In this document: one piece after another, positions 1-64,000 of the stretch
Layout of the letters: the number at the start of each line of letters is the position of its first letter
Numbering within the stretch: position 1 is the stretch's first letter
NCBI GenBank assembly: GCA_003599535.1
Contig: QZKQ01000131.1
Span: 22,612 to 86,611, forward strand
Direction of reading: 5' to 3'
Source of the DNA: Candidatus Zixiibacteriota bacterium
Lineage (GTDB): Bacteria > Electryoneota > B3-LCP
DNA: 64,000 bases
The notes under the pieces: model-generated
Database searches by the model: none
What the model was told of the DNA's origin: nothing
Seen by the model: the letters and a program-made list of their open reading frames with translations, nothing else
Made by a program: the position numbers and the translations under genes

Positions 1-461
1 CCCGTCTGGCGCGCGCCCACAACGCCGTCAGCCCGCATTCCGGACGCATCCTGTCCGGCGGTATGGACGCCACCGCACTGTATGAGCCCAAGCGCTTCTT
101 CGGCGCAGCGCGCAACATCGAGGAAGGCGGAGCGCTGACCATCATCGCCACCGCCCTGATCGAGACCGGCAGCCGCATGGACGACGTAATCTTCGAGGAA
201 TTCAAGGGCACGGGCAACATGGAACTGGTGCTCGACCGCCGCCTGGCCGACATCCGCCTCTTCCCGGCCCTGGACATCAACCGCTCCGGGACCCGCAAGG
301 AAGAGCTGCTGCTGAAGGAAGACGTGCTGAACAAGATCTGGATCCTGCGCAACCTGCTGGGCGATTCCAACCAGATCGAAACCATGCGCTTCATCCTGGA
401 AAAGATGCGCGGCACCAAGACCAACAACGAATTCTTCGAGAACATGAGGAACGGCGGGTAA
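1..461 (+). CDS. rho: Transcription termination factor Rho, C-terminal part (5' end lies outside the window)
   Basis: The frame is open from base 3. The translation ...[69 protein letters not shown] matches the conserved Rho ATPase C-terminus. The ATG at 63 is internal, not the true start. Confidence 0.9.
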
Positions 462-482
462 CCCCCCGCCGGCGGATAAAAA

Positions 483-586
483 AGAGGCTGCCCCTCGAGG
501 CACAAGCAGTGTCATTGCGAGGTCCGACTGAAATCGGTTTCGCAAAGGCATTGATGTGCCTGGAGGGACAGCCTCTTTCTATTTGA
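483..586. terminator. Bidirectional Rho-independent terminator between convergent rho (+) and cdaA (-)
   Basis: Inverted repeat agaggctgcccctcgagg (483-500) / cctggagggacagcctct (560-577) with inner hairpins. It is followed by TTTCTATTTG on the plus strand and by a T6 run on the minus strand (plus-strand aaaaag at 478-482). Confidence 0.6.
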
Positions 587-660
587 AACAGGATTTACGC
601 GTTTGCCGAAAAGTGTAAGTCCTGTTTGAAAAGCTGCGTTTGCGCCTTCAAGCTCTGGGG

Positions 661-1518
661 TTACGCCGTAGAGCTTTCGGGATTGACCGATCCCTTCATC
701 TCGTCCTCTTTGCGCACCCCTTCACCCTGGTCTGCTTTACCATCTTCCCGGACGTGGTGGGTCATCAGGTTACGCAGATCCTCCTTTAGAGTCTCCGCAT
801 TGTAATCTCGCCCGATGAACCGGCCCCGATGCACCAGGGAGATCTTGCCGGTCTCTTCGGAGACCACCACTACAAAGGCGTCGGATTCCTCGCTGACTCC
901 CAGGGCGGCGCGGTGCCGGGTGCCCAAGGCGGGGTCGAGGTCGGGATTGTCAGACAGCGGCAGGATGCACTTGGCTGCTTCCACCAGGTCCCCGCGGATG
1001 ACCACTGCGCCGTCGTGCAGCGGGGTGCGGGGGAAGAAGATGGAGACGATCAGGTCGGAAGTGACGTCAGCGCGCAGCGGCACCCCGGTTTCGATGATGC
1101 CGCGGATGCCCATCTCCCCCTGGATGACGATCAGCCCGCCGTAACGCTTCTGCGCCAGGATCACCGCCGCCCGAACGATCTCGTCCAGGGTTGAAGTACC
1201 CCGTTCCTTGACCAGGGCGCGCATCAGCCGGGTCTGCCCCAGTTCGATCAGCAGGCGGCGCAGTTCCGGCTGGAAGATGATCACGAAAGCGATCACCCAC
1301 ACCGTGGTCACCGACTGGATCAGCCAGGACATCCCCTGCATGCCTAAAAGCTGCACCACGAAGGAGGCGACGAAGATCACGATCAGGCCGGTGAACATCT
1401 GCGAGGCGCGGGTACCCCGCATGATCTTGTACAACTGATAAAAGACGAAATAGACCGCCAGGATGTCGAGCAGGTCCACGACGGTGAAGCGCAGGAAGCC
1501 GATTTGGAACAGTTCCAT
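661..1518 (-). CDS. cdaA: Diadenylate cyclase CdaA: three N-terminal TM helices plus a DAC domain
   Basis: DAC-domain motifs DGAVVIRGDLVEAAKCILPLS and GTRHRAALGVSEESDAFVVVVSEETGKISL. Hydrophobic N-terminus. Confidence 0.85.
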   Translation of the reverse strand: MELFQIGFLRFTVVDLLDILAVYFVFYQLYKIMRGTRASQMFTGLIVIFVASFVVQLLGMQGMSWLIQSVTTVWVIAFVIIFQPELRRLLIELGQTRLMRALVKERGTSTLDEIVRAAVILAQKRYGGLIVIQGEMGIRGIIETGVPLRADVTSDLIVSIFFPRTPLHDGAVVIRGDLVEAAKCILPLSDNPDLDPALGTRHRAALGVSEESDAFVVVVSEETGKISLVHRGRFIGRDYNAETLKEDLRNLMTHHVREDGKADQGEGVRKEDEMKGSVNPESSTA

Positions 1519-1545
1519 GGCGGTACAGGCGGATAGTGGGTGACG

Positions 1546-2226
1546 TTATCCCCCGCGGGGGAAGGGGTAATAGTACTCCGGCTCGGCGTTCTTCAGGTCG
1601 GCGATCCGGCCTCCGAGCAGCCGTTGCGCCGCCAGGCGGGCGGTGGCGACCACCAGCGGTTCCTGAGTCTCCCCCGGTTCCAGTTCGATCCGGCGGCCGG
1701 AAAACCGGCGGTCCAGCTCGGCGCGGTGCCGGGCGTAACCTTCACCGCAGAGGAACACGGGGCCTTGTACTGCTTCAGGGATCCGGTCCACCTCACTGAC
1801 CGTGTGGTCGGCGGAAGCCGTCCAGCCCTCCAGGCCGTACTCAAACAGCCGCCAGTACACTTCCCGGGCGCGCGCCGGCATCAACGGCAGCGCCCGTTGC
1901 ACTCGGGGCGGCGCCGATTCCGCCAAGCCTGCCAGCGTGGGTACCGTAACCAGGGGCAGCTTCCAGACCCAGCAGAGCCCCTTGGCCACGGACATCCCCA
2001 CCCGCAATCCGGTGAATGATCCCGGGCCGGAAGAGACCGCCACGGCGGTCAGGGAGGCGAAGGCCTCCCGGTTCCAGCTCTGCAAAGTGCGGATCTGGTC
2101 CAGGAGCATTTCGTTGTGCCGCAGGTCGGCGTCCGATTCCAGAAAGGCGGTCAGCTCCCCGGCTGTGGTTTCGTTCCACAGGGCCACGCCGCAGCGCGGC
2201 CCGCTGGTGTCCAGGGCGAGTATCAT
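1546..2226 (-). CDS. tsaB: tRNA threonylcarbamoyladenosine biosynthesis protein TsaB (YeaZ)
   Basis: MILALDTSGPRCGVAL ... GPGSFTGLRVG signature of the inactive Kae1/TsaD paralog. Size 226 aa. Confidence 0.85.
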   Translation of the reverse strand: MILALDTSGPRCGVALWNETTAGELTAFLESDADLRHNEMLLDQIRTLQSWNREAFASLTAVAVSSGPGSFTGLRVGMSVAKGLCWVWKLPLVTVPTLAGLAESAPPRVQRALPLMPARAREVYWRLFEYGLEGWTASADHTVSEVDRIPEAVQGPVFLCGEGYARHRAELDRRFSGRRIELEPGETQEPLVVATARLAAQRLLGGRIADLKNAEPEYYYPFPRGG

Positions 2227-2229
2227 CTT

Positions 2230-2730
2230 TTAACCACTCGCGCCGCCGGGCAAAGGTTTCGCCGACCGGGCGGAAAGTGCCGACAACCGCCGGGGATCGC
2301 GGCCGGTGAAGCGCAGCCGCCGCAGGTCTTCGCCGCCGGGATCGAAGGCGAATTCCACCCGGAAGGTCCAGTCATCGTAGTAGGAGGCGATCATGTCGGC
2401 CCACTCCACGATCACCAGGCCGGACCCCGTGCCGACATATTCGTCGAACCCCGTGGTGGCGATTTCCCGGGGGTCGCGCAGGCGGAAGCAGTCGAAATGG
2501 TACACCGGCATCCGGGCGCGGTAGTGGTGCACGATGGTGAAGGTGGGACTGGTCACGGTCCCCCGGCAGCCCATTCCGGCGCACAGGCCGCGCACGAACA
2601 CGGTCTTGCCGGTTCCCAGCTCGCCGCTCAGTCCCACGGTATCCCCGGCGCGCAACAGCGCCGCGAATTGCTCCCCCAGGTGAAAGGTATCGTCCGGCCC
2701 ACGGGTCAACAGTTCAATGGCGGCCGGCAT
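2230..2730 (-). CDS. tsaE: tRNA threonylcarbamoyladenosine biosynthesis ATPase TsaE (YjeE)
   Basis: Walker A GELGTGKTVFVRG. 166 aa. Immediately upstream of tsaB. Confidence 0.85.
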   Translation of the reverse strand: MPAAIELLTRGPDDTFHLGEQFAALLRAGDTVGLSGELGTGKTVFVRGLCAGMGCRGTVTSPTFTIVHHYRARMPVYHFDCFRLRDPREIATTGFDEYVGTGSGLVIVEWADMIASYYDDWTFRVEFAFDPGGEDLRRLRFTGRDPRRLSALSARSAKPLPGGASG

Positions 2731-2731
2731 A

Positions 2732-4285
2732 TCACTTCGGTTCCATGGTGATTACGGGAAGGACCATCTCTTCCAGGGAGATGCCGCCATGCTGGAAGCT
2801 GTTGCGGTAGAGGTTGATGTATTTGTGAAAATTGGTCGGGTACACGAAGTAATAATCCTCCTTGGCGATGATATAATTGACGTTGAGGCCGCGCCGGGGC
2901 AGCTTGTACACTTCCGGGTCGCGGATGAACAGCGCGTGCTTGTCCTCGCACTTCAGGTTGCGGCCGTACTTGTAGCGCAGGTTGGTGGAGGCGTCCTTGT
3001 CGGAGATGACCTTGGAACCGCGCTGGCTGCGGATGGAGCCGTGGTCGCTGGTCAGTACCACCACCACGTCCTGGCTGGCGTAGGCCCGCAGGATGTTGAA
3101 CAGGGAAGAGTGCTCGAACCAGGAGCGGGTCACGGCGCGGTAGGAAGCCTCATTGCGCACCATCTCTTTAATCACGTCGGAATTGGCCCGGGCGTGGGCC
3201 AGGATGTCCACAAAGTTGAACACCATGGACACCAGCGGCTGGCTGTAATACGAGGCCACTTTGCGTTCCACGCTGTCTGCTTCTTCCGGATCCAGGATCT
3301 TGACGTATTTGCTGTCCGACTTCATCCCCACGCCCAGCCGCGCCAACTGCTGGTCCAGGAGCTGGTGTTCGAAGCGGTTTGAGGATGATTCATCGTCCTC
3401 GCTGCGCTTCCACAGGTCGGGGTAATGCTTCTCCAGCTCGATGGGAAACAACCCGCTGAACAGGGCGTTGCGAGAGTAGGGAGTGGAGGTGGGGAGGATG
3501 GAGTAGTAGTAATCCCGGCGGATGGTGAACAGGTCCAGTAGCAGCGGTTCCAGGGCCAGGTACTGGTCCAGGCGCAGGCAGTCAATGACCAGGAAGAGCA
3601 CCTTCCGGCCGGCCTTCAGGTGGGGCGCCACCTGCCACTTGACTATATCCACCGACAGGGGCGGCGGCTCCTGCCCCCGGATCCACTTCAGGTATTGGTC
3701 CTCGATGAACCGCCCGAATTCCAGGTTGCACTGGTTGCGCTGATCCTGCAAGACCTCGCCCAGTCCCAGTTCCGGGTAGCGGTCCAGCTCCATCTCCCAG
3801 CCCGACATCTTCAGGTGGACGTCTATCCAGTCCTGCCAGCGGGAGCCTCCGGCGATCAGGGAGGATATTTCGTTGAACTGCGACAGGTACTCCCGGGCCA
3901 GGCGGTCGCGGGAGATCTGGGAGGCTTCGGTCAACTTCTTCAGCACCAGCAGGATTTGGCTGGGGTTGACCGGCTTGGTCAGGAAGTCGTCTATCTGCCG
4001 GCCGATGGCCTCTTCCATGAGATGTTCTTCTTCATGCTTGGTGATCATCACCGTGGGCAGCCCCGGCCGCAGCGCCTTGATTTCCGCGAAGGTGGCGATC
4101 CCGTTCTTGCCGGCCATCTGCTCATCCAGGAGCACCACGTCGAAATTATCACGGGTGACGTGGGCGATGGCGTCATCGCCGTTGGTCACCGGAGTGACGT
4201 CGTAGCCGCGTTCCTGCAGGAACAGGACGTGAGGGCGCAGGAGATCAATTTCGTCATCGGCCCAGAGAACCCTTTTGCGATCCAT
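2732..4285 (-). CDS. porX: PorX-like response regulator: CheY-like receiver plus PglZ (alkaline-phosphatase-like) domain
   Basis: N-terminal receiver (LWADDEIDLL, VVLLDEQMAG, TKP). C-terminal PglZ domain (VVVLTSDHGS). 517 aa, the same architecture and length as the T9SS regulator PorX. Confidence 0.75.
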   Translation of the reverse strand: MDRKRVLWADDEIDLLRPHVLFLQERGYDVTPVTNGDDAIAHVTRDNFDVVLLDEQMAGKNGIATFAEIKALRPGLPTVMITKHEEEHLMEEAIGRQIDDFLTKPVNPSQILLVLKKLTEASQISRDRLAREYLSQFNEISSLIAGGSRWQDWIDVHLKMSGWEMELDRYPELGLGEVLQDQRNQCNLEFGRFIEDQYLKWIRGQEPPPLSVDIVKWQVAPHLKAGRKVLFLVIDCLRLDQYLALEPLLLDLFTIRRDYYYSILPTSTPYSRNALFSGLFPIELEKHYPDLWKRSEDDESSSNRFEHQLLDQQLARLGVGMKSDSKYVKILDPEEADSVERKVASYYSQPLVSMVFNFVDILAHARANSDVIKEMVRNEASYRAVTRSWFEHSSLFNILRAYASQDVVVVLTSDHGSIRSQRGSKVISDKDASTNLRYKYGRNLKCEDKHALFIRDPEVYKLPRRGLNVNYIIAKEDYYFVYPTNFHKYINLYRNSFQHGGISLEEMVLPVITMEPK

Positions 4286-4337
4286 AATGTCTCCCAGTTA
4301 CATCATAAACACCCGTTATCCGGGGAAGGCGGAGCGG

Positions 4338-5222
4338 TCAGGTCAACACCTCCTGAACGAGATCGGCCCGGGCGGAATCCAGGCCCTGCTCCAGGGCCAG
4401 TTCCAGGGCTTTCAGACTGAGCATGCGGTAGAGGGCTTCACCGGCGGGGCTGGACCGGTTCAAGGCTTCCCGGTGCCGCTGTACGGTGGCCGCGTCGCCG
4501 CGGGCGACGGGGCCGGTCAGGGCGGCGGTCTCGCCCAGCGTCAGCACGTTTTCCAGGCTGCGGCGCATCAGCGGCGCCAGCATGGCGGAGCCCTGCTCCC
4601 GGGCTACTCCCGCCTCGGTCAACAGTTCCAGCGCCAGGCGCAGCAGGACCGGGAGGAAGTTGGAGGCGAACACCGCGGCGGCATGGTATGCCGCCTTTCC
4701 TTCGCTGCGAATTTCCACCGGAATGCCGCCCAGGCGCTCCACCACCGCACGCAGGGAAGCCACCAGCGCGGAGTCCCCTTCCAGCGCGAAATACGTGCCC
4801 TGCAAGGCCGGGCTGGGGCCCCGGGCGGGGAAGGTCTGCAAGGGGTGCAGAGAACCGACCGCCACACCCGCCTGCGCCAGGCGCTGGAATTCCGAGCCCG
4901 GCAGTGCCCCGGAAGTGTGCAGGCAGGCAGCCAGCGCCAGCTCGGGAAGGCGGCGGGCTACGGCCCGGTCCACCGCGGCGATCTGCCCGTCGGGCACAGC
5001 CACGATCAGCAGATCGGTATCGCGGCGCAGCAGGGCGGGGTCCGACCCGGCCCGGCCGGCGGACACCTCCCGGGCCAGCTCACGGGCGGAGGGCGCCTGG
5101 CGGTCCAGGATCGCCGTCAGGGTGTACCCAGCCTGAGACAGCGACCGCGCCAGCGCCCGGCCCACCGCGCCGGCGCCCAGGAGGGCCAGGCGGGGGGGCT
5201 GCCCGGAAGAGAGATCATGCAT
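4338..5222 (-). CDS. Rossmann-fold NAD(P)-binding protein, DUF2520 family (predicted oxidoreductase)
   Basis: GxGxxG motif ALLGAGAVGRALARSL right after the ATG at 5222. The 49 codons further upstream in the ORF-track frame are probably not translated. Confidence 0.6.
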   Translation of the reverse strand: MHDLSSGQPPRLALLGAGAVGRALARSLSQAGYTLTAILDRQAPSARELAREVSAGRAGSDPALLRRDTDLLIVAVPDGQIAAVDRAVARRLPELALAACLHTSGALPGSEFQRLAQAGVAVGSLHPLQTFPARGPSPALQGTYFALEGDSALVASLRAVVERLGGIPVEIRSEGKAAYHAAAVFASNFLPVLLRLALELLTEAGVAREQGSAMLAPLMRRSLENVLTLGETAALTGPVARGDAATVQRHREALNRSSPAGEALYRMLSLKALELALEQGLDSARADLVQEVLT

Positions 5223-5256
5223 GACTTGAATTGCAGCAGTATTTACACGTTTCGTT

Positions 5257-5333
5257 CGGAGGGCCACGCTTCGTCGTGGCCTTTCTTTTACGAAGGTCGA
5301 ATTTTTATGGCCACAACGGAGCGTGGCCCTCCG
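5257..5333. repeat. 77-bp imperfect palindrome (two 25-bp arms, 23/25 complementary, 27-nt AT-rich spacer) in the leader of the DUF2520-porX-tsaE-tsaB-cdaA operon
   Basis: cggagggccacgcttcgtcgtggcc (5257-5281) and ggccacaacggagcgtggccctccg (5309-5333) are reverse complements with two mismatches. Confidence 0.7.
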
Positions 5334-5381
5334 AAGCGGCGACATTTCCGGGAGTACGCGGGAGTTCACTTGCAGATTAAA

Positions 5382-5414
5382 GAAGCCGGTTCACGTGGGG
5401 CGAACCGGCTTCCC
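5382..5414 (-). terminator. Rho-independent terminator of the S8 protease gene
   Basis: Minus-strand hairpin GAAGCCGGUUC-GCCCCACGU-GAACCGGCUUC followed by UUUAAUCUG. Confidence 0.55.
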
Positions 5415-5443
5415 GTCAAGATGGTAGTGGAAGGCGCTGCCGG

Positions 5444-8095
5444 TTACTTCAGCAGGACCATTTTCCGGGTCAACTGCATGGCGCCCGTTTCCAGGCGGTA
5501 GAGGTAGACGCCGCTGGCCAGATCCGGCGCCTGGAAGGCGGCGGTGTGGCGTCCGGCCGGCATCTGACCGTTGACCAGGGTGGCGACCAGGCGGCCGCTC
5601 AAGTCGAACACCGACAGTTTCACCCGTTCCGCCTTGGGCAGGGAGAAGGTGATTTCCGTGCCCGGATTGAAGGGGTTGGGGTAGTTCTGGTCCAGGGCGT
5701 AGTCGGCCGGCAGAACCGGTTCGCTGACGGTCGGCGCGGCCAGCACCAGGCTGTCGAACCAGTCAAAGATGTTCTGCAGCACGATACGGCGGTTGGTGTA
5801 GCCGGGCAGACCGGACGAGGCTTCGAAGTTGAAGGCAAGGTACACCAGGCCGCCGGTCTGGTGATCCCAGCGCAACCCGGCGCCCGGACCGGAAGTGCTC
5901 CCGTAGTTGTAGATCAGTACCGCGTCGTTAACGGCATTGATGGTGGCGGAAGATCCCGCGTTGCCCGCACCGCCGGCGCCGGCCAGCATCATGCTGGTGC
6001 CGCTGGAGATGGGGTCGCCATCCACGCCGAATACCATGGGCGCAGGCGTCAGGCCGGCCGCCGAAGCGTGCAGGACATCCCCATATGCGGCAGAGCTGTC
6101 CAACTGCTCGTCAATGTTCTGTCCGGTCAGGAACAGGCAGCCGGTGCTGTTGATATAGCTCCCGATGGCGGCCAGTTCATTCTCCGTCAACGGGTTCTGT
6201 TCCGTGGAGGTGTGCCAGATGACCTTGGAGTACGGCTGGATGATCTCAAAGTCCACTTCACCCTGGGTGCTGACGTTCCAGTAGTCGTAGACGATGGCGA
6301 GGGAATCCAGATCCATCTCGTACCAGACCTGCCAGTTCACGCCGCCGTCGTCATCCACCAGCAGCACGTCAGGGACGCCGACCATCTGCAGCAGGTTCTG
6401 GGTGATCGGGAACATCAGGGTGGTCTCGTTCATGCTCAGAGTGAAGGTCGCCTCGAAGGGCGGCGCACCGGCGTCCACGCTGAAGGTAAAGGGACTGGTA
6501 GCGTTGTTCTGGCTGCTCTGAGTGCCGATGCTGCCCAGGTTGCAGGTCCCCTGGCTGAAGGAGACGTTGGTGTTGTTGCAGGTCAGGTCCACGACCACGC
6601 CGTTGGCCGCCACCGTGCGGGAGCTGTTGTTCACGGTAATCAGCAGCTTCCAGGTTTCGCCCGGATCAATGCGGGTGTCGCCGTTGCCGGTGACCTCCTG
6701 GAAGGTCGTCTCCGTGAAGCTCAGGGTGGGGAAGAGAGCGGTGATGGCCGCCCCGGCGTCAATGCGGCCGTGCCCCAGGAAGCCGGACCAGGCGTATCCG
6801 GTCACGTCAATGGGCACGCAGGTGTCGTATATCTGCTGGATCACCTGGGTGTTGGTCCAAGCCGGCCGGGCCGCCCAGATCTGCGCCGCCAGGCTGGCGG
6901 CGATGGGGGTGGACATGGAAGTACCGGAAAACGAGGTATAGGAGTACGGCACGGTGCTCAGGATGCCTTCCCCCGGGGCGGCGACGTCCACCGTCGGGGC
7001 GTAGGTGGAGAAGCCGGCCTTGTGGTCGCCGGAATTGGAAGCTGCAACGCTGACCACGTTATCGTAGCCGGAGGGGTAACGGATCTCATACTGGCCGGTG
7101 TTGCCAGCGGAAGCGAAAAGCGCCGCGCCCTGGCTGTAGGCATTGTTGATGATGGACTGTTCGTAGCCGGACGAACCCGTCCCTCCGAAGGACATGCTGA
7201 TGATGTGAGCACCTTCGCCCGCCGCGTAAGCCACGCCGGAAGTCCAGGAGTAGACGAATTCCCCGTCGCCGCAGCGGCTGGTCAGTATTTTGGTCTTGCA
7301 AGCCAGGCTGGCGATGCCCATGCCGTTGTTGGTCACGCCGCTGGCCAGCCCGGAGCAGTGCGTGCCGTGGCCGCCCTGCGGTTGGTTATCCTGGACGTCG
7401 TTGTTCCCCTGCCAGAAGTTCCAACCCCAGAAGTCGTCCACCAGGCTGTTACCGTCGTTGTCCTGGCCGTCCCAATCGCTGGGATCAATGATGCCGTTGC
7501 CGTTCAGGTCCTCTTCCGGGTTGATCCAGAGGTTGTTCCGGAGATCCTGGTGCGTGGTGTCAATGCCGGAGTCCACCACCCCGATGATAACGGTGTCGCT
7601 GCCCTGGCAGTAGTCGAAGGCCAGGTTGGCATGCATTGTGTTCATGGCCCACTGGCTGAAGTACATGGGGTCATTGGGCACCCAGTCCGCCCGGCGGATC
7701 ATGTACGGTTCGGCGGTGATGACGTTGGGATCCAGGGCATAGGCCTGGGCCACTTCGTGCAGGTCGGTATCGAAGGGGAAGTGAAGGATGTAATATCGTG
7801 AGATGTCCCGTATCGCCGGATCCTGGGGCTTCTCGGCAAAGGGAATCAGTTTTTCAATGTGATGCACGTTGAACTGATGCGCCAGCGCGTCCAGGCCGAC
7901 GTCGCCGGTCAGCATCAGGCCCGAATTCTGGGTCAAACGGATCGGTCCCAGCGCTTCGCGGAATTCCACCACGATGCGGCCCTTCCATTCGAGATTTTCG
8001 GTCATGGGTGGGGGCGCGTTGTTGGCCATGACCATCCCGGTGATCACAAGCACGGCGACTGCTGCAGCCACGGTTAACCAACCGCGATACTTCAT
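5444..8095 (-). CDS. Secreted subtilisin-like serine protease (S8) with extra beta-rich domains and a T9SS C-terminal sorting domain
   Basis: Signal peptide. Catalytic triad motifs VVDSGID (Asp), HGTHCSG (His), GTSMSTP (Ser). C-terminus YPNPFNPGTEITF ... GVYLYRLETGAMQLTRKMVLLK is a typical T9SS C-terminal domain. Confidence 0.85.
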   Translation of the reverse strand: MKYRGWLTVAAAVAVLVITGMVMANNAPPPMTENLEWKGRIVVEFREALGPIRLTQNSGLMLTGDVGLDALAHQFNVHHIEKLIPFAEKPQDPAIRDISRYYILHFPFDTDLHEVAQAYALDPNVITAEPYMIRRADWVPNDPMYFSQWAMNTMHANLAFDYCQGSDTVIIGVVDSGIDTTHQDLRNNLWINPEEDLNGNGIIDPSDWDGQDNDGNSLVDDFWGWNFWQGNNDVQDNQPQGGHGTHCSGLASGVTNNGMGIASLACKTKILTSRCGDGEFVYSWTSGVAYAAGEGAHIISMSFGGTGSSGYEQSIINNAYSQGAALFASAGNTGQYEIRYPSGYDNVVSVAASNSGDHKAGFSTYAPTVDVAAPGEGILSTVPYSYTSFSGTSMSTPIAASLAAQIWAARPAWTNTQVIQQIYDTCVPIDVTGYAWSGFLGHGRIDAGAAITALFPTLSFTETTFQEVTGNGDTRIDPGETWKLLITVNNSSRTVAANGVVVDLTCNNTNVSFSQGTCNLGSIGTQSSQNNATSPFTFSVDAGAPPFEATFTLSMNETTLMFPITQNLLQMVGVPDVLLVDDDGGVNWQVWYEMDLDSLAIVYDYWNVSTQGEVDFEIIQPYSKVIWHTSTEQNPLTENELAAIGSYINSTGCLFLTGQNIDEQLDSSAAYGDVLHASAAGLTPAPMVFGVDGDPISSGTSMMLAGAGGAGNAGSSATINAVNDAVLIYNYGSTSGPGAGLRWDHQTGGLVYLAFNFEASSGLPGYTNRRIVLQNIFDWFDSLVLAAPTVSEPVLPADYALDQNYPNPFNPGTEITFSLPKAERVKLSVFDLSGRLVATLVNGQMPAGRHTAAFQAPDLASGVYLYRLETGAMQLTRKMVLLK

Positions 8096-8211
8096 ACTTC
8101 CTCCGGTTCAGGCTTGCCCGTTTCCTTGGGGGTAGAAACTTCTTTGGCTACGGGTGGTTAGTGATATGCTTTACTACATCTTAAAATAGACATTTATACG
8201 ACCCGTGTCAA

Positions 8212-8229
8212 GCGAAATCTTTTGCACTT
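8212..8229. promoter_or_regulatory. Conserved motif GCGAAATCTTTTGCACTT about 120 nt upstream of the S8 protease start. A near-identical copy lies upstream of T9SS paralog C.
   Basis: 17/18 identity with gcgcaatcttttgcactt at 30445-30462. An inverted partial copy aagtgcaa is at 8305-8312. Direct repeat cgtgtcaag at 8204 and 8298. Confidence 0.5.
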
Positions 8230-8325
8230 CACACCCAACTACTTGCAATTTTGATTGACATTCGACCCTCTTAATGCTAAATTAAGGCAGTCGAATCGTG
8301 TCAAGAAGTGCAACGAAAAGCCCAT

Positions 8326-9414
8326 ATGCGTGTTTCTTTTAGAATTATCCGGATAACTCTTGGTATTTTCCTTCTGGTGGCCGTGGTGCTGCTGGCCCGC
8401 AAGGTACATCAGTCGGTGTACGGCCCCAATGCTCAGCGGGCCGCGGGCGAATACGTGGAACTGTCCATCACACCGGGAATGCCTCTGCCCCTGGTAGCCC
8501 GGCAACTGGAGGAGAAGGGCGCCGTCAACCGCGCCCGGGATTTCGTGTTCGCCGCCCGCCTGCTGCGGCTGGATCACCGCATCCAGGCCGGGGAATACGT
8601 TCTTCCCTTCGGCCTCTCCAATGCCGACCTCCTGCGCCGCCTGATCCGCGCCGGCGCCAACGCCTCCCTGGTCACCATACCCGAAGGCTACAACACTCGC
8701 GAGATTGCCGCCCTGCTGGAAGAAAAAGTGGGGATGGATTCGGCCGCCTTCATGCAGGCGGTGTACGACAGCGCCCTGCTGGCGCGGCTGGGAATTGAGG
8801 CCCCTTCCTTCGAAGGGTTCCTGTTCCCCGAAAGCTACAGCCTGCACCGGGGGATGGAGCCGGCCTGGGTCATCCAGAAGATGGTCCAGCTCTTCTTCCA
8901 GGCGTTCGATTCCACCGACCGCGCCCGGACCGATTCCCTGGGGCTGTCCCTGACGGAAGCCGTCACCCTGGCGTCCATCATCGAAGGGGAGATGTTAGAC
9001 CCGGAAGAGGCGGGGCTGATTTCGGCGGTGTACCACAACCGCCTGAAGAAGAAAATGCTGTTGCAGGCCGATCCTACCATCCAGTACGTGGTGGGAGACA
9101 AGCCCAGGCGGCTAGTCCGCAGCGACCTGGCGGTGGAATCGCCCTACAACACGTACCGCTATCCCGGGCTGCCGCCCGGCCCAGTGTGCAACCCCGGGAA
9201 ACTGTCGCTCCAAGCCGCCCTGCATCCGGCTCCGGCGCCGTACATCTTCATGGTATCGCAGGGCAACGGCCGGCATGCCTTCACCACCAATCTCGACGAC
9301 CACCTTCAGGCCAAGGTCAAGCTGGACAGCGTGCGCCGGGTCCTGGAGGAAGCCCGGGCGCAGGCCGCCCTGGAAGATTCCACCCGGACAGATACGACGC
9401 AGACGAAAGAATGA
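8326..9414 (+). CDS. mltG: Endolytic murein transglycosylase MltG (YceG-like)
   Basis: N-terminal TM, then YceG-family motifs (AGEY, IPEGYNTREIA). An alternative GTG start exists at 8308. Confidence 0.8.
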   Translation: MRVSFRIIRITLGIFLLVAVVLLARKVHQSVYGPNAQRAAGEYVELSITPGMPLPLVARQLEEKGAVNRARDFVFAARLLRLDHRIQAGEYVLPFGLSNADLLRRLIRAGANASLVTIPEGYNTREIAALLEEKVGMDSAAFMQAVYDSALLARLGIEAPSFEGFLFPESYSLHRGMEPAWVIQKMVQLFFQAFDSTDRARTDSLGLSLTEAVTLASIIEGEMLDPEEAGLISAVYHNRLKKKMLLQADPTIQYVVGDKPRRLVRSDLAVESPYNTYRYPGLPPGPVCNPGKLSLQAALHPAPAPYIFMVSQGNGRHAFTTNLDDHLQAKVKLDSVRRVLEEARAQAALEDSTRTDTTQTKE

Positions 9415-9418
9415 CGCA

Positions 9419-11620
9419 GTGAATCTGAACGATTTAAGCCCCGCCCAGAAGAAGGCGGTCGAAGAATACCGGGGCCCGGTGCTGGTGCTGGCCGGCGCGG
9501 GCAGCGGCAAGACCCGCGTGATCACCTACCGCATCGCTTTCCTGCTGCGCGAGCGCCTGGCGCGTCCCGGGGAAATCCTGGCCGTGACCTTCACCAACAA
9601 GGCCGCCGCGGAAATGCGCGAGCGGGTCAGCCAGCTCCTGGAAGGCCACACCGGGGATCTCTACCTGGGCACCTTCCACGCCTTCGGGGCGCGTTTCCTG
9701 CGCCGGCACGCGGAAGCCTTCGGCCGCACCTCCCGGTTTACCATCTACGACGATGATGACCAGAACCGCCTGGTTCGCGGCCTGCTGAAGCAGTCCGCCG
9801 ACGACAAGGACAAGGGTTGGTTGCAAGCCCTGCGCCATTTCGTGGCCGAGGTGAAGGGAAACTTGAAGAGTCCGGAATTAGCCGCCGCCCAGGCGGAGAA
9901 ATCCCGGGGTAATTACCTGCTCGACCTCTACTATCAATACGAAGCGGCGCTGAAAAACAATAATGCCTTCGATTTCGACGACCTGATCAGCCTGCCCTGC
10001 CATCTGCTGCAGAACGACGCCGACCTGCTGGCCCGCTACCGCGACCGGTTCCGCTACGTGCTGATTGACGAATTTCAGGACACCAACATCCCCCAGGGGG
10101 AGATGGCCCGCCTGCTGGCCGCGCCTTCGGGCAACATCACCGCGGTGGGCGACGACGATCAGTCCATCTACGGCTGGCGGGGCGCCTGCATCGGCAACAT
10201 TCTGCAATTCGAGCACGATTACCAGGGCGTGCGGGTCTTCCGCCTGGAACAGAACTACCGCTCCACCCAGGCCATCCTGGAGACCGCCTACCAGGTGATC
10301 AAGAACAACGCCGCCCGCCACGCCAAGAAGCTCTGGACCGCCCGCCAGGGAGGCGACAAGCCGCGTGTCCTGCCGGCCAATGACGACCGGGAAGAAGCCC
10401 GCATTATCGTGGAGAAAATTCAGGAACTTTTACTCTCCGGACAGTATAATCAGGGAGACGTGGTCATTCTCTACCGCACCAACGCTCAATCCCGGTCCCT
10501 GGAAGACGCCCTGCGCCAGAACGCCCTCCCCTACATGATCGTAGGGGGCTTGCGTTTCTATGAGCGGCGGGAGATCAAGGATTTCCTGGCCTACCTGCGG
10601 CTGCTGGTCAACCCCAGCGACGTCCTGGGCCTGCAGCGGGTCATCAACCTGCCGGCACGGGGCATCGGGGACAAGACCGTCCAGCGCTTGCGGGCCCACG
10701 CCGCACAGCGGGAAATTTCCCTGTTCGAGGCCGTCCTGAATGCCGCCGAGATAGAGGATTTAAGCCCCCGCACCGCCGCCAAGGTCGCCGAATTCGGAAA
10801 GTGGATCGTGGACCTGCAGGCCTTCGCCGGTAAGGAAAGCCTGCACCGGGTGGGGGAGAGGCTGATGCACGAATCCGGCCTCCTGCCCCACTACCAGAAA
10901 GAGGACGCGGCAGAATTCAAGAACCGCCAGGAAAACTTAAGCGAATTGCTGAACGCCCTGCGCGAGTACAGCTTCGAAAGCCGCAATACCGGCCTGGACG
11001 ACCTGGACAGCTTTCTGCAGGAAGTCGCGCTGGTGACCGACGTGGACCGCTGGGATGCCGACCGGAAGGCCGTCACCCTGATGACCCTGCACGCGGCCAA
11101 GGGGCTGGAATTCCCCGTGGTGTTCATGTCCGGCCTGGAGGACGGGTTGTTTCCCTTGCAGAACAGTTCCGGCAGCCTGGATGAGATCGAGGAAGAACGG
11201 CGGCTGTTCTACGTGGGCGCCACCCGGGCCAAGGACCGCCTGTTCCTGACCTACGCCCGCCATCGCATGCGCTGGGGACAGGAGATCGCCTGGCAGCGGC
11301 CTTCCCGCTTCCTGAAAGAGATCCCCGAGGAGCTGCTGGATTACGAAAATGAGCGCGAAACGGCTCCGGCGGCCAACAGGACCGAAGGTCTGTTCCGTAG
11401 CAATAAACGGCGTGACTCTGTCGCGCCGCTGGTGAAACGTCCGCCCGCCACCGAAGACGCTTATCCCCTGGGTTCCCGCGTCCGTCACGCGCAGTTCGGC
11501 GAAGGCGTGGTCATTCACGCCGAAGGCCGCGACGAATCCCTCCGGCTCCTGGTCAATTTTGAATCGGCCGGCCAGAAGCTGCTTCTGGCCAAGTACGCCA
11601 AGCTGCAGAGAATTCCCTGA
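9419..11620 (+). CDS. pcrA: ATP-dependent DNA helicase, UvrD/PcrA family
   Basis: Helicase motifs GAGSGKT, DEFQDTN, VGDDDQSIY, QNYRST, LHAAKGLEF, GATRAKDRL. Probable GTG start at 9419. The ORF-track start at 9275 overlaps mltG and is rejected. Confidence 0.85.
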   Translation: MNLNDLSPAQKKAVEEYRGPVLVLAGAGSGKTRVITYRIAFLLRERLARPGEILAVTFTNKAAAEMRERVSQLLEGHTGDLYLGTFHAFGARFLRRHAEAFGRTSRFTIYDDDDQNRLVRGLLKQSADDKDKGWLQALRHFVAEVKGNLKSPELAAAQAEKSRGNYLLDLYYQYEAALKNNNAFDFDDLISLPCHLLQNDADLLARYRDRFRYVLIDEFQDTNIPQGEMARLLAAPSGNITAVGDDDQSIYGWRGACIGNILQFEHDYQGVRVFRLEQNYRSTQAILETAYQVIKNNAARHAKKLWTARQGGDKPRVLPANDDREEARIIVEKIQELLLSGQYNQGDVVILYRTNAQSRSLEDALRQNALPYMIVGGLRFYERREIKDFLAYLRLLVNPSDVLGLQRVINLPARGIGDKTVQRLRAHAAQREISLFEAVLNAAEIEDLSPRTAAKVAEFGKWIVDLQAFAGKESLHRVGERLMHESGLLPHYQKEDAAEFKNRQENLSELLNALREYSFESRNTGLDDLDSFLQEVALVTDVDRWDADRKAVTLMTLHAAKGLEFPVVFMSGLEDGLFPLQNSSGSLDEIEEERRLFYVGATRAKDRLFLTYARHRMRWGQEIAWQRPSRFLKEIPEELLDYENERETAPAANRTEGLFRSNKRRDSVAPLVKRPPATEDAYPLGSRVRHAQFGEGVVIHAEGRDESLRLLVNFESAGQKLLLAKYAKLQRIP

Positions 11621-11621
11621 C

Positions 11622-12458
11622 ATGACCGAATTGTCTCAACTGGTGAGCGCCGCTCTGCGCGAAGACGTGGGCGAGGCCGATTGGACCACCCGGCTGCTGC
11701 TTGACCCGCAGACCGCGGGGACCGCCAAAGTCATGGCCAAGGCCCCGGGAATCCTGTCGGGACTGGAACCTTTCGTTGAAGTTTTCCGCCAGGTTGACGA
11801 TCAGATAGTGGTCCGGCCGCAATGCCGCGAAGGCGACCGCCTGTCCCCCGGCGAGGTCGCCGTCTACGTGGAAGGGCGGCTGGGCGGGATCATGACGGGC
11901 GAGCGCACCGCCTTGAACTTTCTGCAGCGGCTCTCCGGCATCGCCACCCTGACGGCGCGGTTCGTGGAAGCGGTGGAGGGGACCCGGGCGGTCATCCTGG
12001 ACACCCGCAAGACCACGCCCGGCCTGCGCCTCCTGGAGAAGGCGGCCGTGCGGCACGGCGGCGGATCCAACCACCGCCTGGGCTTGTACGACATGATATT
12101 GATTAAGGACAACCACGTGGCCGCCGCCGGGGGTGTCACGGCGGCCCTGCAGCAGACCCGCCAGGCCCTGGCCCACGCCGGGCGCAACCTGCCCATCGAG
12201 GTGGAAGTCCAGAACCTGGAGCAGTTGGACGAAGCCCTGGCGCTGCGCCCTGATCGCATTCTGTTGGATAATTTTTCCCTGGACCAGATCCGCCGCGCGG
12301 TGGAAACCGCGGCCGGCCGGGTGCCCCTGGAAGTTTCCGGCGGCGTCACCCTGGAGGGCGTGCGCGAGGTGGCGCACTGCGGCGTGGATTACATTTCCGT
12401 GGGCGCCCTGACCCATTCGGCGCCCGCCCTGGATCTCAGCCTCCTGTTGATGGCATGA
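11622..12458 (+). CDS. nadC: Nicotinate-nucleotide pyrophosphorylase (carboxylating) / quinolinate phosphoribosyltransferase
   Basis: Conserved QPRTase motifs (GERTALNFLQRLSGIAT, ILDTRKTTPGLR, DMILIKDNH). ATG lies 1 nt after the helicase stop. Confidence 0.85.
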   Translation: MTELSQLVSAALREDVGEADWTTRLLLDPQTAGTAKVMAKAPGILSGLEPFVEVFRQVDDQIVVRPQCREGDRLSPGEVAVYVEGRLGGIMTGERTALNFLQRLSGIATLTARFVEAVEGTRAVILDTRKTTPGLRLLEKAAVRHGGGSNHRLGLYDMILIKDNHVAAAGGVTAALQQTRQALAHAGRNLPIEVEVQNLEQLDEALALRPDRILLDNFSLDQIRRAVETAAGRVPLEVSGGVTLEGVREVAHCGVDYISVGALTHSAPALDLSLLLMA

Positions 12459-15061
12459 ATCGCGGCGATATCAAAATATTGGTCGGTGATACCGACCAGA
12501 AGTCTCTTCAGCGCCTGCGCAAGATCCTGGCGGAAGAGTCGTACGGGGTGTGGACTTCCGACGACGCGGGGGAACTGCTGCGCATCTACGAGGCCGGCAC
12601 GTTCGATCTGCTGATCCTGGACGTGCGCCTCTACGCCCAATTGCGCCGGCAGCGCTTCCCCGTCGAACCCCAGGCGGAACACTTCCCCCTGATCATCGTG
12701 ATGACCGGCGAAGAGGATTTTCCCGCCACTGTGGAGGCCATCAAGGAAGGGGCCATTGACTTCCTGGAACGGCCCATCCGCGTCAAACGGCTCCTGATAA
12801 CCATCCGCAACGCGCTGCAGCACCGCCACAAGCTCCAGGAGATGCGCCGCGATCAACAGGAGCTGGCCTTCCTGAAGGAGCTCTACGAGCGCATCATCAA
12901 CGGCATTGATTACGGCATCGTGGTGCTCGATTCCAACCTGCGCATCGAATCCATCAACGAATATCTGAAGCGCAAGCAGCGCAAGGACACGTCCCGCTCA
13001 CTGGGCCGACCCTGCTATCGCTTCTTCTACGACCGCCGCACCATCTGCAATGACTGCCGCATCAAGGAGGTGTTCGAGACGGGGGCGCCGGTCCGGTATA
13101 AGCTGGTGCAAAAGACCGCCTGGGGCACGCAGCACTACATGGAGGTCGAGGCTTTCCCGCTGTTCGACCCCGAAGGCCGGGTCAACCGGGTGGTGCAACT
13201 GATCAAGGACGTCACCGAGCGGGTGAAGCTCGAACAGGAACTACGGGAGAAGAAGGATTACCTGGAAAACCTGCTGTCGCACGCTCCGGTGGGCATTTTT
13301 TCCACGGATTCCCGGGGATTCATTCAGGCGGCCAATCCGGCTTTCGCCCAGATCATCGGCGCCCGGGAATCGTCCGATGCCCTGGGTTTGAATGTGCTGG
13401 AATTCGAGGATTTCCGCAAGAACGGACTGGATCAGAAGTTCCGGCTGGTGCTGGAGAAGGGCGAACCGCAGGAAGTCGAGCGCCTGGCCTGCGAATCCAG
13501 TTGGGGACACAGCAGCATTTGTTCTCTCCGTTGCGTACCACTACGAGGGGAAGGCGGCGCCATCGCCGGATTGATCGCCACGGTCGAGGACGTCACCACC
13601 AAGCACCAGTTGGAGGAGAGTTACCAGAAGCGCATCGCCGAACTGACCAACTTCAAGGAAGTAGGCGAGCTCCTGCAAAGCACGGTGGATCTGGCGGACA
13701 TCTACGCCATCACCCTGATCGGCGTGACCGCGGGCATGGGCCTGGGATTCAACCGCGCCTTTCTGTTGCGTTACGACCGCGGCAGCAACACCCTGATCGG
13801 CGAAACCGCCATCGGGCCGTCGGACGCCGCGGAAGCCGGCCGCATCTGGTCGGAACTGTACGAGAAGAAGCTCTCCCTGAAGGAAATCTTCGACAATTAC
13901 AAGGAAACTCTGGACGACAAGGACGTCAAGGTGCGGGAGGTCGTCAAGCGGCTGCGCATCCCCTTGACATGGGAAGAGGGCCTGTTCCAGGAAGTCCTGT
14001 TCCACAACCTGCCGCAGAACGTGACCGGCGCCTCCCAGGGCCGCTACGCCGACCAGAAACTGATCTCCAAGACCATCGGCAGCGACGCGTTCGCCGTGGT
14101 GCCATTGATCAGCCGGGGCAAGGCTGAAGGCGTCATTATCGCCGACAACCTGATTACCGGAAAGGAGATCACCGACGAGGACGTCAAGCGGCTCTCCATC
14201 ATCACCAACCAGGCCGGCACGGTAATCGAAAACACCCGGCTGCTGCGCAACCTGGAAGAGAAGGTCGAAGCGCTGCGCCTGGCTTACCTGGACTTGAAAG
14301 AGAACCGAGACCGGCTGCTGCGCGCCGAACGGCTGTCCGCCGTGGGTGAAGTGGCGGCCATGGTGGCCCACGAGATCCGCAACCCCTTGACCTCCATCGG
14401 CGGGTTCGCCCGCGCGGTGATGCGGGACATGGGAAAGGCCGAGAAGGCCGAGACGAATCGCCGGTTCCTTAACATCATCCTGGAAGAGGTCAAACGGCTG
14501 GAGCGGATCGTCACCGAGATCCTGGGGTTCATCCGCCCGCTGACCATGAATTTTACCCCCACCAACCTGCACGAGGTCATTGACCAGACCTTCAGCATGA
14601 TGGCGGGAGAGATAGACGAGACCAAGATCATCGTGACCCGGGACTACCAGCCCAATCTACCCGCGGTCATGGCGGACGCCGACCAGATTCGCCAGGTGCT
14701 GCTGAACCTGCTGCGCAACGCCCTGCATGCCATGCATAACGAAGGGATGCTGTCGGTCATCACCGAGACGGTGGAGGACAATATCCGCATCTACATCGCC
14801 GACACCGGGGAAGGCATCCGCGCCGAGCATCTGGACAAGCTATTCAACGCCTTTTTTACCACCAAGGCCAGCGGGTCGGGTCTGGGCCTGACGATCTGCA
14901 TGCAGATCATCCGCGGGCATGGGGGAACCATCGAAGTGGACAGCCGGGAAGGCGAAGGATCCACTTTCATCGTTACGCTTCCGGTAAGACGGGAGGAGGT
15001 TGATCATGAAGAAGCGAATTCTCGTGGTGGACGACGAGAAGAACCTGCGAATTCTGTATGA
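12455..15061 (+). CDS. Multi-sensor hybrid histidine kinase: degenerate receiver, two PAS, GAF, HisKA, HATPase_c
   Basis: N-terminal CheY-like fold with the conserved Lys replaced (FLERP). PAS-like segments. GAF-like region. H-box HEIRNPLTSI. N/G1/G2 boxes LLNLLRNALHAM ... DTGEGI ... GSGLGL. Confidence 0.8.
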   Translation: MNRGDIKILVGDTDQKSLQRLRKILAEESYGVWTSDDAGELLRIYEAGTFDLLILDVRLYAQLRRQRFPVEPQAEHFPLIIVMTGEEDFPATVEAIKEGAIDFLERPIRVKRLLITIRNALQHRHKLQEMRRDQQELAFLKELYERIINGIDYGIVVLDSNLRIESINEYLKRKQRKDTSRSLGRPCYRFFYDRRTICNDCRIKEVFETGAPVRYKLVQKTAWGTQHYMEVEAFPLFDPEGRVNRVVQLIKDVTERVKLEQELREKKDYLENLLSHAPVGIFSTDSRGFIQAANPAFAQIIGARESSDALGLNVLEFEDFRKNGLDQKFRLVLEKGEPQEVERLACESSWGHSSICSLRCVPLRGEGGAIAGLIATVEDVTTKHQLEESYQKRIAELTNFKEVGELLQSTVDLADIYAITLIGVTAGMGLGFNRAFLLRYDRGSNTLIGETAIGPSDAAEAGRIWSELYEKKLSLKEIFDNYKETLDDKDVKVREVVKRLRIPLTWEEGLFQEVLFHNLPQNVTGASQGRYADQKLISKTIGSDAFAVVPLISRGKAEGVIIADNLITGKEITDEDVKRLSIITNQAGTVIENTRLLRNLEEKVEALRLAYLDLKENRDRLLRAERLSAVGEVAAMVAHEIRNPLTSIGGFARAVMRDMGKAEKAETNRRFLNIILEEVKRLERIVTEILGFIRPLTMNFTPTNLHEVIDQTFSMMAGEIDETKIIVTRDYQPNLPAVMADADQIRQVLLNLLRNALHAMHNEGMLSVITETVEDNIRIYIADTGEGIRAEHLDKLFNAFFTTKASGSGLGLTICMQIIRGHGGTIEVDSREGEGSTFIVTLPVRREEVDHEEANSRGGRREEPANSV

Positions 15062-15359
15062 GGAGGAACTGAAGGCGGAAGGATACGGCGTGGACGTGGC
15101 CGATTCCGCCGACATGGCTTTTCGCCTCCTGGATGAGAATACCTATGACGTCATCGTTCTCGATATCCAGATGCCGGGAATGAACGGCCTGGAAGCCATG
15201 GGACATATCCTGCACAAGAACCGCAAGCAGACCATTATCTTGAATACTGCCTATTCCCAGTTCAAGGATGACTTCGAATCCTGGTCCGCGGATGCCTACG
15301 TGGTGAAGTCCGGCGATCTGACGGAACTGAAGGATAAGATCCGGGAGTTGGTGGGCTGA
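15006..15359 (+). CDS. Single-domain response regulator (CheY-like receiver)
   Basis: ILVVDDE, VIVLDIQMPGMNG, VKS. 118 aa. GGAGGAGG sits 6 nt upstream of the ATG. Overlaps the kinase 3' end. The stop overlaps the next gene's start (TGATG). Confidence 0.8.
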   Translation: MKKRILVVDDEKNLRILYEEELKAEGYGVDVADSADMAFRLLDENTYDVIVLDIQMPGMNGLEAMGHILHKNRKQTIILNTAYSQFKDDFESWSADAYVVKSGDLTELKDKIRELVG

Positions 15360-17503
15360 TGTCCATGGCCGGCAAGCTCAATGTCGCGTTTCTGTGGCAC
15401 ATGCATCAACCCGATTACCGGGATCCCGGCACCGGTCAACCCCTCATGCCCTGGGTGCGGTTGCACGGCCTTAAAGGTTACACCGACATGCTCGAGGCTG
15501 TCCGCCGCTTTCCCGAGATCCGGGTGACCTTCAATTTCGCTCCGGTGCTGGTCAAGCAGTTGGTGGCCCTGACCCTGGAGGGGCAAACCGACCACTACTG
15601 GGATCTGACCGCCAAACCGGGCGAAGAGTTGGAAATCGGCGAGCGCAAGCACATCCTGCGACACTTCTTCTCGGCCAACTGGGAAACCATGGTGCTGAAG
15701 TATCCCCGCTACCGGGATCTGTTGCACCGCCGCGGCCGGGACGTGTCGGAAGCGGAACTGGAGCGTGCGGCCGGGCGGTTTTCCGACCAGGATCTGCGCG
15801 ACCTGCAGGTGTGGTTCAACTTGGCCTGGTTCGGATGGGCCGCCGAAGAGCGCCACCCGCAGATCCGGGAATGGAAGCGCAAGGGGAGGAATTTCAGCGA
15901 AGAAGATAAGCTGGCCGTCCTCCAGATGCAAAAGGAGGTACTGTCCCGCATCCTGCCCGACTACCGGGCCGCGTGGGAACAGGAGGCCATCGAAATCTCC
16001 GCCTCGCCCTTCTACCATCCCATCCTGCCGCTCCTGGTGGACAGCGGCGCGGCGCGCATTTGCCAGCCGCGGGACGACATGCCAGACAAGCCGTTCATGC
16101 GTCCGGACGATGCCCGGGAGCAGTTGCGCCGGGCGATGGAATACACCAAAAAACATTTGGGCCGGGCTCCGGAAGGGCTGTGGCCCAGCGAGGGATCGGT
16201 AAGCCCCAAGGCGGCCGAATTCGCCGGGGAAGCCGGCTTCCGCTGGATGGCCACCGACGAGGCCGTGCTCATGGCCACCCTGGGGCGCGGAAAGCGGGAA
16301 GAGGTGATCTACCAGGGCTACCGGACTTCTCCCAGCGGGCCGGATATCGTCTTCCGCGACCGCTACCTGTCGGATGCCATCGGCTTCCGCTATGCCCGCA
16401 ACACCGCCAAGCAGGCGGTGGACGACCTGCTGGGCCATCTACAGAACATCGCGTCGCACAAGGCGCATCCGGAAAATCATGTGGCTGCGGTCATCCTGGA
16501 CGGCGAGAACGCCTGGGAATACTTCTCCGACGGCGGCCGCCTATTCTTCGAAGAGCTGTACGGCCGGTTGAGCAAGCATCCGCGTTTACGCACGGCCACG
16601 GTTGGCTCCTACCTGAAAGCGCATCCGCCCGAAACCGTGCTGCCGCCCCTGTTCCCGGCCTCCTGGATCCGCTGCTCGTTTCGCATCTGGATCGGCGATC
16701 CCATCAAGAATGTGGCCTGGAACCGGCTGCGGGAGTGCGGCGAGATGATAGACGAGTACCTGAAGAAGCCCCAGAAGCGGGAAGCGGCTCTGCGGGCGCG
16801 CGAATGGCTGCTGGTGGCCGAGGGCAGCGACTGGTTCTGGTGGTACGGCGAACCCAACAATTCCTCCTTCGATGCGGAATTCGACCAGCTCTTCCGCCTG
16901 AACCTGATGCAGGCCTACAAGGAGCTGGGCGTGCCGGTGCCGCCGACCCTGGAACACCCCATAGACGTCAGCGAGATGCCCGAGGAGGTGCCGCTGTTCC
17001 CTATGGAGCCGATCATTGACGGGAAGGAGACCACTTTCTACGAGTGGGTCGGGGCGCGGGTGATAAAGGCCAGCGACCTGTCCGGGGCCATGACCTTCAC
17101 CACCCGGCTGTTCGACCGAGTCTGTTACGGGCTCTCCCCGTCGCACTTTTTCCTGCGGCTGGACCCTTCCGAGCACCTGCGCGACCGCCAGGAGCTGACC
17201 CTGGTCATCCGCTTCATCGGGGAAGGCCAGCCGCGAGTCGAGATGGGGAACCTGGAGGCGCCGGAACACCTGGAGGCGGTGTGGATCCGGGGCGAAACCC
17301 GGCACCCGCTGAAAGCCGCGGCTATCGGCCGAATCATTGAACTGGCCGTTCCCTTCGACCAGTTGCCTCGAGAATTGAATGAGATCCACTTCGCCGTGCT
17401 CCTGAAGCGGGGCGACTTCGAAATAGAACGCTGGCCCCGGCTGGGGACCTACGCCTGCCCCTGGCCTACGCCGGAGTATCTTACCAGAAACTGGGTTATT
17501 TAA
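15359..17503 (+). CDS. Glycoside hydrolase family 57 protein (alpha-amylase / 4-alpha-glucanotransferase type)
   Basis: N-terminal GH57 signature AFLWHMHQP with a Trp-rich catalytic region (WFWWYGEP). 714 aa. Confidence 0.75.
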   Translation: MSMAGKLNVAFLWHMHQPDYRDPGTGQPLMPWVRLHGLKGYTDMLEAVRRFPEIRVTFNFAPVLVKQLVALTLEGQTDHYWDLTAKPGEELEIGERKHILRHFFSANWETMVLKYPRYRDLLHRRGRDVSEAELERAAGRFSDQDLRDLQVWFNLAWFGWAAEERHPQIREWKRKGRNFSEEDKLAVLQMQKEVLSRILPDYRAAWEQEAIEISASPFYHPILPLLVDSGAARICQPRDDMPDKPFMRPDDAREQLRRAMEYTKKHLGRAPEGLWPSEGSVSPKAAEFAGEAGFRWMATDEAVLMATLGRGKREEVIYQGYRTSPSGPDIVFRDRYLSDAIGFRYARNTAKQAVDDLLGHLQNIASHKAHPENHVAAVILDGENAWEYFSDGGRLFFEELYGRLSKHPRLRTATVGSYLKAHPPETVLPPLFPASWIRCSFRIWIGDPIKNVAWNRLRECGEMIDEYLKKPQKREAALRAREWLLVAEGSDWFWWYGEPNNSSFDAEFDQLFRLNLMQAYKELGVPVPPTLEHPIDVSEMPEEVPLFPMEPIIDGKETTFYEWVGARVIKASDLSGAMTFTTRLFDRVCYGLSPSHFFLRLDPSEHLRDRQELTLVIRFIGEGQPRVEMGNLEAPEHLEAVWIRGETRHPLKAAAIGRIIELAVPFDQLPRELNEIHFAVLLKRGDFEIERWPRLGTYACPWPTPEYLTRNWVI

Positions 17504-17517
17504 CGAGAGGTATCGCC

Positions 17518-19308
17518 ATGCCGAATATTGGAGCTTTTAGCCTGGTGCTGCACAGCCACCTTCCGTACGTCATTTCCCACGGGAAATGGCCCCACGGGAT
17601 GGATTGGCTCAACGAAGCCGCGTCAGAAACCTACCTGCCGCTGCTGCGATCCTTCGATCAGTTGGTGGCGGAAGGGATATCCCCCAAGGTGACCATTGAC
17701 ATCACCCCGGTGCTGTGCGAAATGCTGGCGGATCCGGTGTTCAAGGAGGAGTTCATCGCTTACTTGAACATCAAAATCGAAGCCGCCCGCCTGGACGTGC
17801 ACTGGTTCGAGAGCAACCCGCCCGAAGGTGACCAGGAAGCACAGGAACACATGATCCGCCTGGCCCGGAATTGGGAGCGCTTCTACATGGACTTGCTGGA
17901 CGACTTCCGCGGCCGCTACAACCAGGATATCGTGGGCGCATTCCGCCGGCTGCAGGACGATGGCCACCTGGAGGTGATCACCTGCGCGGCCACACACGGC
18001 TATCTGCCACTGCTCTATGAAGACGCCTGCATTGACGCCCAGATCCGCATGGCCGTGGAAAATTACAAGCGGCACTTTGGCCGGCCCCCCCGGGGCATTT
18101 GGCTGCCGGAGAGCGCCTACCGGCCCATGCGGGAATGGAGTTCGCCCCTGGGCAACGACGAGCCCCGGGCGCGCCGCGGCCTGGAGGAATTTCTGGACCG
18201 CCACGGTCTGCGCTACTTCTACGTGGATTCCCACCTGATCGCCGGGGGCAAGGCCATGGGCGTCTACCTGGAACGCTTCGAGGCTCTGAAGAAGTACTGG
18301 CACGAGTTCTCCCGGGGCTACAGCGAACCGGCGGACGAATTCAAGCGCAGCCCCTACCAGACCTACCTGGTGCGGTCGCGCGACGAGTTCATGGGTCGGG
18401 TATCAGCCTTCGTGCGCGATCCTAAAACCGGGCTGCAGGTGTGGTCCGGGGAACACGGATATCCCGGCGATGGTAATTATCTCGATTTCCACCGCAAGCA
18501 CTGGCCCGGCGGTTTGCGCTATTGGCGGGTCACCTCCACCAAGGTGGGCCTGGGCGAAAAGGAAGTGTACAATCCCGACATCGTGGAATCCCGAGTGCAG
18601 GAAAACGCCGGCCACTTCAAGGAGATGATCCGGCAGATCCTGCTGCATGAAGGCCAGGAGGCCGAGGGTTTACCCATCGTCTGCGCCCCCTACGACACCG
18701 AGCTGTTCGGCCACTGGTGGTTCGAAGGCCCGCAATGGATTTACCATGTGCTGAAGTGGGTCAACCAGGATCCGGAACTGGAGGCTATGACCGGAAGTGA
18801 GTACCTGGAGCAGGTGAGCACCCACCGGGTGGTGTCTCTGCCGGAAGGGTCCTGGGGGGAAGGCGGCTTCCACCACATCTGGTTCAACAAGGATACCGAG
18901 TGGACCTGGGAGCTGATTTACCCGGCCGAACGCAAGATGGTGGAAGCGGCCCGCCAGTGGAGCCGACATTCCGACGGCCGGGTCCAGGAAGCGTTGCGCC
19001 AGTTGGCCGTGGAGCTGTTGCTGCTGGAAAGTTCCGATTGGCAGTTCCTGATCTCTACCGTGGCCGCGCGCGATTACGCCGAAACCCGCGTGATCAAGCA
19101 CAACTACGACTTCTGGCGCATCTATGAGCTGCTGGAGAAGCTGACTAACGGGGAGGAGCCGGACCAGGAAGCCTGGGCTCATTACGCCCTGGTGCGGCAG
19201 CGGGATACGCTCTTCCCGCAGGTGGATCCTTCCTGGTGGACCGGGGCGGATTTATCCCCCGATTTACAAAAAGCGTTACCCTTGACCACAGAAACAGTGG
19301 AGTCCTAA
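17518..19308 (+). CDS. GH57-family 1,4-alpha-glucan branching enzyme
   Basis: LVLHSHLPYV N-terminus and overall GH57 layout, as in Thermus/Thermococcus GH57 branching enzymes. 596 aa. Confidence 0.7.
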   Translation: MPNIGAFSLVLHSHLPYVISHGKWPHGMDWLNEAASETYLPLLRSFDQLVAEGISPKVTIDITPVLCEMLADPVFKEEFIAYLNIKIEAARLDVHWFESNPPEGDQEAQEHMIRLARNWERFYMDLLDDFRGRYNQDIVGAFRRLQDDGHLEVITCAATHGYLPLLYEDACIDAQIRMAVENYKRHFGRPPRGIWLPESAYRPMREWSSPLGNDEPRARRGLEEFLDRHGLRYFYVDSHLIAGGKAMGVYLERFEALKKYWHEFSRGYSEPADEFKRSPYQTYLVRSRDEFMGRVSAFVRDPKTGLQVWSGEHGYPGDGNYLDFHRKHWPGGLRYWRVTSTKVGLGEKEVYNPDIVESRVQENAGHFKEMIRQILLHEGQEAEGLPIVCAPYDTELFGHWWFEGPQWIYHVLKWVNQDPELEAMTGSEYLEQVSTHRVVSLPEGSWGEGGFHHIWFNKDTEWTWELIYPAERKMVEAARQWSRHSDGRVQEALRQLAVELLLLESSDWQFLISTVAARDYAETRVIKHNYDFWRIYELLEKLTNGEEPDQEAWAHYALVRQRDTLFPQVDPSWWTGADLSPDLQKALPLTTETVES

Positions 19309-20339
19309 TGCCAGAGCTACGTCACGATCCCATTCAGAAACGTTGGGTCATCATCGCCACCGAACGGGGCCGGCGTCCGTCCGATTTCGTCAAGTCCGAA
19401 CCGCCGCCCATCAGTGGCTTCTGTCCCTTCGACGAAGGCAACGAGGATAAAACCCCCCCGGAAGTCCTGGCCTTCCGGCGCCCCGGTACGGCGCCCGATA
19501 CACCCGGCTGGGACGTGCGGGTGGTATCCAATAAATTCCCCGCCCTGCGCATCGAAGGCGACCTGGATCGTGCCGCCGATGGCATCTACGACAAAATGAA
19601 CGGCATCGGCGCACACGAGGTGGTGATCGAAACGCCGCAGCACGACCTGAACCTGGCCGACCAACCGGTGGAACAATTCACCAACATCATGCTGGCGGCC
19701 CAGATGCGCCTGACTGACCTGATGCGGGATCTGCGCTTCCGCTACGTGCTGATCTTCCGGAATCACGGCACCACCGCCGGCGCTTCGCTGGCACACCCGC
19801 ACACCCAGATCATTGCCACGCCGGTGACTCCGCGGACGGTTTCCATGGAGCTGGATTCGGCCCGGGAACACTACCATGCCAAGGAACGCTGCCTGTTCTG
19901 CGACATCATCCGCCAGGAGATGAAGCAGGGCATTCGCGTGATCAGCGAAGTGGATGGGATGATCTCCTTCACGCCGTTCGCTTCCCGGTTCCCCTTTGAA
20001 GTGTTCGTCATGCCCATCCAACATTCGCACGATTTTGCCGAATTAAATCAAGATGGCCTGACCGCGCTGTCCAAATGCCTGAAGGATACCCTGCTGCGCC
20101 TGAAACTGGCACTGGATGATCCTCCGTACAACTTCATGCTGCACACCGCCCCCAACACCAGGACGGCGGCCCGTCGTCCGGGGCATTGGCTGACGTTGCC
20201 CTTCGATTACCACTGGCATTTCGAAATCACTCCGCGGTTGGTCAAAGTCGCAGGCTTCGAATGGGGCACGGGCTTCTATATTAACCCCACGCCCCCCGAA
20301 GACGCCGCCCGGTACCTGCGCGAGATTGTCATTCCCTGA
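19308..20339 (+). CDS. galT: Galactose-1-phosphate uridylyltransferase family (HIT superfamily) nucleotidyltransferase; possibly a glucose-1-P/ADP-glucose-specific homolog
   Basis: FRNHGTTAGASLAHPHTQ (HxHxQ nucleotidyl-transfer motif with T in place of G). CPF motif. Start overlaps the previous stop (TAATG). Confidence 0.7.
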   Translation: MPELRHDPIQKRWVIIATERGRRPSDFVKSEPPPISGFCPFDEGNEDKTPPEVLAFRRPGTAPDTPGWDVRVVSNKFPALRIEGDLDRAADGIYDKMNGIGAHEVVIETPQHDLNLADQPVEQFTNIMLAAQMRLTDLMRDLRFRYVLIFRNHGTTAGASLAHPHTQIIATPVTPRTVSMELDSAREHYHAKERCLFCDIIRQEMKQGIRVISEVDGMISFTPFASRFPFEVFVMPIQHSHDFAELNQDGLTALSKCLKDTLLRLKLALDDPPYNFMLHTAPNTRTAARRPGHWLTLPFDYHWHFEITPRLVKVAGFEWGTGFYINPTPPEDAARYLREIVIP

Positions 20340-20355
20340 AACGAGAGAGGGTATT

Positions 20356-20658
20356 ATGTGCACCTGCAGTGTGACGATTATTCCCGTGGGCAAGGGTACT
20401 TCCATGTCTGACGTATTGTCCAAGTCCATCCAGGTCCTGGATGAATTTGAAGACGTGAAGCACCAGATCACGCCCATGTCCACCCAACTGGAAGGCCCCA
20501 CCGAGCGCATCATGCAAGCGATTCAAGCCATGCATGAAGCCGCGTTCGAGAGCGGAGTGGACCGCGTGTACACCACCATCGTGCTGGACGAGCGCCGCGA
20601 CAAGGATCTGTCGCTGGAGGAGAGGGTGGAGCACGTGAAGCAGAAAGTACCGGCTTGA
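20356..20658 (+). CDS. MTH1187/YkoF-family (DUF77) small protein, putative thiamine/ligand-binding
   Basis: MCTCSVTIIPVGKG ... ~100 aa ferredoxin-like fold family. Confidence 0.55.
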   Translation: MCTCSVTIIPVGKGTSMSDVLSKSIQVLDEFEDVKHQITPMSTQLEGPTERIMQAIQAMHEAAFESGVDRVYTTIVLDERRDKDLSLEERVEHVKQKVPA

Positions 20659-20689
20659 TTTCCGGAATCAACCGGCAGGTGGGTGGATT

Positions 20690-22048
20690 TTGGCTAAACC
20701 GGAAAAATTGATCGTGGTCGGGGGCAACGCCGCCGGCATGGCGGCCGCCACCGCCGCGCGACGGCGTCGCCCCGATCTCGATATTACTCTCGTGGAACAA
20801 TCCGGCCGCATTGCGACGGCCAATTGTTCCGCCCCCGCGTACCTGGACGGCCGCATCGTCCAGGTCAGCGCCCTCGAGAACCTCACGCCGCAAAACGCCT
20901 CCGAGCAGTACTCCCTGAACGTCCTGACCGGCCACCAGGCCCTGGAGATCCAGCCCCGAGCGCATCGCTTGGCCGTGCGCAACGCGGCCACCGGTCAGAC
21001 CTTCGATCTTCCTTACGACCGCTTGATTCTGTCCACCGGCGCCCGCCCCATCCGGCCCTCCGTGCCCAACGTTGGCGCGCGGGGCATCCTGGCGCTGCGC
21101 AGCCTGGACGACGCCGAGGAGATCCGCCGCTGGCTGGAAATCCGCCGCCCCTCCACCTTCGTGGTCATCGGTACCGGTACCATCGCCCAGGTGTGCGCCG
21201 AGGCCCTGAAATCCCACGGCCTGGAGATCCACTTCATCGGCCGGGAAGAGGGCTTGATGGAGGACCTGGAGAAGCCCATCTCCGAGTGTCTTATGCAGGC
21301 GCTGCTGGATGCCGGTATCCACGTACATTTCGCGGAGAACATCACCGGCTTTCAAGTGTCGCTTGAAAACGAAGTGGAGGCCGTGGAATTTCCCGGGCAA
21401 ACCCTGCGCTGCCAAGGGGTGCTGATCGCCATGGGGGTGGCGCCCAACACCGATCTGGCTCGCAGCGCCGGATTGCGTCTGGGGGTGCAGGAAACCTTGC
21501 AGGTGGATCGGCGCCTGGGGACTTCGCGGGCGGGAATCTACGCCTGCGGGGATTGCACGCATTCTTTTTTCCGCACCACCAACAAGCCGTTCTACTGGCC
21601 GCTGGCCACGACCGCCAGCCGGCAGGGGCGCCAGGCGGGGGAAATCGCCGCCGGGGCGCGGGGAGAAGATCCCGGTACGCTGGCCACGCGCCTGTGGACC
21701 TGCCTGGGCCTGCAGGTGGCCCGAGTGGGGCTGTCGTCGAAGCTGGCGCGGGACATGGGTGTGAAGCACCGCGTGACTCACGCCAGCGCCGCGTCCAAGC
21801 CGGGCATGTATGGCGGCCATAGCATGGACCTGGCGCTGATCAGCGATCCCGAAACCGGGCGGCTGCTCGGCGCCCAAATCATCGGCAAGGAAGGCGTTCA
21901 CGCGCGCCTGTGCGCGCTGAGCGCGGCAATTTCCGGTAAACTGACGCTGAAGGAGGTGGAAAACCTGGATCTGGGATATTCACCGGAACTGGCCGCCCTG
22001 TGGGATCCAGTGCAGATCGCCGGCCGCCTGGGGAGGAAGCGCCCTTGA
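20690..22048 (+). CDS. FAD-dependent pyridine nucleotide-disulfide oxidoreductase (NADH oxidase / CoA-disulfide reductase family)
   Basis: FAD-binding IVVGGNAAGMAAA. Redox Cys in ATANCSAPAY. NAD-binding VVIGTGTIA. C-terminal dimerisation domain. TTG start is assumed. Confidence 0.75.
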   Translation: MAKPEKLIVVGGNAAGMAAATAARRRRPDLDITLVEQSGRIATANCSAPAYLDGRIVQVSALENLTPQNASEQYSLNVLTGHQALEIQPRAHRLAVRNAATGQTFDLPYDRLILSTGARPIRPSVPNVGARGILALRSLDDAEEIRRWLEIRRPSTFVVIGTGTIAQVCAEALKSHGLEIHFIGREEGLMEDLEKPISECLMQALLDAGIHVHFAENITGFQVSLENEVEAVEFPGQTLRCQGVLIAMGVAPNTDLARSAGLRLGVQETLQVDRRLGTSRAGIYACGDCTHSFFRTTNKPFYWPLATTASRQGRQAGEIAAGARGEDPGTLATRLWTCLGLQVARVGLSSKLARDMGVKHRVTHASAASKPGMYGGHSMDLALISDPETGRLLGAQIIGKEGVHARLCALSAAISGKLTLKEVENLDLGYSPELAALWDPVQIAGRLGRKRP

Positions 22049-22145
22049 GAAGCATCTTCTTTTTGGATGCATAACTTTACATAATATATCTTATGCGACA
22101 TTGCGCGTCCAAGCGCCTGATCCAGCGTTTACGGCCAAATCCACG

Positions 22146-22184
22146 TAAAAACGGCGGAAGAGCTCACGGGGCTCCTTCGCCGTT
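22146..22184 (-). terminator. Rho-independent terminator on the minus strand (distal)
   Basis: Minus-strand AACGGCGAAGGAGCCCCGUGAGCUCUUCCGCCGUU followed by UUUUUACGUGG. Confidence 0.55.
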
Positions 22185-22460
22185 ATGGTACCCTCTACCT
22201 GACCCGCCGCGCAGACCGCCATGAGTTCCCTTGCCCATCCCGGGCAAAGCCTCTGCTGGACGGGATCGTGGTGCAGGGGCAAAGCATTTGACGGGATGAG
22301 ACCTCCACGGCCCGACCGAGCCGCCGAACCCTGCGAAGATCGCTACCGCAAAGCGGCCGGGCAAATGCTTCGTTCTGGATCGGGAGCGGCAGAATAACCC
22401 TGTCCCCTCGCTCAGTGACCCCTTCGGGGATGGCGGGATGGCCCTCCGAACCGACAACCA
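22185..22460 (-). ncRNA. Candidate structured non-coding RNA (~280 nt) between two minus-strand terminators; identity unknown
   Basis: 475-bp gap between convergent genes with no plausible ORF. Bracketed by two minus-strand intrinsic terminators. Dense local hairpins (CCCCGAAGGGG, GCGAUCUUCGC) and internal direct repeats (GACGGGAU x2, GGGCAAAGC x2-3). Confidence 0.3.
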
Positions 22461-22495
22461 TAAAGAAGGCGGAAGCGCCTCGCAGCGCCTCCGCC
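22461..22495 (-). terminator. Rho-independent terminator of the zinc-ribbon membrane protein gene
   Basis: Minus-strand GGCGGAGGCGCUGCGAGGCGCUUCCGCC followed by UUCUUUAUGG, right after the stop codon. Confidence 0.65.
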
Positions 22496-22524
22496 TCTGT
22501 CATGAGTCAGTTCTCAGGGTAAGT

Positions 22525-23301
22525 CTACTTTTGCGGCCACAACTGCGGAACCCAACTAAACAGCCCGTGGAAAAGCTCGAGGATCTCATTCAGCGTGGGG
22601 TTGCTCTTGATCATCCACCACAGGCCGGGGACGTGCATCAGGCCGTAAAACACCCCTGCCGCCACCACGATGGCGATCAGGTAGGCTCCGCTGGCTTTGC
22701 GCCATTCCCGTAGCCGCTTCACCCCCAGGTAGTGGAAATACGTCTGCACCTTGGCGTCCAGAAACTCGCGGTCGTCCACGCGGAAGGCCTGGATACTCCA
22801 GAAGGCCGCCGTGAACAGGGACATGATCAGGGCATAGGCCGGCATGAGTTCCAGGAAGTTCAGCGGTCCCACCACCACCACGGCGGTCAGGAAGCCGGCC
22901 GCCAGGCTTCGGTTGGTGCCCCGGCGGAATTTGCGGATGATCAGCCGGTCGACCCAGTACGGGCCGGGATAGCCGGGGCGGATCTCGGTGTTGATGTTGC
23001 GCACGAGCTGCAGGTGCGCAGCGATGTACAGGATCATCAGGGTGGCGACGAACTTGTGCTGATCCAGGGTCTGGCCCAGAATGCCCTTCCCCAGCAGGTT
23101 CTCCAGGACCGCGAGAAACAGCAGCAAAACGACAAAGGTGAGGAGCCAGAAGAGGAAACCGCGATCGTGTGTGAATCCGGCGACGCGTTGCGACCATTCG
23201 TACAACAGCGAGCGTTTCAGGTCGAGCGGTTCGCCGCAGGAGGGACAGGTTTTGCCCTTGTAGTCGCCCGCGATGTCGCCTTTGCAATTTGGGCACTTCA
23301 T
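22525..23301 (-). CDS. Hypothetical membrane protein with N-terminal zinc-ribbon (CxxC ... CxxC) and about 6 TM helices
   Basis: MKCPNCKGDIAGDYKGKTCPSCGEPL followed by multiple hydrophobic segments. No recognised family. Confidence 0.5.
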   Translation of the reverse strand: MKCPNCKGDIAGDYKGKTCPSCGEPLDLKRSLLYEWSQRVAGFTHDRGFLFWLLTFVVLLLFLAVLENLLGKGILGQTLDQHKFVATLMILYIAAHLQLVRNINTEIRPGYPGPYWVDRLIIRKFRRGTNRSLAAGFLTAVVVVGPLNFLELMPAYALIMSLFTAAFWSIQAFRVDDREFLDAKVQTYFHYLGVKRLREWRKASGAYLIAIVVAAGVFYGLMHVPGLWWMIKSNPTLNEILELFHGLFSWVPQLWPQK

Positions 23302-23444
23302 GTCCTAACGCCCCGAGTGATTTGGTGGGTGTGCCGATTCCTTCCCCCCGGTCCGCGAGGTAAAGGATCCTTTCAGGATTAATTTACGCATTCCGGGCGA
23401 AAATACAAGCAAATTCTGAAGAAATCAGCATTTGGGGACATAAA

Positions 23445-23468
23445 GAAGGGGCGCCACGCGGCGCCCCT
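23445..23468 (-). terminator. Rho-independent terminator of T9SS paralog A
   Basis: aaggggcgccacgcggcgcccctt hairpin followed by a U-rich tract on the minus strand. Confidence 0.6.
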
Positions 23469-23490
23469 TGCGTTTATCGCCTGATAAGGA

Positions 23491-25116
23491 TTACTTCAAC
23501 AGCACCATCTTGTTCTGTAGCATCAGGCCTTCGGCTTCCAGGCGGTAGAGGTACACGCCGGACGCCAAACCTCCGGCATGGAAATCCACCTGGTACGATC
23601 CGGCGTTCAGGGAACCGTCCAGCAAGCGGCGGACTTCGCGGCCGACCAGGTCATAGACCGACAAGCGCACCGGCCCGTTGCGGGTCAGCGCGAAGGTGAT
23701 GGTGGTGGACGGATTGAAGGGATTGGGCGCGTTCTGCTGCAGGGAAAATTCACGCGGCACCACCCCCGGATCCAGGGGCCGCACGCCCAGCGCGCCGGTG
23801 CCTTCCACCCAGAAGTTATCCACGAACATACCGGTGCCGCTGAACTGGTCGGGATCGGCCTGGAACAGGATACGCACCAGCACCGTGCTGCCGATATAGG
23901 GTGTCAGGTCAATGCCGTCCTCCGCCCCCTGCCACGTTTCCGACCATCTCTGGAACGCAACGGGCAGGCTGGAGAAGACGAAGTTCTGCCCGCCCGGCTG
24001 GCCGAAAGGATTGGACCAGTAGTACCAGTTGGCGCCGTTATCCGGGCTGATCTGCACGGTCCAGTAATCCACGTCGGGGAACGGATCCGGGTCGCCCACG
24101 TTGATGGTTCCGGCGTGATAGAAGTCGGCGAAGAAGCTGTCGCTGTCCGCCGAGAAGGTGGTCAGATCAATGGGCGGCGTGACCAAGGCGCTGTAAGCGA
24201 AGGGAGGGTATCCCGGATTGGCCGTATCGGAAAAGGCCATCACCGTGGGCGGGGAGGGCGGCGGGGGAAGCGTGAGCTCCTCCAGGTGCCACGCCGTGCC
24301 CACCACCATACCGGCCCGGGGGATCATGTCCGCCGGTTCCGCCAAGTCGTCGGCGTTATTGGCCAGGTAGGTGGTGGTCCCCTCGCGGATCACGATGTTG
24401 TCCACGAAGAAGCCAATGAAGGCCGAATCGTTGATGGTGGAACCAGCCGGGTCGGAGGCGAAGGCGAACCGGAGCACCACGTTGTTCTGGGTGAAGTTGG
24501 CCAGGCTGGAGTTGCCGTTGACCCACTGCCCGGGGCGTCCGCCGCCGGAGAACCCGGTCCATCCGGGAATGCCCGGGCCCAGGCCGAATTCAAACCCGAA
24601 GCTGTACACGCTGCTGGCCTCGTAGGGCGGCTGATTCACATTCAGCACCTGGAAATTGTTTCCCCCGTCCGTGGAGATCCACACGTTGGCGCCGTCCCAG
24701 GCGTCGTAGCCGGTCGGGAACGGCCCGAGCGGGTCTTCCAGGGCGTAGAACACGTTGAAGGTCAGGTTGGGGTTGGTCGCGCCGGAAAGATCCAGCACCG
24801 GCGAATCAAGATACTGCAACCAATGGTTATCATACCCCTCAATCAGGGTATCCCCAGCCCACCAGGACATGCCTTCAAATGCGTTGAAGGTGGTTTTCTG
24901 CCAGGCGGCGAAGTCGGTCAGGTCCAATCGCTGCCAATTGGGTGCGCCATTTTCAAACGTCTCAAAAAACAGGGTGTCATCCGTAGCCTCCAGACCCGCT
25001 CCCGGGTTCGTTGAGAGCGGGGTTTCCTGGATTTCCCGATCCACCGGCGCAGAATGAACCTGGAATCCCCACACGAGAACCACGGCGAAAAGCGCATAAA
25101 TTCCAAGTCGTCTCAT
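23491..25116 (-). CDS. T9SS-sorted secreted protein, paralog A of a three-gene tandem family (function unknown)
   Basis: Signal peptide MRRLGIYALFAVVLVWGFQVHSA. Family block HWLQYLDSPVLDLSGATNP ... DAWDGANVWISTDGGNNFQVL. C-terminal NAPNPFNPSTTITF ... GVYLYRLEAEGLMLQNKMVLLK T9SS C-terminal domain. Confidence 0.75.
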   Translation of the reverse strand: MRRLGIYALFAVVLVWGFQVHSAPVDREIQETPLSTNPGAGLEATDDTLFFETFENGAPNWQRLDLTDFAAWQKTTFNAFEGMSWWAGDTLIEGYDNHWLQYLDSPVLDLSGATNPNLTFNVFYALEDPLGPFPTGYDAWDGANVWISTDGGNNFQVLNVNQPPYEASSVYSFGFEFGLGPGIPGWTGFSGGGRPGQWVNGNSSLANFTQNNVVLRFAFASDPAGSTINDSAFIGFFVDNIVIREGTTTYLANNADDLAEPADMIPRAGMVVGTAWHLEELTLPPPPSPPTVMAFSDTANPGYPPFAYSALVTPPIDLTTFSADSDSFFADFYHAGTINVGDPDPFPDVDYWTVQISPDNGANWYYWSNPFGQPGGQNFVFSSLPVAFQRWSETWQGAEDGIDLTPYIGSTVLVRILFQADPDQFSGTGMFVDNFWVEGTGALGVRPLDPGVVPREFSLQQNAPNPFNPSTTITFALTRNGPVRLSVYDLVGREVRRLLDGSLNAGSYQVDFHAGGLASGVYLYRLEAEGLMLQNKMVLLK

Positions 25117-25231
25117 CACAATCTCCTTGCATGAATACATCACCATCGAAAAGAACATCCCATTCATACTCACCATAAATTACGAAATTCTCGAGAGGTG
25201 AATTGGCGCAAGCCCCTCTTCCCCACTCCCC

Positions 25232-25277
25232 GGCAGTCCCGGAAAACGCCAGGGGGCGATGCCCGGCATCGCCCCCT
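25232..25277 (-). terminator. Rho-independent terminator of T9SS paralog B
   Basis: agggggcgatgcccggcatcgccccct hairpin (25251-25277) followed by GGCGUUUUCC on the minus strand. Confidence 0.55.
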
Positions 25278-25308
25278 GCAGATGGTGCGGTAAGATTACC
25301 ACGGAATG

Positions 25309-27759
25309 CTACTTCAGCAGGACCATCTTTTCCTGCAGCGACTTGCCGTCGGCTTCCAGGCGGTAGATGTAGACGCCGGAGGCGAGACCCTGGGCTTCGA
25401 ATTCCACCGTGTGCGAACCCGCGGAGTAGTTGCCGCCGGCCAGCACGCGGATCTCACGGCCCGCCAGGTCGAACACCGCCAACCGCGCCATGCCTGCCTT
25501 CTCCAGGGAGAAGGTGATGGAGGTGGTGGGGTTGAACGGGTTGGGGCTGTTCTGATACAGCGCGAACACTTTGGGCGAGGCCGCGCCGGCGCCGGGATTT
25601 TCCACCCCCACGGCCGGCTGGAAGACCGTGCGGATGAAGAAGTCGTAGTCGGACGGACCGAAGTTGCCGCCGAAGTTGGTGAAGAAGTGACCCGCACCGT
25701 GCTCCAGGTCGTCACCGTAAACATGCGGCGTGCCGGCCGTATTCTGCACTTCGAACCACACCCAGAAATCCGTGTTGGCGTTCTGCAGGTAGGTTACGTC
25801 ATTCAGCGGGATTTCCTGCCATGCGGGCGAAACCGTCGTGACGGTGAAGGGGAAGTTGGTCACTTCGGGGCCCGGGGTGGCAGCGGTGCCAGCCTCGTAG
25901 ATGTGCACCTGCATGGAACCGGTGTCGCGGAACAGACCCTTCAGGTGCAGGGCGTCCAGGTTCTCCGTCACACCGTCAGCCGACGGGGTGAAGCGGACGT
26001 AGGGGCCCTGGCCGGTGGTGAAGTTGAAGTAGTAGATGGTGTCCTGCCAGGTGTACTGGCGGTTGTCGTAGCCGAATTCCAGCATATCGGCGGGGGTGAC
26101 TTCCACGAATCCTGCCTTGGAGGTGTCGTTGGCGCGGAATTCGTCGGTGGTCAGGTTGGTGTAGGCATCCAGGAAGTAGGTGCCCACGCCGGACGGGGTC
26201 CAGGTGAAGGTCTTGACCACGCTCTGGCCTGCAGGCACCGAAGCCCACGGCACCAGCGGCTGGCCGGGACCCATGTTGACCCGCCAGAACGCCGGGATCT
26301 GGCTCTCGTCGCTCATGCCCAGGTTGTGGATTTCCACCGAGCAGTCAAAGCTGTCGAAGTACAGCGAGGTGGGCATGGGAACGAGCAGCTTGCGAGCGGC
26401 CACGTCGTGATCCAGGCCGGAGAGATATTCCACCTGGAAGTTGTCCACGAACAGGCCCTGGCCGAAGTGGCTGTCCGAATCCGACTGGAACAGGATGCGG
26501 ACCATCACGTTGTGGCCCAGGTAGGGGGTCAGATCCAGAGCCCCCGAGGTGTTGACCTCGGACCACAGCATGTAGCCGGCCGGTACCTGGGTGAGCACGT
26601 AGTTGGTGCCGCCGGGGGAGCCCCACGGATTGGAGTAGTAGTACCAATTGACGCCGTCATCGGGGCTGACCTGCACGGTCCAGATGTCGTTATCCGGGAA
26701 CGGGTCGGGATCATTCACGTTGATCTGCCCGGCGATGTAGAAGTCCGCTAAAGCGGAACCGGAATCCGGATTGTACGGGGTCAGGTCAATGACCGGGGAA
26801 ATCAGCGAGTTCGACATCAGGGGTACATAACTGTTCATCTCGTTGGCCATCCGCGCGACGTGGGTGGGGGAAGGCGGCGGAGGCAGCGTGGAGGTGGCGA
26901 CGTGCCACAGGTTGCCGGCGACCAAGCCCGAGGTGGGAATCAGGTCACTGGGAGTGGCGACGCCCTGGGCATTGTTCTGCAGGTAGAAGGTGGCGCCATC
27001 GCGGACCGCGATGTTGTCCACGAACATGCCCTTCAGATTGGGGTCGTTGCCGGTGCTGTAGGCCGGGTCGGAGCAGAAGGCAAAGCGGATCTTGACCTGG
27101 GAGCCGATGAAGCTGGACAGGCTGGTGGAAGCGTTCACCCACGTGCCCGGCACGGCGCCGCCGGAGAAGCCGCCCCAGCCGGGGATGTTCGGACCCATGC
27201 CGAATTCGGACCCGAAGCTGTACAGGCTCTGGCAGTTGTAGGCCGGAGTGGTCATGGGCAGCACCTGCCAGGTGGTTCCGCCGTTGGTGGAGATCCAGAC
27301 GTTGCAGCCGTCCCAACCATCATACGGAGCCGTGGCGCCGGCCGGGTCTTCCACGGCATAGAACAGGTTGAAGGACAGGCTGGGATTAGTGGCGCCGGTC
27401 AGGTTCAGAGTGGGGCTGACCAGATACTGCAGCCAATGGTCGGAATAGCCGCCGATGGTGGAATCGCCGGACCACCAGGACAGGCCGCTGCCGCCATGGG
27501 CGTTGAAGTCATCCACGTGCCAGGTATTGATGTCGGTGTGGTCAACCATCTGCCAGCCGGGCGCGCCGGTTTCGAAATTTTCGAACAGCAGAACGACATC
27601 GGCAGCCCCCACGGACGGATCGGGGCTGGAGGGGATCTGAGGATTGTCAACGGCGACGTGCTTCATGCCGGGTGAGCTCAGGATTCCTACTTTGGCCCAG
27701 CCCTGCGATCCCAGCAACAATGCCAGAGCGAGGACAACCCAGATTACTCTTTTGGTCAT
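25309..27759 (-). CDS. T9SS-sorted secreted protein, paralog B
   Basis: Signal peptide. The same family block (HWLQYLVSPTLNLTGATNP ... DGWDGCNVWISTNGGTTWQVL) duplicated within the protein. C-terminal NSPNPFNPTTSITF ... GVYIYRLEADGKSLQEKMVLLK. Confidence 0.75.
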   Translation of the reverse strand: MTKRVIWVVLALALLLGSQGWAKVGILSSPGMKHVAVDNPQIPSSPDPSVGAADVVLLFENFETGAPGWQMVDHTDINTWHVDDFNAHGGSGLSWWSGDSTIGGYSDHWLQYLVSPTLNLTGATNPSLSFNLFYAVEDPAGATAPYDGWDGCNVWISTNGGTTWQVLPMTTPAYNCQSLYSFGSEFGMGPNIPGWGGFSGGAVPGTWVNASTSLSSFIGSQVKIRFAFCSDPAYSTGNDPNLKGMFVDNIAVRDGATFYLQNNAQGVATPSDLIPTSGLVAGNLWHVATSTLPPPPSPTHVARMANEMNSYVPLMSNSLISPVIDLTPYNPDSGSALADFYIAGQINVNDPDPFPDNDIWTVQVSPDDGVNWYYYSNPWGSPGGTNYVLTQVPAGYMLWSEVNTSGALDLTPYLGHNVMVRILFQSDSDSHFGQGLFVDNFQVEYLSGLDHDVAARKLLVPMPTSLYFDSFDCSVEIHNLGMSDESQIPAFWRVNMGPGQPLVPWASVPAGQSVVKTFTWTPSGVGTYFLDAYTNLTTDEFRANDTSKAGFVEVTPADMLEFGYDNRQYTWQDTIYYFNFTTGQGPYVRFTPSADGVTENLDALHLKGLFRDTGSMQVHIYEAGTAATPGPEVTNFPFTVTTVSPAWQEIPLNDVTYLQNANTDFWVWFEVQNTAGTPHVYGDDLEHGAGHFFTNFGGNFGPSDYDFFIRTVFQPAVGVENPGAGAASPKVFALYQNSPNPFNPTTSITFSLEKAGMARLAVFDLAGREIRVLAGGNYSAGSHTVEFEAQGLASGVYIYRLEADGKSLQEKMVLLK

Positions 27760-27930
27760 TGCATTTCTCCTTGCGGTAATGTGTATCGGGGTACTGTGGT
27801 GAGAGAGTGCTATACCGAAGGCGGGAAAAGCTTCCGGAAGTCGCTTTCCTGCTTTAATATAATGAAGGAATTCGGATTTAGCGATAAACTTGGCTCCTTT
27901 TTTTTATCGCACGCGCGATTCTCGCCGAAG

Positions 27931-30327
27931 TTACTTAAGCAGCACCAGGCGCTGGGTGCGGAGGTGCCCGTCCGCCTGCAGGCGGATCCAGTAATTCCCG
28001 GAGGGCTGACCGGTGGCTTCCCAGACGGCCGTGTGGTACCCGGCGCCCAAAGGACCCCGCAACAGCTCCGCCACCTTCCTCCCGGCCGCGTCGAACAGGT
28101 CCAACCGCACCTCGGCCGGTCCCGGCAAGGTGAAGGCGATCCGGGTCGTCGCGTTGAAAGGGTTGGGATAGTTGGGCAGCAGGTCGAGGCCATAGGTTCC
28201 CGGCCGGCCCGGTTCCGGATACACCGCCGCCGATCCCGTCAGAGTGGCGCGGATATTGAAATTCACCAGGGTCGGTTCCGCCTGCGCGCCGTTGAACACG
28301 AAGAAGTGTCCGGTGCTGTAGGCGTCTTCCAGGTGGCCGGTGATGTGCGGCGTCAGGTCCGGGGCGGTAATTTCAAACCAGACCCAGAAATCGGGGTGGC
28401 CGCCCTGCAGGTAGCCGACGTCGGAGATGTCTATTTCCATCCAATCCGGGTAGACGTTGGCGGCCGGTACGGTTACCGTGCGGCTGTACACCTCCGCACC
28501 GGGCGAGCCTCCCGTCCCGGCGGCGTAAATGTGCAGGTCGAAGGTTCCCGCCGAGTAAAACATGGCCTTGATAGTGTTGCCGGCCAGGATGCCGGGGAGG
28601 CCGTCCGCGGCCGGGGTGAAGCGCACCAGCGGTCCGTTGCCGGGGTTCAGGTTGAAGGGATAGAAATCAGGCAGGTAGGTGATCTGCCGGTGGTCGTATC
28701 CCAGTTCAAAAAAGCCGGGCGGTGTGACTTCGATCAGTCCCGCGACGCAGGTGTCGTTGCTGCGGACTTCGTCCAGGGTCAGTTGGGTGTAGGCATTCAC
28801 CCAGTATTGGCCGGCGGGAGGCGGCGTCCAGGTGAAGTTCCGGATCACGGTGTCGCCCGAAGCGACCGAAGACCAGGGGATCAAAGCGGTGGCGGCGCCG
28901 TCTACCGCCCAATAGGCCGGTACCTGGGGCGCGTTGTACAGACCATAATTGCAGAGCTGTACGGAACAGTTCACCGGCCCCTGACCCTGGTAGGTAGGAA
29001 ACGGCACGACGAGCCGGGTGGCGCCCACGTCATGATCCGGCAGGCTGCGGGACACCAGGGTTATGTCGTCAATGTACAGCCCGTCGCCCTGGCCGCCGTC
29101 GCTGTTGCCGTCGGTGACCATGCGAAAGCGGATTTTCACGTTCTGCCCCGCCCAAGGAGTCAGGTCGAGCACGGGGATGATGGTATTTTCCCAGTAGCCG
29201 TTGGACCGCTCCACCCACTGGAACTGGGATCCGTTGTGCGCCCAGTCGTAGGCCAGCGGCGTCCAGATGGCGCTGTTGGCCGGAGCCACTTCGATGTAGT
29301 AGTAATCGTCCAGGTAGTCGTCGTTGTCCCCGTCCACGTCCGGGAGATCGCAGTACACCCAATAGCTCAGGTAGGTGGCCGAATCAGCCGGCAGGGCCAC
29401 GGTGGGCGACACCAGGGCGTTGGAAAGGAAGTAGCGGTCGTCGCAGTTGCGGCTGTGGGAGGGGCTGTGGGATTCCCCGGTGGTCAGCACCCAGTAATTG
29501 CCCGACGGGGGACCGGCGCTCACGGTTAAAGCCGAAGGGTAGCCTCCCCCCTCAGCGTTGTTCGACAGGTATACGGTGCTGCCGGCGCGCACTTCGACGT
29601 TGTCAATGAAGAAGCCCAGCAGGGCGGGATTATCGGCGGTGCAGGTGGCGGCGTCGGAACAGAAGGCGAAGCGGAGGCGGACGTCGGGGTAGGCGTAGGC
29701 GGACAGATCGAAGCGCGCCTCGGTCCAGCCGCCGGACGACCCGGCCCAACCGGGAATGCCGGGACCCATGCCCCACAGCCAGCCGAAACCGTACAGGCTT
29801 TGACAGGTGTAGGCCGGATATTCCGGCTCCAGCACGTCCCAGGTGTTGCCGCCGGTGATGGAGATCCACACATTGCAGCCGTCCCAACCGTCGTACCCCG
29901 GAGTGTGGCTGGTATCCTCCACCGCCCAGTACAACTTCAGGGTCAAGGCCGGATCGGTCGTCCCGGCCAGGTTGATGACGGGGGTGACCAGGTACTGCAG
30001 CCAATGGTTATCGTAGCCCATCAGGCTGGTCTTTCCCGACCACCAGGAATGGCCACTGTAGGCGTTGTAGGTGTCGGTGTGCCAGGTCGGCCCCGGATTG
30101 GTGAGGTCCACCGCAGTCCAGTTGTTGGGACCGGTAGTGGTTTCGAAATCGGCGAAATAGATGACGGTATCCTCATCGGCCCCGGCAGGCATGCGGGCAG
30201 GATCGGACACTCGCACCGGTTGGGGTTGCGATGACCGCTCGATTTTTTCTCCCCATCCCGGCGCAGCCCACAGGGCCAACGTCAGGAGGAGTACCCAAGA
30301 CCTGCGCTTCATCCTTTGCTCCGACAT
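27931..30327 (-). CDS. T9SS-sorted secreted protein, paralog C
   Basis: Signal peptide. HWLQYLVTPVINLAGTTDP ... DGWDGCNVWISITGGNTWDVL block. C-terminal NYPNPFNATTRIAF ... GNYWIRLQADGHLRTQRLVLLK. Confidence 0.75.
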   Translation of the reverse strand: MSEQRMKRRSWVLLLTLALWAAPGWGEKIERSSQPQPVRVSDPARMPAGADEDTVIYFADFETTTGPNNWTAVDLTNPGPTWHTDTYNAYSGHSWWSGKTSLMGYDNHWLQYLVTPVINLAGTTDPALTLKLYWAVEDTSHTPGYDGWDGCNVWISITGGNTWDVLEPEYPAYTCQSLYGFGWLWGMGPGIPGWAGSSGGWTEARFDLSAYAYPDVRLRFAFCSDAATCTADNPALLGFFIDNVEVRAGSTVYLSNNAEGGGYPSALTVSAGPPSGNYWVLTTGESHSPSHSRNCDDRYFLSNALVSPTVALPADSATYLSYWVYCDLPDVDGDNDDYLDDYYYIEVAPANSAIWTPLAYDWAHNGSQFQWVERSNGYWENTIIPVLDLTPWAGQNVKIRFRMVTDGNSDGGQGDGLYIDDITLVSRSLPDHDVGATRLVVPFPTYQGQGPVNCSVQLCNYGLYNAPQVPAYWAVDGAATALIPWSSVASGDTVIRNFTWTPPPAGQYWVNAYTQLTLDEVRSNDTCVAGLIEVTPPGFFELGYDHRQITYLPDFYPFNLNPGNGPLVRFTPAADGLPGILAGNTIKAMFYSAGTFDLHIYAAGTGGSPGAEVYSRTVTVPAANVYPDWMEIDISDVGYLQGGHPDFWVWFEITAPDLTPHITGHLEDAYSTGHFFVFNGAQAEPTLVNFNIRATLTGSAAVYPEPGRPGTYGLDLLPNYPNPFNATTRIAFTLPGPAEVRLDLFDAAGRKVAELLRGPLGAGYHTAVWEATGQPSGNYWIRLQADGHLRTQRLVLLK

Positions 30328-30444
30328 AGCCGTCTGATTGTGTATGGCAACATATAAGTTACAATCCTTTCACGCGGATGTCAAGCCCCGTCTACGAAAA
30401 TCGGATGCCACCCATAAGATAACCTTGTCCAGGGCCTAAAAAAA

Positions 30445-30511
30445 GCGCAATCTTTTGCACTTGTGGTTTCTGGAAAGTTATCCGGAACCGATAAGGTGCA
30501 AAACATTGCGC
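30445..30511. promoter_or_regulatory. 15-bp inverted repeat GCGCAATCTTTTGCA / TGCAAAACATTGCGC (45-bp spacer) upstream of paralog C. On the minus strand it would also act as a terminator after the BMC genes.
   Basis: The first arm carries the same 18-mer as 8212-8229. On the minus strand the hairpin is followed by U7 (plus-strand aaaaaaa at 30438-30444). Confidence 0.5.
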
Positions 30512-30592
30512 TGGGTTATCCTGGGGCACTGACATGATTTTCGCGCTGGTTATTCGCCGGTGGAGGCAGGCGCCAGCACCGGCTGGTACTGT

Positions 30593-31093
30593 CTAAGAGC
30601 GGACGTGGAAGCGGCGCAACTCCGTAATCAGCAGATCTTTGCCGGCGCGGGAGATATCCCGGCCGGACAAGGGGAAACCGGGAGTCCGGCGGGCCAGGGA
30701 ACGCAACTCCTGCACCGACATTTTTTCCAAGTCACCCAAGGGAAAGCGGCCGCCGTTCTTGCCATCGGGGGTCACCGGGCCGGCCGGCGGTTCCGGATAG
30801 ATCAGGCGATCTTCCACTTCGTCGTGGGGGCGGGGGATGATGTGGGTGGCGACCAACTGCCCCACCCGCTCCGCAGCGCGGGCCCCGGAGTCCACCGCGG
30901 CTCGCACCGCTCCGACCTCACCGACGACTTCAACGGTGACCAGGCCGCCCGAAGTCCGCTCCCTGCGCAGGAGGGTCACGTGGGCGGCCTTCACCATGGC
31001 GTCCGCGGCTTCGATGGCGCCCACCAGGCCGCGGGTTTCGATCAGACCGAGAGCGCGTTCCGCCAGGGGCGGTTTGCCCTGTATTTCAGCCAT
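30593..31093 (-). CDS. BMC-H shell protein (PduA/EutM/CcmK family) with a ~70-aa C-terminal extension resembling a Rho-N/SAP-like helix-hairpin
   Basis: BMC domain [23 protein letters not shown] ... GAVRAAVDSG ... HIIPRPH. Tail ...LEKMSVQELRSLARRTPGFPLSGRDISRAGKDLLITELRRF. Confidence 0.7.
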   Translation of the reverse strand: MAEIQGKPPLAERALGLIETRGLVGAIEAADAMVKAAHVTLLRRERTSGGLVTVEVVGEVGAVRAAVDSGARAAERVGQLVATHIIPRPHDEVEDRLIYPEPPAGPVTPDGKNGGRFPLGDLEKMSVQELRSLARRTPGFPLSGRDISRAGKDLLITELRRFHVRS

Positions 31094-31112
31094 GCTGGGT
31101 CCCGGCTATGGA

Positions 31113-31409
31113 TTATTCCACGTTGGGGTTATCGCGCTGCGGAAGGATGGATTCGACTTCGTAGTGCGGGCGCGGAATGACGTGCACCGACACCAGTTCT
31201 CCCACCTTTTCCGCGGCGGTGGCGCCGGCGTCCGTGGCCGCTTTGACCGCGCCGACGTCGCCGCGCACGAACACGGTCACGTAACCGCCACCGATCTTCT
31301 CCTTGCCGACCAACTGCACTTTGGCGGCTTTGACCATGGCGTCCGCCGCTTCGATGGCTGCGACCAGCCCCCGGGTCTCGATCATGCCCAGGGCTTCCAG
31401 GGTACGCAT
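31113..31409 (-). CDS. BMC-H shell protein
   Basis: [37 protein letters not shown] ... VHVIPRPH. About 98 aa from the ATG at 31409. Confidence 0.8.
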
Positions 31410-31642
31410 GGTATCACCAGGCATACAATCTCCAGTTAATTCCAGTTGTGGTTTGAACTAAAAATAACGATTTTATACATCAAAGTCAATGATTTATTGC
31501 AGGATGTTTGGAAGGAGAATTCAGGGTTGCGAGGTTCCATGGAGTCTCTCTCTACGTTCTATTTCTTAAGAATTTACTTGTTTTCGCGAGAACTTGGTGT
31601 TTAATTAGTTTCAACGAAGGAAAAAGGAGTTACTCATTTAGA

Positions 31643-33103
31643 ATGCGGCTAATAATCATCCTGTTAACGGTCATCGGTGGACTATGTCTGGCAGCGTCGG
31701 CTATAACCTCCGGGCTTTCCCTGCATCCCCGTGACATCGAACGTACCATTTCCCCTGATGGGATGCTGGATGCCATCGTGCATTATGCCCTTCCTGCACT
31801 GTCACCGGGTTTGGCTTTGGTCGGCATTTGTCTGCTGATTCTATCCGGCCTGTTTTACCTCCTCACTCGGGTTTTGGATCGTAACCCGGACTTCGGTGGG
31901 GCCAAATTCATCCTTCTGCTGATGATCGTACAAGCCTGCTTCGGATTAATCTATGCACACTACGCAGATCATAATCTTAATGATGACTCTCTCTGGTACC
32001 ATACTCAAGCCGGCAATATTGCTTCAGGCAAGCCGGTCGCCAACGAGGACGGAACTCCCACAACCTACTGGCCGATTGGGTATTCTTTGATTTTAGGTTT
32101 GTTCTACCGCTTGTTCGGCGCGAATGTCACCGTCGCTGAGGTATTAAATATATTTTTTGCAGCCGGCATCACTCTCTTTACCTACCTGATTGGCCGGACC
32201 CTATTCTCCGGCAAAGCCGCCCGCCAGGCAGCCTTGGTGATGGCGGCATGGCCATCCATAATCTTCTTCGTCATTCTGCCTTTCGCCGATCTGTTTTTAA
32301 CCTTTCTGGCTACGGTTATATTCTATTTATCCATTAAACCGGCCTCGCGCACCAATACTCTGCTACTCGGAATGATGGTCGGCTTGGCGACACTTACGAG
32401 GCCGACCTTTCTGTTTTTCCCCTTGGTGATCGCATTTTACCGGTTGCTGCGGGATCGGCAATGGAAGCCGGTGCTGGCGCAAACTGCGATTATCATCCTT
32501 ATAACTGAATTGATACTGCTGCCGTGGCAGATCCGCAATTATCGAGCCTTTGACGATTTTATCCTGGTCTCCACCAATGGCGGAATTCATGCCTGGATGG
32601 GCAATAATCCCCATGCCAGCGGAGGCTTCATCGGGTTGTGGATGTTTATTCCCGATTCGACCTACAAATGGATGAATCGCTCCCTAAATGAAGTCGAGCG
32701 CGAACAATACGCGTATCAGCAGGCCAAGACCTACATCAAGAGCGAACCCCTCCGGGCAATAGCTAACTGGCCCAAAAAGATCGTGTATTTATATTATCGT
32801 GACAGCAAATCTGTGACTTACGGCTTGGGAGATACCTATAAAATGCTCGCCCCTGTCGTGGTATGCGCGCTGATCATTATCGCTGAAGCCTATTATTTCA
32901 TTCTCGGCGCGGCCTTCCTGATCGTACTTCTTTTTTCCCTTCGCCGGCCTCCGTCACCATGGCTCTGGTTCGTGCTGGGAAGTGGTGTCTACTTTACGGC
33001 CATAAATCTGCCCTTTATCGCCGAAGGCCGCTACCATATGCCGCTGCTGCCGCTGTTTGCTCTGGTGGCTGTCACGGGGAAAGCCATCCAAAACACCAAA
33101 TAA
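31643..33103 (+). CDS. Glycosyltransferase family 39 (ArnT/PMT_2-like, GT-C fold) integral membrane protein
   Basis: About 12 TM segments. PMT_2-like core TYWPIGYSLILGLFYRLFG ... LFTYLIGRTLFSGKAARQAALVMAAWPS. Lower GC than surrounding genes. Confidence 0.65.
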   Translation: MRLIIILLTVIGGLCLAASAITSGLSLHPRDIERTISPDGMLDAIVHYALPALSPGLALVGICLLILSGLFYLLTRVLDRNPDFGGAKFILLLMIVQACFGLIYAHYADHNLNDDSLWYHTQAGNIASGKPVANEDGTPTTYWPIGYSLILGLFYRLFGANVTVAEVLNIFFAAGITLFTYLIGRTLFSGKAARQAALVMAAWPSIIFFVILPFADLFLTFLATVIFYLSIKPASRTNTLLLGMMVGLATLTRPTFLFFPLVIAFYRLLRDRQWKPVLAQTAIIILITELILLPWQIRNYRAFDDFILVSTNGGIHAWMGNNPHASGGFIGLWMFIPDSTYKWMNRSLNEVEREQYAYQQAKTYIKSEPLRAIANWPKKIVYLYYRDSKSVTYGLGDTYKMLAPVVVCALIIIAEAYYFILGAAFLIVLLFSLRRPPSPWLWFVLGSGVYFTAINLPFIAEGRYHMPLLPLFALVAVTGKAIQNTK

Positions 33104-33107
33104 AACC

Positions 33108-34649
33108 ATGATTCAACCTGAATCACCACCCGACCACTCTCATCGCGACCTGGCGCCAGACGCAGCGCAGAGCTCAATTCTGCGGTTGTCCTTTTGTCTC
33201 GCATCGATTGCCCTGGGCTTATTGTTGATTTGGGGAATCCTGGAATTCTCTGGTTTCAAAGTGCAAAAGCTTGAGGGGTTCCTGGCAGCTGATGGTTCAT
33301 TTGACGGCCCGGCATCCATGGCTATCCGCGCCATGAACATAGGATTGCCGGCGGCAGCGATAACCCTGTTGATTATCTCCGTGCTATGGCTGCTCTTTGA
33401 ACGATTTCATTGGAGTCCATTCCGGTTGCGGGAGAGATCTTTTCTCCTCTTCATCATCATCCTGAAATTGGGCCTCAGCCTGGCATATATTTATTCCATG
33501 CCTTATCAACCATGGACCGATGATCATTGGTATCTGACCGCTGCCCAGCATTTGTCACAAGGCATTAACCCTCATATCAACGGTCAACCCACCGCGCTTT
33601 GGCCTATCGGCTATCCCATGATCCTTTCTGTGTTTTTCCGAATATTTGGGGCTACGGTTATCGTTGCACAGTGGGTGAATGTATTGACTCTGGTAGGAAT
33701 AACCCTGTTGACCTATCACCTTGGTAAGGATCTCTTTGGAACCGCCACCGCCCGCCGCGCCGCACTGGTCATCGCGCTGATGCCGTCCCAGATCTTCTTC
33801 GCCTTGCCGATCATGTCAGACCCTCTTCAGGCTTTGCTGATGTTGGGTCTGATTTATTTAGCGATCAAACCCCTGAACAGGTGGAGAACCATTTCCATGG
33901 GATTGATCTTCGGATTTTCCATTCTGGTAAAACCGGTAATACTATTTTTTCCAGCCTTTTTGGCACTCTATTGGTATTGGAAAGGCGAACCCTTGAGAAG
34001 CACGATTTTTACTACGGCATGGATTCTAATACTGGGGATCATTACCGTTATTCCCTGGCAAATCCGCATGCAGCGCGACTTCGGCAGATTCGCCCTGGTT
34101 TCCACCCAGGGAGGACACAATATCTTGCAGGGAAATAATCCCCGGGCCAGTGGCGGAACCATGGACGTTCGCGATTTCGTCCCGGATAGCTTACTGAAAC
34201 GCTTCAGCACTCTGAATGAAGCGGAGCGTGATGCCCTGATGGCCCAAACAGGAATCGAGTGGATCAAAAATAATCCACTGTGGGCCATGCGACTCTGGAT
34301 TAAAAAATTCATAGTTCTCTTCTATGAAGACAGCAAATGTGTCTCGCGCAGTGTGCACCTCTCGTACGTAGATTTGCCCGCCGCAATGGTCGCGACGATG
34401 ATCTTCCTGACAGAAGGTTATTACTACGCCCTCGGCTTGGCTTTTCTGTTGGCTTCAGTGGGATTCCTGCGTCGGGAGCGGTTGACCGCCCGTTCCTGGT
34501 TGATTTACGGCACACTTCTCTACACCATCGCCATCCACTTGCCCTTCACCGCCGAAGGGCGTTACCATACGGTTCTCCTGCCCCTGTTCGCCATGATCGC
34601 GGTGTGGGCGATGAAGGAAACCACCTCGCGGCCGAAAAAAGCCGCCTGA
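33108..34649 (+). CDS. Glycosyltransferase family 39 (ArnT/PMT_2-like) integral membrane protein, paralog
   Basis: Paralogous to the previous gene (TALWPIGYPMILSVFFRIFG ... LLTYHLGKDLFGTATARRAALVIALMPS). Lower-GC region. Confidence 0.65.
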   Translation: MIQPESPPDHSHRDLAPDAAQSSILRLSFCLASIALGLLLIWGILEFSGFKVQKLEGFLAADGSFDGPASMAIRAMNIGLPAAAITLLIISVLWLLFERFHWSPFRLRERSFLLFIIILKLGLSLAYIYSMPYQPWTDDHWYLTAAQHLSQGINPHINGQPTALWPIGYPMILSVFFRIFGATVIVAQWVNVLTLVGITLLTYHLGKDLFGTATARRAALVIALMPSQIFFALPIMSDPLQALLMLGLIYLAIKPLNRWRTISMGLIFGFSILVKPVILFFPAFLALYWYWKGEPLRSTIFTTAWILILGIITVIPWQIRMQRDFGRFALVSTQGGHNILQGNNPRASGGTMDVRDFVPDSLLKRFSTLNEAERDALMAQTGIEWIKNNPLWAMRLWIKKFIVLFYEDSKCVSRSVHLSYVDLPAAMVATMIFLTEGYYYALGLAFLLASVGFLRRERLTARSWLIYGTLLYTIAIHLPFTAEGRYHTVLLPLFAMIAVWAMKETTSRPKKAA

Positions 34650-34893
34650 ACCGCCTCAATGTATCTCCTCCTGGACTTGCTCTGTTGCGCCAGTTCATTG
34701 TACTCTCCACTCCGCCGCCAGCGTAATCGCTTATCGCATTGATATATCATCCCTTACGCCAACAGCCCGATTTCCTCAAGGGTCTAAATTTAAAGCAAAA
34801 GTGTTGGATTTCCCCGAGGGGTGAAGTATATTTGTGGTACTTTCTGCCCGGGCGGAATCCATCTACTTTACCATAGTATTACTTGGGGGTATC

Positions 34894-35823
34894 ATGAAGA
34901 ACATCCTGGTGACCGGGGGGGCCGGTTATGTGGGCACGATGCTGGTGCCCATGCTGCTGGGGCGCGGTTACAAGGTCCGCGTCATGGATAACCTGATGTA
35001 CGGCGGCAAGGGGTTGCTGCCCTGCTTCGCTTCGAAAGATTTCGAATTCGTGAAGGGCGACGTGCGCAAGATCGAAGACGTGCGCAGCTCCCTGGACGGC
35101 ATGGACGCCGTCATCCACCTGGCCGCCATCGTCGGTTTCCCCGCCTGCAAGAAAGATCCGCAACTGGCCGAAGAAACCAATCACAAAGCTACGGTACTTC
35201 TGGAAGGCCTGCGCCACGACCGCCCGCTGATCTTCGCTTCCACCGGATCCAACTACGGCGCCCTGGTGGGCGACGTCTGCCGCGAAGATTCCCCCTTGAA
35301 TCCCCTGACCATCTATGGGTCCACCAAGACCGCCGCCGAGCAGTACCTGCTGAAGTGCGGTAACGTGGTGGTCTACCGCTACGCCACCGCCTATGGCCTG
35401 TCCTACCGCCAGCGGCTGGACCTGCTGATCAACGACTTCGTTTACCAGGCGGTCAAGAACCGCAACCTGATCATCTACGAGAAGTCCTTCAAGCGGACTT
35501 TCATCCACGTGCGCGACATCGCCGCCTCGCTGCTCTACGCCCTGGAACACTTCAACAAGATGCGCGACGAAGTGTTCAACTGCGGGTCCAACGACCAGAA
35601 TTTCAGCAAGGAAGAGGTCGCCCTGCTGATCCAGAAGCGGGTGAACTACTACCTGCACTTCGCGGAAATCGGCAAGGACGAGGACCAGCGCAACTACGAG
35701 GTATCCTACGAGAAGGTCAATAAGGCCGGATTCTTCACCACCGTGGGCATTGACGAGGGCATTGACGAGCTGATCCGTTCCATGGCCGTGGTCCAGGTGG
35801 TCAACGAATACAGCAACGTCTAA
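34894..35823 (+). CDS. NAD-dependent epimerase/dehydratase (extended SDR) acting on a nucleotide sugar
   Basis: ILVTGGAGYVG Rossmann motif. Catalytic YxxxK region (YGSTKTAAE). About 310 aa from the ATG at 34894. Confidence 0.7.
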   Translation: MKNILVTGGAGYVGTMLVPMLLGRGYKVRVMDNLMYGGKGLLPCFASKDFEFVKGDVRKIEDVRSSLDGMDAVIHLAAIVGFPACKKDPQLAEETNHKATVLLEGLRHDRPLIFASTGSNYGALVGDVCREDSPLNPLTIYGSTKTAAEQYLLKCGNVVVYRYATAYGLSYRQRLDLLINDFVYQAVKNRNLIIYEKSFKRTFIHVRDIAASLLYALEHFNKMRDEVFNCGSNDQNFSKEEVALLIQKRVNYYLHFAEIGKDEDQRNYEVSYEKVNKAGFFTTVGIDEGIDELIRSMAVVQVVNEYSNV

Positions 35824-35834
35824 AGGGGGCGGTC

Positions 35835-36788
35835 ATGGGATTCTGGAAGGGCAAGAACGTGGTGGTGACCGGGGGGTCGGGCTTCCTGGGCAGCCACGTG
35901 GTGGAAATATTGGAAGCGGAAGGGGCGCGAGTCACCGTGCCCCGCAAGCGCGATTTCAACCTGATGACGCTGGACGGCAGCCTGCGCTGTTTCCTGGAAG
36001 CCCGGCCGGACCTGGTCATCCACGGAGCGGCCTTCTACGGCGGGATCTGGATCAACCAGGTGCACCCGGGGCGGATTTACTACGAGAACCTGGTCATGGG
36101 AGCCAACGTCATCGAAGCCTGCCGCCTGGCCGGAGTGAAGAAGTTCGTGGGAGTGGGCACGGCCTGCTCCTATCCGGGCTATCTCGAAGGGCTGCTGTCC
36201 GAAGAGCGCCTGTGGGACGGCCCGCTGCACGACAGCGTGCGCAACTACGGCCTGACCAAGAAAATGATGCAGGTGCAGTGCTGGGCTTACCAGAAGCAGT
36301 ACGGCTTCAATGGCATCCACCTGATCCTGACCAACCTGTACGGTCCGCGGGATTCCTACAATCCCCAGCGGTCGCACGTGGTGGCGGCGCTGATCCGCAA
36401 GTTCGTGGAAGCGGAAATGACCCGGGCGCCGGAAGTGGAAGTCTGGGGCACGGGCAAGCCCATTCGCGAATTCCTGTACGTGCAGGACTGCGCCGAAGGT
36501 ATCGTGCGGGCCGCCGAAGTCTACGACGAGGTCGAACCGCTGAACCTTGGCACCGGCCTGGGCACCAGCATCCGCGAACTGACCGACCTGACCCACGAGC
36601 TGTCCGGCTTCCAGGGGCAGATCCGCTGGAACGCCGACAAGCCCGACGGCCAGATGGTGAAAATCCTGGACGTGTCCAAAATGAAGAAGGCGCTGGGCTG
36701 GCAACCGCCCACCAGCCTGCGGGACGGCCTGGAAAAGACCATCCACTGGTACCGCGAGCACAAGGCGGAAGCGGACGAGAGATTTTAG
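35835..36788 (+). CDS. fcl: GDP-L-fucose synthase (GDP-4-keto-6-deoxy-D-mannose 3,5-epimerase/4-reductase)
   Basis: VVTGGSGFLGSH, NLYGPRDSYNP, VWGTGKPIREFLYV. These are typical Fcl/WcaG motifs. Confidence 0.8.
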   Translation: MGFWKGKNVVVTGGSGFLGSHVVEILEAEGARVTVPRKRDFNLMTLDGSLRCFLEARPDLVIHGAAFYGGIWINQVHPGRIYYENLVMGANVIEACRLAGVKKFVGVGTACSYPGYLEGLLSEERLWDGPLHDSVRNYGLTKKMMQVQCWAYQKQYGFNGIHLILTNLYGPRDSYNPQRSHVVAALIRKFVEAEMTRAPEVEVWGTGKPIREFLYVQDCAEGIVRAAEVYDEVEPLNLGTGLGTSIRELTDLTHELSGFQGQIRWNADKPDGQMVKILDVSKMKKALGWQPPTSLRDGLEKTIHWYREHKAEADERF

Positions 36789-37157
36789 CGGTAAGCTTTA
36801 AGCTGTAAGCTGTAAGCGAACAGGGCGGCCCGGTGGCCGCCCGCTTTTATGTTACGCGTAGGGGTGGGGTTTAGCTTGTAGGGCGGACTAAGCGGCGGAG
36901 CACCGGATCCAACTTTGTTCGATGGAATTGATCCGCCGCGCAGTCCGCCGTGTGTTTCCCCCCTCACCCAGCCCCTCCACTCGTGTCATTGCGAGCGAAG
37001 CGAAGCAATCTTCGCCCCTCGCCCACCCCTAAAGGAGTAGGCTACGGCTAAAATGCAAAAGCCCCGTAAACGGGGCTCATTAGATGCGAGATGCGAGAAA
37101 GGGGCGGCCACACCGGGCCGCCCCTACTAACGACTAACGACCAACGACTAACGACTA
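36789..37157. repeat. Structured intergenic element between convergent fcl and the SBBP gene: 7-mer tandem repeats at both ends, nested inverted repeats, several terminator hairpins
   Basis: (GTAAGCT)x4 at 36792-36819. Terminator GGGCGGCCCGGUGGCCGCCC+UUUUAU at ~36822-36850. Inverted repeat taggggtggg (36859-36868) / cccaccccta (37023-37032). Long hairpin 36882-36949. Minus-strand terminators at 37056-37076 and 37100-37124. (TAACGAC)x4 at 37127-37154. Confidence 0.6.
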
Positions 37158-38456
37158 TTTCAGCAGCACGATCTTCTGCACCTGCGACACCTCCCCCGCC
37201 GTCAGTCTCACCAAATACACCCCCGACGGCAGCCCCGTCCCATCGAAACTCACCTCGTGCGATCCCGCCGGGTACCATGCCTCCCCCTGTAGGGGCGGGC
37301 CGATGTGCCCGCCCCCGGGGCGACCACATAGGATCGCCCCTACATTCCGTCCTCCCGTGTCGAACACCTCCAGCCTCACATACCCCGCCGCCGGCAGGCC
37401 GAAGCGGAGGGTGGTCACCGGATTAAACGGATTGGGGTAAACGGACAGGGTGAACTCCTCGGCCACGACGAAGCGCCACGCAGTGGCCCTTGGTGGTGGC
37501 CCTCCAGGCTCGCCGGGGAAGGGGTCGCCCCAATTTTCATTGTTATAGACGAAGGCGCCGCTCCCGTCCGTGGCGGACTTGGTGAAGGTGAAGTAGCTGG
37601 AATCCCAGATGCTGCCGGATGCGTAGATCCCGGCATAGCCCACGTAGGTGTATTCCCCGGGAGGATTGGTTCCGGCCACGTTCTGGGCGCGGCCAAAGGT
37701 GAGGTCGGCGCCAACAGGCACATTGGTCAGGCGGAAGGGCCCCAGAATCCCTATCCAGTTCCCGTCGGGGGAATACCAGCCGCTCCACACCTGGAATTCT
37801 TGAGTCAGGCCGGAGAGGTTCTGAATCCGGACTTGGTAATCGAAGCTGCCGCCGGTGGCGGGGATGACGAGGGGCGGGTTCACGGGCGTCAGGGTGGTCT
37901 CCAGGGGTTGCCCCCCAGCCTCGGTCTTGATCAGGTAAACATCCCAACTACCTGCGCCGCAGGACCACGTCTCTCCAGCGATGACGTACCCACCGTCCGC
38001 CGTCTGTTGCACGCTGCGACCAAAATCACCACTGCTCCCGCCGAATGCCTGCTGCCAAAGCGGGTTGCCGGAGGCGTCGGTCTTGACCAGGTAAACATTA
38101 TAACTGCCAGCGCCGTAGGGCCATGTCTCTCCGGCGATGACATACCCGCCGTCCGTGGTCTGCTGCACGCTGTAACCATAATCATAATAGCTCCCGCCGA
38201 AGGTGCGCTGCCAGACCGGGTTTCCCTCCGCGTCGGTCTTGACCAGGTAAACGTCATGGTAGCCTAAGCCGAAGGACCAGGTGTATCCGGCGATGATGTA
38301 CCCGCCGTCCGTAGTCTGCTCCACGCTGGAACCATAATCATAACTGCTCCCGCCGAAGGTGCGCGTCCAGAGCGTATCGGGCGGCTGGGCGCCGGCCCCC
38401 GCAGCCAGCCCCAGCCCTCCCACCGCCAGCAGACTGATCCATAATGATTTCTTCAC
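37155..38456 (-). CDS. Secreted protein with three SBBP-type beta-propeller repeats and a T9SS C-terminal domain
   Basis: Signal peptide. Three ~48-aa repeats of FGGSSYDYGxSVQQTxDGGYxIAGETW ... DVYLVKTD. C-terminus YPNPFNPVTTLRF ... GVYLVRLTAGEVSQVQKIVLLK. Confidence 0.75.
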   Translation of the reverse strand: MKKSLWISLLAVGGLGLAAGAGAQPPDTLWTRTFGGSSYDYGSSVEQTTDGGYIIAGYTWSFGLGYHDVYLVKTDAEGNPVWQRTFGGSYYDYGYSVQQTTDGGYVIAGETWPYGAGSYNVYLVKTDASGNPLWQQAFGGSSGDFGRSVQQTADGGYVIAGETWSCGAGSWDVYLIKTEAGGQPLETTLTPVNPPLVIPATGGSFDYQVRIQNLSGLTQEFQVWSGWYSPDGNWIGILGPFRLTNVPVGADLTFGRAQNVAGTNPPGEYTYVGYAGIYASGSIWDSSYFTFTKSATDGSGAFVYNNENWGDPFPGEPGGPPPRATAWRFVVAEEFTLSVYPNPFNPVTTLRFGLPAAGYVRLEVFDTGGRNVGAILCGRPGGGHIGPPLQGEAWYPAGSHEVSFDGTGLPSGVYLVRLTAGEVSQVQKIVLLK

Positions 38457-38697
38457 GACGACCTCATGGGAATAGGATGATGAATCTTCCGAGTTCCAGC
38501 GATGCCATCAATATAGAGGTTTCCGCCGGAAAAATCCAGTGCAATTTTTTGCATTTCATGACGACCGGTCAACCGCCTGCTGTAAGCTGAGTGTTGACTG
38601 CTGAATGCTGAGAGCTTACTTTTCGCTTTTCTTTCCGCCAATTTTTTCGTACATTATGATCTTGCCGTCACATCCATATTGCAGGCCGAACCGAACC

Positions 38698-39174
38698 ATG
38701 AAGCTCACCGACCTTTGCCGCGAAGACCGCGTGTTGATCCCTCTCCTGGCCCAGACCCGGGACGAGGTGCTAAGCGAGATGGTGCAGCCGCTGCAGCGCC
38801 AGGGCGCCATCGCCGATCCGGAGGAAATTCTGGCCTTGCTGCAGGATCGCGAGCGGCAGTTGACCACCGCCATCGGCAACGGAGTGGCCATCCCTCACAC
38901 CCGCCCCCTGGAGGTGCCCGAACCGCTGCTGGTCATCGGCCGCACCGCCCGGCCGGTGGACTTTCAGGCCCTGGACGGCCAGCCGGTGCGCCTGGTCTTC
39001 CTGCTCATCACTCCCAAGGGCAACATCAGTCTGCATTTGAAACTGCTCTCCCGAGTCAGCCGTTTAATGAATGACGAGGCCCTGCGCCGGCAACTGCTGG
39101 AGGCCCGCAACGCCGCCGAAGTCTTAGCCCACCTGCGCGCGGCGGAAGCGGATTACTTTGACTTGACGCCATAG
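38698..39174 (+). CDS. ptsN: PTS EIIA-Fru/Ntr-type regulatory protein (PtsN-like)
   Basis: GNGVAIPHTR phosphorylation-site motif. LDGQPVRLVFLLITP ... HLKLLSRVSRL. Start taken at the ATG at 38698. Confidence 0.75.
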   Translation: MKLTDLCREDRVLIPLLAQTRDEVLSEMVQPLQRQGAIADPEEILALLQDRERQLTTAIGNGVAIPHTRPLEVPEPLLVIGRTARPVDFQALDGQPVRLVFLLITPKGNISLHLKLLSRVSRLMNDEALRRQLLEARNAAEVLAHLRAAEADYFDLTP

Positions 39175-39565
39175 GGATCACCGGCCACCCTGCTTACCCT
39201 CGAATAAATTCGGGGGCTCTCCTGATAAAACAAAGTCTCTAAAGAGACTGTCTGGTACACTGACCGGGCAGTCTCTTCAGAGACTTCATCGCGTAAAAGA
39301 GCGCACCCGATCGTCGGCTGATGGATATGGGCGCGGGTGATTTCCCCATTTCTGGAAGGGCACGGACGGCAGAAAGATCGGCGGGAGAGATGTTCGCGTC
39401 AGGTCACGCCGCTGCAGTACCGAAGCAAGCATCCGTCCACCCCTGCCGAAGGGATCTCACTCCTGCGGCTAAGACCTGACGCAACGCGCATGGAGCACCC
39501 GCTTCAGCGGGTAGCATGATAGTAGCCCAGGAATTCATTCCTGGGAAAAAAGGGTCCAGAATCCC

Positions 39566-40936
39566 ATGTTCATCGACTCCCACGCCCACCTGGATTTCCC
39601 TGAACTGAAGCCCCACCTGGACGCGGTCCTGGCCAACGCCCGCATGGCCGGCGTCACCCACATCCTGACGGTGGGCATTGACGGCGCCACCAACCAGGCG
39701 GCGTACGATATCGCCCGGGCGCACGAAAGCGTGTACGCCTCGGCGGGGTGGCACCCCCACGACGTCTCCAGGGCCGACGCCGGGCTGGAACGCCACCTGG
39801 AAGATTTCCTGTCGCGCCCCAAGGTCGTGGCCCTGGGCGAAGCGGGGCTGGACTACTACCGCGACCTCTCCCCGCGGGACACCCAGCGGGAAGTCTTCGC
39901 CCGCATTGTCCGGCTGGCCCGGCGGCTGGACCGGCCGCTGATCGTCCACTGCCGCGACGCCTTCCCCGACACGTTTGAGATCCTGCATCGCGAGGGCGAA
40001 GGGCAGGTCAAGGGGGTGTTCCACTGCTTTTCCGGCGGGCCGGACGAGCTGCGCAAAGCGCTGCACCTGGGCTTCTTCGTCTCGTTTACCGGCAACATCA
40101 CCTACAAGAACACGGCCCTCCTCCCCACCCTGCAGGCCGCTCCAGTGGACCGCCTGCTGCTGGAAACCGACTGCCCCTTCATGACCCCGCATCCGCACCG
40201 GGGCAAACGCAACGAACCGGCCTACGTGCCCCTGGTGGCGGCCAAAATTGCTGAAGTCAAGGGCCTGTCGGTGGAGGACGTGGCCCGCATTACCCGCTAC
40301 AACACCTGGCGGCTGTTCGGTATCGGCGAAGCCCCCGAGCAGCGGTTCGTCTATCCCATCCGCAATTCGCTCTACGTGGCCCTGACCTCCCGCTGCACCA
40401 ACGACTGCCGTTTCTGCCCCCGGCACGTGCATCCGGTGGTCAAGGGGCATTATATCGGCATGACGGAAGCCGAAGAGCCATCCCCCGACCAGGTCATCGC
40501 CGCGCTGTCGGACCTGGGGAATTACGACGAAGTGGTCTTCTGCGGGTTCGGCGAACCGACCATCCGCCTGGAAGAGTTGAAGCAGATTGCCCGGTGGGTA
40601 AAAGGACAGGGCAGGAAGGTGCGGCTGGACACCAACGGCCAGGCCAACCTGATCCACGGCCGGGACATCGTCCCCGAACTGGCGGGGTTGGTAGACGCCG
40701 TCTCCATCAGCTTGAACGAGCACCGCGCCGACCTGTACCAGGCCCTGGTGCACAGCGAGTTTGGGGAGGCCGCCTTTCAGGCGCTGCTGGATTTCGCCCG
40801 GCGGTGCGTGGAATTGCTGCCCGAAGTGACGCTGTCTGTGGTGTCGTATCCGGGAGTGGACCTGGAGGCGGCGCGGAAGGTGGCCGAAGGCACCGGGGCG
40901 AAGTTCCGGGTGCGGGAATACAACGAGGTTGGGTAA
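39566..40936 (+). CDS. Fusion protein: TatD-family metal-dependent hydrolase (N) plus TatD-associated radical SAM-like domain (C)
   Basis: MFIDSHAHLDF, GLDYYRD, ETDCPF (TatD). Then SRCTNDCRFCPRH (CxxxCxxC) and a ~190-aa partial radical-SAM fold. Confidence 0.7.
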   Translation: MFIDSHAHLDFPELKPHLDAVLANARMAGVTHILTVGIDGATNQAAYDIARAHESVYASAGWHPHDVSRADAGLERHLEDFLSRPKVVALGEAGLDYYRDLSPRDTQREVFARIVRLARRLDRPLIVHCRDAFPDTFEILHREGEGQVKGVFHCFSGGPDELRKALHLGFFVSFTGNITYKNTALLPTLQAAPVDRLLLETDCPFMTPHPHRGKRNEPAYVPLVAAKIAEVKGLSVEDVARITRYNTWRLFGIGEAPEQRFVYPIRNSLYVALTSRCTNDCRFCPRHVHPVVKGHYIGMTEAEEPSPDQVIAALSDLGNYDEVVFCGFGEPTIRLEELKQIARWVKGQGRKVRLDTNGQANLIHGRDIVPELAGLVDAVSISLNEHRADLYQALVHSEFGEAAFQALLDFARRCVELLPEVTLSVVSYPGVDLEAARKVAEGTGAKFRVREYNEVG

Positions 40937-40945
40937 AAAAAGAGG

Positions 40946-41152
40946 CGCCGGGGGTGGACCCGGCGCTTCTGCAGGGGTAGTGCTCTTCAGTACACGCCAT
41001 CAATCGTCAATATCGAGATCCTTTCTGTGGGAGGTGACGTTTTCCTGTCCTCTCTCTTATCGGAACTTCACAGTGAAACTTTAGCTTTCCTGCAAAATAT
41101 TTTTATCTCACCCGAAAAGCAAAGGGCGCGAGAATTCGCGCCCTTTGTTTGT
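40946..41152. terminator. Pair of bidirectional intrinsic terminators between the convergent TatD fusion and the cytochrome operon
   Basis: GCGCCGGGGGUGGACCCGGCGC (40952-40973), followed by UUCUGC on the plus strand and by U7 on the minus strand (plus-strand aaaaaaa at 40945-40951). AGGGCGCGAGAAUUCGCGCCCU (41120-41141) is flanked by U-rich tracts on both strands. Confidence 0.6.
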
Positions 41153-41168
41153 TTATGGGAATCAGAAG

Positions 41169-43217
41169 CTATTTCCGGCTGGCGGTCTGCTTTTCCGGGG
41201 CGGGTTGCAGCCGGTCTTCGACTTCTTCCAGCTTCTTCTGTAGCGTGGAGTAAATTTCTGTCGCGGCATCGTAGTTGTGCAGCGGTCCGGCTTCTTTCAG
41301 GATCTTGGCGCGGCGCTCGATCTCATCCAGGGCTTTGGCCTGATCCACAGTTTTGCGGCCGTTCTGCTGAGCGGATTCCAGCGTGGCACGCACTGATTCC
41401 AACTTCACCGCCAGGCGTTCCTGGAGTTGAGTCAATTCCTGGGACCACTGTGTCAACATGGCGGCGTAATCTCGGCTGTGACAGTCGGCGCATCGGTCGC
41501 CCACACCCTCCAGAGTCAGCGGCTTGGTGTGATCGTGGCAACCGTCGCAGGTAACCTCGGCCGCAGCCATGACATCGGGTCTCTCTTCCAGGCCCAGTTC
41601 ATGGCTGGCGCCGCGGTAGAGATCATCCTGCCGCCAGTGACAGGTGACGCAGGCGATAGGATAATCACCATGGTGGCATTCCTTACAGGATTGCCGCTCC
41701 ACGACTCCCAGGCGATGATTATCCGGTTCGTGGCAACTGGTACAGGGCTGCTCCAGATCCTGCGTGTGCATGGTATGAGGGAAAGCCATGCGTTCATAGG
41801 TCACTTCATCCGGCCGGGGAATGCGGGAATGGCACAGGGATTGGCAGTAACCGTCGGATTGCCCCAGGAGCTGGCCCAAGTCCATCTGTTCGCTTAAACC
41901 CAGGGCCGGGCGGGCGGCTTTCAGACGATCTCCGGATCGTTTCAGCAGGTCAATGGCGTAGAAAGGGTTATGCGTCAGCCGGCCGTCTTTTACGAAATCG
42001 TAATTATACCGTGCCTCTTCCACCGCCACGCGGGCTGTGGAAACGTCCCGGCCGCGTGCTTCCGCAGCGCGCAGGGCGCTTTCCGTTTGCCGCAGGTGCG
42101 GCTCCAGGGAGCTCAGCATCACCGGCGCCAGACGAATCCAGTCATCCAGCATCAGGTCATAGCCTGGACCATGGCACTTGAGACAGGATTCCCGCCGCGT
42201 CTTCATGGCCAGTGCTCCGAACTCCACCTCCCCAATGGCTTCACCCTTGCTGTGGCACCCGTCGCAGGAAACCTGCGCCAGAAACATCTTGGCCGGCTCA
42301 TCCGGAATGCCCTGGCCGCCGGCGCCGAAATATAACTGCTTTTCCGGCGTGTGCAGTTTGACGTGGCACACTTCACAGCGCACTTCCAGAGAACTGATCA
42401 ATCCGAACTTCCCGTGTTCGATCTGTCCATGGCAGCGGAAGCAATCGATATGCTCGCCGTTGACATGGACTTCGTGCACCAGTGGGAAGTCGCCAAAACT
42501 CTCCTGGCGCGATACGTGACAGGTGAAGCAGGCCTCCTGAGGCACGGCGGCGTCACCTTTCAGCACGTCCAGGTGGCATTCACTGCACTGCAAGCCAATA
42601 TCGACATACGACTGGTGGCTGAACTGGAAACCCTGGTGATCGACGGATTCCGTGGGATTGCCGTGACAATTCTGGCAGCCGCTCTGGGACTGACCCGGCT
42701 GGGTGCCTTTGAAATGGCACAGGAAGCAGGAACTGTGGTCGACCTGCAGGTAGGATCCCGGCACACGATGGTTATGGCAGGTGGTGCAATGCAGCTCCAC
42801 ACCTCGCATCGGCTTGGAAAGGTGAACGCTGTGATCGAACGAAATATCCCGTTCGAAGTGCGCTTCGGTGTCCAGAGTCTGGTTTTCGTGGCAGTTCAGA
42901 CAGGATTCGTCCTTTACCTCCGTGGTGGGCCGCCAATCGCGGGAAGTGACTACGTAATCCAGGGTCCAGTTGCTGAGCAGATGCCGCCGGTCCGGGTGGC
43001 AGGCCACGCAGGCCACGTCGCGGTGGTTGGAGTGCGCCCAAAGATTGTAGTAAGGACGCATGGTGTGGCAACTTATGCAGGTATCCGGGTCGCTGCTGAT
43101 GAAGTAATAGCCGATATTCAGGAGCAGGAACAGTCCCAGCAACGAGACGATGATCAGTAGAATTTGGCGGTAGTAGGTGGCCAACCCTCGGATGATCGCC
43201 CGCAGAAAATCCCTCAT
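41169..43217 (-). CDS. Membrane-anchored multiheme c-type cytochrome, about 17-18 haem sites: NapC/NirT/CymA-like N-terminus fused to a long polyheme extension
   Basis: N-terminal TM, then CISCH...CVACH (NapC-type). 17 CxxCH plus one CxxxCH motif in total (CLNCH, CTTCH, CFLCH, CQNCH, CSECH, CFTCH, CFRCH, CEVCH, CDGCH, CLKCH, CQSLCH, CTSCH, CKECH, CVTCH, CDGCH, CADCH). Confidence 0.8.
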
Positions 43218-44173
43218 GAGCGCCCTCCCCGGGAGGCCTTCCGCTGGGATTGTCCGGAAGATTCCTGGTTTTTCCGTTGCATAATCTCCTCGTACTCCAG
43301 TGGATGCTCATCCAGCATCTCTTCCTTGGAGATCTTGCCGGTGATCCAGGTTTTAGACATGGGGAATTTGTGGGGGTTCAGGTGCACGTTGTAGAAGTGC
43401 CAAATGATGATGGCCAGAGTGGCCAGCAGGGCTTCATCGGAATGGGCTTCCTTGGCGATATCCAGGAAGAACTTGGGCAGGAACTGCATCGTGACGCTCT
43501 CAAACCAGAGCAGCGAGCCGGAGCCGATCATGATGATCATGCCCCAATATACCGCCCAGTAGTCGAACTTTTCGATGTAACTGAAGCGACCGAAGCGGGG
43601 CTTTTGATCGCTCTTGCCCAGGTAGTATTTCAGTTGCTGCACGTAATCCAGGGCGTCTTGAAGTTTCGGCAGGAGCAGAAGAAAATCGCGTCGGCCTGCC
43701 TTGGACAGGATCGTGTAAACTACGTGGAACACGCCTACAAACGCCAGCGCCGTGGCTGCGATGCGGTGGATGATAGCGGAGCTTTCAATGCCACCCAGCA
43801 GGTTAATGACGAAGTGGGAGAGGCCGGCTTCATGGAATTTCAGCGGCAGGCCGGTGATGATCAGGGCGATGATCGAGGTCAGCATGGTGACATGCTGTAA
43901 TCTCAGGTTCAGCGACAGGCGGACAAACTCTTCCGGCTCCTCTTTCGGCATTTTCACCGGCGGGGCAGGCTGGGGCACGGGGGCGGGACGTACCTGGGCC
44001 GCCAGGCGTTCGGCTTGCTGGTCGAGGTTCACGTCCAGCCCGGAAATCATCTCATCCAGGCGCGCGTCACTCAGTTCGCTGTCGGGAACCCCGCGAGCCT
44101 GCATCTTTTCGCGCAGAGCCCGGCGCAGGGCTTCCCGCAACACATGATCGGAGTTGGAATTGCTGGCAGTCAT
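43214..44173 (-). CDS. Di-heme b-type cytochrome membrane subunit (HyaC/FdnI-like, PF01292-type)
   Basis: About 4-5 TM with conserved His in helices ([28 protein letters not shown]). Start taken at MTASN (44173). The upstream ORF extension overlaps the preceding gene. Confidence 0.65.
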
Positions 44174-44193
44174 GCAGTGAAGGTTATTCCAGG

Positions 44194-45237
44194 TTAATGG
44201 TTGCCTTTTCGATGGCCCAGGAGGCGCTTGGACAGGTCCAGGATAATATTCCCGATCAACCCCACTAAGGTCAGGATGGTCAGCCACTTGAAAAAGCTGG
44301 CGACGTAGTAGATGATGCCCGCCTCGGGGCTCTTGGCGTTGACGTGGATCTTGCCTTTGGCCCAATTGGCGTTGGCCTGGGGGTGACACTTGCCGCAGGT
44401 TTTGGGGATGTTGGCCGGGTGCACCAACGATTCCGGGTCGGTGGGCGGCAGGATGTCATGAGCCCCATGGCAGGAGGCGCAGTTGGCGGCCGTGGTCGAA
44501 CCGAACTGGCTGGCGATGCCGTGAAAACTTTCCGTGTAAGATTCGACCTGTTCGGTGGTCAGTCCCGCGGGCCCCACGATGGTCTCGGCGGCATGGCAGT
44601 GCCCGCAGGTCTCGGGAATATTGGCGGAGAAAACCTGCGAGGAAGGAGCCAGAGGCGACGCGATGGTGTGCTCGCCATGACAATCCGTACAGGTAGGAGT
44701 GCTGTCATGCCCTTCCTTTAACAGCTTTCCGTGGATGGAGTGGGTGTAATGCGAGTAAATCTCCAGGTGACAGCGACCGCATAGATCCGGGATGTTCTGC
44801 CGGTGCAAGGGAGATTCGGCCGACTGCGGCGGATGGATATTATGGGCTCCGTGGCAGTTCTGACACAGGGGCGCCTTACGGTTGCCGGATCGAGCGGCTT
44901 GCCCGTGGACGCTCTCACGGTATTGGTCGTAAACGGGCAGTTCCGGGGCGCCGGCCAGGTTGCCGATGTAGTGACAGGAGGTGCAGTCTACCCGTTGCAA
45001 CCCGGGCTGGTGGGGGATTTCCACCACGTCGCGATGGCAGTCAGTGCATTCGTGGCGGGGATGGACGGATTGAGCCAGAGAATCCGGAGGCACATGCAGT
45101 GACACCCGCACGGAATCGGCTCCCACCACGTGAAAATTAGGCTTGGCATGGCAAATTTCGCATTTTTGCACCGGAGCGGCAAGCGCGACCGTCAGGCCAA
45201 TCGGGATCAGGGCAAAGCAGAGCAACCATCGTTTCAT
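44194..45237 (-). CDS. Periplasmic nine-haem c-type cytochrome with C-terminal TM anchor
   Basis: Signal peptide. 9 CxxCH (CEICH, CTDCH, CTSCH, CQNCH, CGRCH, CTDCH, CGHCH, CASCH, CGKCH). Repeated NIPxxCGxCH units. Hydrophobic C-terminus. Confidence 0.8.
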
Positions 45238-45917
45238 GCCGCGTTCTCCCCTCCTGAGGACACGCGGCGGTACTCGGCCGGATGCTTCTCCTTTAACTCG
45301 TCCATGGTGATGCGCCCCGTGATCCAGCTCATGTTCATGGGGAAATTGCCCGGCGCCAGATGTACATTGTACAGGTGCCAGAACAGCAGGATGATGAAGA
45401 TCAGCAGCCCCTCATAGCCGTGAATGACCAGGGTTAAATCCACCAGCCACTTAGGTGCTATTGCCACGGCTTGAGGCCCCATCCACAGTATCAGACCGGT
45501 CACTGACAGGCTGATGACGCCCAGGATGACGCCGAAGTACTGCACTTTTTGAAAGTAGGTGAAGCGATCCCATTCCGGCGGGGCTGCGGTTTTGCCCAAG
45601 TCATACCGGAAGCTCTGGAATCCCTTGCCCAAGTCGCCCTTGCGGGGTAGCATCGCCTGAAAGAGCTCCTGGCCACGGCGGGAGATCAGGGTGTAGCCGT
45701 AATGGTAGATCGAAACCGCAATCAGGACCACTGCCGAAATGCGATGGATCAGGCCCCGGCCTTCCAGTCCCCCTTCCAGTTCGATCATGAACCGGCCCCA
45801 GTAGGTATCATGGTATCTCAGGGACAGCCCGGTCAAGGCCAGGGTAATCAGGCTAAGCGCCAGAATCACATGTTGGACGCGTTCCGACACGGTGAAGCGA
45901 AGCACTGTCGCGGGCAT
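45234..45917 (-). CDS. Di-heme b-type cytochrome membrane subunit, paralog (HyaC/FdnI-like)
   Basis: ERVQHVILALSLITLALTG (PF01292 TM1 pattern), HRISAVVLIAVSIYHYGY, WHLYNVHLAPGNFP. Start taken at MPATVL (45917). Confidence 0.65.
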   Translation of the reverse strand: MPATVLRFTVSERVQHVILALSLITLALTGLSLRYHDTYWGRFMIELEGGLEGRGLIHRISAVVLIAVSIYHYGYTLISRRGQELFQAMLPRKGDLGKGFQSFRYDLGKTAAPPEWDRFTYFQKVQYFGVILGVISLSVTGLILWMGPQAVAIAPKWLVDLTLVIHGYEGLLIFIILLFWHLYNVHLAPGNFPMNMSWITGRITMDELKEKHPAEYRRVSSGGENAA

Positions 45918-45918
45918 C

Positions 45919-47154
45919 CTACCGTCCCTTCCTTTCCCGGCGCCGGCGGGCGGAGCCGGTCTGCTCGATAACAATGTAAGCGACGAAGATAACCATTAGC
46001 CCGCCGATAAAGATGTAGTAGAACTGCCGCACTATGAATACTCCTGGGGAGTTTTCAAAGGTGGCCGCGACGTGCATCTTGCCCTCGGTAAATTTCTCAC
46101 CGGCATTGGGATGGCACCGGCCGCAGGTGTGGGCCAGATTGGCGGGATGGATGGTGGAAGCCGGATCGGAGGGTGGCAGCACCTTGTGGAATCCGTGGCA
46201 GGAGGCGCAGTTGGCTACCAGGGTGCGGCCGTAGTGGTTGGCCACGCCGTGATAGCTATCCTTGTATGTCGCGAAACGATCCGCGGACAGGCCGTACTTA
46301 TCGGTCAACTGCACATTGCCGTGGCACTTTCCGCAGGTTTCCGGGACGTTGGCGGGAGCTACCCGGGAAGAGGCCATATCCGGTGCTTCGATAGTGTGTT
46401 CGCCGTGACAGTCCGTGCAGACGGGGGAATCGGTCACCCCTTTGGCCAGCTCCTGTCCATGGATTGAGGTGCGGTAATCTTCGACAACCTGCGCATGGCA
46501 TTGGCCGCAGGTGTGGGGAATTTGCGGTTTGTGGACCGGCGAATCGGGATCATCGGCGGGCAGGATGTGATGGCTGCCGTGGCAGTCGACGCATTCCGCC
46601 ACGCTGGTCTGGCCTTCCTGCATCATGCGGCCGTGGACGCTCTTCTGGTAGGCTTTGACGATCACGCCGCTGCCGGCATGGACCTCCTGGTCGGCATGGC
46701 AGCTCAAGCAGGCAGCGTTGATATTGCGGCGATGGGTGCGGGAGGTGGGATCATCTGACGCCTTCACGCCGTGATAGCCGTGGCAGGCGACGCAGGCTGG
46801 GCCGGCGGGGCGGTCGGACCGCACCAGTTCGGCGTGTGACGACTGGGCCAATTCACGACCTTCCAGTGCATGGCAGGAGGCACAGTCTACGGGATTTTTT
46901 TCCGGGGGGTGCGGCCACTGGGTTACACGGGCCAGTTCGCGGTGGCAGAAGGTGCAGCCGATCTCCGCATGGACAGATTGACGATGGCTTTCCACGTCAA
47001 TAAAGAGGGAGATTTTGCCGCCGGAGGAGTCCGTTTTGGCAAGCTGGGGTTGGCCGTGACATTCCTGGCACTGACTATCCGGAGGCTGCGCGGAAGTCAT
47101 CAGGGGCAGAAACAACCATCCCAGCAGCAGGAGGGTTCTTGAGCCTGTGAGCAT
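45919..47154 (-). CDS. Periplasmic eleven-haem c-type cytochrome with C-terminal TM anchor (paralog of 44194-45237)
   Basis: Signal peptide. 11 CxxCH (CQECH, CTFCH, CASCH, CVACH, CLSCH, CVDCH, CGQCH, CTDCH, CGKCH, CASCH, CGRCH). Hydrophobic C-terminal helix. Confidence 0.8.
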   Translation of the reverse strand: MLTGSRTLLLLGWLFLPLMTSAQPPDSQCQECHGQPQLAKTDSSGGKISLFIDVESHRQSVHAEIGCTFCHRELARVTQWPHPPEKNPVDCASCHALEGRELAQSSHAELVRSDRPAGPACVACHGYHGVKASDDPTSRTHRRNINAACLSCHADQEVHAGSGVIVKAYQKSVHGRMMQEGQTSVAECVDCHGSHHILPADDPDSPVHKPQIPHTCGQCHAQVVEDYRTSIHGQELAKGVTDSPVCTDCHGEHTIEAPDMASSRVAPANVPETCGKCHGNVQLTDKYGLSADRFATYKDSYHGVANHYGRTLVANCASCHGFHKVLPPSDPASTIHPANLAHTCGRCHPNAGEKFTEGKMHVAATFENSPGVFIVRQFYYIFIGGLMVIFVAYIVIEQTGSARRRRERKGR

Positions 47155-47178
47155 GAAGGTCCGTTGTATTTGGCCAGA

Positions 47179-47883
47179 TTAAATTCCGACAGAAAGGGAA
47201 AACTGGAAAAACGGGCTGATCAGATCCAACTCCTGAGCGCCATAGAGATCATTGCCGTTTATCATCCAGTTATCCGCGCCCAGCTTCACCAGCGGGACCT
47301 CCACACTACCGCTGATCGCCAGCCAGGTGGCGGGATAAAAGCGCGCTCCCACGCGGGGTTGCGGCCAGAAAAAGCGTTGTTCCATTTCGGCGGTCAGATT
47401 GGTGGCAGAATCCGAGGGCGCCGGTTGGAACTGTCCCCAGACGTCATCCCACCCCACCGGGCTGGTATTGCGCTCCAGCCGAACCGAAGCCCAGCCCGCT
47501 CCCACGGATGCCCCGGCATACGCTTCGAAGCGAGGGATGTCCAGGAAGCGGTATTCGATCAGCAGGCCCAACAGAGTCAGATTGAAACTGGCTTCCCGGG
47601 CCACCCCGCCGGACAGGGTTTCAACGCTGTTGCCTCCCGTCAGCACCGTCACTCCCACGCGCAACGGGTCCGACAGGTGAGCGAAGCCCTGCGCGCCGTA
47701 CAGCAGCAGGGGATCATCCAATTCGGGCATTCCCAAGGCCCGAAGTTCCTCATTTACCGGCCCCAGGTCCGGATTGTAGATTGCGAAATTAAAACTGGCA
47801 GCCCCCCGGTAACCGTAAGAAATGGCCTGCGCGGCCATGCACGGTAAGAAAATCACAAGCAGAAGCAGAGTGATCTTTCGCAT
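47179..47883 (-). CDS. Secreted hypothetical protein, probably a small outer-membrane beta-barrel; first gene of the cytochrome operon
   Basis: Signal peptide MRKITLLLLVIFLPCMAAQA. Alternating hydrophobic beta-strand-like segments. No known-family motif. Confidence 0.4.
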   Translation of the reverse strand: MRKITLLLLVIFLPCMAAQAISYGYRGAASFNFAIYNPDLGPVNEELRALGMPELDDPLLLYGAQGFAHLSDPLRVGVTVLTGGNSVETLSGGVAREASFNLTLLGLLIEYRFLDIPRFEAYAGASVGAGWASVRLERNTSPVGWDDVWGQFQPAPSDSATNLTAEMEQRFFWPQPRVGARFYPATWLAISGSVEVPLVKLGADNWMINGNDLYGAQELDLISPFFQFSLSVGI

Positions 47884-47927
47884 TGCTCCTCCAGGTAGTT
47901 ATAATTTAGGAAAAGAAATTCGATAAG

Positions 47928-48653
47928 TCAAGTCTTGAGTTGTTGAATTTCCGACATCTTCAGGTCCCGCCAGTGGCCCGGAGCCAGGTCTCCTAAGGTC
48001 AAACTACCCAGGCGCACGCGGTGGAGCTTCTCGATGGGCAGGTCAATGGCCTTCAAGGTGCGGCGGATCTGCCGCTTGCGGCCTTCGGTCAGGATGACCT
48101 TCAGGCGCCTCTCCCCCATCTTCTCGGTGACCTTGAAGCGAGAGAAGCCATCTTCGATGGTGAGGCCGGCGCGCAGCCGTTCCAGGTCCGCCTCGGTGAT
48201 GGGGCGGCCGGTATGGATGTGGTACTCCCGTTCGATCTGGTAGGAAGGGTGAATGAGCTTCTGGACCAGCTCGCCGTCATCGGTCAGCAGGATCAGCCCG
48301 GAAGTGTCGCGGTCCAGGCGGCCGGCGGGGAAAACGCGCTGGGGAACTTTCACCAGGTCCAGGATGGTCTGGCCTCGTTCGCGGCTGGGCTGGCAGGTGC
48401 TCAGCACTCCCACCGGCTTATTGAAGATGATGTAGCGGTACTCCTGGAGCGGCTTGACCAGGTGGCCCCGGACCTTGACTTCCACGTGATCCGGGTTGAT
48501 GCGGGTCTCGGGAGTGTTTACCACCTGTCCGTTAACCTGCACCCAGCCGGCGCGGATGTACTCCTCGCTCTTGCGGCGCGAGGCCACTCCGCAGCGGGCC
48601 AGGTACTTGGCCAGCTTTTCCGTCTGTTCGATAACGTCTGACACAGAATACAT
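47928..48653 (-). CDS. rRNA pseudouridine synthase, RsuA/RluB family (S4 domain plus catalytic domain)
   Basis: S4 motif YLARCGVASRR. Catalytic FPAGRLDRDTSGLILLT. Confidence 0.8.
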   Translation of the reverse strand: MYSVSDVIEQTEKLAKYLARCGVASRRKSEEYIRAGWVQVNGQVVNTPETRINPDHVEVKVRGHLVKPLQEYRYIIFNKPVGVLSTCQPSRERGQTILDLVKVPQRVFPAGRLDRDTSGLILLTDDGELVQKLIHPSYQIEREYHIHTGRPITEADLERLRAGLTIEDGFSRFKVTEKMGERRLKVILTEGRKRQIRRTLKAIDLPIEKLHRVRLGSLTLGDLAPGHWRDLKMSEIQQLKT

Positions 48654-48754
48654 CACCCGGACTCCGGGGCCAGTGGTGGAAAACAAGGGTAGGGGCACGG
48701 GCGTTCCCGTACCCCTACAGGATATTCGTCCCCCGGCGTTTCCGTATTTGCCGC

Positions 48755-49498
48755 CTACGGCGTCTTTTTCATGAATACGGAAAACAGGTCGATGGGGATG
48801 GGGAAGATGGTGGTGGAGTTGTTTTCCGAGGCGACTTCCGAGAGGGTCTGCAGGTAGCGCAACTGCAGGGCCATGGGGTGATCGCCGATGATGGTGGCGG
48901 CTTCGGCCAGGCGGGTGGCGGCCTGGAACTCGCCTTCGGCGTTGATCACCTTGGCGCGGCGCTCGCGCTCGGCTTCGGCCTGCCGGGCCATGGCGCGCTG
49001 CATGTCGGGAGGCAGGTCAACATGCTTGATTTCCACCAGCGACACCTTGACGCCCCAGGGATCGGTGTGCGCGTCGACGATCTCCTGCAGCTTCCGGTTG
49101 ATCTTCTCCCGTTCGGCCAGCAGGTCATCCATTTCCACCTGGCCCAGCACGGAACGCAGGGTGGTCTGGGCGATCTGGCTGGTGGCGTAGAGGTAGTTTT
49201 CCACTTCGACTACGGCCTTGTTGGCGTCCATAACGCGGAAATTCAACACCGCGTTGACCTTGATGGAGACGTTATCCCGGGTGATTACGTCCTGGGGCGG
49301 CACGTCGGAGACGATGGTCCGCAGGGAAATGCGCCGCATACGATCCACAATGGGGATCAGCAGGATGACGCCCGGCCCCTTGGCGCCGATCAGGCGCCCC
49401 AGCCGAAAGATGACGGCCCGTTCGTATTCGTTCAAAACCTTGATGGCGGATGCAAGCAACAGGACAATCAGTCCGATCAGAATGGCAATACCCGGCAT
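48755..49498 (-). CDS. SPFH/band-7 (stomatin-like) membrane protein
   Basis: N-terminal [17 protein letters not shown], then the stomatin core ([13 protein letters not shown] ... coiled-coil [14 protein letters not shown]). Start taken at 49498. Confidence 0.75.
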
Positions 49499-49542
49499 GG
49501 CATTCCTCCGTTGAGTAAGAAAAGAATCCCAGAATGGCGCGG

Positions 49543-49836
49543 TCAGCGGTTTTCCAGTATCAGGTAGAGGCCCAGAATGATCAACGCCGCAGGGATCCAG
49601 GGAATTTCGAAGTAGAACCAATCGAAGTGATTGGCCAACAGAATGAGCCCCACGACCAGCAGCGCGATGCCCCAGAAGGAGTTGTCGCGGGAGCGGCGGT
49701 GAGGCGGAGTGAGGGGAGGAAGCGGCGAGCCGGAGGCGGAGAACCGCTGGTCGAGCGACTTTTCCAGGTCCTCGATGCGTTTCTCCAGTCTGGCGACTAT
49801 GTCTTCCACCCGGCGTTCCAGATCTTCAGTACTCAT
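49543..49836 (-). CDS. Small hypothetical membrane protein (N-terminal coiled coil plus 2 TM)
   Basis: 97 aa, a charged helical N-terminus followed by two hydrophobic helices. No family recognised. Confidence 0.4.
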
Positions 49837-49948
49837 GGCAGAGCCTACCTTGAGAACCGGTCATCGGGAGGGAGAAGAATTTTAGCGGACAGAAATTGCG
49901 CGCCAGCGCTTTATTCCCCGCGCAATTTCTGTCCTGGAATCATGCGGT

Positions 49949-50344
49949 TCAGGAAGACTTCCGCATCCGCCGAGGTTCCGGGGCGGACATGCCCAAACCC
50001 TTGGCTTCCACAGAATCCTCACCGGCCTGCGCCGCATTCTGGGCGGCCTTGCGGCGGCGATACCATTCCCGCTGATACTTGAGGCGCTCCTCGCGGTGCG
50101 TCCGGTAATAATTCAGCAGGTAGGAACGGCGCTTCTTGTACTGCTGCCGCTGGCGCTGTAGCAGTTCTTCGCGGTTCAACTGGTAGTAATCCCGCGTGAC
50201 GGCGCGGTAGCATTCCTTGCACCGGGACCGCAGTACGGTCGTGCCGGCGCCGGTCTTTTGAGTGTAGAATTCAGAGGCAGGGAGCTTGCGGTGGCAGAGG
50301 TTACAAACCTTCTCCTCCTTCATCTTGCGTCCTTTGCTTGTCAT
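49949..50344 (-). CDS. Hypothetical basic zinc-ribbon protein
   Basis: CNLCH ... CKEC pairs. Arg/Lys-rich coiled C-terminus. 131 aa. Confidence 0.4.
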   Translation of the reverse strand: MTSKGRKMKEEKVCNLCHRKLPASEFYTQKTGAGTTVLRSRCKECYRAVTRDYYQLNREELLQRQRQQYKKRRSYLLNYYRTHREERLKYQREWYRRRKAAQNAAQAGEDSVEAKGLGMSAPEPRRMRKSS

Positions 50345-50382
50345 GTCTTAGCCCGTTGTGATACTGTTGATGGTTGTTGCGT

Positions 50383-51708
50383 TTACTCTGTGTAGGGTTC
50401 TACCTGCAGCACGAGCTGCTTCACGCCGGTAACCCTGACCGGCTGACCGGCAGGGATCGTTCCGGCCATCGCCTTGGCGTACCATATCTCGCCGTGGATT
50501 TTCACCTGGCCGGTGGGCGCCAGATCTTCGATGGCTCTCCCGATCTCGCCGATCATGCCTTCATACCCCGTGGTGGGTTTGCGCCGCTGCGCGCGGGCGG
50601 CCAAGCCGATGGCCAGCGCGAAGAACAGCAAGGTGCCCAGGGCCGCAGGGATGATGACACTCCAAGATATCCGTAACCCCGGAATCGGCGAATCAATCAG
50701 CATCACCGATCCCAATACCAAGGCGATCGTTCCTCCGATGGACAGTATTCCGTAGCTGGTCACCTTGATCTCCAGGAGAAACAGGATAACGGATAACAGT
50801 ATCAACAACAGTCCGGCAATATTGACGGGCAGCGTCTGAAAGGCGAAGAAAGCCAGGATCAGACAGATGCCGCCGATGACTCCGGGAACGATGGCTCCCG
50901 GATTGTACAGTTCGAAGAACAGGCCGTAGATGCCCAGAAGCATCAACACGTAGGCGATGTTGGGGTTGCTGATCAGGTCCAGAAGCTGGTCCCGCCAGGA
51001 CATGGGGATCTCTTCCAGCTCGGCCGCCCGGGTCTGAAGCGTGTCCGGCCCCAGGGGCAGTTCCACCACCCGCCCGTCCACCATGGCCAGGAGACTGTCC
51101 CGGGAAGGGGCAACCAGGTCCACCACGTTCAGAGTCAGCGCCTCCGTTTCGGTGATGGAGGCGGATTCCCGCACCGCCTTTTCCGCCCAGTCGGCGTTGC
51201 GTCCGCGCCGTTCGGCCAGGGATCGGGCGAAGGCCGCCGCATCGTTGACCATCTTGCCGGCCATGACCGAATCCGGCTGCGCGCCCATGGTCACAGGGTG
51301 GGCCGCCCCGATGTTGGTGCCGGGAGCCATGGCGGCCACGTGCGCGGCCAGGGTGACAAAGACTCCCGCCGACCCCGCCCGCGCGCCCGAAGGCGCCACG
51401 TAGACGATTACCGGTACTTCGGCGCCCAGCAGGTCCTTGGCGATAATCCGCATGGACTCCATCAGTCCGCCGGGCGTATCCAGCTCGATCAGCAGGGCTT
51501 CGGCGCCGCTCTCTTCAGCTTCTTCCAAGGCATCGGAAATGAACCGGGCGCTGGCGGGATGAATCACTCCATCAACTTCGATCCATAGAACGGTAGAGGC
51601 AACGGCGGGGGCATGGATCAGAAGGATTCCCAGGAAAATCCAGAATATCGGGTAACGCTTCACAGTCCGCTCAGGAATAGGGTTGTTGATGACAATAACT
51701 CCGATCAA
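50383..51708 (-). CDS. NfeD-family membrane-bound serine protease (ClpP-class) with C-terminal OB domain
   Basis: ClpP-like core (PGGLMESMRII ... VAPSGARAGSAGVF ... GAAHPV). Multi-TM segment. C-terminal OB-fold (VKIHGEIWYAKA). Confidence 0.75.
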   Translation of the reverse strand: MIGVIVINNPIPERTVKRYPIFWIFLGILLIHAPAVASTVLWIEVDGVIHPASARFISDALEEAEESGAEALLIELDTPGGLMESMRIIAKDLLGAEVPVIVYVAPSGARAGSAGVFVTLAAHVAAMAPGTNIGAAHPVTMGAQPDSVMAGKMVNDAAAFARSLAERRGRNADWAEKAVRESASITETEALTLNVVDLVAPSRDSLLAMVDGRVVELPLGPDTLQTRAAELEEIPMSWRDQLLDLISNPNIAYVLMLLGIYGLFFELYNPGAIVPGVIGGICLILAFFAFQTLPVNIAGLLLILLSVILFLLEIKVTSYGILSIGGTIALVLGSVMLIDSPIPGLRISWSVIIPAALGTLLFFALAIGLAARAQRRKPTTGYEGMIGEIGRAIEDLAPTGQVKIHGEIWYAKAMAGTIPAGQPVRVTGVKQLVLQVEPYTE

Positions 51709-51838
51709 GAGCTAAATATACAACATGAAAACAGAAAAATCAAGTTTTTATATGAAAAATTATTATTGTCGCGAGGGCTCTTTGGCTGTAAAAAAATGAA
51801 AATTTTTATCTTTTTGTACGCTGTAATTACTTAAATAA

Positions 51839-51866
51839 CAGGGGCGCATCACCATGCGCCCCCTTG
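51839..51866 (-). terminator. Rho-independent terminator of selA
   Basis: GGGGGCGCAUGGUGAUGCGCCCC hairpin followed by UGUUAUUUAAGUAAUU on the minus strand. The adjacent AT-rich 51709-51830 probably carries the nfeD promoter. Confidence 0.6.
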
Positions 51867-51903
51867 CCGTCATCAAATGTAATCCGCCGCTATTTCAATG
51901 GTT

Positions 51904-53346
51904 TTATTTTACTTTCCCTGAAGGTACACTTGTCGTGAAGTTTTTCTTTTTAAGCGCGCCGGCCAGAATTTCGGCCAGGAGCGCGATCTCCTCGTCAGGG
52001 ACGGCCTTCAAGTCGAGCAGGAGCGCCTCGCGCTGGAGGTATCCCACCACTGGAGGATTTTCTCTTCTCAGCCCCTGGGCCAGGACGGCGGCAGGCATCC
52101 CGCGGACGGACACGCGCAGGGCCGCCGAGGGGAATTCTTCCAGCGGCAGCGCGCCGGAGCCCAACTGGGCTTTGGCGGGGACAATTTCCACGGTAACTTC
52201 TTCCGGCAAACCCAGGGTGTCGAGCCGGTCCCGCAGCGCCTGCGCCCGGCTCTGGGCGGCTTCCGGAGATTCGGCCAGCCGGGCCAGCACCGGGTGATGT
52301 TCCAACAGCCGTTCCGGCGCCAGGTAGAGCTTCAGGGTCTCTTCCAGCAGCGCCAGGGTGAACTTATCCGGCCGCAGGGCGCGCATCAGCGGATTCTTGC
52401 GGACCTTCGCCAGGGTTTCCCGCCGGCCCACCAGGATGCCGGCCTGCGGCCCGCCCAGGATTTTGTCGCCACTGAACGTCACCACGTCCGCGCCCGCGAC
52501 CACCCCGGCAGAAGCCAGCGGTTCGGGCGGCAGGCCCCAGCGCGCCAGGTCCAGGAGGACCCCGCCCCCCAAGTCGTGGATCAGGGGCACGTTATACCGG
52601 CGGCAGAGCCCGGCCAACTCCCCGATCTCCACCTCGTGCACGAATCCTTTCACGCGGTAGTTGCTGGTGTGAGCCAGCAGCACGGCGCCGGTTTTGGGCG
52701 AGAGGGCGGCCTCGTAATCCTGCAGGTAGGTGCGGTTGGTGGTACCGACTTCTACCAGGCGCGCGCCCGATTTGCGCATCACTTCCGGCAACCGGAAGGA
52801 CCCGCCGATCTCGATCAACTGGCCTCGGGAGACGATCGCTTCCCGGCGGTTGGCCAGGGTGTTCAGGGCCAGGAGTACGGCGGCGGCGTTGTTGTTGACC
52901 ACCGCGGAACTCTCCGCTCCGGTGAGAAATTCCAGCAGGTCGCCCAGGGTGTCCTGGCGGTCGCCGCGCTGTCCGGTGGCCAAGTCCAGTTCCAAGTTGC
53001 AGGCCCCCCGGACGCGTTCGAAGGCGCGGCGGAAGGCTTCGTCCAGCAGCGGAGCGCGCCCCAGGCCGGTGTGCAGGAGAATTCCGGTGGCATTAATGAC
53101 ACGCTGCAGCCTGGGCTCCAGGAAGGCCTCCAGCCGAATCTGAACGCGGCGGATCAGGATCTCCATGTCCGGGACCGCCTCCGCGCCGGCCAGGAGATCC
53201 TGGCGCGATTCTTCGATGGCGTCGCGGGCGAAGCGCTTGATCAGTTCGTGCGACCAGGCAGCGGCCAGATCCCGGAGCGGGGGCGTCTCCAGCAGCGCGT
53301 TGACCTGGGGAAGAGCCTTCAGGCGGGATTGCAGAACAGCGTCCAT
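51904..53346 (-). CDS. selA: L-seryl-tRNA(Sec) selenium transferase
   Basis: PLP-lysine region FSGDKILGGPQAGILVG. Length and conserved blocks typical of SelA. Confidence 0.8.
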   Translation of the reverse strand: MDAVLQSRLKALPQVNALLETPPLRDLAAAWSHELIKRFARDAIEESRQDLLAGAEAVPDMEILIRRVQIRLEAFLEPRLQRVINATGILLHTGLGRAPLLDEAFRRAFERVRGACNLELDLATGQRGDRQDTLGDLLEFLTGAESSAVVNNNAAAVLLALNTLANRREAIVSRGQLIEIGGSFRLPEVMRKSGARLVEVGTTNRTYLQDYEAALSPKTGAVLLAHTSNYRVKGFVHEVEIGELAGLCRRYNVPLIHDLGGGVLLDLARWGLPPEPLASAGVVAGADVVTFSGDKILGGPQAGILVGRRETLAKVRKNPLMRALRPDKFTLALLEETLKLYLAPERLLEHHPVLARLAESPEAAQSRAQALRDRLDTLGLPEEVTVEIVPAKAQLGSGALPLEEFPSAALRVSVRGMPAAVLAQGLRRENPPVVGYLQREALLLDLKAVPDEEIALLAEILAGALKKKNFTTSVPSGKVK

Positions 53347-53523
53347 AAGTTCATCATGAGGGGTCCAACGTGCCGGAAGCTGTTCCCGGAAGCCCCGGCG
53401 TCACGGTTCTGCCACTGGGATTGTGGCTGAAGTCGCGCACTGCTTCGCCGGGTTTTCCGGAACAGCCTCCGGTATTGAATGCCCGCGCCACGTGTTCCGC
53501 CCAGGTGAACGGGCGGCGCGGAA

Positions 53524-54939
53524 TCAGTAGTTCTTGATGTTGCGGATGCCGATCCAAACGGCATGGAAGAAGCCGTTGCCCGATTCCCGCAGGTAGCGGA
53601 TGAAGTAGGTGCCGATGAAGATCACGTTGTAGAGCGGGTCCAGGTTGACGTGCGCCAGCTTGCGGATGACGGGGATGAACCAGGGGAATTTCACCCCCAG
53701 GTAAAACAGCTTCTGGACGCGAATGACTTCCTTGATCTCCGGTTGGTTCAAACGGCTGGAGCGGAACACCGATTTGCCCATGCTGTCTATGGTGAAATCG
53801 GCCTCCAGGTAGCCCATCTGCCGGGCGATGGCCTCGGTCTGGGTGCCGGGGTGCGGCTGGTAGATGGCGTGCCAGGGATAATCCACCTTGGCCTGGGCGT
53901 TCAGACGGACCGTGTCCAGGGCTTCTTCCAGGGTTTCCGAAGGGCATCCCAGGATGTTGTACGCGGTCACTTTGACGCCGTTGCGGTGGAGCATGTCCAC
54001 GGCCTTCAGGAATTGCTCGTTGGTCACTCCCTTGCCCATGATGATGTTGCGCACCCGCGGATTGCCCGATTCCAACCCCATCATGACGTGGTGGCAGCCG
54101 TACCGGCCCAGGAGCTGCGCCACGCGCTCCTTCATCATGTTGATGCGCGCCTGGCAACCGAAGGGTATGCCGACTTCCTTCTGGTACATGGGCAGGAATT
54201 TTTCCAGCCACTCGACGTCGTAGATGAAGATGTCGTCGTTGAAGATCACCCGCCTGGTGGGGAAGCTGTTCTTGCAGCGCACCAGCTCCTCGATGACCCG
54301 TTCGGGAGAATTGCGGCGCAGGATCTCCTTCCCCTTCAGGTTGTACATCTTGCGAAATTCCTGGTTGAAGCAGAAGTAGCAGTTGTGGGGGCAGCCCCGG
54401 CCGCTCATGAACTGCTTGTGGTAGGAATCGCGCAGGGTGGGATATTTATAGTAGAAGTGCCGGTCGGCGATGGGGTACTTGTCCAGGTTGGGTTCCAAGG
54501 GGCGCAGGGGATTGCTGATGATCTCCCCGTTGCGCTTGGTCACCAGGTTGGGGATGTGGAGGTAATCTTCCCCCCGGTCGTGTGCGTCCAGGAAATCCGC
54601 CAGGGCTTCTTCGGCCTCGCCGCGGATGATAACGTCCACTTCTTCATGCTGGATGGCCTGCGGGAAATAGGAAACGTAGGGTCCCCCGAAAATGGTCCCC
54701 ACCCCCAGGCGCTCTTTGACCTCACCGGCCAGGCGGTAGTTCTCGTGGTGCAGCCCGGCAATGGAGGAGAACCCCACCCAGTCCGGTTTGAAATCTTTCG
54801 CCTTATCCCAGAAGGCCTGGCCTTCCGCGGATCGTATCAGCACTTCGACTTCATGCCCCCTGGCCGGCAGATACCCGCACAAGGAGAGTACGCCCGGGTA
54901 TTCGAACTGGGAGTCATGGACGAAGAGCAACCTTGCCAT
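53524..54939 (-). CDS. B12-binding-domain radical SAM protein (class B), paralog 1
   Basis: N-terminal B12-binding-like Rossmann (LLFVHDSQFEY ... DWVGFSS). CPHNCYFC CxxxCxxC cluster. ~470 aa. Confidence 0.7.
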   Translation of the reverse strand: MARLLFVHDSQFEYPGVLSLCGYLPARGHEVEVLIRSAEGQAFWDKAKDFKPDWVGFSSIAGLHHENYRLAGEVKERLGVGTIFGGPYVSYFPQAIQHEEVDVIIRGEAEEALADFLDAHDRGEDYLHIPNLVTKRNGEIISNPLRPLEPNLDKYPIADRHFYYKYPTLRDSYHKQFMSGRGCPHNCYFCFNQEFRKMYNLKGKEILRRNSPERVIEELVRCKNSFPTRRVIFNDDIFIYDVEWLEKFLPMYQKEVGIPFGCQARINMMKERVAQLLGRYGCHHVMMGLESGNPRVRNIIMGKGVTNEQFLKAVDMLHRNGVKVTAYNILGCPSETLEEALDTVRLNAQAKVDYPWHAIYQPHPGTQTEAIARQMGYLEADFTIDSMGKSVFRSSRLNQPEIKEVIRVQKLFYLGVKFPWFIPVIRKLAHVNLDPLYNVIFIGTYFIRYLRESGNGFFHAVWIGIRNIKNY

Positions 54940-55140
54940 AGGAGTATCCTGGTAATTCTGCGGATATAAGTCATTGCATATAATGTAACAAAAAACACCG
55001 GGGAGTATCAAGACTTTTCCCCGGAATCTGCACGTAAGGCGAAGATCGCCCGCGCAGTGGCGTTCACTTTCTTTAAACCCAGAAAACCCTTCGCACGCGC
55101 GGCGAAGGGTTTTCTGGCAAGCGGAGGGATACGGGGAAAA

Positions 55141-56556
55141 TCAGTAGTGCTTCAGATTCCTGGCGCTGAACAGAATCGCCTGCCAGAGGCTGGCGCCGGA
55201 TTCGCCCACGTAACGGATGAAGTAGGTGATCAGAAAGATCAGGGTGTAAATCGGTCCCAGGTTGTAGCGCACCACCCGGCGTATGACCGGGATGAACCAG
55301 GGCATCTTGGCCCCCAAGTAGAAGAACTTGTGCACCCGCTCCACCTCGCGGATCTGGGGCTGCTTCAACAGGCTTCTTCCGAACACGGAGCGGCGTTGCT
55401 CTTCCACTGTGAAATTGGAATCCAGGTAGCCGTGCGCCCGGGCGATGGCGTCGGTCTGTGTGCCCGGGTGGGGATTGTAGAGCCCGAACCAGGGGTAATC
55501 CACCTTGGCTCGGGCGTTCAAGCGGACCGTGTCCAGAGCTTCATCCAGAGTCTCCGTGGGACACCCCAGGATGTTGTAGGCAGTGACCTTGACGCCGTAC
55601 TTGTGCAGCAGGTCGGCGGCCCTCAGGAATTGCTCATTGCTGAAGGTTTTTCCCATGATCTGATGGCGAACCCGGGTGTTGCCGGATTCCAGCCCGATCA
55701 TGACATGGTGGCACCCCCCCATGCCCAGCAGCCGGGCGATGCGATCCGTCACCATCTCGACCCGCGCCTGGCAGCCGAAGGGCACGTTGATTTCCTTTTT
55801 ATAGCGGGGTAGAAATACTTCCAGCCATGCGGGGTCCAGGATGAAGATGTCATCGTTGAACACCAGCCGCTTTACGGGCCACCGGGACTTGCACTGCGCC
55901 AGCTCTTCGATCATCCGCTCGGGGGAATGGCGACGCAACAGCTCTTTTCCTTTAATATCATAGAGCTTGCGGAATTCCTGGTTGAAGCAGAAATAGCAGT
56001 TGTAGGGGCAACCCCGGCCACTCATGAATTGCTTGTGGTAGGCGTTGCGGATGTGGGAATACTTGTAATAGATGGAACGGTTGGGAATGGGGTACTTGTC
56101 GAGGTTGCTTTCCAGCGGGTGAGGGGGGTTGGCGAGGACCTGGCCGTTGCGCTTGGTCACGATGCTGGGCAGGGAAACGTAGTCTTCGCCCCGGTCGTGG
56201 CTGTCCAGGAACAGCAGCAGGGACTCTTCGGCCTCGCCGCGGATGATGACGTCCACTTCCTCGTGTTGGATGGCTTGGGGGAAGTAGGAGACGTAGGGGC
56301 CGCCGAAGACGGTCCCGACCCCCAGTTTTTCCCTGGCCTCCCGAGCCAGGCGGTAGCACTGGTGATGCCGGCTGAAGATGGAAGAGAAGCCGACCCAATC
56401 CGGCTTGATCTCCCTGGCCTTATCCCACAGTGCCGCGCCTTCGCAGGATTCGACCAGCACTTCAACCGTATGCCCCTTCGATTGAAGATAACCGCTCAGA
56501 GAAAGAACACCCGGATACTCGAAGGGAGAATCATGGACGAAGAGTAACGTGGCCAT
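55141..56556 (-). CDS. B12-binding-domain radical SAM protein (class B), paralog 2 (tandem duplicate, ~75% identical)
   Basis: MATLLFVHDSPFEY ... CPYNCYFC. Collinear with paralog 1 over the full length. Confidence 0.7.
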   Translation of the reverse strand: MATLLFVHDSPFEYPGVLSLSGYLQSKGHTVEVLVESCEGAALWDKAREIKPDWVGFSSIFSRHHQCYRLAREAREKLGVGTVFGGPYVSYFPQAIQHEEVDVIIRGEAEESLLLFLDSHDRGEDYVSLPSIVTKRNGQVLANPPHPLESNLDKYPIPNRSIYYKYSHIRNAYHKQFMSGRGCPYNCYFCFNQEFRKLYDIKGKELLRRHSPERMIEELAQCKSRWPVKRLVFNDDIFILDPAWLEVFLPRYKKEINVPFGCQARVEMVTDRIARLLGMGGCHHVMIGLESGNTRVRHQIMGKTFSNEQFLRAADLLHKYGVKVTAYNILGCPTETLDEALDTVRLNARAKVDYPWFGLYNPHPGTQTDAIARAHGYLDSNFTVEEQRRSVFGRSLLKQPQIREVERVHKFFYLGAKMPWFIPVIRRVVRYNLGPIYTLIFLITYFIRYVGESGASLWQAILFSARNLKHY

Positions 56557-56737
56557 ATTTTCTCCTATCGGTTCACCGCATGTTTTCAATTTAAAATATT
56601 TTCATGCTATTGTCAAGCATTATTATTAAAATTACAATATTATTTTGATATTAGGATATTCAGTAGGGACAACAAAAAAGGACTACCGGTATATCCGGTA
56701 GTCCTTTCCGGCGGCTCGAGCCGCTTCATTCACAGGA

Positions 56738-58183
56738 TCATTGGATCTGCACCACTTCCACCGGCCCCAGGATTTCCAAGTTCGGGGCGATATCATCGGC
56801 CTTGGACACCACTACCATGACCATGTCCTCCGGGTGCAGGTACTTCTGCGCCACCCGGCGCACGTCCTCCGCGCTCACCGCTTCGATCCGGGAACGGTAC
56901 TTCTCGATGTAATCGGCTCCCAGTTCGAACAGGTCAATGTTCAGGAGCTGTCCGGCGATCTGGCTGGGAGTTTCGAAGTTCAGTGGATAGCTGCCGGTCA
57001 TATAGGACTTGGCTTCGGCCAGTTCCTGCTCGGTGGGGCCTTCCTGCTGGTACTGCTTCACCAGGTCAATGGTCCCCTGGATGGCTTCCAGGATGGACTC
57101 GTTCTTGGTGAAGGTATCAATCACGAACGGCCCGGTCTGCTTGCGGGCGGAGAAGTAGGAAGAGATGCCGTAGGTCAATCCCTTCTCGGCGCGGATGGTC
57201 TTCATCATGCGGGAAGCGAATCCGCCGCCGCCCATGATGTAGTTCATCACCATCAGGGGGAAGTAGTCTTCGCTGCGGCGGTCAACGCCCAGATGCCCCA
57301 AGCGGATCTGGGCCTGGGTGGCGTCCGGCTTGTTGACCACGTAGACGCGGTATCCGGTGGGGGCCGGCGGCAACTGGGCCTGTGGTGCGGCGTGGGAAGC
57401 GCCTTTCCAATCCCCCAGCAGTTTTTCCGCCAGGCGGAAGCCCTCCTTGGCGCTGACGTCGCCGACCACCGCCAGTGTGCTGTGCCCGGGCGCGAAAACT
57501 GTGCGGTACTGCGCCAGGACGTCATCCCGGGTGAAGGCTGCCACCGTCTCTTCCGTGCCGCCGATGGGCTGGGCGTAGGGGTACTGCCCGAACAGGCGCC
57601 GGTCGAACTCCTCATCCGCCAGCACGTCCGGTTGATCCTTGCTGTTCTCGATACCGGACAGGGTCTGCTGCCGCAGGCGTTCGATCTCTTCCGGGGCGAA
57701 GCTGGGATGGAGAGTCACCTGCCGCATCAATTCGACGGCGGTGTCCAGGTACTTGGCCAGGACGGTCGTCTCCACGTGGGAGGCGTCCCAGCTGCTGCCC
57801 GCGCCCAGGCTGCCGCCCACGAAGTCAATCTTATCCGCGATCTGGGTGGCGGAATATTTTTCCGTGCCCTGGGTCAGCAGCCCGGTCATGAACTGAGTCA
57901 GGCCGGCTTTGCCCGGGGGATCGTAGAAGCTGCCCGCCCGGGCCTGCAAGCGCAGACTGACCACCGGCAGTTCATGATGTTCCACCACGATGACTTTCAG
58001 ACCGTTCTTCAGGGTTTTCTCGTGGATGGGGGGCAACTTGACTGGCGCCAGAGCCGGGTTGGCCGGCGGGGTGTAGGTCGGAACCGCGTCAGGTTTGTCC
58101 GGCTGGGCGCCGGCGCCGGCCGGCAGCATAAGCATCCCCGCGATCAACAGGCCGGCGATGAGGGTTACAGGTCGTAGCATGGT
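56738..58183 (-). CDS. M16-family peptidase, non-catalytic (beta-like) subunit
   Basis: Signal peptide. M16 fold. No HxxEH motif. Confidence 0.7.
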   Translation of the reverse strand, partial: TMLRPVTLIAGLLIAGMLMLPAGAGAQPDKPDAVPTYTPPANPALAPVKLPPIHEKTLKNGLKVIVVEHHELPVVSLRLQARAGSFYDPPGKAGLTQFMTGLLTQGTEKYSATQIADKIDFVGGSLGAGSSWDASHVETTVLAKYLDTAVELMRQVTLHPSFAPEEIERLRQQTLSGIENSKDQPDVLADEEFDRRLFGQYPYAQPIGGTEETVAAFTRDDVLAQYRTVFAPGHSTLAVVGDVSAKEGFRLAEKLLGDWKGASHAAPQAQLPPAPTGYRVYVVNKPDATQAQIRLGHLGVDRRSEDYFPLMVMNYIMGGGGFASRMMKTIRAEKGLTYGISSYFSARKQTGPFVIDTFTKNESILEAIQGTIDLVKQYQQEGPTEQELAEAKSYMTGSYPLNFETPSQIAGQLLNIDLFELGADYIEKYRSRIEAVSAEDVRRVAQKYLHPEDMVMVVVSKADDIAPNLEILGPVEVVQIQ

Positions 58184-58199
58184 CATTCCTCCTTCTGGA

Positions 58200-59558
58200 T
58201 CAACGCTGGCCCATGGGTTCATTTTCGGGGATCAGGATTACCGTGGTGCGGTTGGTGGGGACGAAATACTTACCCACCACCTCGGCCACCTTCTCGGCCG
58301 TCACCGCCTGGTACTTGGACGGGATCTCGAACAGCAGCCGCCAATCGCCCGCCACGGTCTGGTACATGCCCAGGTTGTTGGCCTTGCGGGAATTGGTCTG
58401 CATGGCCAGGATGAAATCGGCCTCCAACTGGTTCTTGGCCTTCTGCAGCTCTTCGGGAGTGGGGGGATTCTGGGCCATGCCCTCGATGATGCCGAACAGC
58501 GCCTTTTCACCCGCCTCGATGTCATGGCCGATGGCCATGCCGCAGTAGGCGTAGAAGAGGCTGGGGTCCTTGGCCTCGTCGGCGGCACCGCCGGCGTACA
58601 GAGCGATCTGATCCTCGTAAACCATTTTGCGGTAGATGCGAGAGCTTTCCCCGTCGGACAGGATCTTCTGCGCCACGGCCAGGGCGGGCATATCCTCGTG
58701 GGCCATTTCCGGGATGTGATAGCCGCCGAACAGCATGGGCAGTTGCGCCCGGCGGTGCAGGTACACCCGACGCTCACCGCGCTGCGGCGGTTCCACGGTG
58801 GCCACCTCCGGAGGCGGCTCCTGGGCGGGAATGGCGCCGTAATACTTCTCCACGGTCTTGACCGCGTCCTCGGTTTTGAAGTCGCCCACGATCACCACGG
58901 TGGCATTGTTGGGGGCGTAGTGGATGCGGTGGTACTCCCGGCAATCTTCCAGGGTGATGGCGTTCAGGTCGGACATCCAGCCGACGATGGGCCACTGGTA
59001 GGGGTGCGCCGTATAAGCGTTGGCCATGAGCTGCTCGACCACGTCACCGAAGACGTTGTTGTCGGTGCGCATGCGGCGCTCTTCCTTGACCACCTCCCGC
59101 TCGGAAGCCAGGTTCTCCGCGGTGATGGCCAGGTTGGCCTGGCGCTCGGCTTCCATGGCGACGACCAGTTCCAGCTTGTCCGAGGCGATGTTCTCGTAGT
59201 ACACCGTCATATCATTGGAGGTGAAGGCGTTCAGCCGCCCTCCCTGCGCCTGGACGATATTGGCGTGCTCTTCCGGCCCGTACTTCTTCGATCCCTTAAA
59301 CATCATGTGCTCGAAGAGGTGGGAGATGCCGGTAATGCCGGGCCGTTCGTTGCGCGACCCGACGTTGAACCACACCTGGTAGGAAACCACGGGCGCGGAA
59401 TGATCTTCCCAGGCCAGGATGCGCAGACCGTTGGGCAGGATGTGTTCGCTGACGCCGGTGGCGGGAATGATGGGCCCGCCCTGGGTCTTGGGCTCATCGG
59501 CCCGAACGCCGGCCGTCATTCCCAGCAGCAGGGCCAGCGCCAGGATGAGTCGTTTCAT
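58200..59558 (-). CDS. M16-family zinc peptidase (insulinase/pitrilysin-like), catalytic subunit
   Basis: Signal peptide. Inverted zincin motif HLFEHMMFKG with a downstream Glu (EREVVKEE). Confidence 0.8.
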   Translation of the reverse strand: MKRLILALALLLGMTAGVRADEPKTQGGPIIPATGVSEHILPNGLRILAWEDHSAPVVSYQVWFNVGSRNERPGITGISHLFEHMMFKGSKKYGPEEHANIVQAQGGRLNAFTSNDMTVYYENIASDKLELVVAMEAERQANLAITAENLASEREVVKEERRMRTDNNVFGDVVEQLMANAYTAHPYQWPIVGWMSDLNAITLEDCREYHRIHYAPNNATVVIVGDFKTEDAVKTVEKYYGAIPAQEPPPEVATVEPPQRGERRVYLHRRAQLPMLFGGYHIPEMAHEDMPALAVAQKILSDGESSRIYRKMVYEDQIALYAGGAADEAKDPSLFYAYCGMAIGHDIEAGEKALFGIIEGMAQNPPTPEELQKAKNQLEADFILAMQTNSRKANNLGMYQTVAGDWRLLFEIPSKYQAVTAEKVAEVVGKYFVPTNRTTVILIPENEPMGQR

Positions 59559-59675
59559 GGTACCTCCGAATCATCGTGATATATGGAAAAGGACTGTGGA
59601 CAACATGGCGAGGGGTGAGGCGAACCTCACCCCTGCCTCATATTAGACGCCGTTTTTGGCGCAGGGATGCTCCGC

Positions 59676-60893
59676 TCACTGCTGTCTGTTCAAGGCCTCG
59701 ATCTGCAGGTTGATCAGTTCCACCACATCGGGACGGTAACCCAGGTGGCGGTACTGCAGGCGCCCTTCCCGGTCTACCACGTACAGGGTGGGGATGCCGG
59801 AGACGTCGTAGTCCCGGGACGTGCCCTGGTTGAACAGCACCGGGAAAGTGTACTGGTGCTCCGCGATGAAGGGGGCCACCTTGCTGGTATCCTTATCCGT
59901 GGTGATGGCCAGCAGTTCAATGCCCCGCTCCTTCCACCTGGAATACTCGGCCTGCAGCAGCGGCAGTTCCCGCTTGCAGGGACCGCACCAGGTGGCCCAG
60001 AAGTCCACCAGGACGATGCGCCCGCGGTAGTCCGACAGCTTGACCGTGCGCCCATCCAGGCTTTTCAGTTCGAAGTCTTTGGCGGGCTCGTTCAGACGCT
60101 TCTCCACCAGCCGAGTGCGCTCGGCCTGGGCGATCTCTTCGTGCCGCGACTTCAAGTACTGCTCGAGCCCGGACAAGTCGCCGCGCAGCAGGGTATAGGA
60201 TTCCTGCAGCACGCTGTGGACCTCTTCGTCCTCGCGGTCGCCCAGGTAGTAGTCGGCCTGGACCGCCCAGTCCAGCGCCGCCTGCGGATTCTTCAACTGC
60301 CATTCCGCCAGGGCCAGGTGCTTGAACACCTCGTAATCCGGCTCGTCGGCGGTCAGGGAATCCACCTGCAGGAAGATCTCCCGCGCGGCCTTGGCCTCGC
60401 CCTGCTTCAGCAGGACATAGCCCTGGGTGTCCAACACGTAGGCCAGCATGGAGGCCTGCCGCTCCTGCCAGGCTTTGGCCGACCGATCCTCGGGCGGCGG
60501 AAGTTTCAGCATTTGTCGTTGGGCACCGGCCGCGTGCCGGGCGAATTCCAATGCCTTGTCCAGGGCGGTGTCGGCTTGCGCCAGGGCGTAGGCCAGCGTG
60601 TTCAGCGGGTTGGGTGACGGCGGCTTGTATTGCAGCAGATGGTCGCCCAGCCGCACCATGTCGGCCGGGCGGTGTTCCTTGGCCAGCAGGTTGGCGAAGC
60701 TGCCCAGGGCGTCATGGTAGCCGGAATCGCCCCGTGCTTCGGCAGCGTACTGCCAGTACAGGGCGATGGCCTTGCCGGGATCCTGCTCCGCTTTGGCCTG
60801 CTGCAGGAGCGGGTGCTCGGCCCGGGATACCTGGCACAGCAGTGCGGCGGCCAACCCCGCCGCGGCCAGGAGACGTGTCCAGAACATCGGCAT
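59676..60893 (-). CDS. Secreted TPR-like domain plus thioredoxin-fold thiol:disulfide oxidoreductase (TlpA/ResA-like)
   Basis: Signal peptide. Helical repeat N-domain. C-terminal WATWCGPCKRELP thioredoxin motif. Confidence 0.75.
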   Translation of the reverse strand: MPMFWTRLLAAAGLAAALLCQVSRAEHPLLQQAKAEQDPGKAIALYWQYAAEARGDSGYHDALGSFANLLAKEHRPADMVRLGDHLLQYKPPSPNPLNTLAYALAQADTALDKALEFARHAAGAQRQMLKLPPPEDRSAKAWQERQASMLAYVLDTQGYVLLKQGEAKAAREIFLQVDSLTADEPDYEVFKHLALAEWQLKNPQAALDWAVQADYYLGDREDEEVHSVLQESYTLLRGDLSGLEQYLKSRHEEIAQAERTRLVEKRLNEPAKDFELKSLDGRTVKLSDYRGRIVLVDFWATWCGPCKRELPLLQAEYSRWKERGIELLAITTDKDTSKVAPFIAEHQYTFPVLFNQGTSRDYDVSGIPTLYVVDREGRLQYRHLGYRPDVVELINLQIEALNRQQ

Positions 60894-60988
60894 ACCTCAA
60901 GTTGAAGAGGACTGAAGCGTTGGCCCGGACTATGTCGCCGATCGGAGGGCCGGGGAAGCGTAAACGCGTGAGTCCTGGTTGAATCCGA

Positions 60989-63400
60989 TTATTTGACTTC
61001 CAGTTTGTAAGGCATCAGCATCAGCGGTTCGCTGCCATAGACCTGCAGGGCCAGGTAGAGCGGCTCCAGCGCCTGGCGGATATCCTTGGGCAGGGGGCGC
61101 TGCTTCAGCCGGACCAGGTCGCCGAGGGCAGTGTCGAAGAAGCCCTTCTGCTCGGGCATGACTTTCAGATCCAGCGCTGCACCGGATTCCACGCCCAACT
61201 GGCCGCGAACGATTTCGAAGGCCAGGTCCATGCCGCCCATCAGGTCCACCAGTTGCCGTTCCTGGGCCTGCTGCCCGGTCCAGACGCGGCCTCGAGCCAC
61301 GTCGTCCACCGCTTCCTTGGTCAGGTCGCGTTCCTGCGCCACCCGGGTGATGAAATCGTCGTAGAATTCCTCGATGCCGTCCTGCAGCAGGGCCAACTCT
61401 TCCTCGTCGAAGGGGCGGGATAGGGTGAAGGCGTCGGCGTGTTCCCCGCGCTTGAAAATGTGGGTGTTGTACCCGATCTTGTCGTACAGGCCATCCAGGT
61501 TGGGCTTCAGGGCGATGACGCCGATGGACCCGGTGATGGTGCCGGGTTCGGCGATGACGGTGTCCGCTCCCATGGCGATGTAGTACCCGCCGGAAGCGGC
61601 CACGTTACCCATGGAGACGATGAAGGGCTTGCGGTTCTTGCCGGTGGTGGTGCGCACGACTTCCCGGTAGATGATCTCCGAAGCGATGCCCGACCCGCCG
61701 GGGGAATCCACCCGCATGATGATGGCGTCCACGGATCCATCCTCACGGGCCTTCCTGATTGCGCCGGCGATGGTTTCGGCGCCCATCAGCGCGCCGCCGA
61801 ACAGCTCCTGGCTGCTTTCCCCGGAAACGATGGCGCCCTCGGCGTAAATCACCGCCACCTTGGGGATGCGCATGTCGGGCCACTCTTCCTGGTAGTAGCC
61901 GGTGCGCCAGTAGGCTTCGTCGCTGGTCATGATGTAATCCTGGTCCTCCAGGCGCTCCTTCAGGACGTCGTGGTGCACCAGCGAATCCACCAGGCCGTCG
62001 TCCACCGCCCACTGGGCGAAGTAGGGTCCCCGGTCAATCAGGGCCTTGACGGTGTCCGGTTCCCAGTTGCGGCCGGCGGCGATTTCCGACACGAGCTGAT
62101 CGTACAGGCCGTCCAGCAGCCAGTTGATCATCTCGGCTTCCGCCTCGGGGGTATCATAGTACAGAAAGGAGTTGCCCGCAGTCTTGTAATCGCCCACCCG
62201 GGCCACCTGGGCGCCGATGCCCAGCTTGTCCATGGTCCCCTTCCAGTAGGAGAGTTCGGCCAGCAGGCCGTGCAGATCCACCATACCCACGGGCAACAGG
62301 TAGATCTCGTCGCACAGGCTGGCCAAGTAGTAGTCCCGCTGGGAATAGGATTCCGACCAGGCCATCAGTTTTTTGCCCGTGGCCTTGAAATCTTCCAGGC
62401 TGCGGCGCACCTGCTGCATCTGGGCCCAGCCGATGTCGGGATTGTTGAAATTGATCAGCAGGCCGTCCACCTTGGGGTCGTCGGCGTATTCCTGGATCTG
62501 GCGGCGCAACTGCCGCAGCGTCATGCCGCTCATTGGCCGGAAGAAGGAGAACGGAGCTTCCGTCTCGCGGATTTCCCCTTCCAGGGTCATCTCCACGATC
62601 TGGTGATCCGGCGGCGAGAAGAAGTTGCGGAACCGGTCGGAGGTCAGGTGCAGGTAACCCACGCTGGCCAGGTGATCGCCGTTCTCGTTCATGCGGCGGT
62701 AGTTGCCCAGGGTCACGTTGTCAATGGCCAGCGACAACCCGGCGGCGAAGATCTGGCTGTCGGTGCGGTATTCCCCGGTCAGGCGCAGGCCGTCAATGGG
62801 CACCGCTTCCAGGCGCAGCAGGGGGTCGAGTTCATCGCCGTAATCATGGGTGGTAGACTTGGTGAAGAGCAGGTCGCCGGACAGGGTCAGCCGGTAGCCG
62901 AATGGCCGCACGGCCAGGCCCGCGCCGTAGGTGGGGTACAGTTCCACCCCCTCCCGCAGGGGGCGGTTCAGGTCGTAGGCCACCGCGCCGGCGCTGATGA
63001 AGGGCAAGGGGCGGAAGCCCAGCCCCAGGTTCCAGCTTCCTTCCCAGTCCACGGCGCGATACCAGCTCTTGCTGACGCCGAAATGGAAAAAGCGGCTGAA
63101 GGGCAGGCCCAGGCCGATTTCGTAGCGGTTGAACTGTTGCTGGTCGTTGGTGACCCAGTCCCCGGTGAAGCCCAGCGGACCCAGCTTGACGGCCAGGCCG
63201 AAATCCTCGTCGCCGGTACTGTCGTAGGGAACCAGGAAGAAGGCTTCCACTCCCGACCGGGCTCCCAGCCAGGCGGGATTGACCCGGGTGGACAGGGCAT
63301 TGTCGGTAACAGCGATGGAGGTGGAAGGTAGCGTGATCCCCTGGGCCCAGGTACTGCCGGCCAGGATCAGGAGCAACAGGAAGACGAGCAGTTTTCTCAT
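60989..63400 (-). CDS. sppA: Signal peptide peptidase SppA (protease IV, 67K type) with an extra ~250-aa N-terminal beta-rich domain
   Basis: Two ClpP-like halves. Catalytic region VSMGNVAASGGYYIAMGADTVIAEPGTITGSIG. 803 aa, against ~600 for a typical 67K SppA. Confidence 0.75.
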   Translation of the reverse strand: MRKLLVFLLLLILAGSTWAQGITLPSTSIAVTDNALSTRVNPAWLGARSGVEAFFLVPYDSTGDEDFGLAVKLGPLGFTGDWVTNDQQQFNRYEIGLGLPFSRFFHFGVSKSWYRAVDWEGSWNLGLGFRPLPFISAGAVAYDLNRPLREGVELYPTYGAGLAVRPFGYRLTLSGDLLFTKSTTHDYGDELDPLLRLEAVPIDGLRLTGEYRTDSQIFAAGLSLAIDNVTLGNYRRMNENGDHLASVGYLHLTSDRFRNFFSPPDHQIVEMTLEGEIRETEAPFSFFRPMSGMTLRQLRRQIQEYADDPKVDGLLINFNNPDIGWAQMQQVRRSLEDFKATGKKLMAWSESYSQRDYYLASLCDEIYLLPVGMVDLHGLLAELSYWKGTMDKLGIGAQVARVGDYKTAGNSFLYYDTPEAEAEMINWLLDGLYDQLVSEIAAGRNWEPDTVKALIDRGPYFAQWAVDDGLVDSLVHHDVLKERLEDQDYIMTSDEAYWRTGYYQEEWPDMRIPKVAVIYAEGAIVSGESSQELFGGALMGAETIAGAIRKAREDGSVDAIIMRVDSPGGSGIASEIIYREVVRTTTGKNRKPFIVSMGNVAASGGYYIAMGADTVIAEPGTITGSIGVIALKPNLDGLYDKIGYNTHIFKRGEHADAFTLSRPFDEEELALLQDGIEEFYDDFITRVAQERDLTKEAVDDVARGRVWTGQQAQERQLVDLMGGMDLAFEIVRGQLGVESGAALDLKVMPEQKGFFDTALGDLVRLKQRPLPKDIRQALEPLYLALQVYGSEPLMLMPYKLEVK

Positions 63401-63454
63401 GGGGTCCTCGCAGCCAATATATTCGCGGGGCCGCTGCGCGCCCCGCCCGGGATA

Positions 63455-64000
63455 TCAGTACAATTTCTTGCGCTTGTTGAGGTACTCCACCAGGGCAAAG
63501 TCGTATGGCTGGCGGGTGTCGAAGAGGGCGTAATCCACCCCGTTTTCCCGGCAGCCGGTTTTCAGTTCCTCCAGGAAGCGGCCCATCTCCTCCTGGTAAG
63601 CCTGGCGCAAGTGCCACGGCTGGGTGATGATCATTTCGTCTGTTTCCAGGTCGTGGAAGCGGGCGTCGCGGGGAAAGGCGAAGGAGCGTTCCAGGGGGTC
63701 CAGCACTTGCAGGACGATAACCTCATGGCCGTCCCAGCGGAAGTGCTTCAGGCCGGAAAGGAGGTCCGCCGGCTCGTCCAGCAGGTCGGAAATCAGGATG
63801 ATCAGGCCGCGGCGCTTCATGCGCTCGGCCACCCGGTGGAGGGCCTCCCCCACCCCGGTCTTGCCCGATGGCTGCACCGCCTCCAGTTCGGCCAGGATCA
63901 GGTTCAGGTAACCGCGCACCGACCTGGGCGGCAGCAGCTTGCGCAGGTGGTCATCGAACAGGGCCAGCCCCACGGCGTCGCGCTGTTCCAGCATCAGGTA
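63455..64000 (-). CDS. DUF58-domain protein (vWA-like, MoxR-associated), C-terminal part; gene continues beyond the window
   Basis: C-terminal DUF58 pattern (LIILISDLLDEP ... VIVLQVLDP). The frame is open to the window edge. Confidence 0.6.
   Translation of the reverse strand, partial: YLMLEQRDAVGLALFDDHLRKLLPPRSVRGYLNLILAELEAVQPSGKTGVGEALHRVAERMKRRGLIILISDLLDEPADLLSGLKHFRWDGHEVIVLQVLDPLERSFAFPRDARFHDLETDEMIITQPWHLRQAYQEEMGRFLEELKTGCRENGVDYALFDTRQPYDFALVEYLNKRKKLY

Follow-up and report, generated by a model that had tools for sequence, protein, structure and literature searches.

The question raised by this locus is which substrate is modified by two class-B radical SAM enzymes encoded in tandem in a 64,000-nucleotide stretch of a Candidatus Zixiibacteriota genome (hereafter, the window). 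Enzymes of this class perform chemically difficult alkylations and comprise tens of thousands of sequence clusters, most of them without a known substrate.

The gene pair and its surroundings

The first-pass annotation had described two class-B radical SAM genes of about 470 aa arranged head to tail, and this arrangement was recovered on the minus strand (Table 1), where each 471-aa ORF starts at an ATG placed after an AGGA/AGGAG ribosome-binding site. The two proteins, here called rSAM-A and rSAM-B, share 320 of 471 residues in a gapless BLASTP alignment (68% identity, 83% positives, E = 0), so that the identity of about 75% claimed earlier was slightly high. rSAM-A is 100% identical to P0001, a Candidatus Zixiibacteriota MAG protein, and P0002 is the counterpart of rSAM-B. 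In both proteins, Pfam assigned a B12-binding domain to residues 16-116 (PF02310; 54 bits in rSAM-A and 51 in rSAM-B, gathering score 32.1) and a Radical_SAM domain to residues 180-346 (82 and 77 bits, gathering score 29.5). The cluster motif previously read as CP(H/Y)NCYFC is present as GCPHNCYFC in rSAM-A and as GCPYNCYFC in rSAM-B; its cysteines, C183-x3-C187-x2-C190 in rSAM-A (CPHNCYFC), are invariant across 36 aligned family sequences, at least 90% of which also keep K410 and P423.

Table 1. Features of the locus, with positions counted from the first letter of the window
Feature	Position	Strand	Evidence or remark
rSAM-A, 471 aa	53524..54939	minus	B12-binding and radical SAM domains; ORF, translation, Pfam
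rSAM-B, 471 aa, paralogue of rSAM-A	55141..56556	minus	ORF, translation, BLASTP, Pfam
selA (L-seryl-tRNA(Sec) selenium transferase)	51904..53346	minus	PF03841, 446 bits, and Se-cys_synth_N
Secreted M16 peptidase pair (context only)	56738..59558	minus	64-77% identity to L002/L005 genes
Intrinsic-terminator-like hairpin, 15-bp stem then UUUUUUGUUGU	56665..56709	minus	Immediately past M16 gene, ahead of rSAM-B
Sigma-70-like promoter match, TTGACA-17-TAAATT, 10/12	56588..56616	minus	Upstream of rSAM-B; consensus match only
Hairpin, ~16 bp, weak U tail	55079..55117	minus	Just past rSAM-B stop; -30.7 kcal/mol, z = -3.45
Promoter-like match, TTGATA-18-TACATT, extended -10 TG, 9/12 (weak)	54982..55011	minus	Upstream of rSAM-A
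Terminator-like hairpin, 10-bp stem, 7 GC pairs	51840..51863	minus	After selA

The AlphaFold2 model of rSAM-A (pLDDT 93.9) places five alternating beta-alpha units at residues 3-121, followed by a radical SAM barrel, and this confident model, together with the B12-binding domain assigned to both copies, bears out the cobalamin-binding-like Rossmann domain noticed earlier at the N terminus. Membership of the radical SAM superfamily is thus established by the CxxxCxxC motif within a partial TIM barrel (motif, Pfam and AF2 model), and that of class B by the N-terminal Rossmann-type B12-binding domain (Pfam, AF2 model and Foldseek). The top Foldseek matches of the model, with alignments of 430-530 columns, were solved structures of cobalamin-dependent radical SAM enzymes, MgmA (PDB 9ccb) being the best. 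MgmA, CysS, TsrM and TokK (E 1e-23 to 1e-19, TM about 0.65-0.68 normalised to the query) have in common with rSAM-A/B the N-terminal Rossmann domain and the radical SAM barrel, and presumably the two-SAM methyl-cobalamin mechanism. However, they are only 16-18% identical to them, carry other C-terminal domains and act on different substrates, namely a protein glutamine, an aryl ether, tryptophan and a carbapenam. The sequence features suggest that rSAM-A and rSAM-B use cobalamin, although binding is not demonstrable from sequence, since there is no diagnostic motif for it and AprD4 has the same Rossmann-like fold and does not use cobalamin. The pair is proposed to consist of cytoplasmic class-B (cobalamin-type) radical SAM enzymes of about 470 aa, distantly HpnJ- or BchE-like. 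No transmembrane segment was found in either enzyme, the maximum Kyte-Doolittle average being 1.1-1.4, a value that also ruled out the C-terminal helices as a candidate transmembrane anchor.

Of the neighbours already named, the selA gene was confirmed by Pfam and the M16 peptidase pair is supported by synteny; nevertheless, since all these genes lie on the minus strand, it is the M16 pair that is found upstream and selA downstream in transcription order, the reverse of the earlier description. The two M16 ORFs (56738-58222 and 58200-59558) both encode signal-peptide-like N-termini, and their counterparts in the related loci L002 and L005 carry Peptidase_M16 and Peptidase_M16_C domains. The hairpin that separates them from rSAM-B, whose coordinates were taken from the dot-bracket string, folds at -32.6 kcal/mol (z = -4.3), with 0 of 200 shuffles equally stable. 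Sigma-70-like sites are more frequent in the region than expected (six vs 2.8). A gap of 177 bp, holding a hairpin that is not significant (z = -1.6), lies between rSAM-A and selA, and these two genes, with no convincing terminator separating them, are possibly co-transcribed; the hairpin after selA likely marks the end of the transcription unit.

As had been reported from the first reading, partner genes for hopanoid, bacteriochlorophyll or RiPP pathways were absent nearby in the neighbour and gap-ORF scans: hopanoid genes (hpn, shc) were not found among the window neighbours scanned with Pfam, bch genes were absent nearby, and Fab and ACP genes were not adjacent. In the window, as in L002, L005 and L092, the gene belongs to a conserved gene block with housekeeping and envelope functions and not to a glycan cluster. 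The glycan-type genes closest to the pair in the window, which are two PMT_2 and two epimerase genes between 31.5 and 36.8 kb, lie about 17 kb away.

Glycan clusters among the relatives and a proposed function

For rSAM-A and rSAM-B, every NCBIfam score falls far short of the cutoff of its model, and both copies are therefore orphans, claimed by no curated family, as the earlier description of them had it. The best match was HpnJ (TIGR03471), with 109 bits for rSAM-A and 93 for rSAM-B against a cutoff of 577.6. HpnJ resembles the pair in length (about 470 aa) and in its full-length collinear architecture, and it is also the top curated model for most of the glycan-cluster paralogues described below; however, these scores and the lack of hpn or shc genes near rSAM-A/B indicate that they are not orthologues. 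The family has 2,626 cluster representatives at E <= 1e-30 and over 150 that are full-length at 31-40% identity, and full-length matches including the C-terminal domain spanned 31-57% identity. Family counts from the genome and metagenome locus scans are lower bounds; among the matches listed from 185,579 species, each represented by one genome, the family is rare and very patchily distributed, with at least two close members. A more distant protein, P0088 (28% identity), is a sugar-nucleotide epimerase/dehydratase fused to a B12 radical SAM domain.

Six relatives lie inside polysaccharide or O-antigen-type clusters. In L003 (57% identity), the gene is accompanied by GT1, rSAM-SPASM, an epimerase, a pyruvyl transferase, three CapK-like ligases, an M14 peptidase and a Wzx flippase, and L120 (56%) carries a similar cluster in another gene order. 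Six B12 radical SAM genes are found together with GT9, GT2 and an acetyltransferase in L009/L012 (45%), while in L105 (35%) the next gene is a Wzx flippase. The cluster of L016 (33%), from Omnitrophota, contains four B12 radical SAM genes along with a DegT-GT4 fusion, GDP-mannose dehydratase, epimerase, GT9, GT2, Wzy and Wzx, and that of L124 (33%) contains three, with GT2, GT4, GT22, YdjC, methyltransferases, an epimerase and DegT. B12 radical SAM paralogues thus often form tandem arrays of three to six in glycan clusters, mirroring the window pair. The O-antigen/capsule-type arrays L016, L124, L009, L003 and L120 are the closest relatives with an informative context (33-57% identity); they match at full length, including the C-terminal domain, and carry tandem paralogues as the window does, but they are located in glycan clusters, unlike the window genes, and their members are uncharacterised as well. 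In a pooled neighbour scan of related loci, glycan families recurred (epimerase, GT2, Wzx) and no lipid family was present among the 25 most frequent neighbour families. Of the independent contexts examined, only about a third were glycan clusters, and the remainder were uninformative. The two proteins are collinear over about 470 aa, C-terminal helical domain included, as is characteristic of the proposed glycan-cluster B12 radical SAM subfamily. It was also observed that the relatives of this subfamily occupy polysaccharide loci and that the window genes themselves stand outside such a locus.

On these grounds, it is tentatively proposed that rSAM-A and rSAM-B may perform radical tailoring of a carbohydrate unit in a cell-envelope glycan or glycoconjugate, a plausible assignment held with somewhat less than even confidence. 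We infer both the reaction type and the glycan substrate. C-methylation would be the most likely chemistry, while dehydration or rearrangement is possible. In the predicted reaction, a [4Fe-4S] cluster on C183, C187 and C190 would cleave SAM reductively to generate a 5'-deoxyadenosyl radical, which would take a hydrogen off an unactivated sugar carbon, and methyl-cobalamin held by the N-terminal Rossmann domain would then deliver the methyl group. Both the best curated model and the best PDB sequence match correspond to enzymes acting on sugar rings: the target of HpnJ is a glycolipid's sugar-derived head group, and AprD4 (PDB 6fd2; E = 9e-15, TM 0.69) is an aminoglycoside 1,2-diol dehydratase. 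Nevertheless, AprD4 differs in working without cobalamin, and its NCBIfam model (NF033070) scored only 59 and 54 bits, the cutoff being 500. Sugar tailoring has several points against it: the window and its closest relatives (L002, L005 and L092) are outside glycan clusters, the nearest glycan-type genes of the window are distant, glycan clusters make up only a minority of the contexts examined, cobalamin binding is not demonstrable from sequence, and function may vary among members sharing 33-57% identity.

The recurrence of this subfamily of roughly 470 aa in O-antigen/capsule-type loci redirects the search for a substrate. With this subfamily, B12 radical SAM enzymes that tailor surface-polysaccharide sugars in bacteria could be recognisable as a clade for the first time, a suggestion for which our confidence likewise falls a little short of even; a literature search on B12 radical SAM enzymes in O-antigen or capsule clusters returned nothing relevant. 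The corresponding prediction is that Zixibacteria, Omnitrophota and further uncultured bacteria would carry unusual radical-tailored sugars, possibly C-methylated or branched, in their envelopes.

Lipid, peptide, cofactor and selenium alternatives

Membrane lipids were the substrate suggested by the first-pass annotation. According to this possibility, the pair would methylate or cross-link hydrocarbon chains, for instance at mid-chain in branched or membrane-spanning lipids, the two paralogues providing two regiochemistries as in HpnP/HpnR or GrsA/GrsB. The enzyme class does include the lipid modifiers HpnP, HpnR, GrsA/B and Gmm (PMC11214058, PMC13459092), and in the families of Gmm, GrsA and GrsB, B12 radical SAM enzymes of archaeal tetraether lipids that belong to the same class as rSAM-A/B, paralogue pairs or several copies per genome are common (PMC11214058). 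Besides the weak similarity to HpnJ, rSAM-A and rSAM-B matched the ladderane-type lipid B12 radical SAM model (TIGR04072) with 77 and 75 bits against a cutoff of 360 and HpnR with 60 and 56 bits against 650, all of which are far under cutoff, and HpnP was unmatched, both among the best 25 of the 27 families found for rSAM-A and among all 21 families found for rSAM-B at E <= 0.01. Among the matches listed, archaeal homologues with 25-33% identity came from taxa (Thermococcus, Hadesarchaea and Bathyarchaeota) with reported Gmm homologues (PMC11214058), but they align only over residues from about 16 to 420, without the family-specific C-terminal domain. In the Thermococcus locus (L018), whose homologue was considered as a possible Gmm, the adjoining rSAM-SPASM gene encodes 379 aa and lacks the N-terminal extension of about 100 aa described for Gms, and tes, mss and gms genes were not seen near any member of the rSAM-A/B family. 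The C-terminal helices are aromatic-rich and amphipathic and could touch a membrane, although there is no transmembrane segment, and a UbiA prenyltransferase is found two genes from selA in one relative, L007. However, lipid-biosynthesis genes were neither adjacent in the window nor among the frequent neighbour families of the relatives, whose informative contexts are cell-surface polysaccharide clusters. Thus, the lipid role went unsupported and is considered unlikely, and sugar tailoring is more likely than lipid modification because the relatives sit in cell-surface polysaccharide clusters and not in lipid pathways. Its most specific version, in which the pair would be cobalamin-dependent methylases adding mid-chain methyls at two positions to brGDGT-type lipids of uncultured FCB-group bacteria, is very improbable, given that the relatives occur in glycan clusters and that lipid genes were not encountered. 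Literature on Zixibacteria with radical SAM and lipid yielded nothing relevant. The window pair alone is an orphan of the ordinary kind that offers a modest lead, and it would bear on a long-standing question only if the lipid reading were true.

Some RiPP radical SAM systems come with M16 pairs, and it was considered that rSAM-A/B might be peptide or protein C-methyltransferases similar to PoyC, ApyD, Mmp10 or MgmA, with the M16 pair as processing peptidases comparable to AlbE/AlbF or PqqF. This is rather improbable. The second-best NCBIfam match is the RiPP enzyme ApyD (NF050148), but its 96 bits stand against a cutoff of 750, and TIGR03975, likewise a model of RiPP radical SAM C-methyltransferases, reached 62 bits against 282. 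MgmA, the best structural match, is a protein glutamine C-methylase, although the corresponding model (MgmA / MJ0865 glutamine C-methyltransferase, TIGR04014) scored 78 and 69 bits against 360, and membership would call for a methanogen host with MCR, whereas the host here is a bacterium of the Zixibacteria. Among ORFs of at least 20 aa, the three intergenic gaps contained only unconserved chance ORFs, and these gaps are themselves not conserved in L002, L005 or L092. A 29-aa ORF (56640-56729) was rejected as a precursor since it overlaps with the terminator hairpin and neither L002 nor L005 has an equivalent of it. Additionally, the M16 proteins, a redoxin and SppA carry signal peptides and therefore work outside the cytoplasm, a strong terminator and a promoter-like site intervene between M16 and rSAM-B, and the M16 adjacency is confined to the Zixibacteria synteny block, being absent from the LCP-89 locus, from the WOR-3-related loci L003/L120 and from all wider-family loci. 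Since it is secreted, separated by a terminator and a neighbour only within this block, the M16 pair is unlikely to be the partner of rSAM-A/B.

With a similarly low probability, the pair could tailor a cofactor or small metabolite in the manner of BchE, BzaD or PhpK, the genes of its pathway then lying in another part of the genome. A function in core metabolism would fit the housekeeping location in Zixibacteria, and comparably weak scores were obtained for BchE (TIGR02026; 82 and 78 bits against 481), PhpK (81 bits) and BzaD (52-65 bits), yet every one of them is far under its cutoff, the family is patchy and rare as described above, and no cofactor-pathway genes are found beside any family member.

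The adjacency of selA recurs in relatives: it adjoins the family member or lies one gene from it in the window, in L005/L006/L098 and in L092, and it is also near in L007/L008, in the reversed order (selA then rSAM), where selA shares only 38% identity and GC content stands at 47% vs about 61%. A role in selenium or selenocysteine metabolism, in which the enzymes would make or modify a selenium-containing metabolite or mature a selenoprotein, could also draw on the rSAM-A/selA junction and the terminator after selA, but it is highly improbable, given that selA is absent beside the gene in L002, the LCP-89 locus, L003/L120 and every wider-family locus, that tRNA-Sec, selB and selD are not found nearby (with no tRNA genes in the whole window and no Rfam matches at gathering score, riboswitch or tRNA-Sec, in the window, L002, L005 or L007), that family members contain no in-frame TGA, and that inherited synteny could account for the adjacency. 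To our knowledge, a selenium-linked role has no biochemical precedent for such enzymes. Several homologues looked N-terminally truncated, P0028 being the best case for a hidden selenocysteine codon; this candidate selenoprotein was discarded because the truncation is a miscalled start, the full N-terminus being in frame with no TGA.

Duplication and divergence of the two copies

The two genes are recently duplicated. rSAM-A and rSAM-B are sisters in a neighbour-joining tree, and the close relatives carry a single copy, the duplication being specific to the lineage of the window. rSAM-B is slightly further from the outgroups than rSAM-A, as determined from the identity to the L005 protein (62% vs 64%) and to the L098 protein (59% vs 63%). 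When the copies were compared by domain, identity amounted to 72-77% in the cofactor domains, 58% in the linker and 53% in the C-terminal helical domain. This distribution suggests that the substrate may be bound in the linker and C-terminal domain, where the copies differ most, and the two paralogues probably act on different substrates or at different positions.

Domain architecture, fold and family of the pair

The two long open reading frames noticed at first pass within 53524-56556 are present on the minus strand and encode two paralogous B12-type radical SAM proteins, rSAM-A and rSAM-B, both deposited as 'MAG: radical SAM protein [Candidatus Zixiibacteriota bacterium]'. A gapless alignment covers their whole length, with 68% identical and 83% similar residues (E = 0), so that the earlier estimate of about 75% identity was a little too high. 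In both proteins, B12-binding (residues 16-116) and Radical_SAM (180-346) exceeded their Pfam gathering scores and the GCP(H/Y)NCYFC motif was found, with no signal peptide or transmembrane segment in either sequence. An alignment of 36 homologues was fed to structure prediction, and the resulting AlphaFold2 model (mean pLDDT 93.9, pTM 0.90) comprises an N-terminal Rossmann domain of five beta-alpha units (residues 3-121), then a beta hairpin with a linker leading to the radical SAM barrel (about 174-360), and finally five C-terminal helices packed as a bundle (402-466). The top Foldseek matches in the PDB were the solved class-B enzymes MgmA (9ccb), CysS, TsrM, TokK, AprD4 and OxsB, with E-values of 1e-23 to 1e-16 and TM-scores of about 0.6-0.7 at only 15-18% identity, and the B12-binding fold claimed by the first-pass annotation is thus borne out by the model. 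AprD4, which is also the best PDB match by sequence, shares this fold but works without cobalamin; cobalamin binding by rSAM-A and rSAM-B is a prediction.

The orphan status first proposed also held, since every NCBIfam score was far from its cutoff. For rSAM-A, the best model was HpnJ (109 versus a cutoff of 578), and lower scores were obtained with ApyD (96 versus 750), BchE (82 versus 481), PhpK (81 versus 600), MgmA/MJ0865 (78 versus 360), the ladderane-type model (77 versus 360), HpnR (60 versus 650) and AprD4 (59 versus 500); those of rSAM-B were similar. Within 5.8 billion clustered sequences, only about 30 proteins were at least 44% identical to the pair, and those with names belong to Zixibacteria, LCP-89 and WOR-3. 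Among the matches listed, up to 600 per scan, a one-genome-per-species scan gave at least two close members and a metagenome contig scan few further ones. An exhaustive representative search yielded more than 150 cluster representatives that are full-length including the C-terminal domain (31-40% identity, 268-385 bits), 2,626 at E <= 1e-30 and 37,867 at E <= 1e-3. Given this large outer family, we assign the pair to a big, unnamed subfamily of proteins about 470 aa in length; it is an uncharacterised new addition to a known enzyme class. By the last count, B12 radical SAM orphans are very common, and the duplication itself is unremarkable.

Features of the window and of database loci (L-numbers) carrying relatives of the pair
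Feature	Position	Strand	Properties
rSAM-A (protein P0001)	53524-54939	minus	471 aa; ATG behind Shine-Dalgarno-like AGGA/AGGAG
rSAM-B (protein P0002)	55141-56556	minus	471 aa; ATG behind Shine-Dalgarno-like AGGA/AGGAG
selA	51904-53346	minus	446 bits; N-terminal Se-cys_synth_N domain
M16 gene next to rSAM-B	56738-58222	minus	64-77% identical Pfam-annotated orthologues in L002, L005
Other M16 gene	58200-59558	minus	64-77% identical Pfam-annotated orthologues in L002, L005
Canonical intrinsic terminator after second M16 gene	56665-56709		15-bp stem, U tract; -32.6 kcal/mol, z = -4.3
Promoter-like site after terminator	56616-56588
Multihaem c-type cytochrome	45919-47154	minus	MtrC/NrfB-like motifs; edge of conserved block
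Low-GC island	31508-36788	plus	GC 0.50-0.57 versus about 0.61
TatD-radical SAM fusion	39566-40936	plus	456 aa; complete TatD-type DNase/hydrolase (3-252, 271 bits), radical SAM (273-439, 57 bits)
Three tandem large proteins	23491-30327	minus	561, 816, 798 aa; InhA-like MAM domains
Further T9SS-tailed protein	37155-38456
DUF6029 gene, L005	11512-13098		528 aa; also in L006, L098
selA, L005	13108-14526
selA, L092	2386-3447
selA, L007	7823-9250		38% identical to that of the window; order reversed
Second-copy remnant, L092	273-578		stop-bounded; C-terminal 102 residues only
Cytochrome genes, L005	18966-21323		multihaem cytochrome, then Ni_hydr_CYTB-type cytochrome b and another multihaem cytochrome
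L003, 57% identity			GT1, rSAM-SPASM, epimerase, homologue, pyruvyl transferase, three CapK-like ligases, M14 peptidase, Wzx flippase
L120, 56% identity	4292-5755 (homologue P0028)		pyruvyl transferase, Wzx, nitroreductase, homologue, CapK, M14, CapK, AMP-ligase
L009/L012, 45% identity	1-11413		six B12 radical SAM genes, acetyltransferase, GT9, DUF1848, GT2
L016 (Omnitrophota MAG), 33% identity	8463-15148		DegT-GT4 fusion, GDP-mannose 4,6-dehydratase, epimerase, GT9, four B12 radical SAM, GT2, Wzy, Wzx
L105, 35% identity			next gene a Wzx flippase
L124, 33% identity	4252-10881		three B12 radical SAM, GT2, GT4, GT22/PMT_2, YdjC, methyltransferases, epimerase, GHMP kinase, DegT

Duplication and divergence of the two copies

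The pair lies in a run of minus-strand genes transcribed in the order DUF58, SppA (S49), redoxin, M16, M16, rSAM-B, rSAM-A, selA, NfeD, hypothetical, SPFH, pseudouridine synthase, hypothetical and multihaem cytochrome. In a neighbour-joining tree, rSAM-A and rSAM-B are sisters nested among single-copy homologues with the same synteny, which reads M16-M16-rSAM-DnaJ in L002 and M16-M16-rSAM-DUF6029-selA-NfeD and onward in L005, L006 and L098. The DUF6029 gene that separates rSAM from selA in L005, the closest single-copy relative, is absent from the window, where 177 bp part rSAM-A from selA and the extra copy stands between M16 and rSAM-A. Two complete copies were found in no other close-family locus. 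In L092, a remnant 52-54% identical to the window proteins is flanked by an M16 gene and the intact copy. This arrangement suggests a tandem duplication at that site which was independent or has decayed; thus, duplication there happened, or began decaying, more than once.

Divergence from outgroups is slightly greater in rSAM-B, and both copies are probably functional, since each keeps every invariant family residue. Identity between them reaches 77% in the Rossmann domain and 72% in the barrel, the cofactor-binding parts, and falls to 58% in the linker and 53% in the C-terminal domain, which we infer to face the substrate. Such uneven divergence is as expected of copies that act on different substrates or with different regiochemistry.

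A proposed envelope-glycan substrate and its rivals

Our leading, still tentative, reading, held at somewhat below even chances, is that rSAM-A and rSAM-B are cytoplasmic class-B enzymes tailoring a carbohydrate of an envelope glycan. The most likely reaction would be C-methylation through methyl-cobalamin, cobalamin use being predicted, or alternatively a dehydration or ring rearrangement, and each copy would have its own position or substrate to modify. Relatives recur in polysaccharide clusters (Table), including L009/L012, whose homologue groups in the neighbour-joining tree with P0027, a named Zixibacteria protein. In L120, the homologue P0028 (384 aa) has a miscalled start, and its full N-terminal B12-binding domain is in frame from position 4292, with a non-canonical start codon read as Ile. 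Additionally, P0088 (28% identity) carries a sugar-nucleotide epimerase/dehydratase fused to a B12 radical SAM module. When 74 neighbours from 13 wider-family loci were pooled in a Pfam scan, the top places went to further B12 radical SAM paralogues and to protein kinases, and epimerase/dehydratase, GT2 and Wzx families also recurred. The six, four and three B12 radical SAM paralogues arrayed in L009/L012, L016 and L124, clusters of uncultured bacteria, predict surface glycans with heavy radical tailoring. No curated family is matched by any of the paralogues from glycan clusters, HpnJ being the usual best weak match; HpnJ and AprD4 both act on sugar rings. The other contexts are uninformative, among them that of the LCP-89 homologue between T9SS cargo genes and that of L121, where two tandem copies have housekeeping surroundings. 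The main weakness of the glycan reading is that the pair lies outside any glycan locus in its own genome; the closest genes of glycan type are two PMT_2 genes and a pair of epimerase genes at 31.5-36.8 kb, about 17 kb off. A literature search found no characterised precedent for this subfamily in surface-polysaccharide loci, and the association is a useful lead.

Lipid tailoring, the membrane role first suggested, is unlikely. Reviewed lipid-modifying radical SAM enzymes include Tes, Mss, Gms, Gmm, Grs, HpnP/R/J and ladderane candidates (PMC13459092, PMC11214058). Neither protein reached the cutoff of the HpnR, HpnJ or ladderane candidate models, and HpnP was not among the best 25 of 27 families for rSAM-A nor among all 21 for rSAM-B. 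No lipid gene adjoins the window pair, and the families seen most often around its relatives include none, with no lipid-synthesis family in the top 25 of the pooled scan; polysaccharide clusters recur instead.

Modification of a peptide or protein is improbable. The M16 peptidase pair seen at first pass is supported by its orthologues, and a RiPP system using it is unlikely because a terminator and promoter-like site follow the second M16 gene, both M16 proteins have signal-peptide-like N-termini (as do redoxin and SppA), the M16 adjacency is limited to the Zixibacteria synteny block, and the check for a precursor peptide found no conserved small ORF in the three gaps around the pair, which are themselves not conserved between relatives. 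Tailoring of a cofactor or metabolite has a comparably low probability.

The neighbouring selA was confirmed. Its gap to rSAM-A holds no significant terminator (z = -1.6) and a terminator-like hairpin lies beyond selA, making co-transcription possible. A selA gene is adjacent to, or one gene off, a family member in the window, L005, L092 and L007 (GC 47% versus about 61%), and not beside one in L002, the LCP-89 locus, the WOR-3-related L003 and L120 or any wider-family locus; this recurrence stems either from synteny inherited by descent or from a genuine association. A selenium-linked role is very improbable, with no tRNA-Sec, selB or selD near the selA-adjacent members and no Sec codon found in family members.

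Other features of the window

No tRNA gene or Rfam family at gathering score was detected anywhere in the window (1-64000). The low-GC island, with two tandem 530-aa PMT_2/ArnT-like glycosyltransferase paralogues overlapping by 47 bp and then two NAD-dependent sugar epimerase/dehydratases, is possibly a glycosylation module gained by horizontal transfer. The TatD-radical SAM fusion is an unusual domain combination, and two of the three tandem large proteins carry a T9SS C-terminal sorting domain. The multihaem cytochromes of the window and L005 hint that these Zixibacteria transfer electrons outside the cell or within the periplasm.
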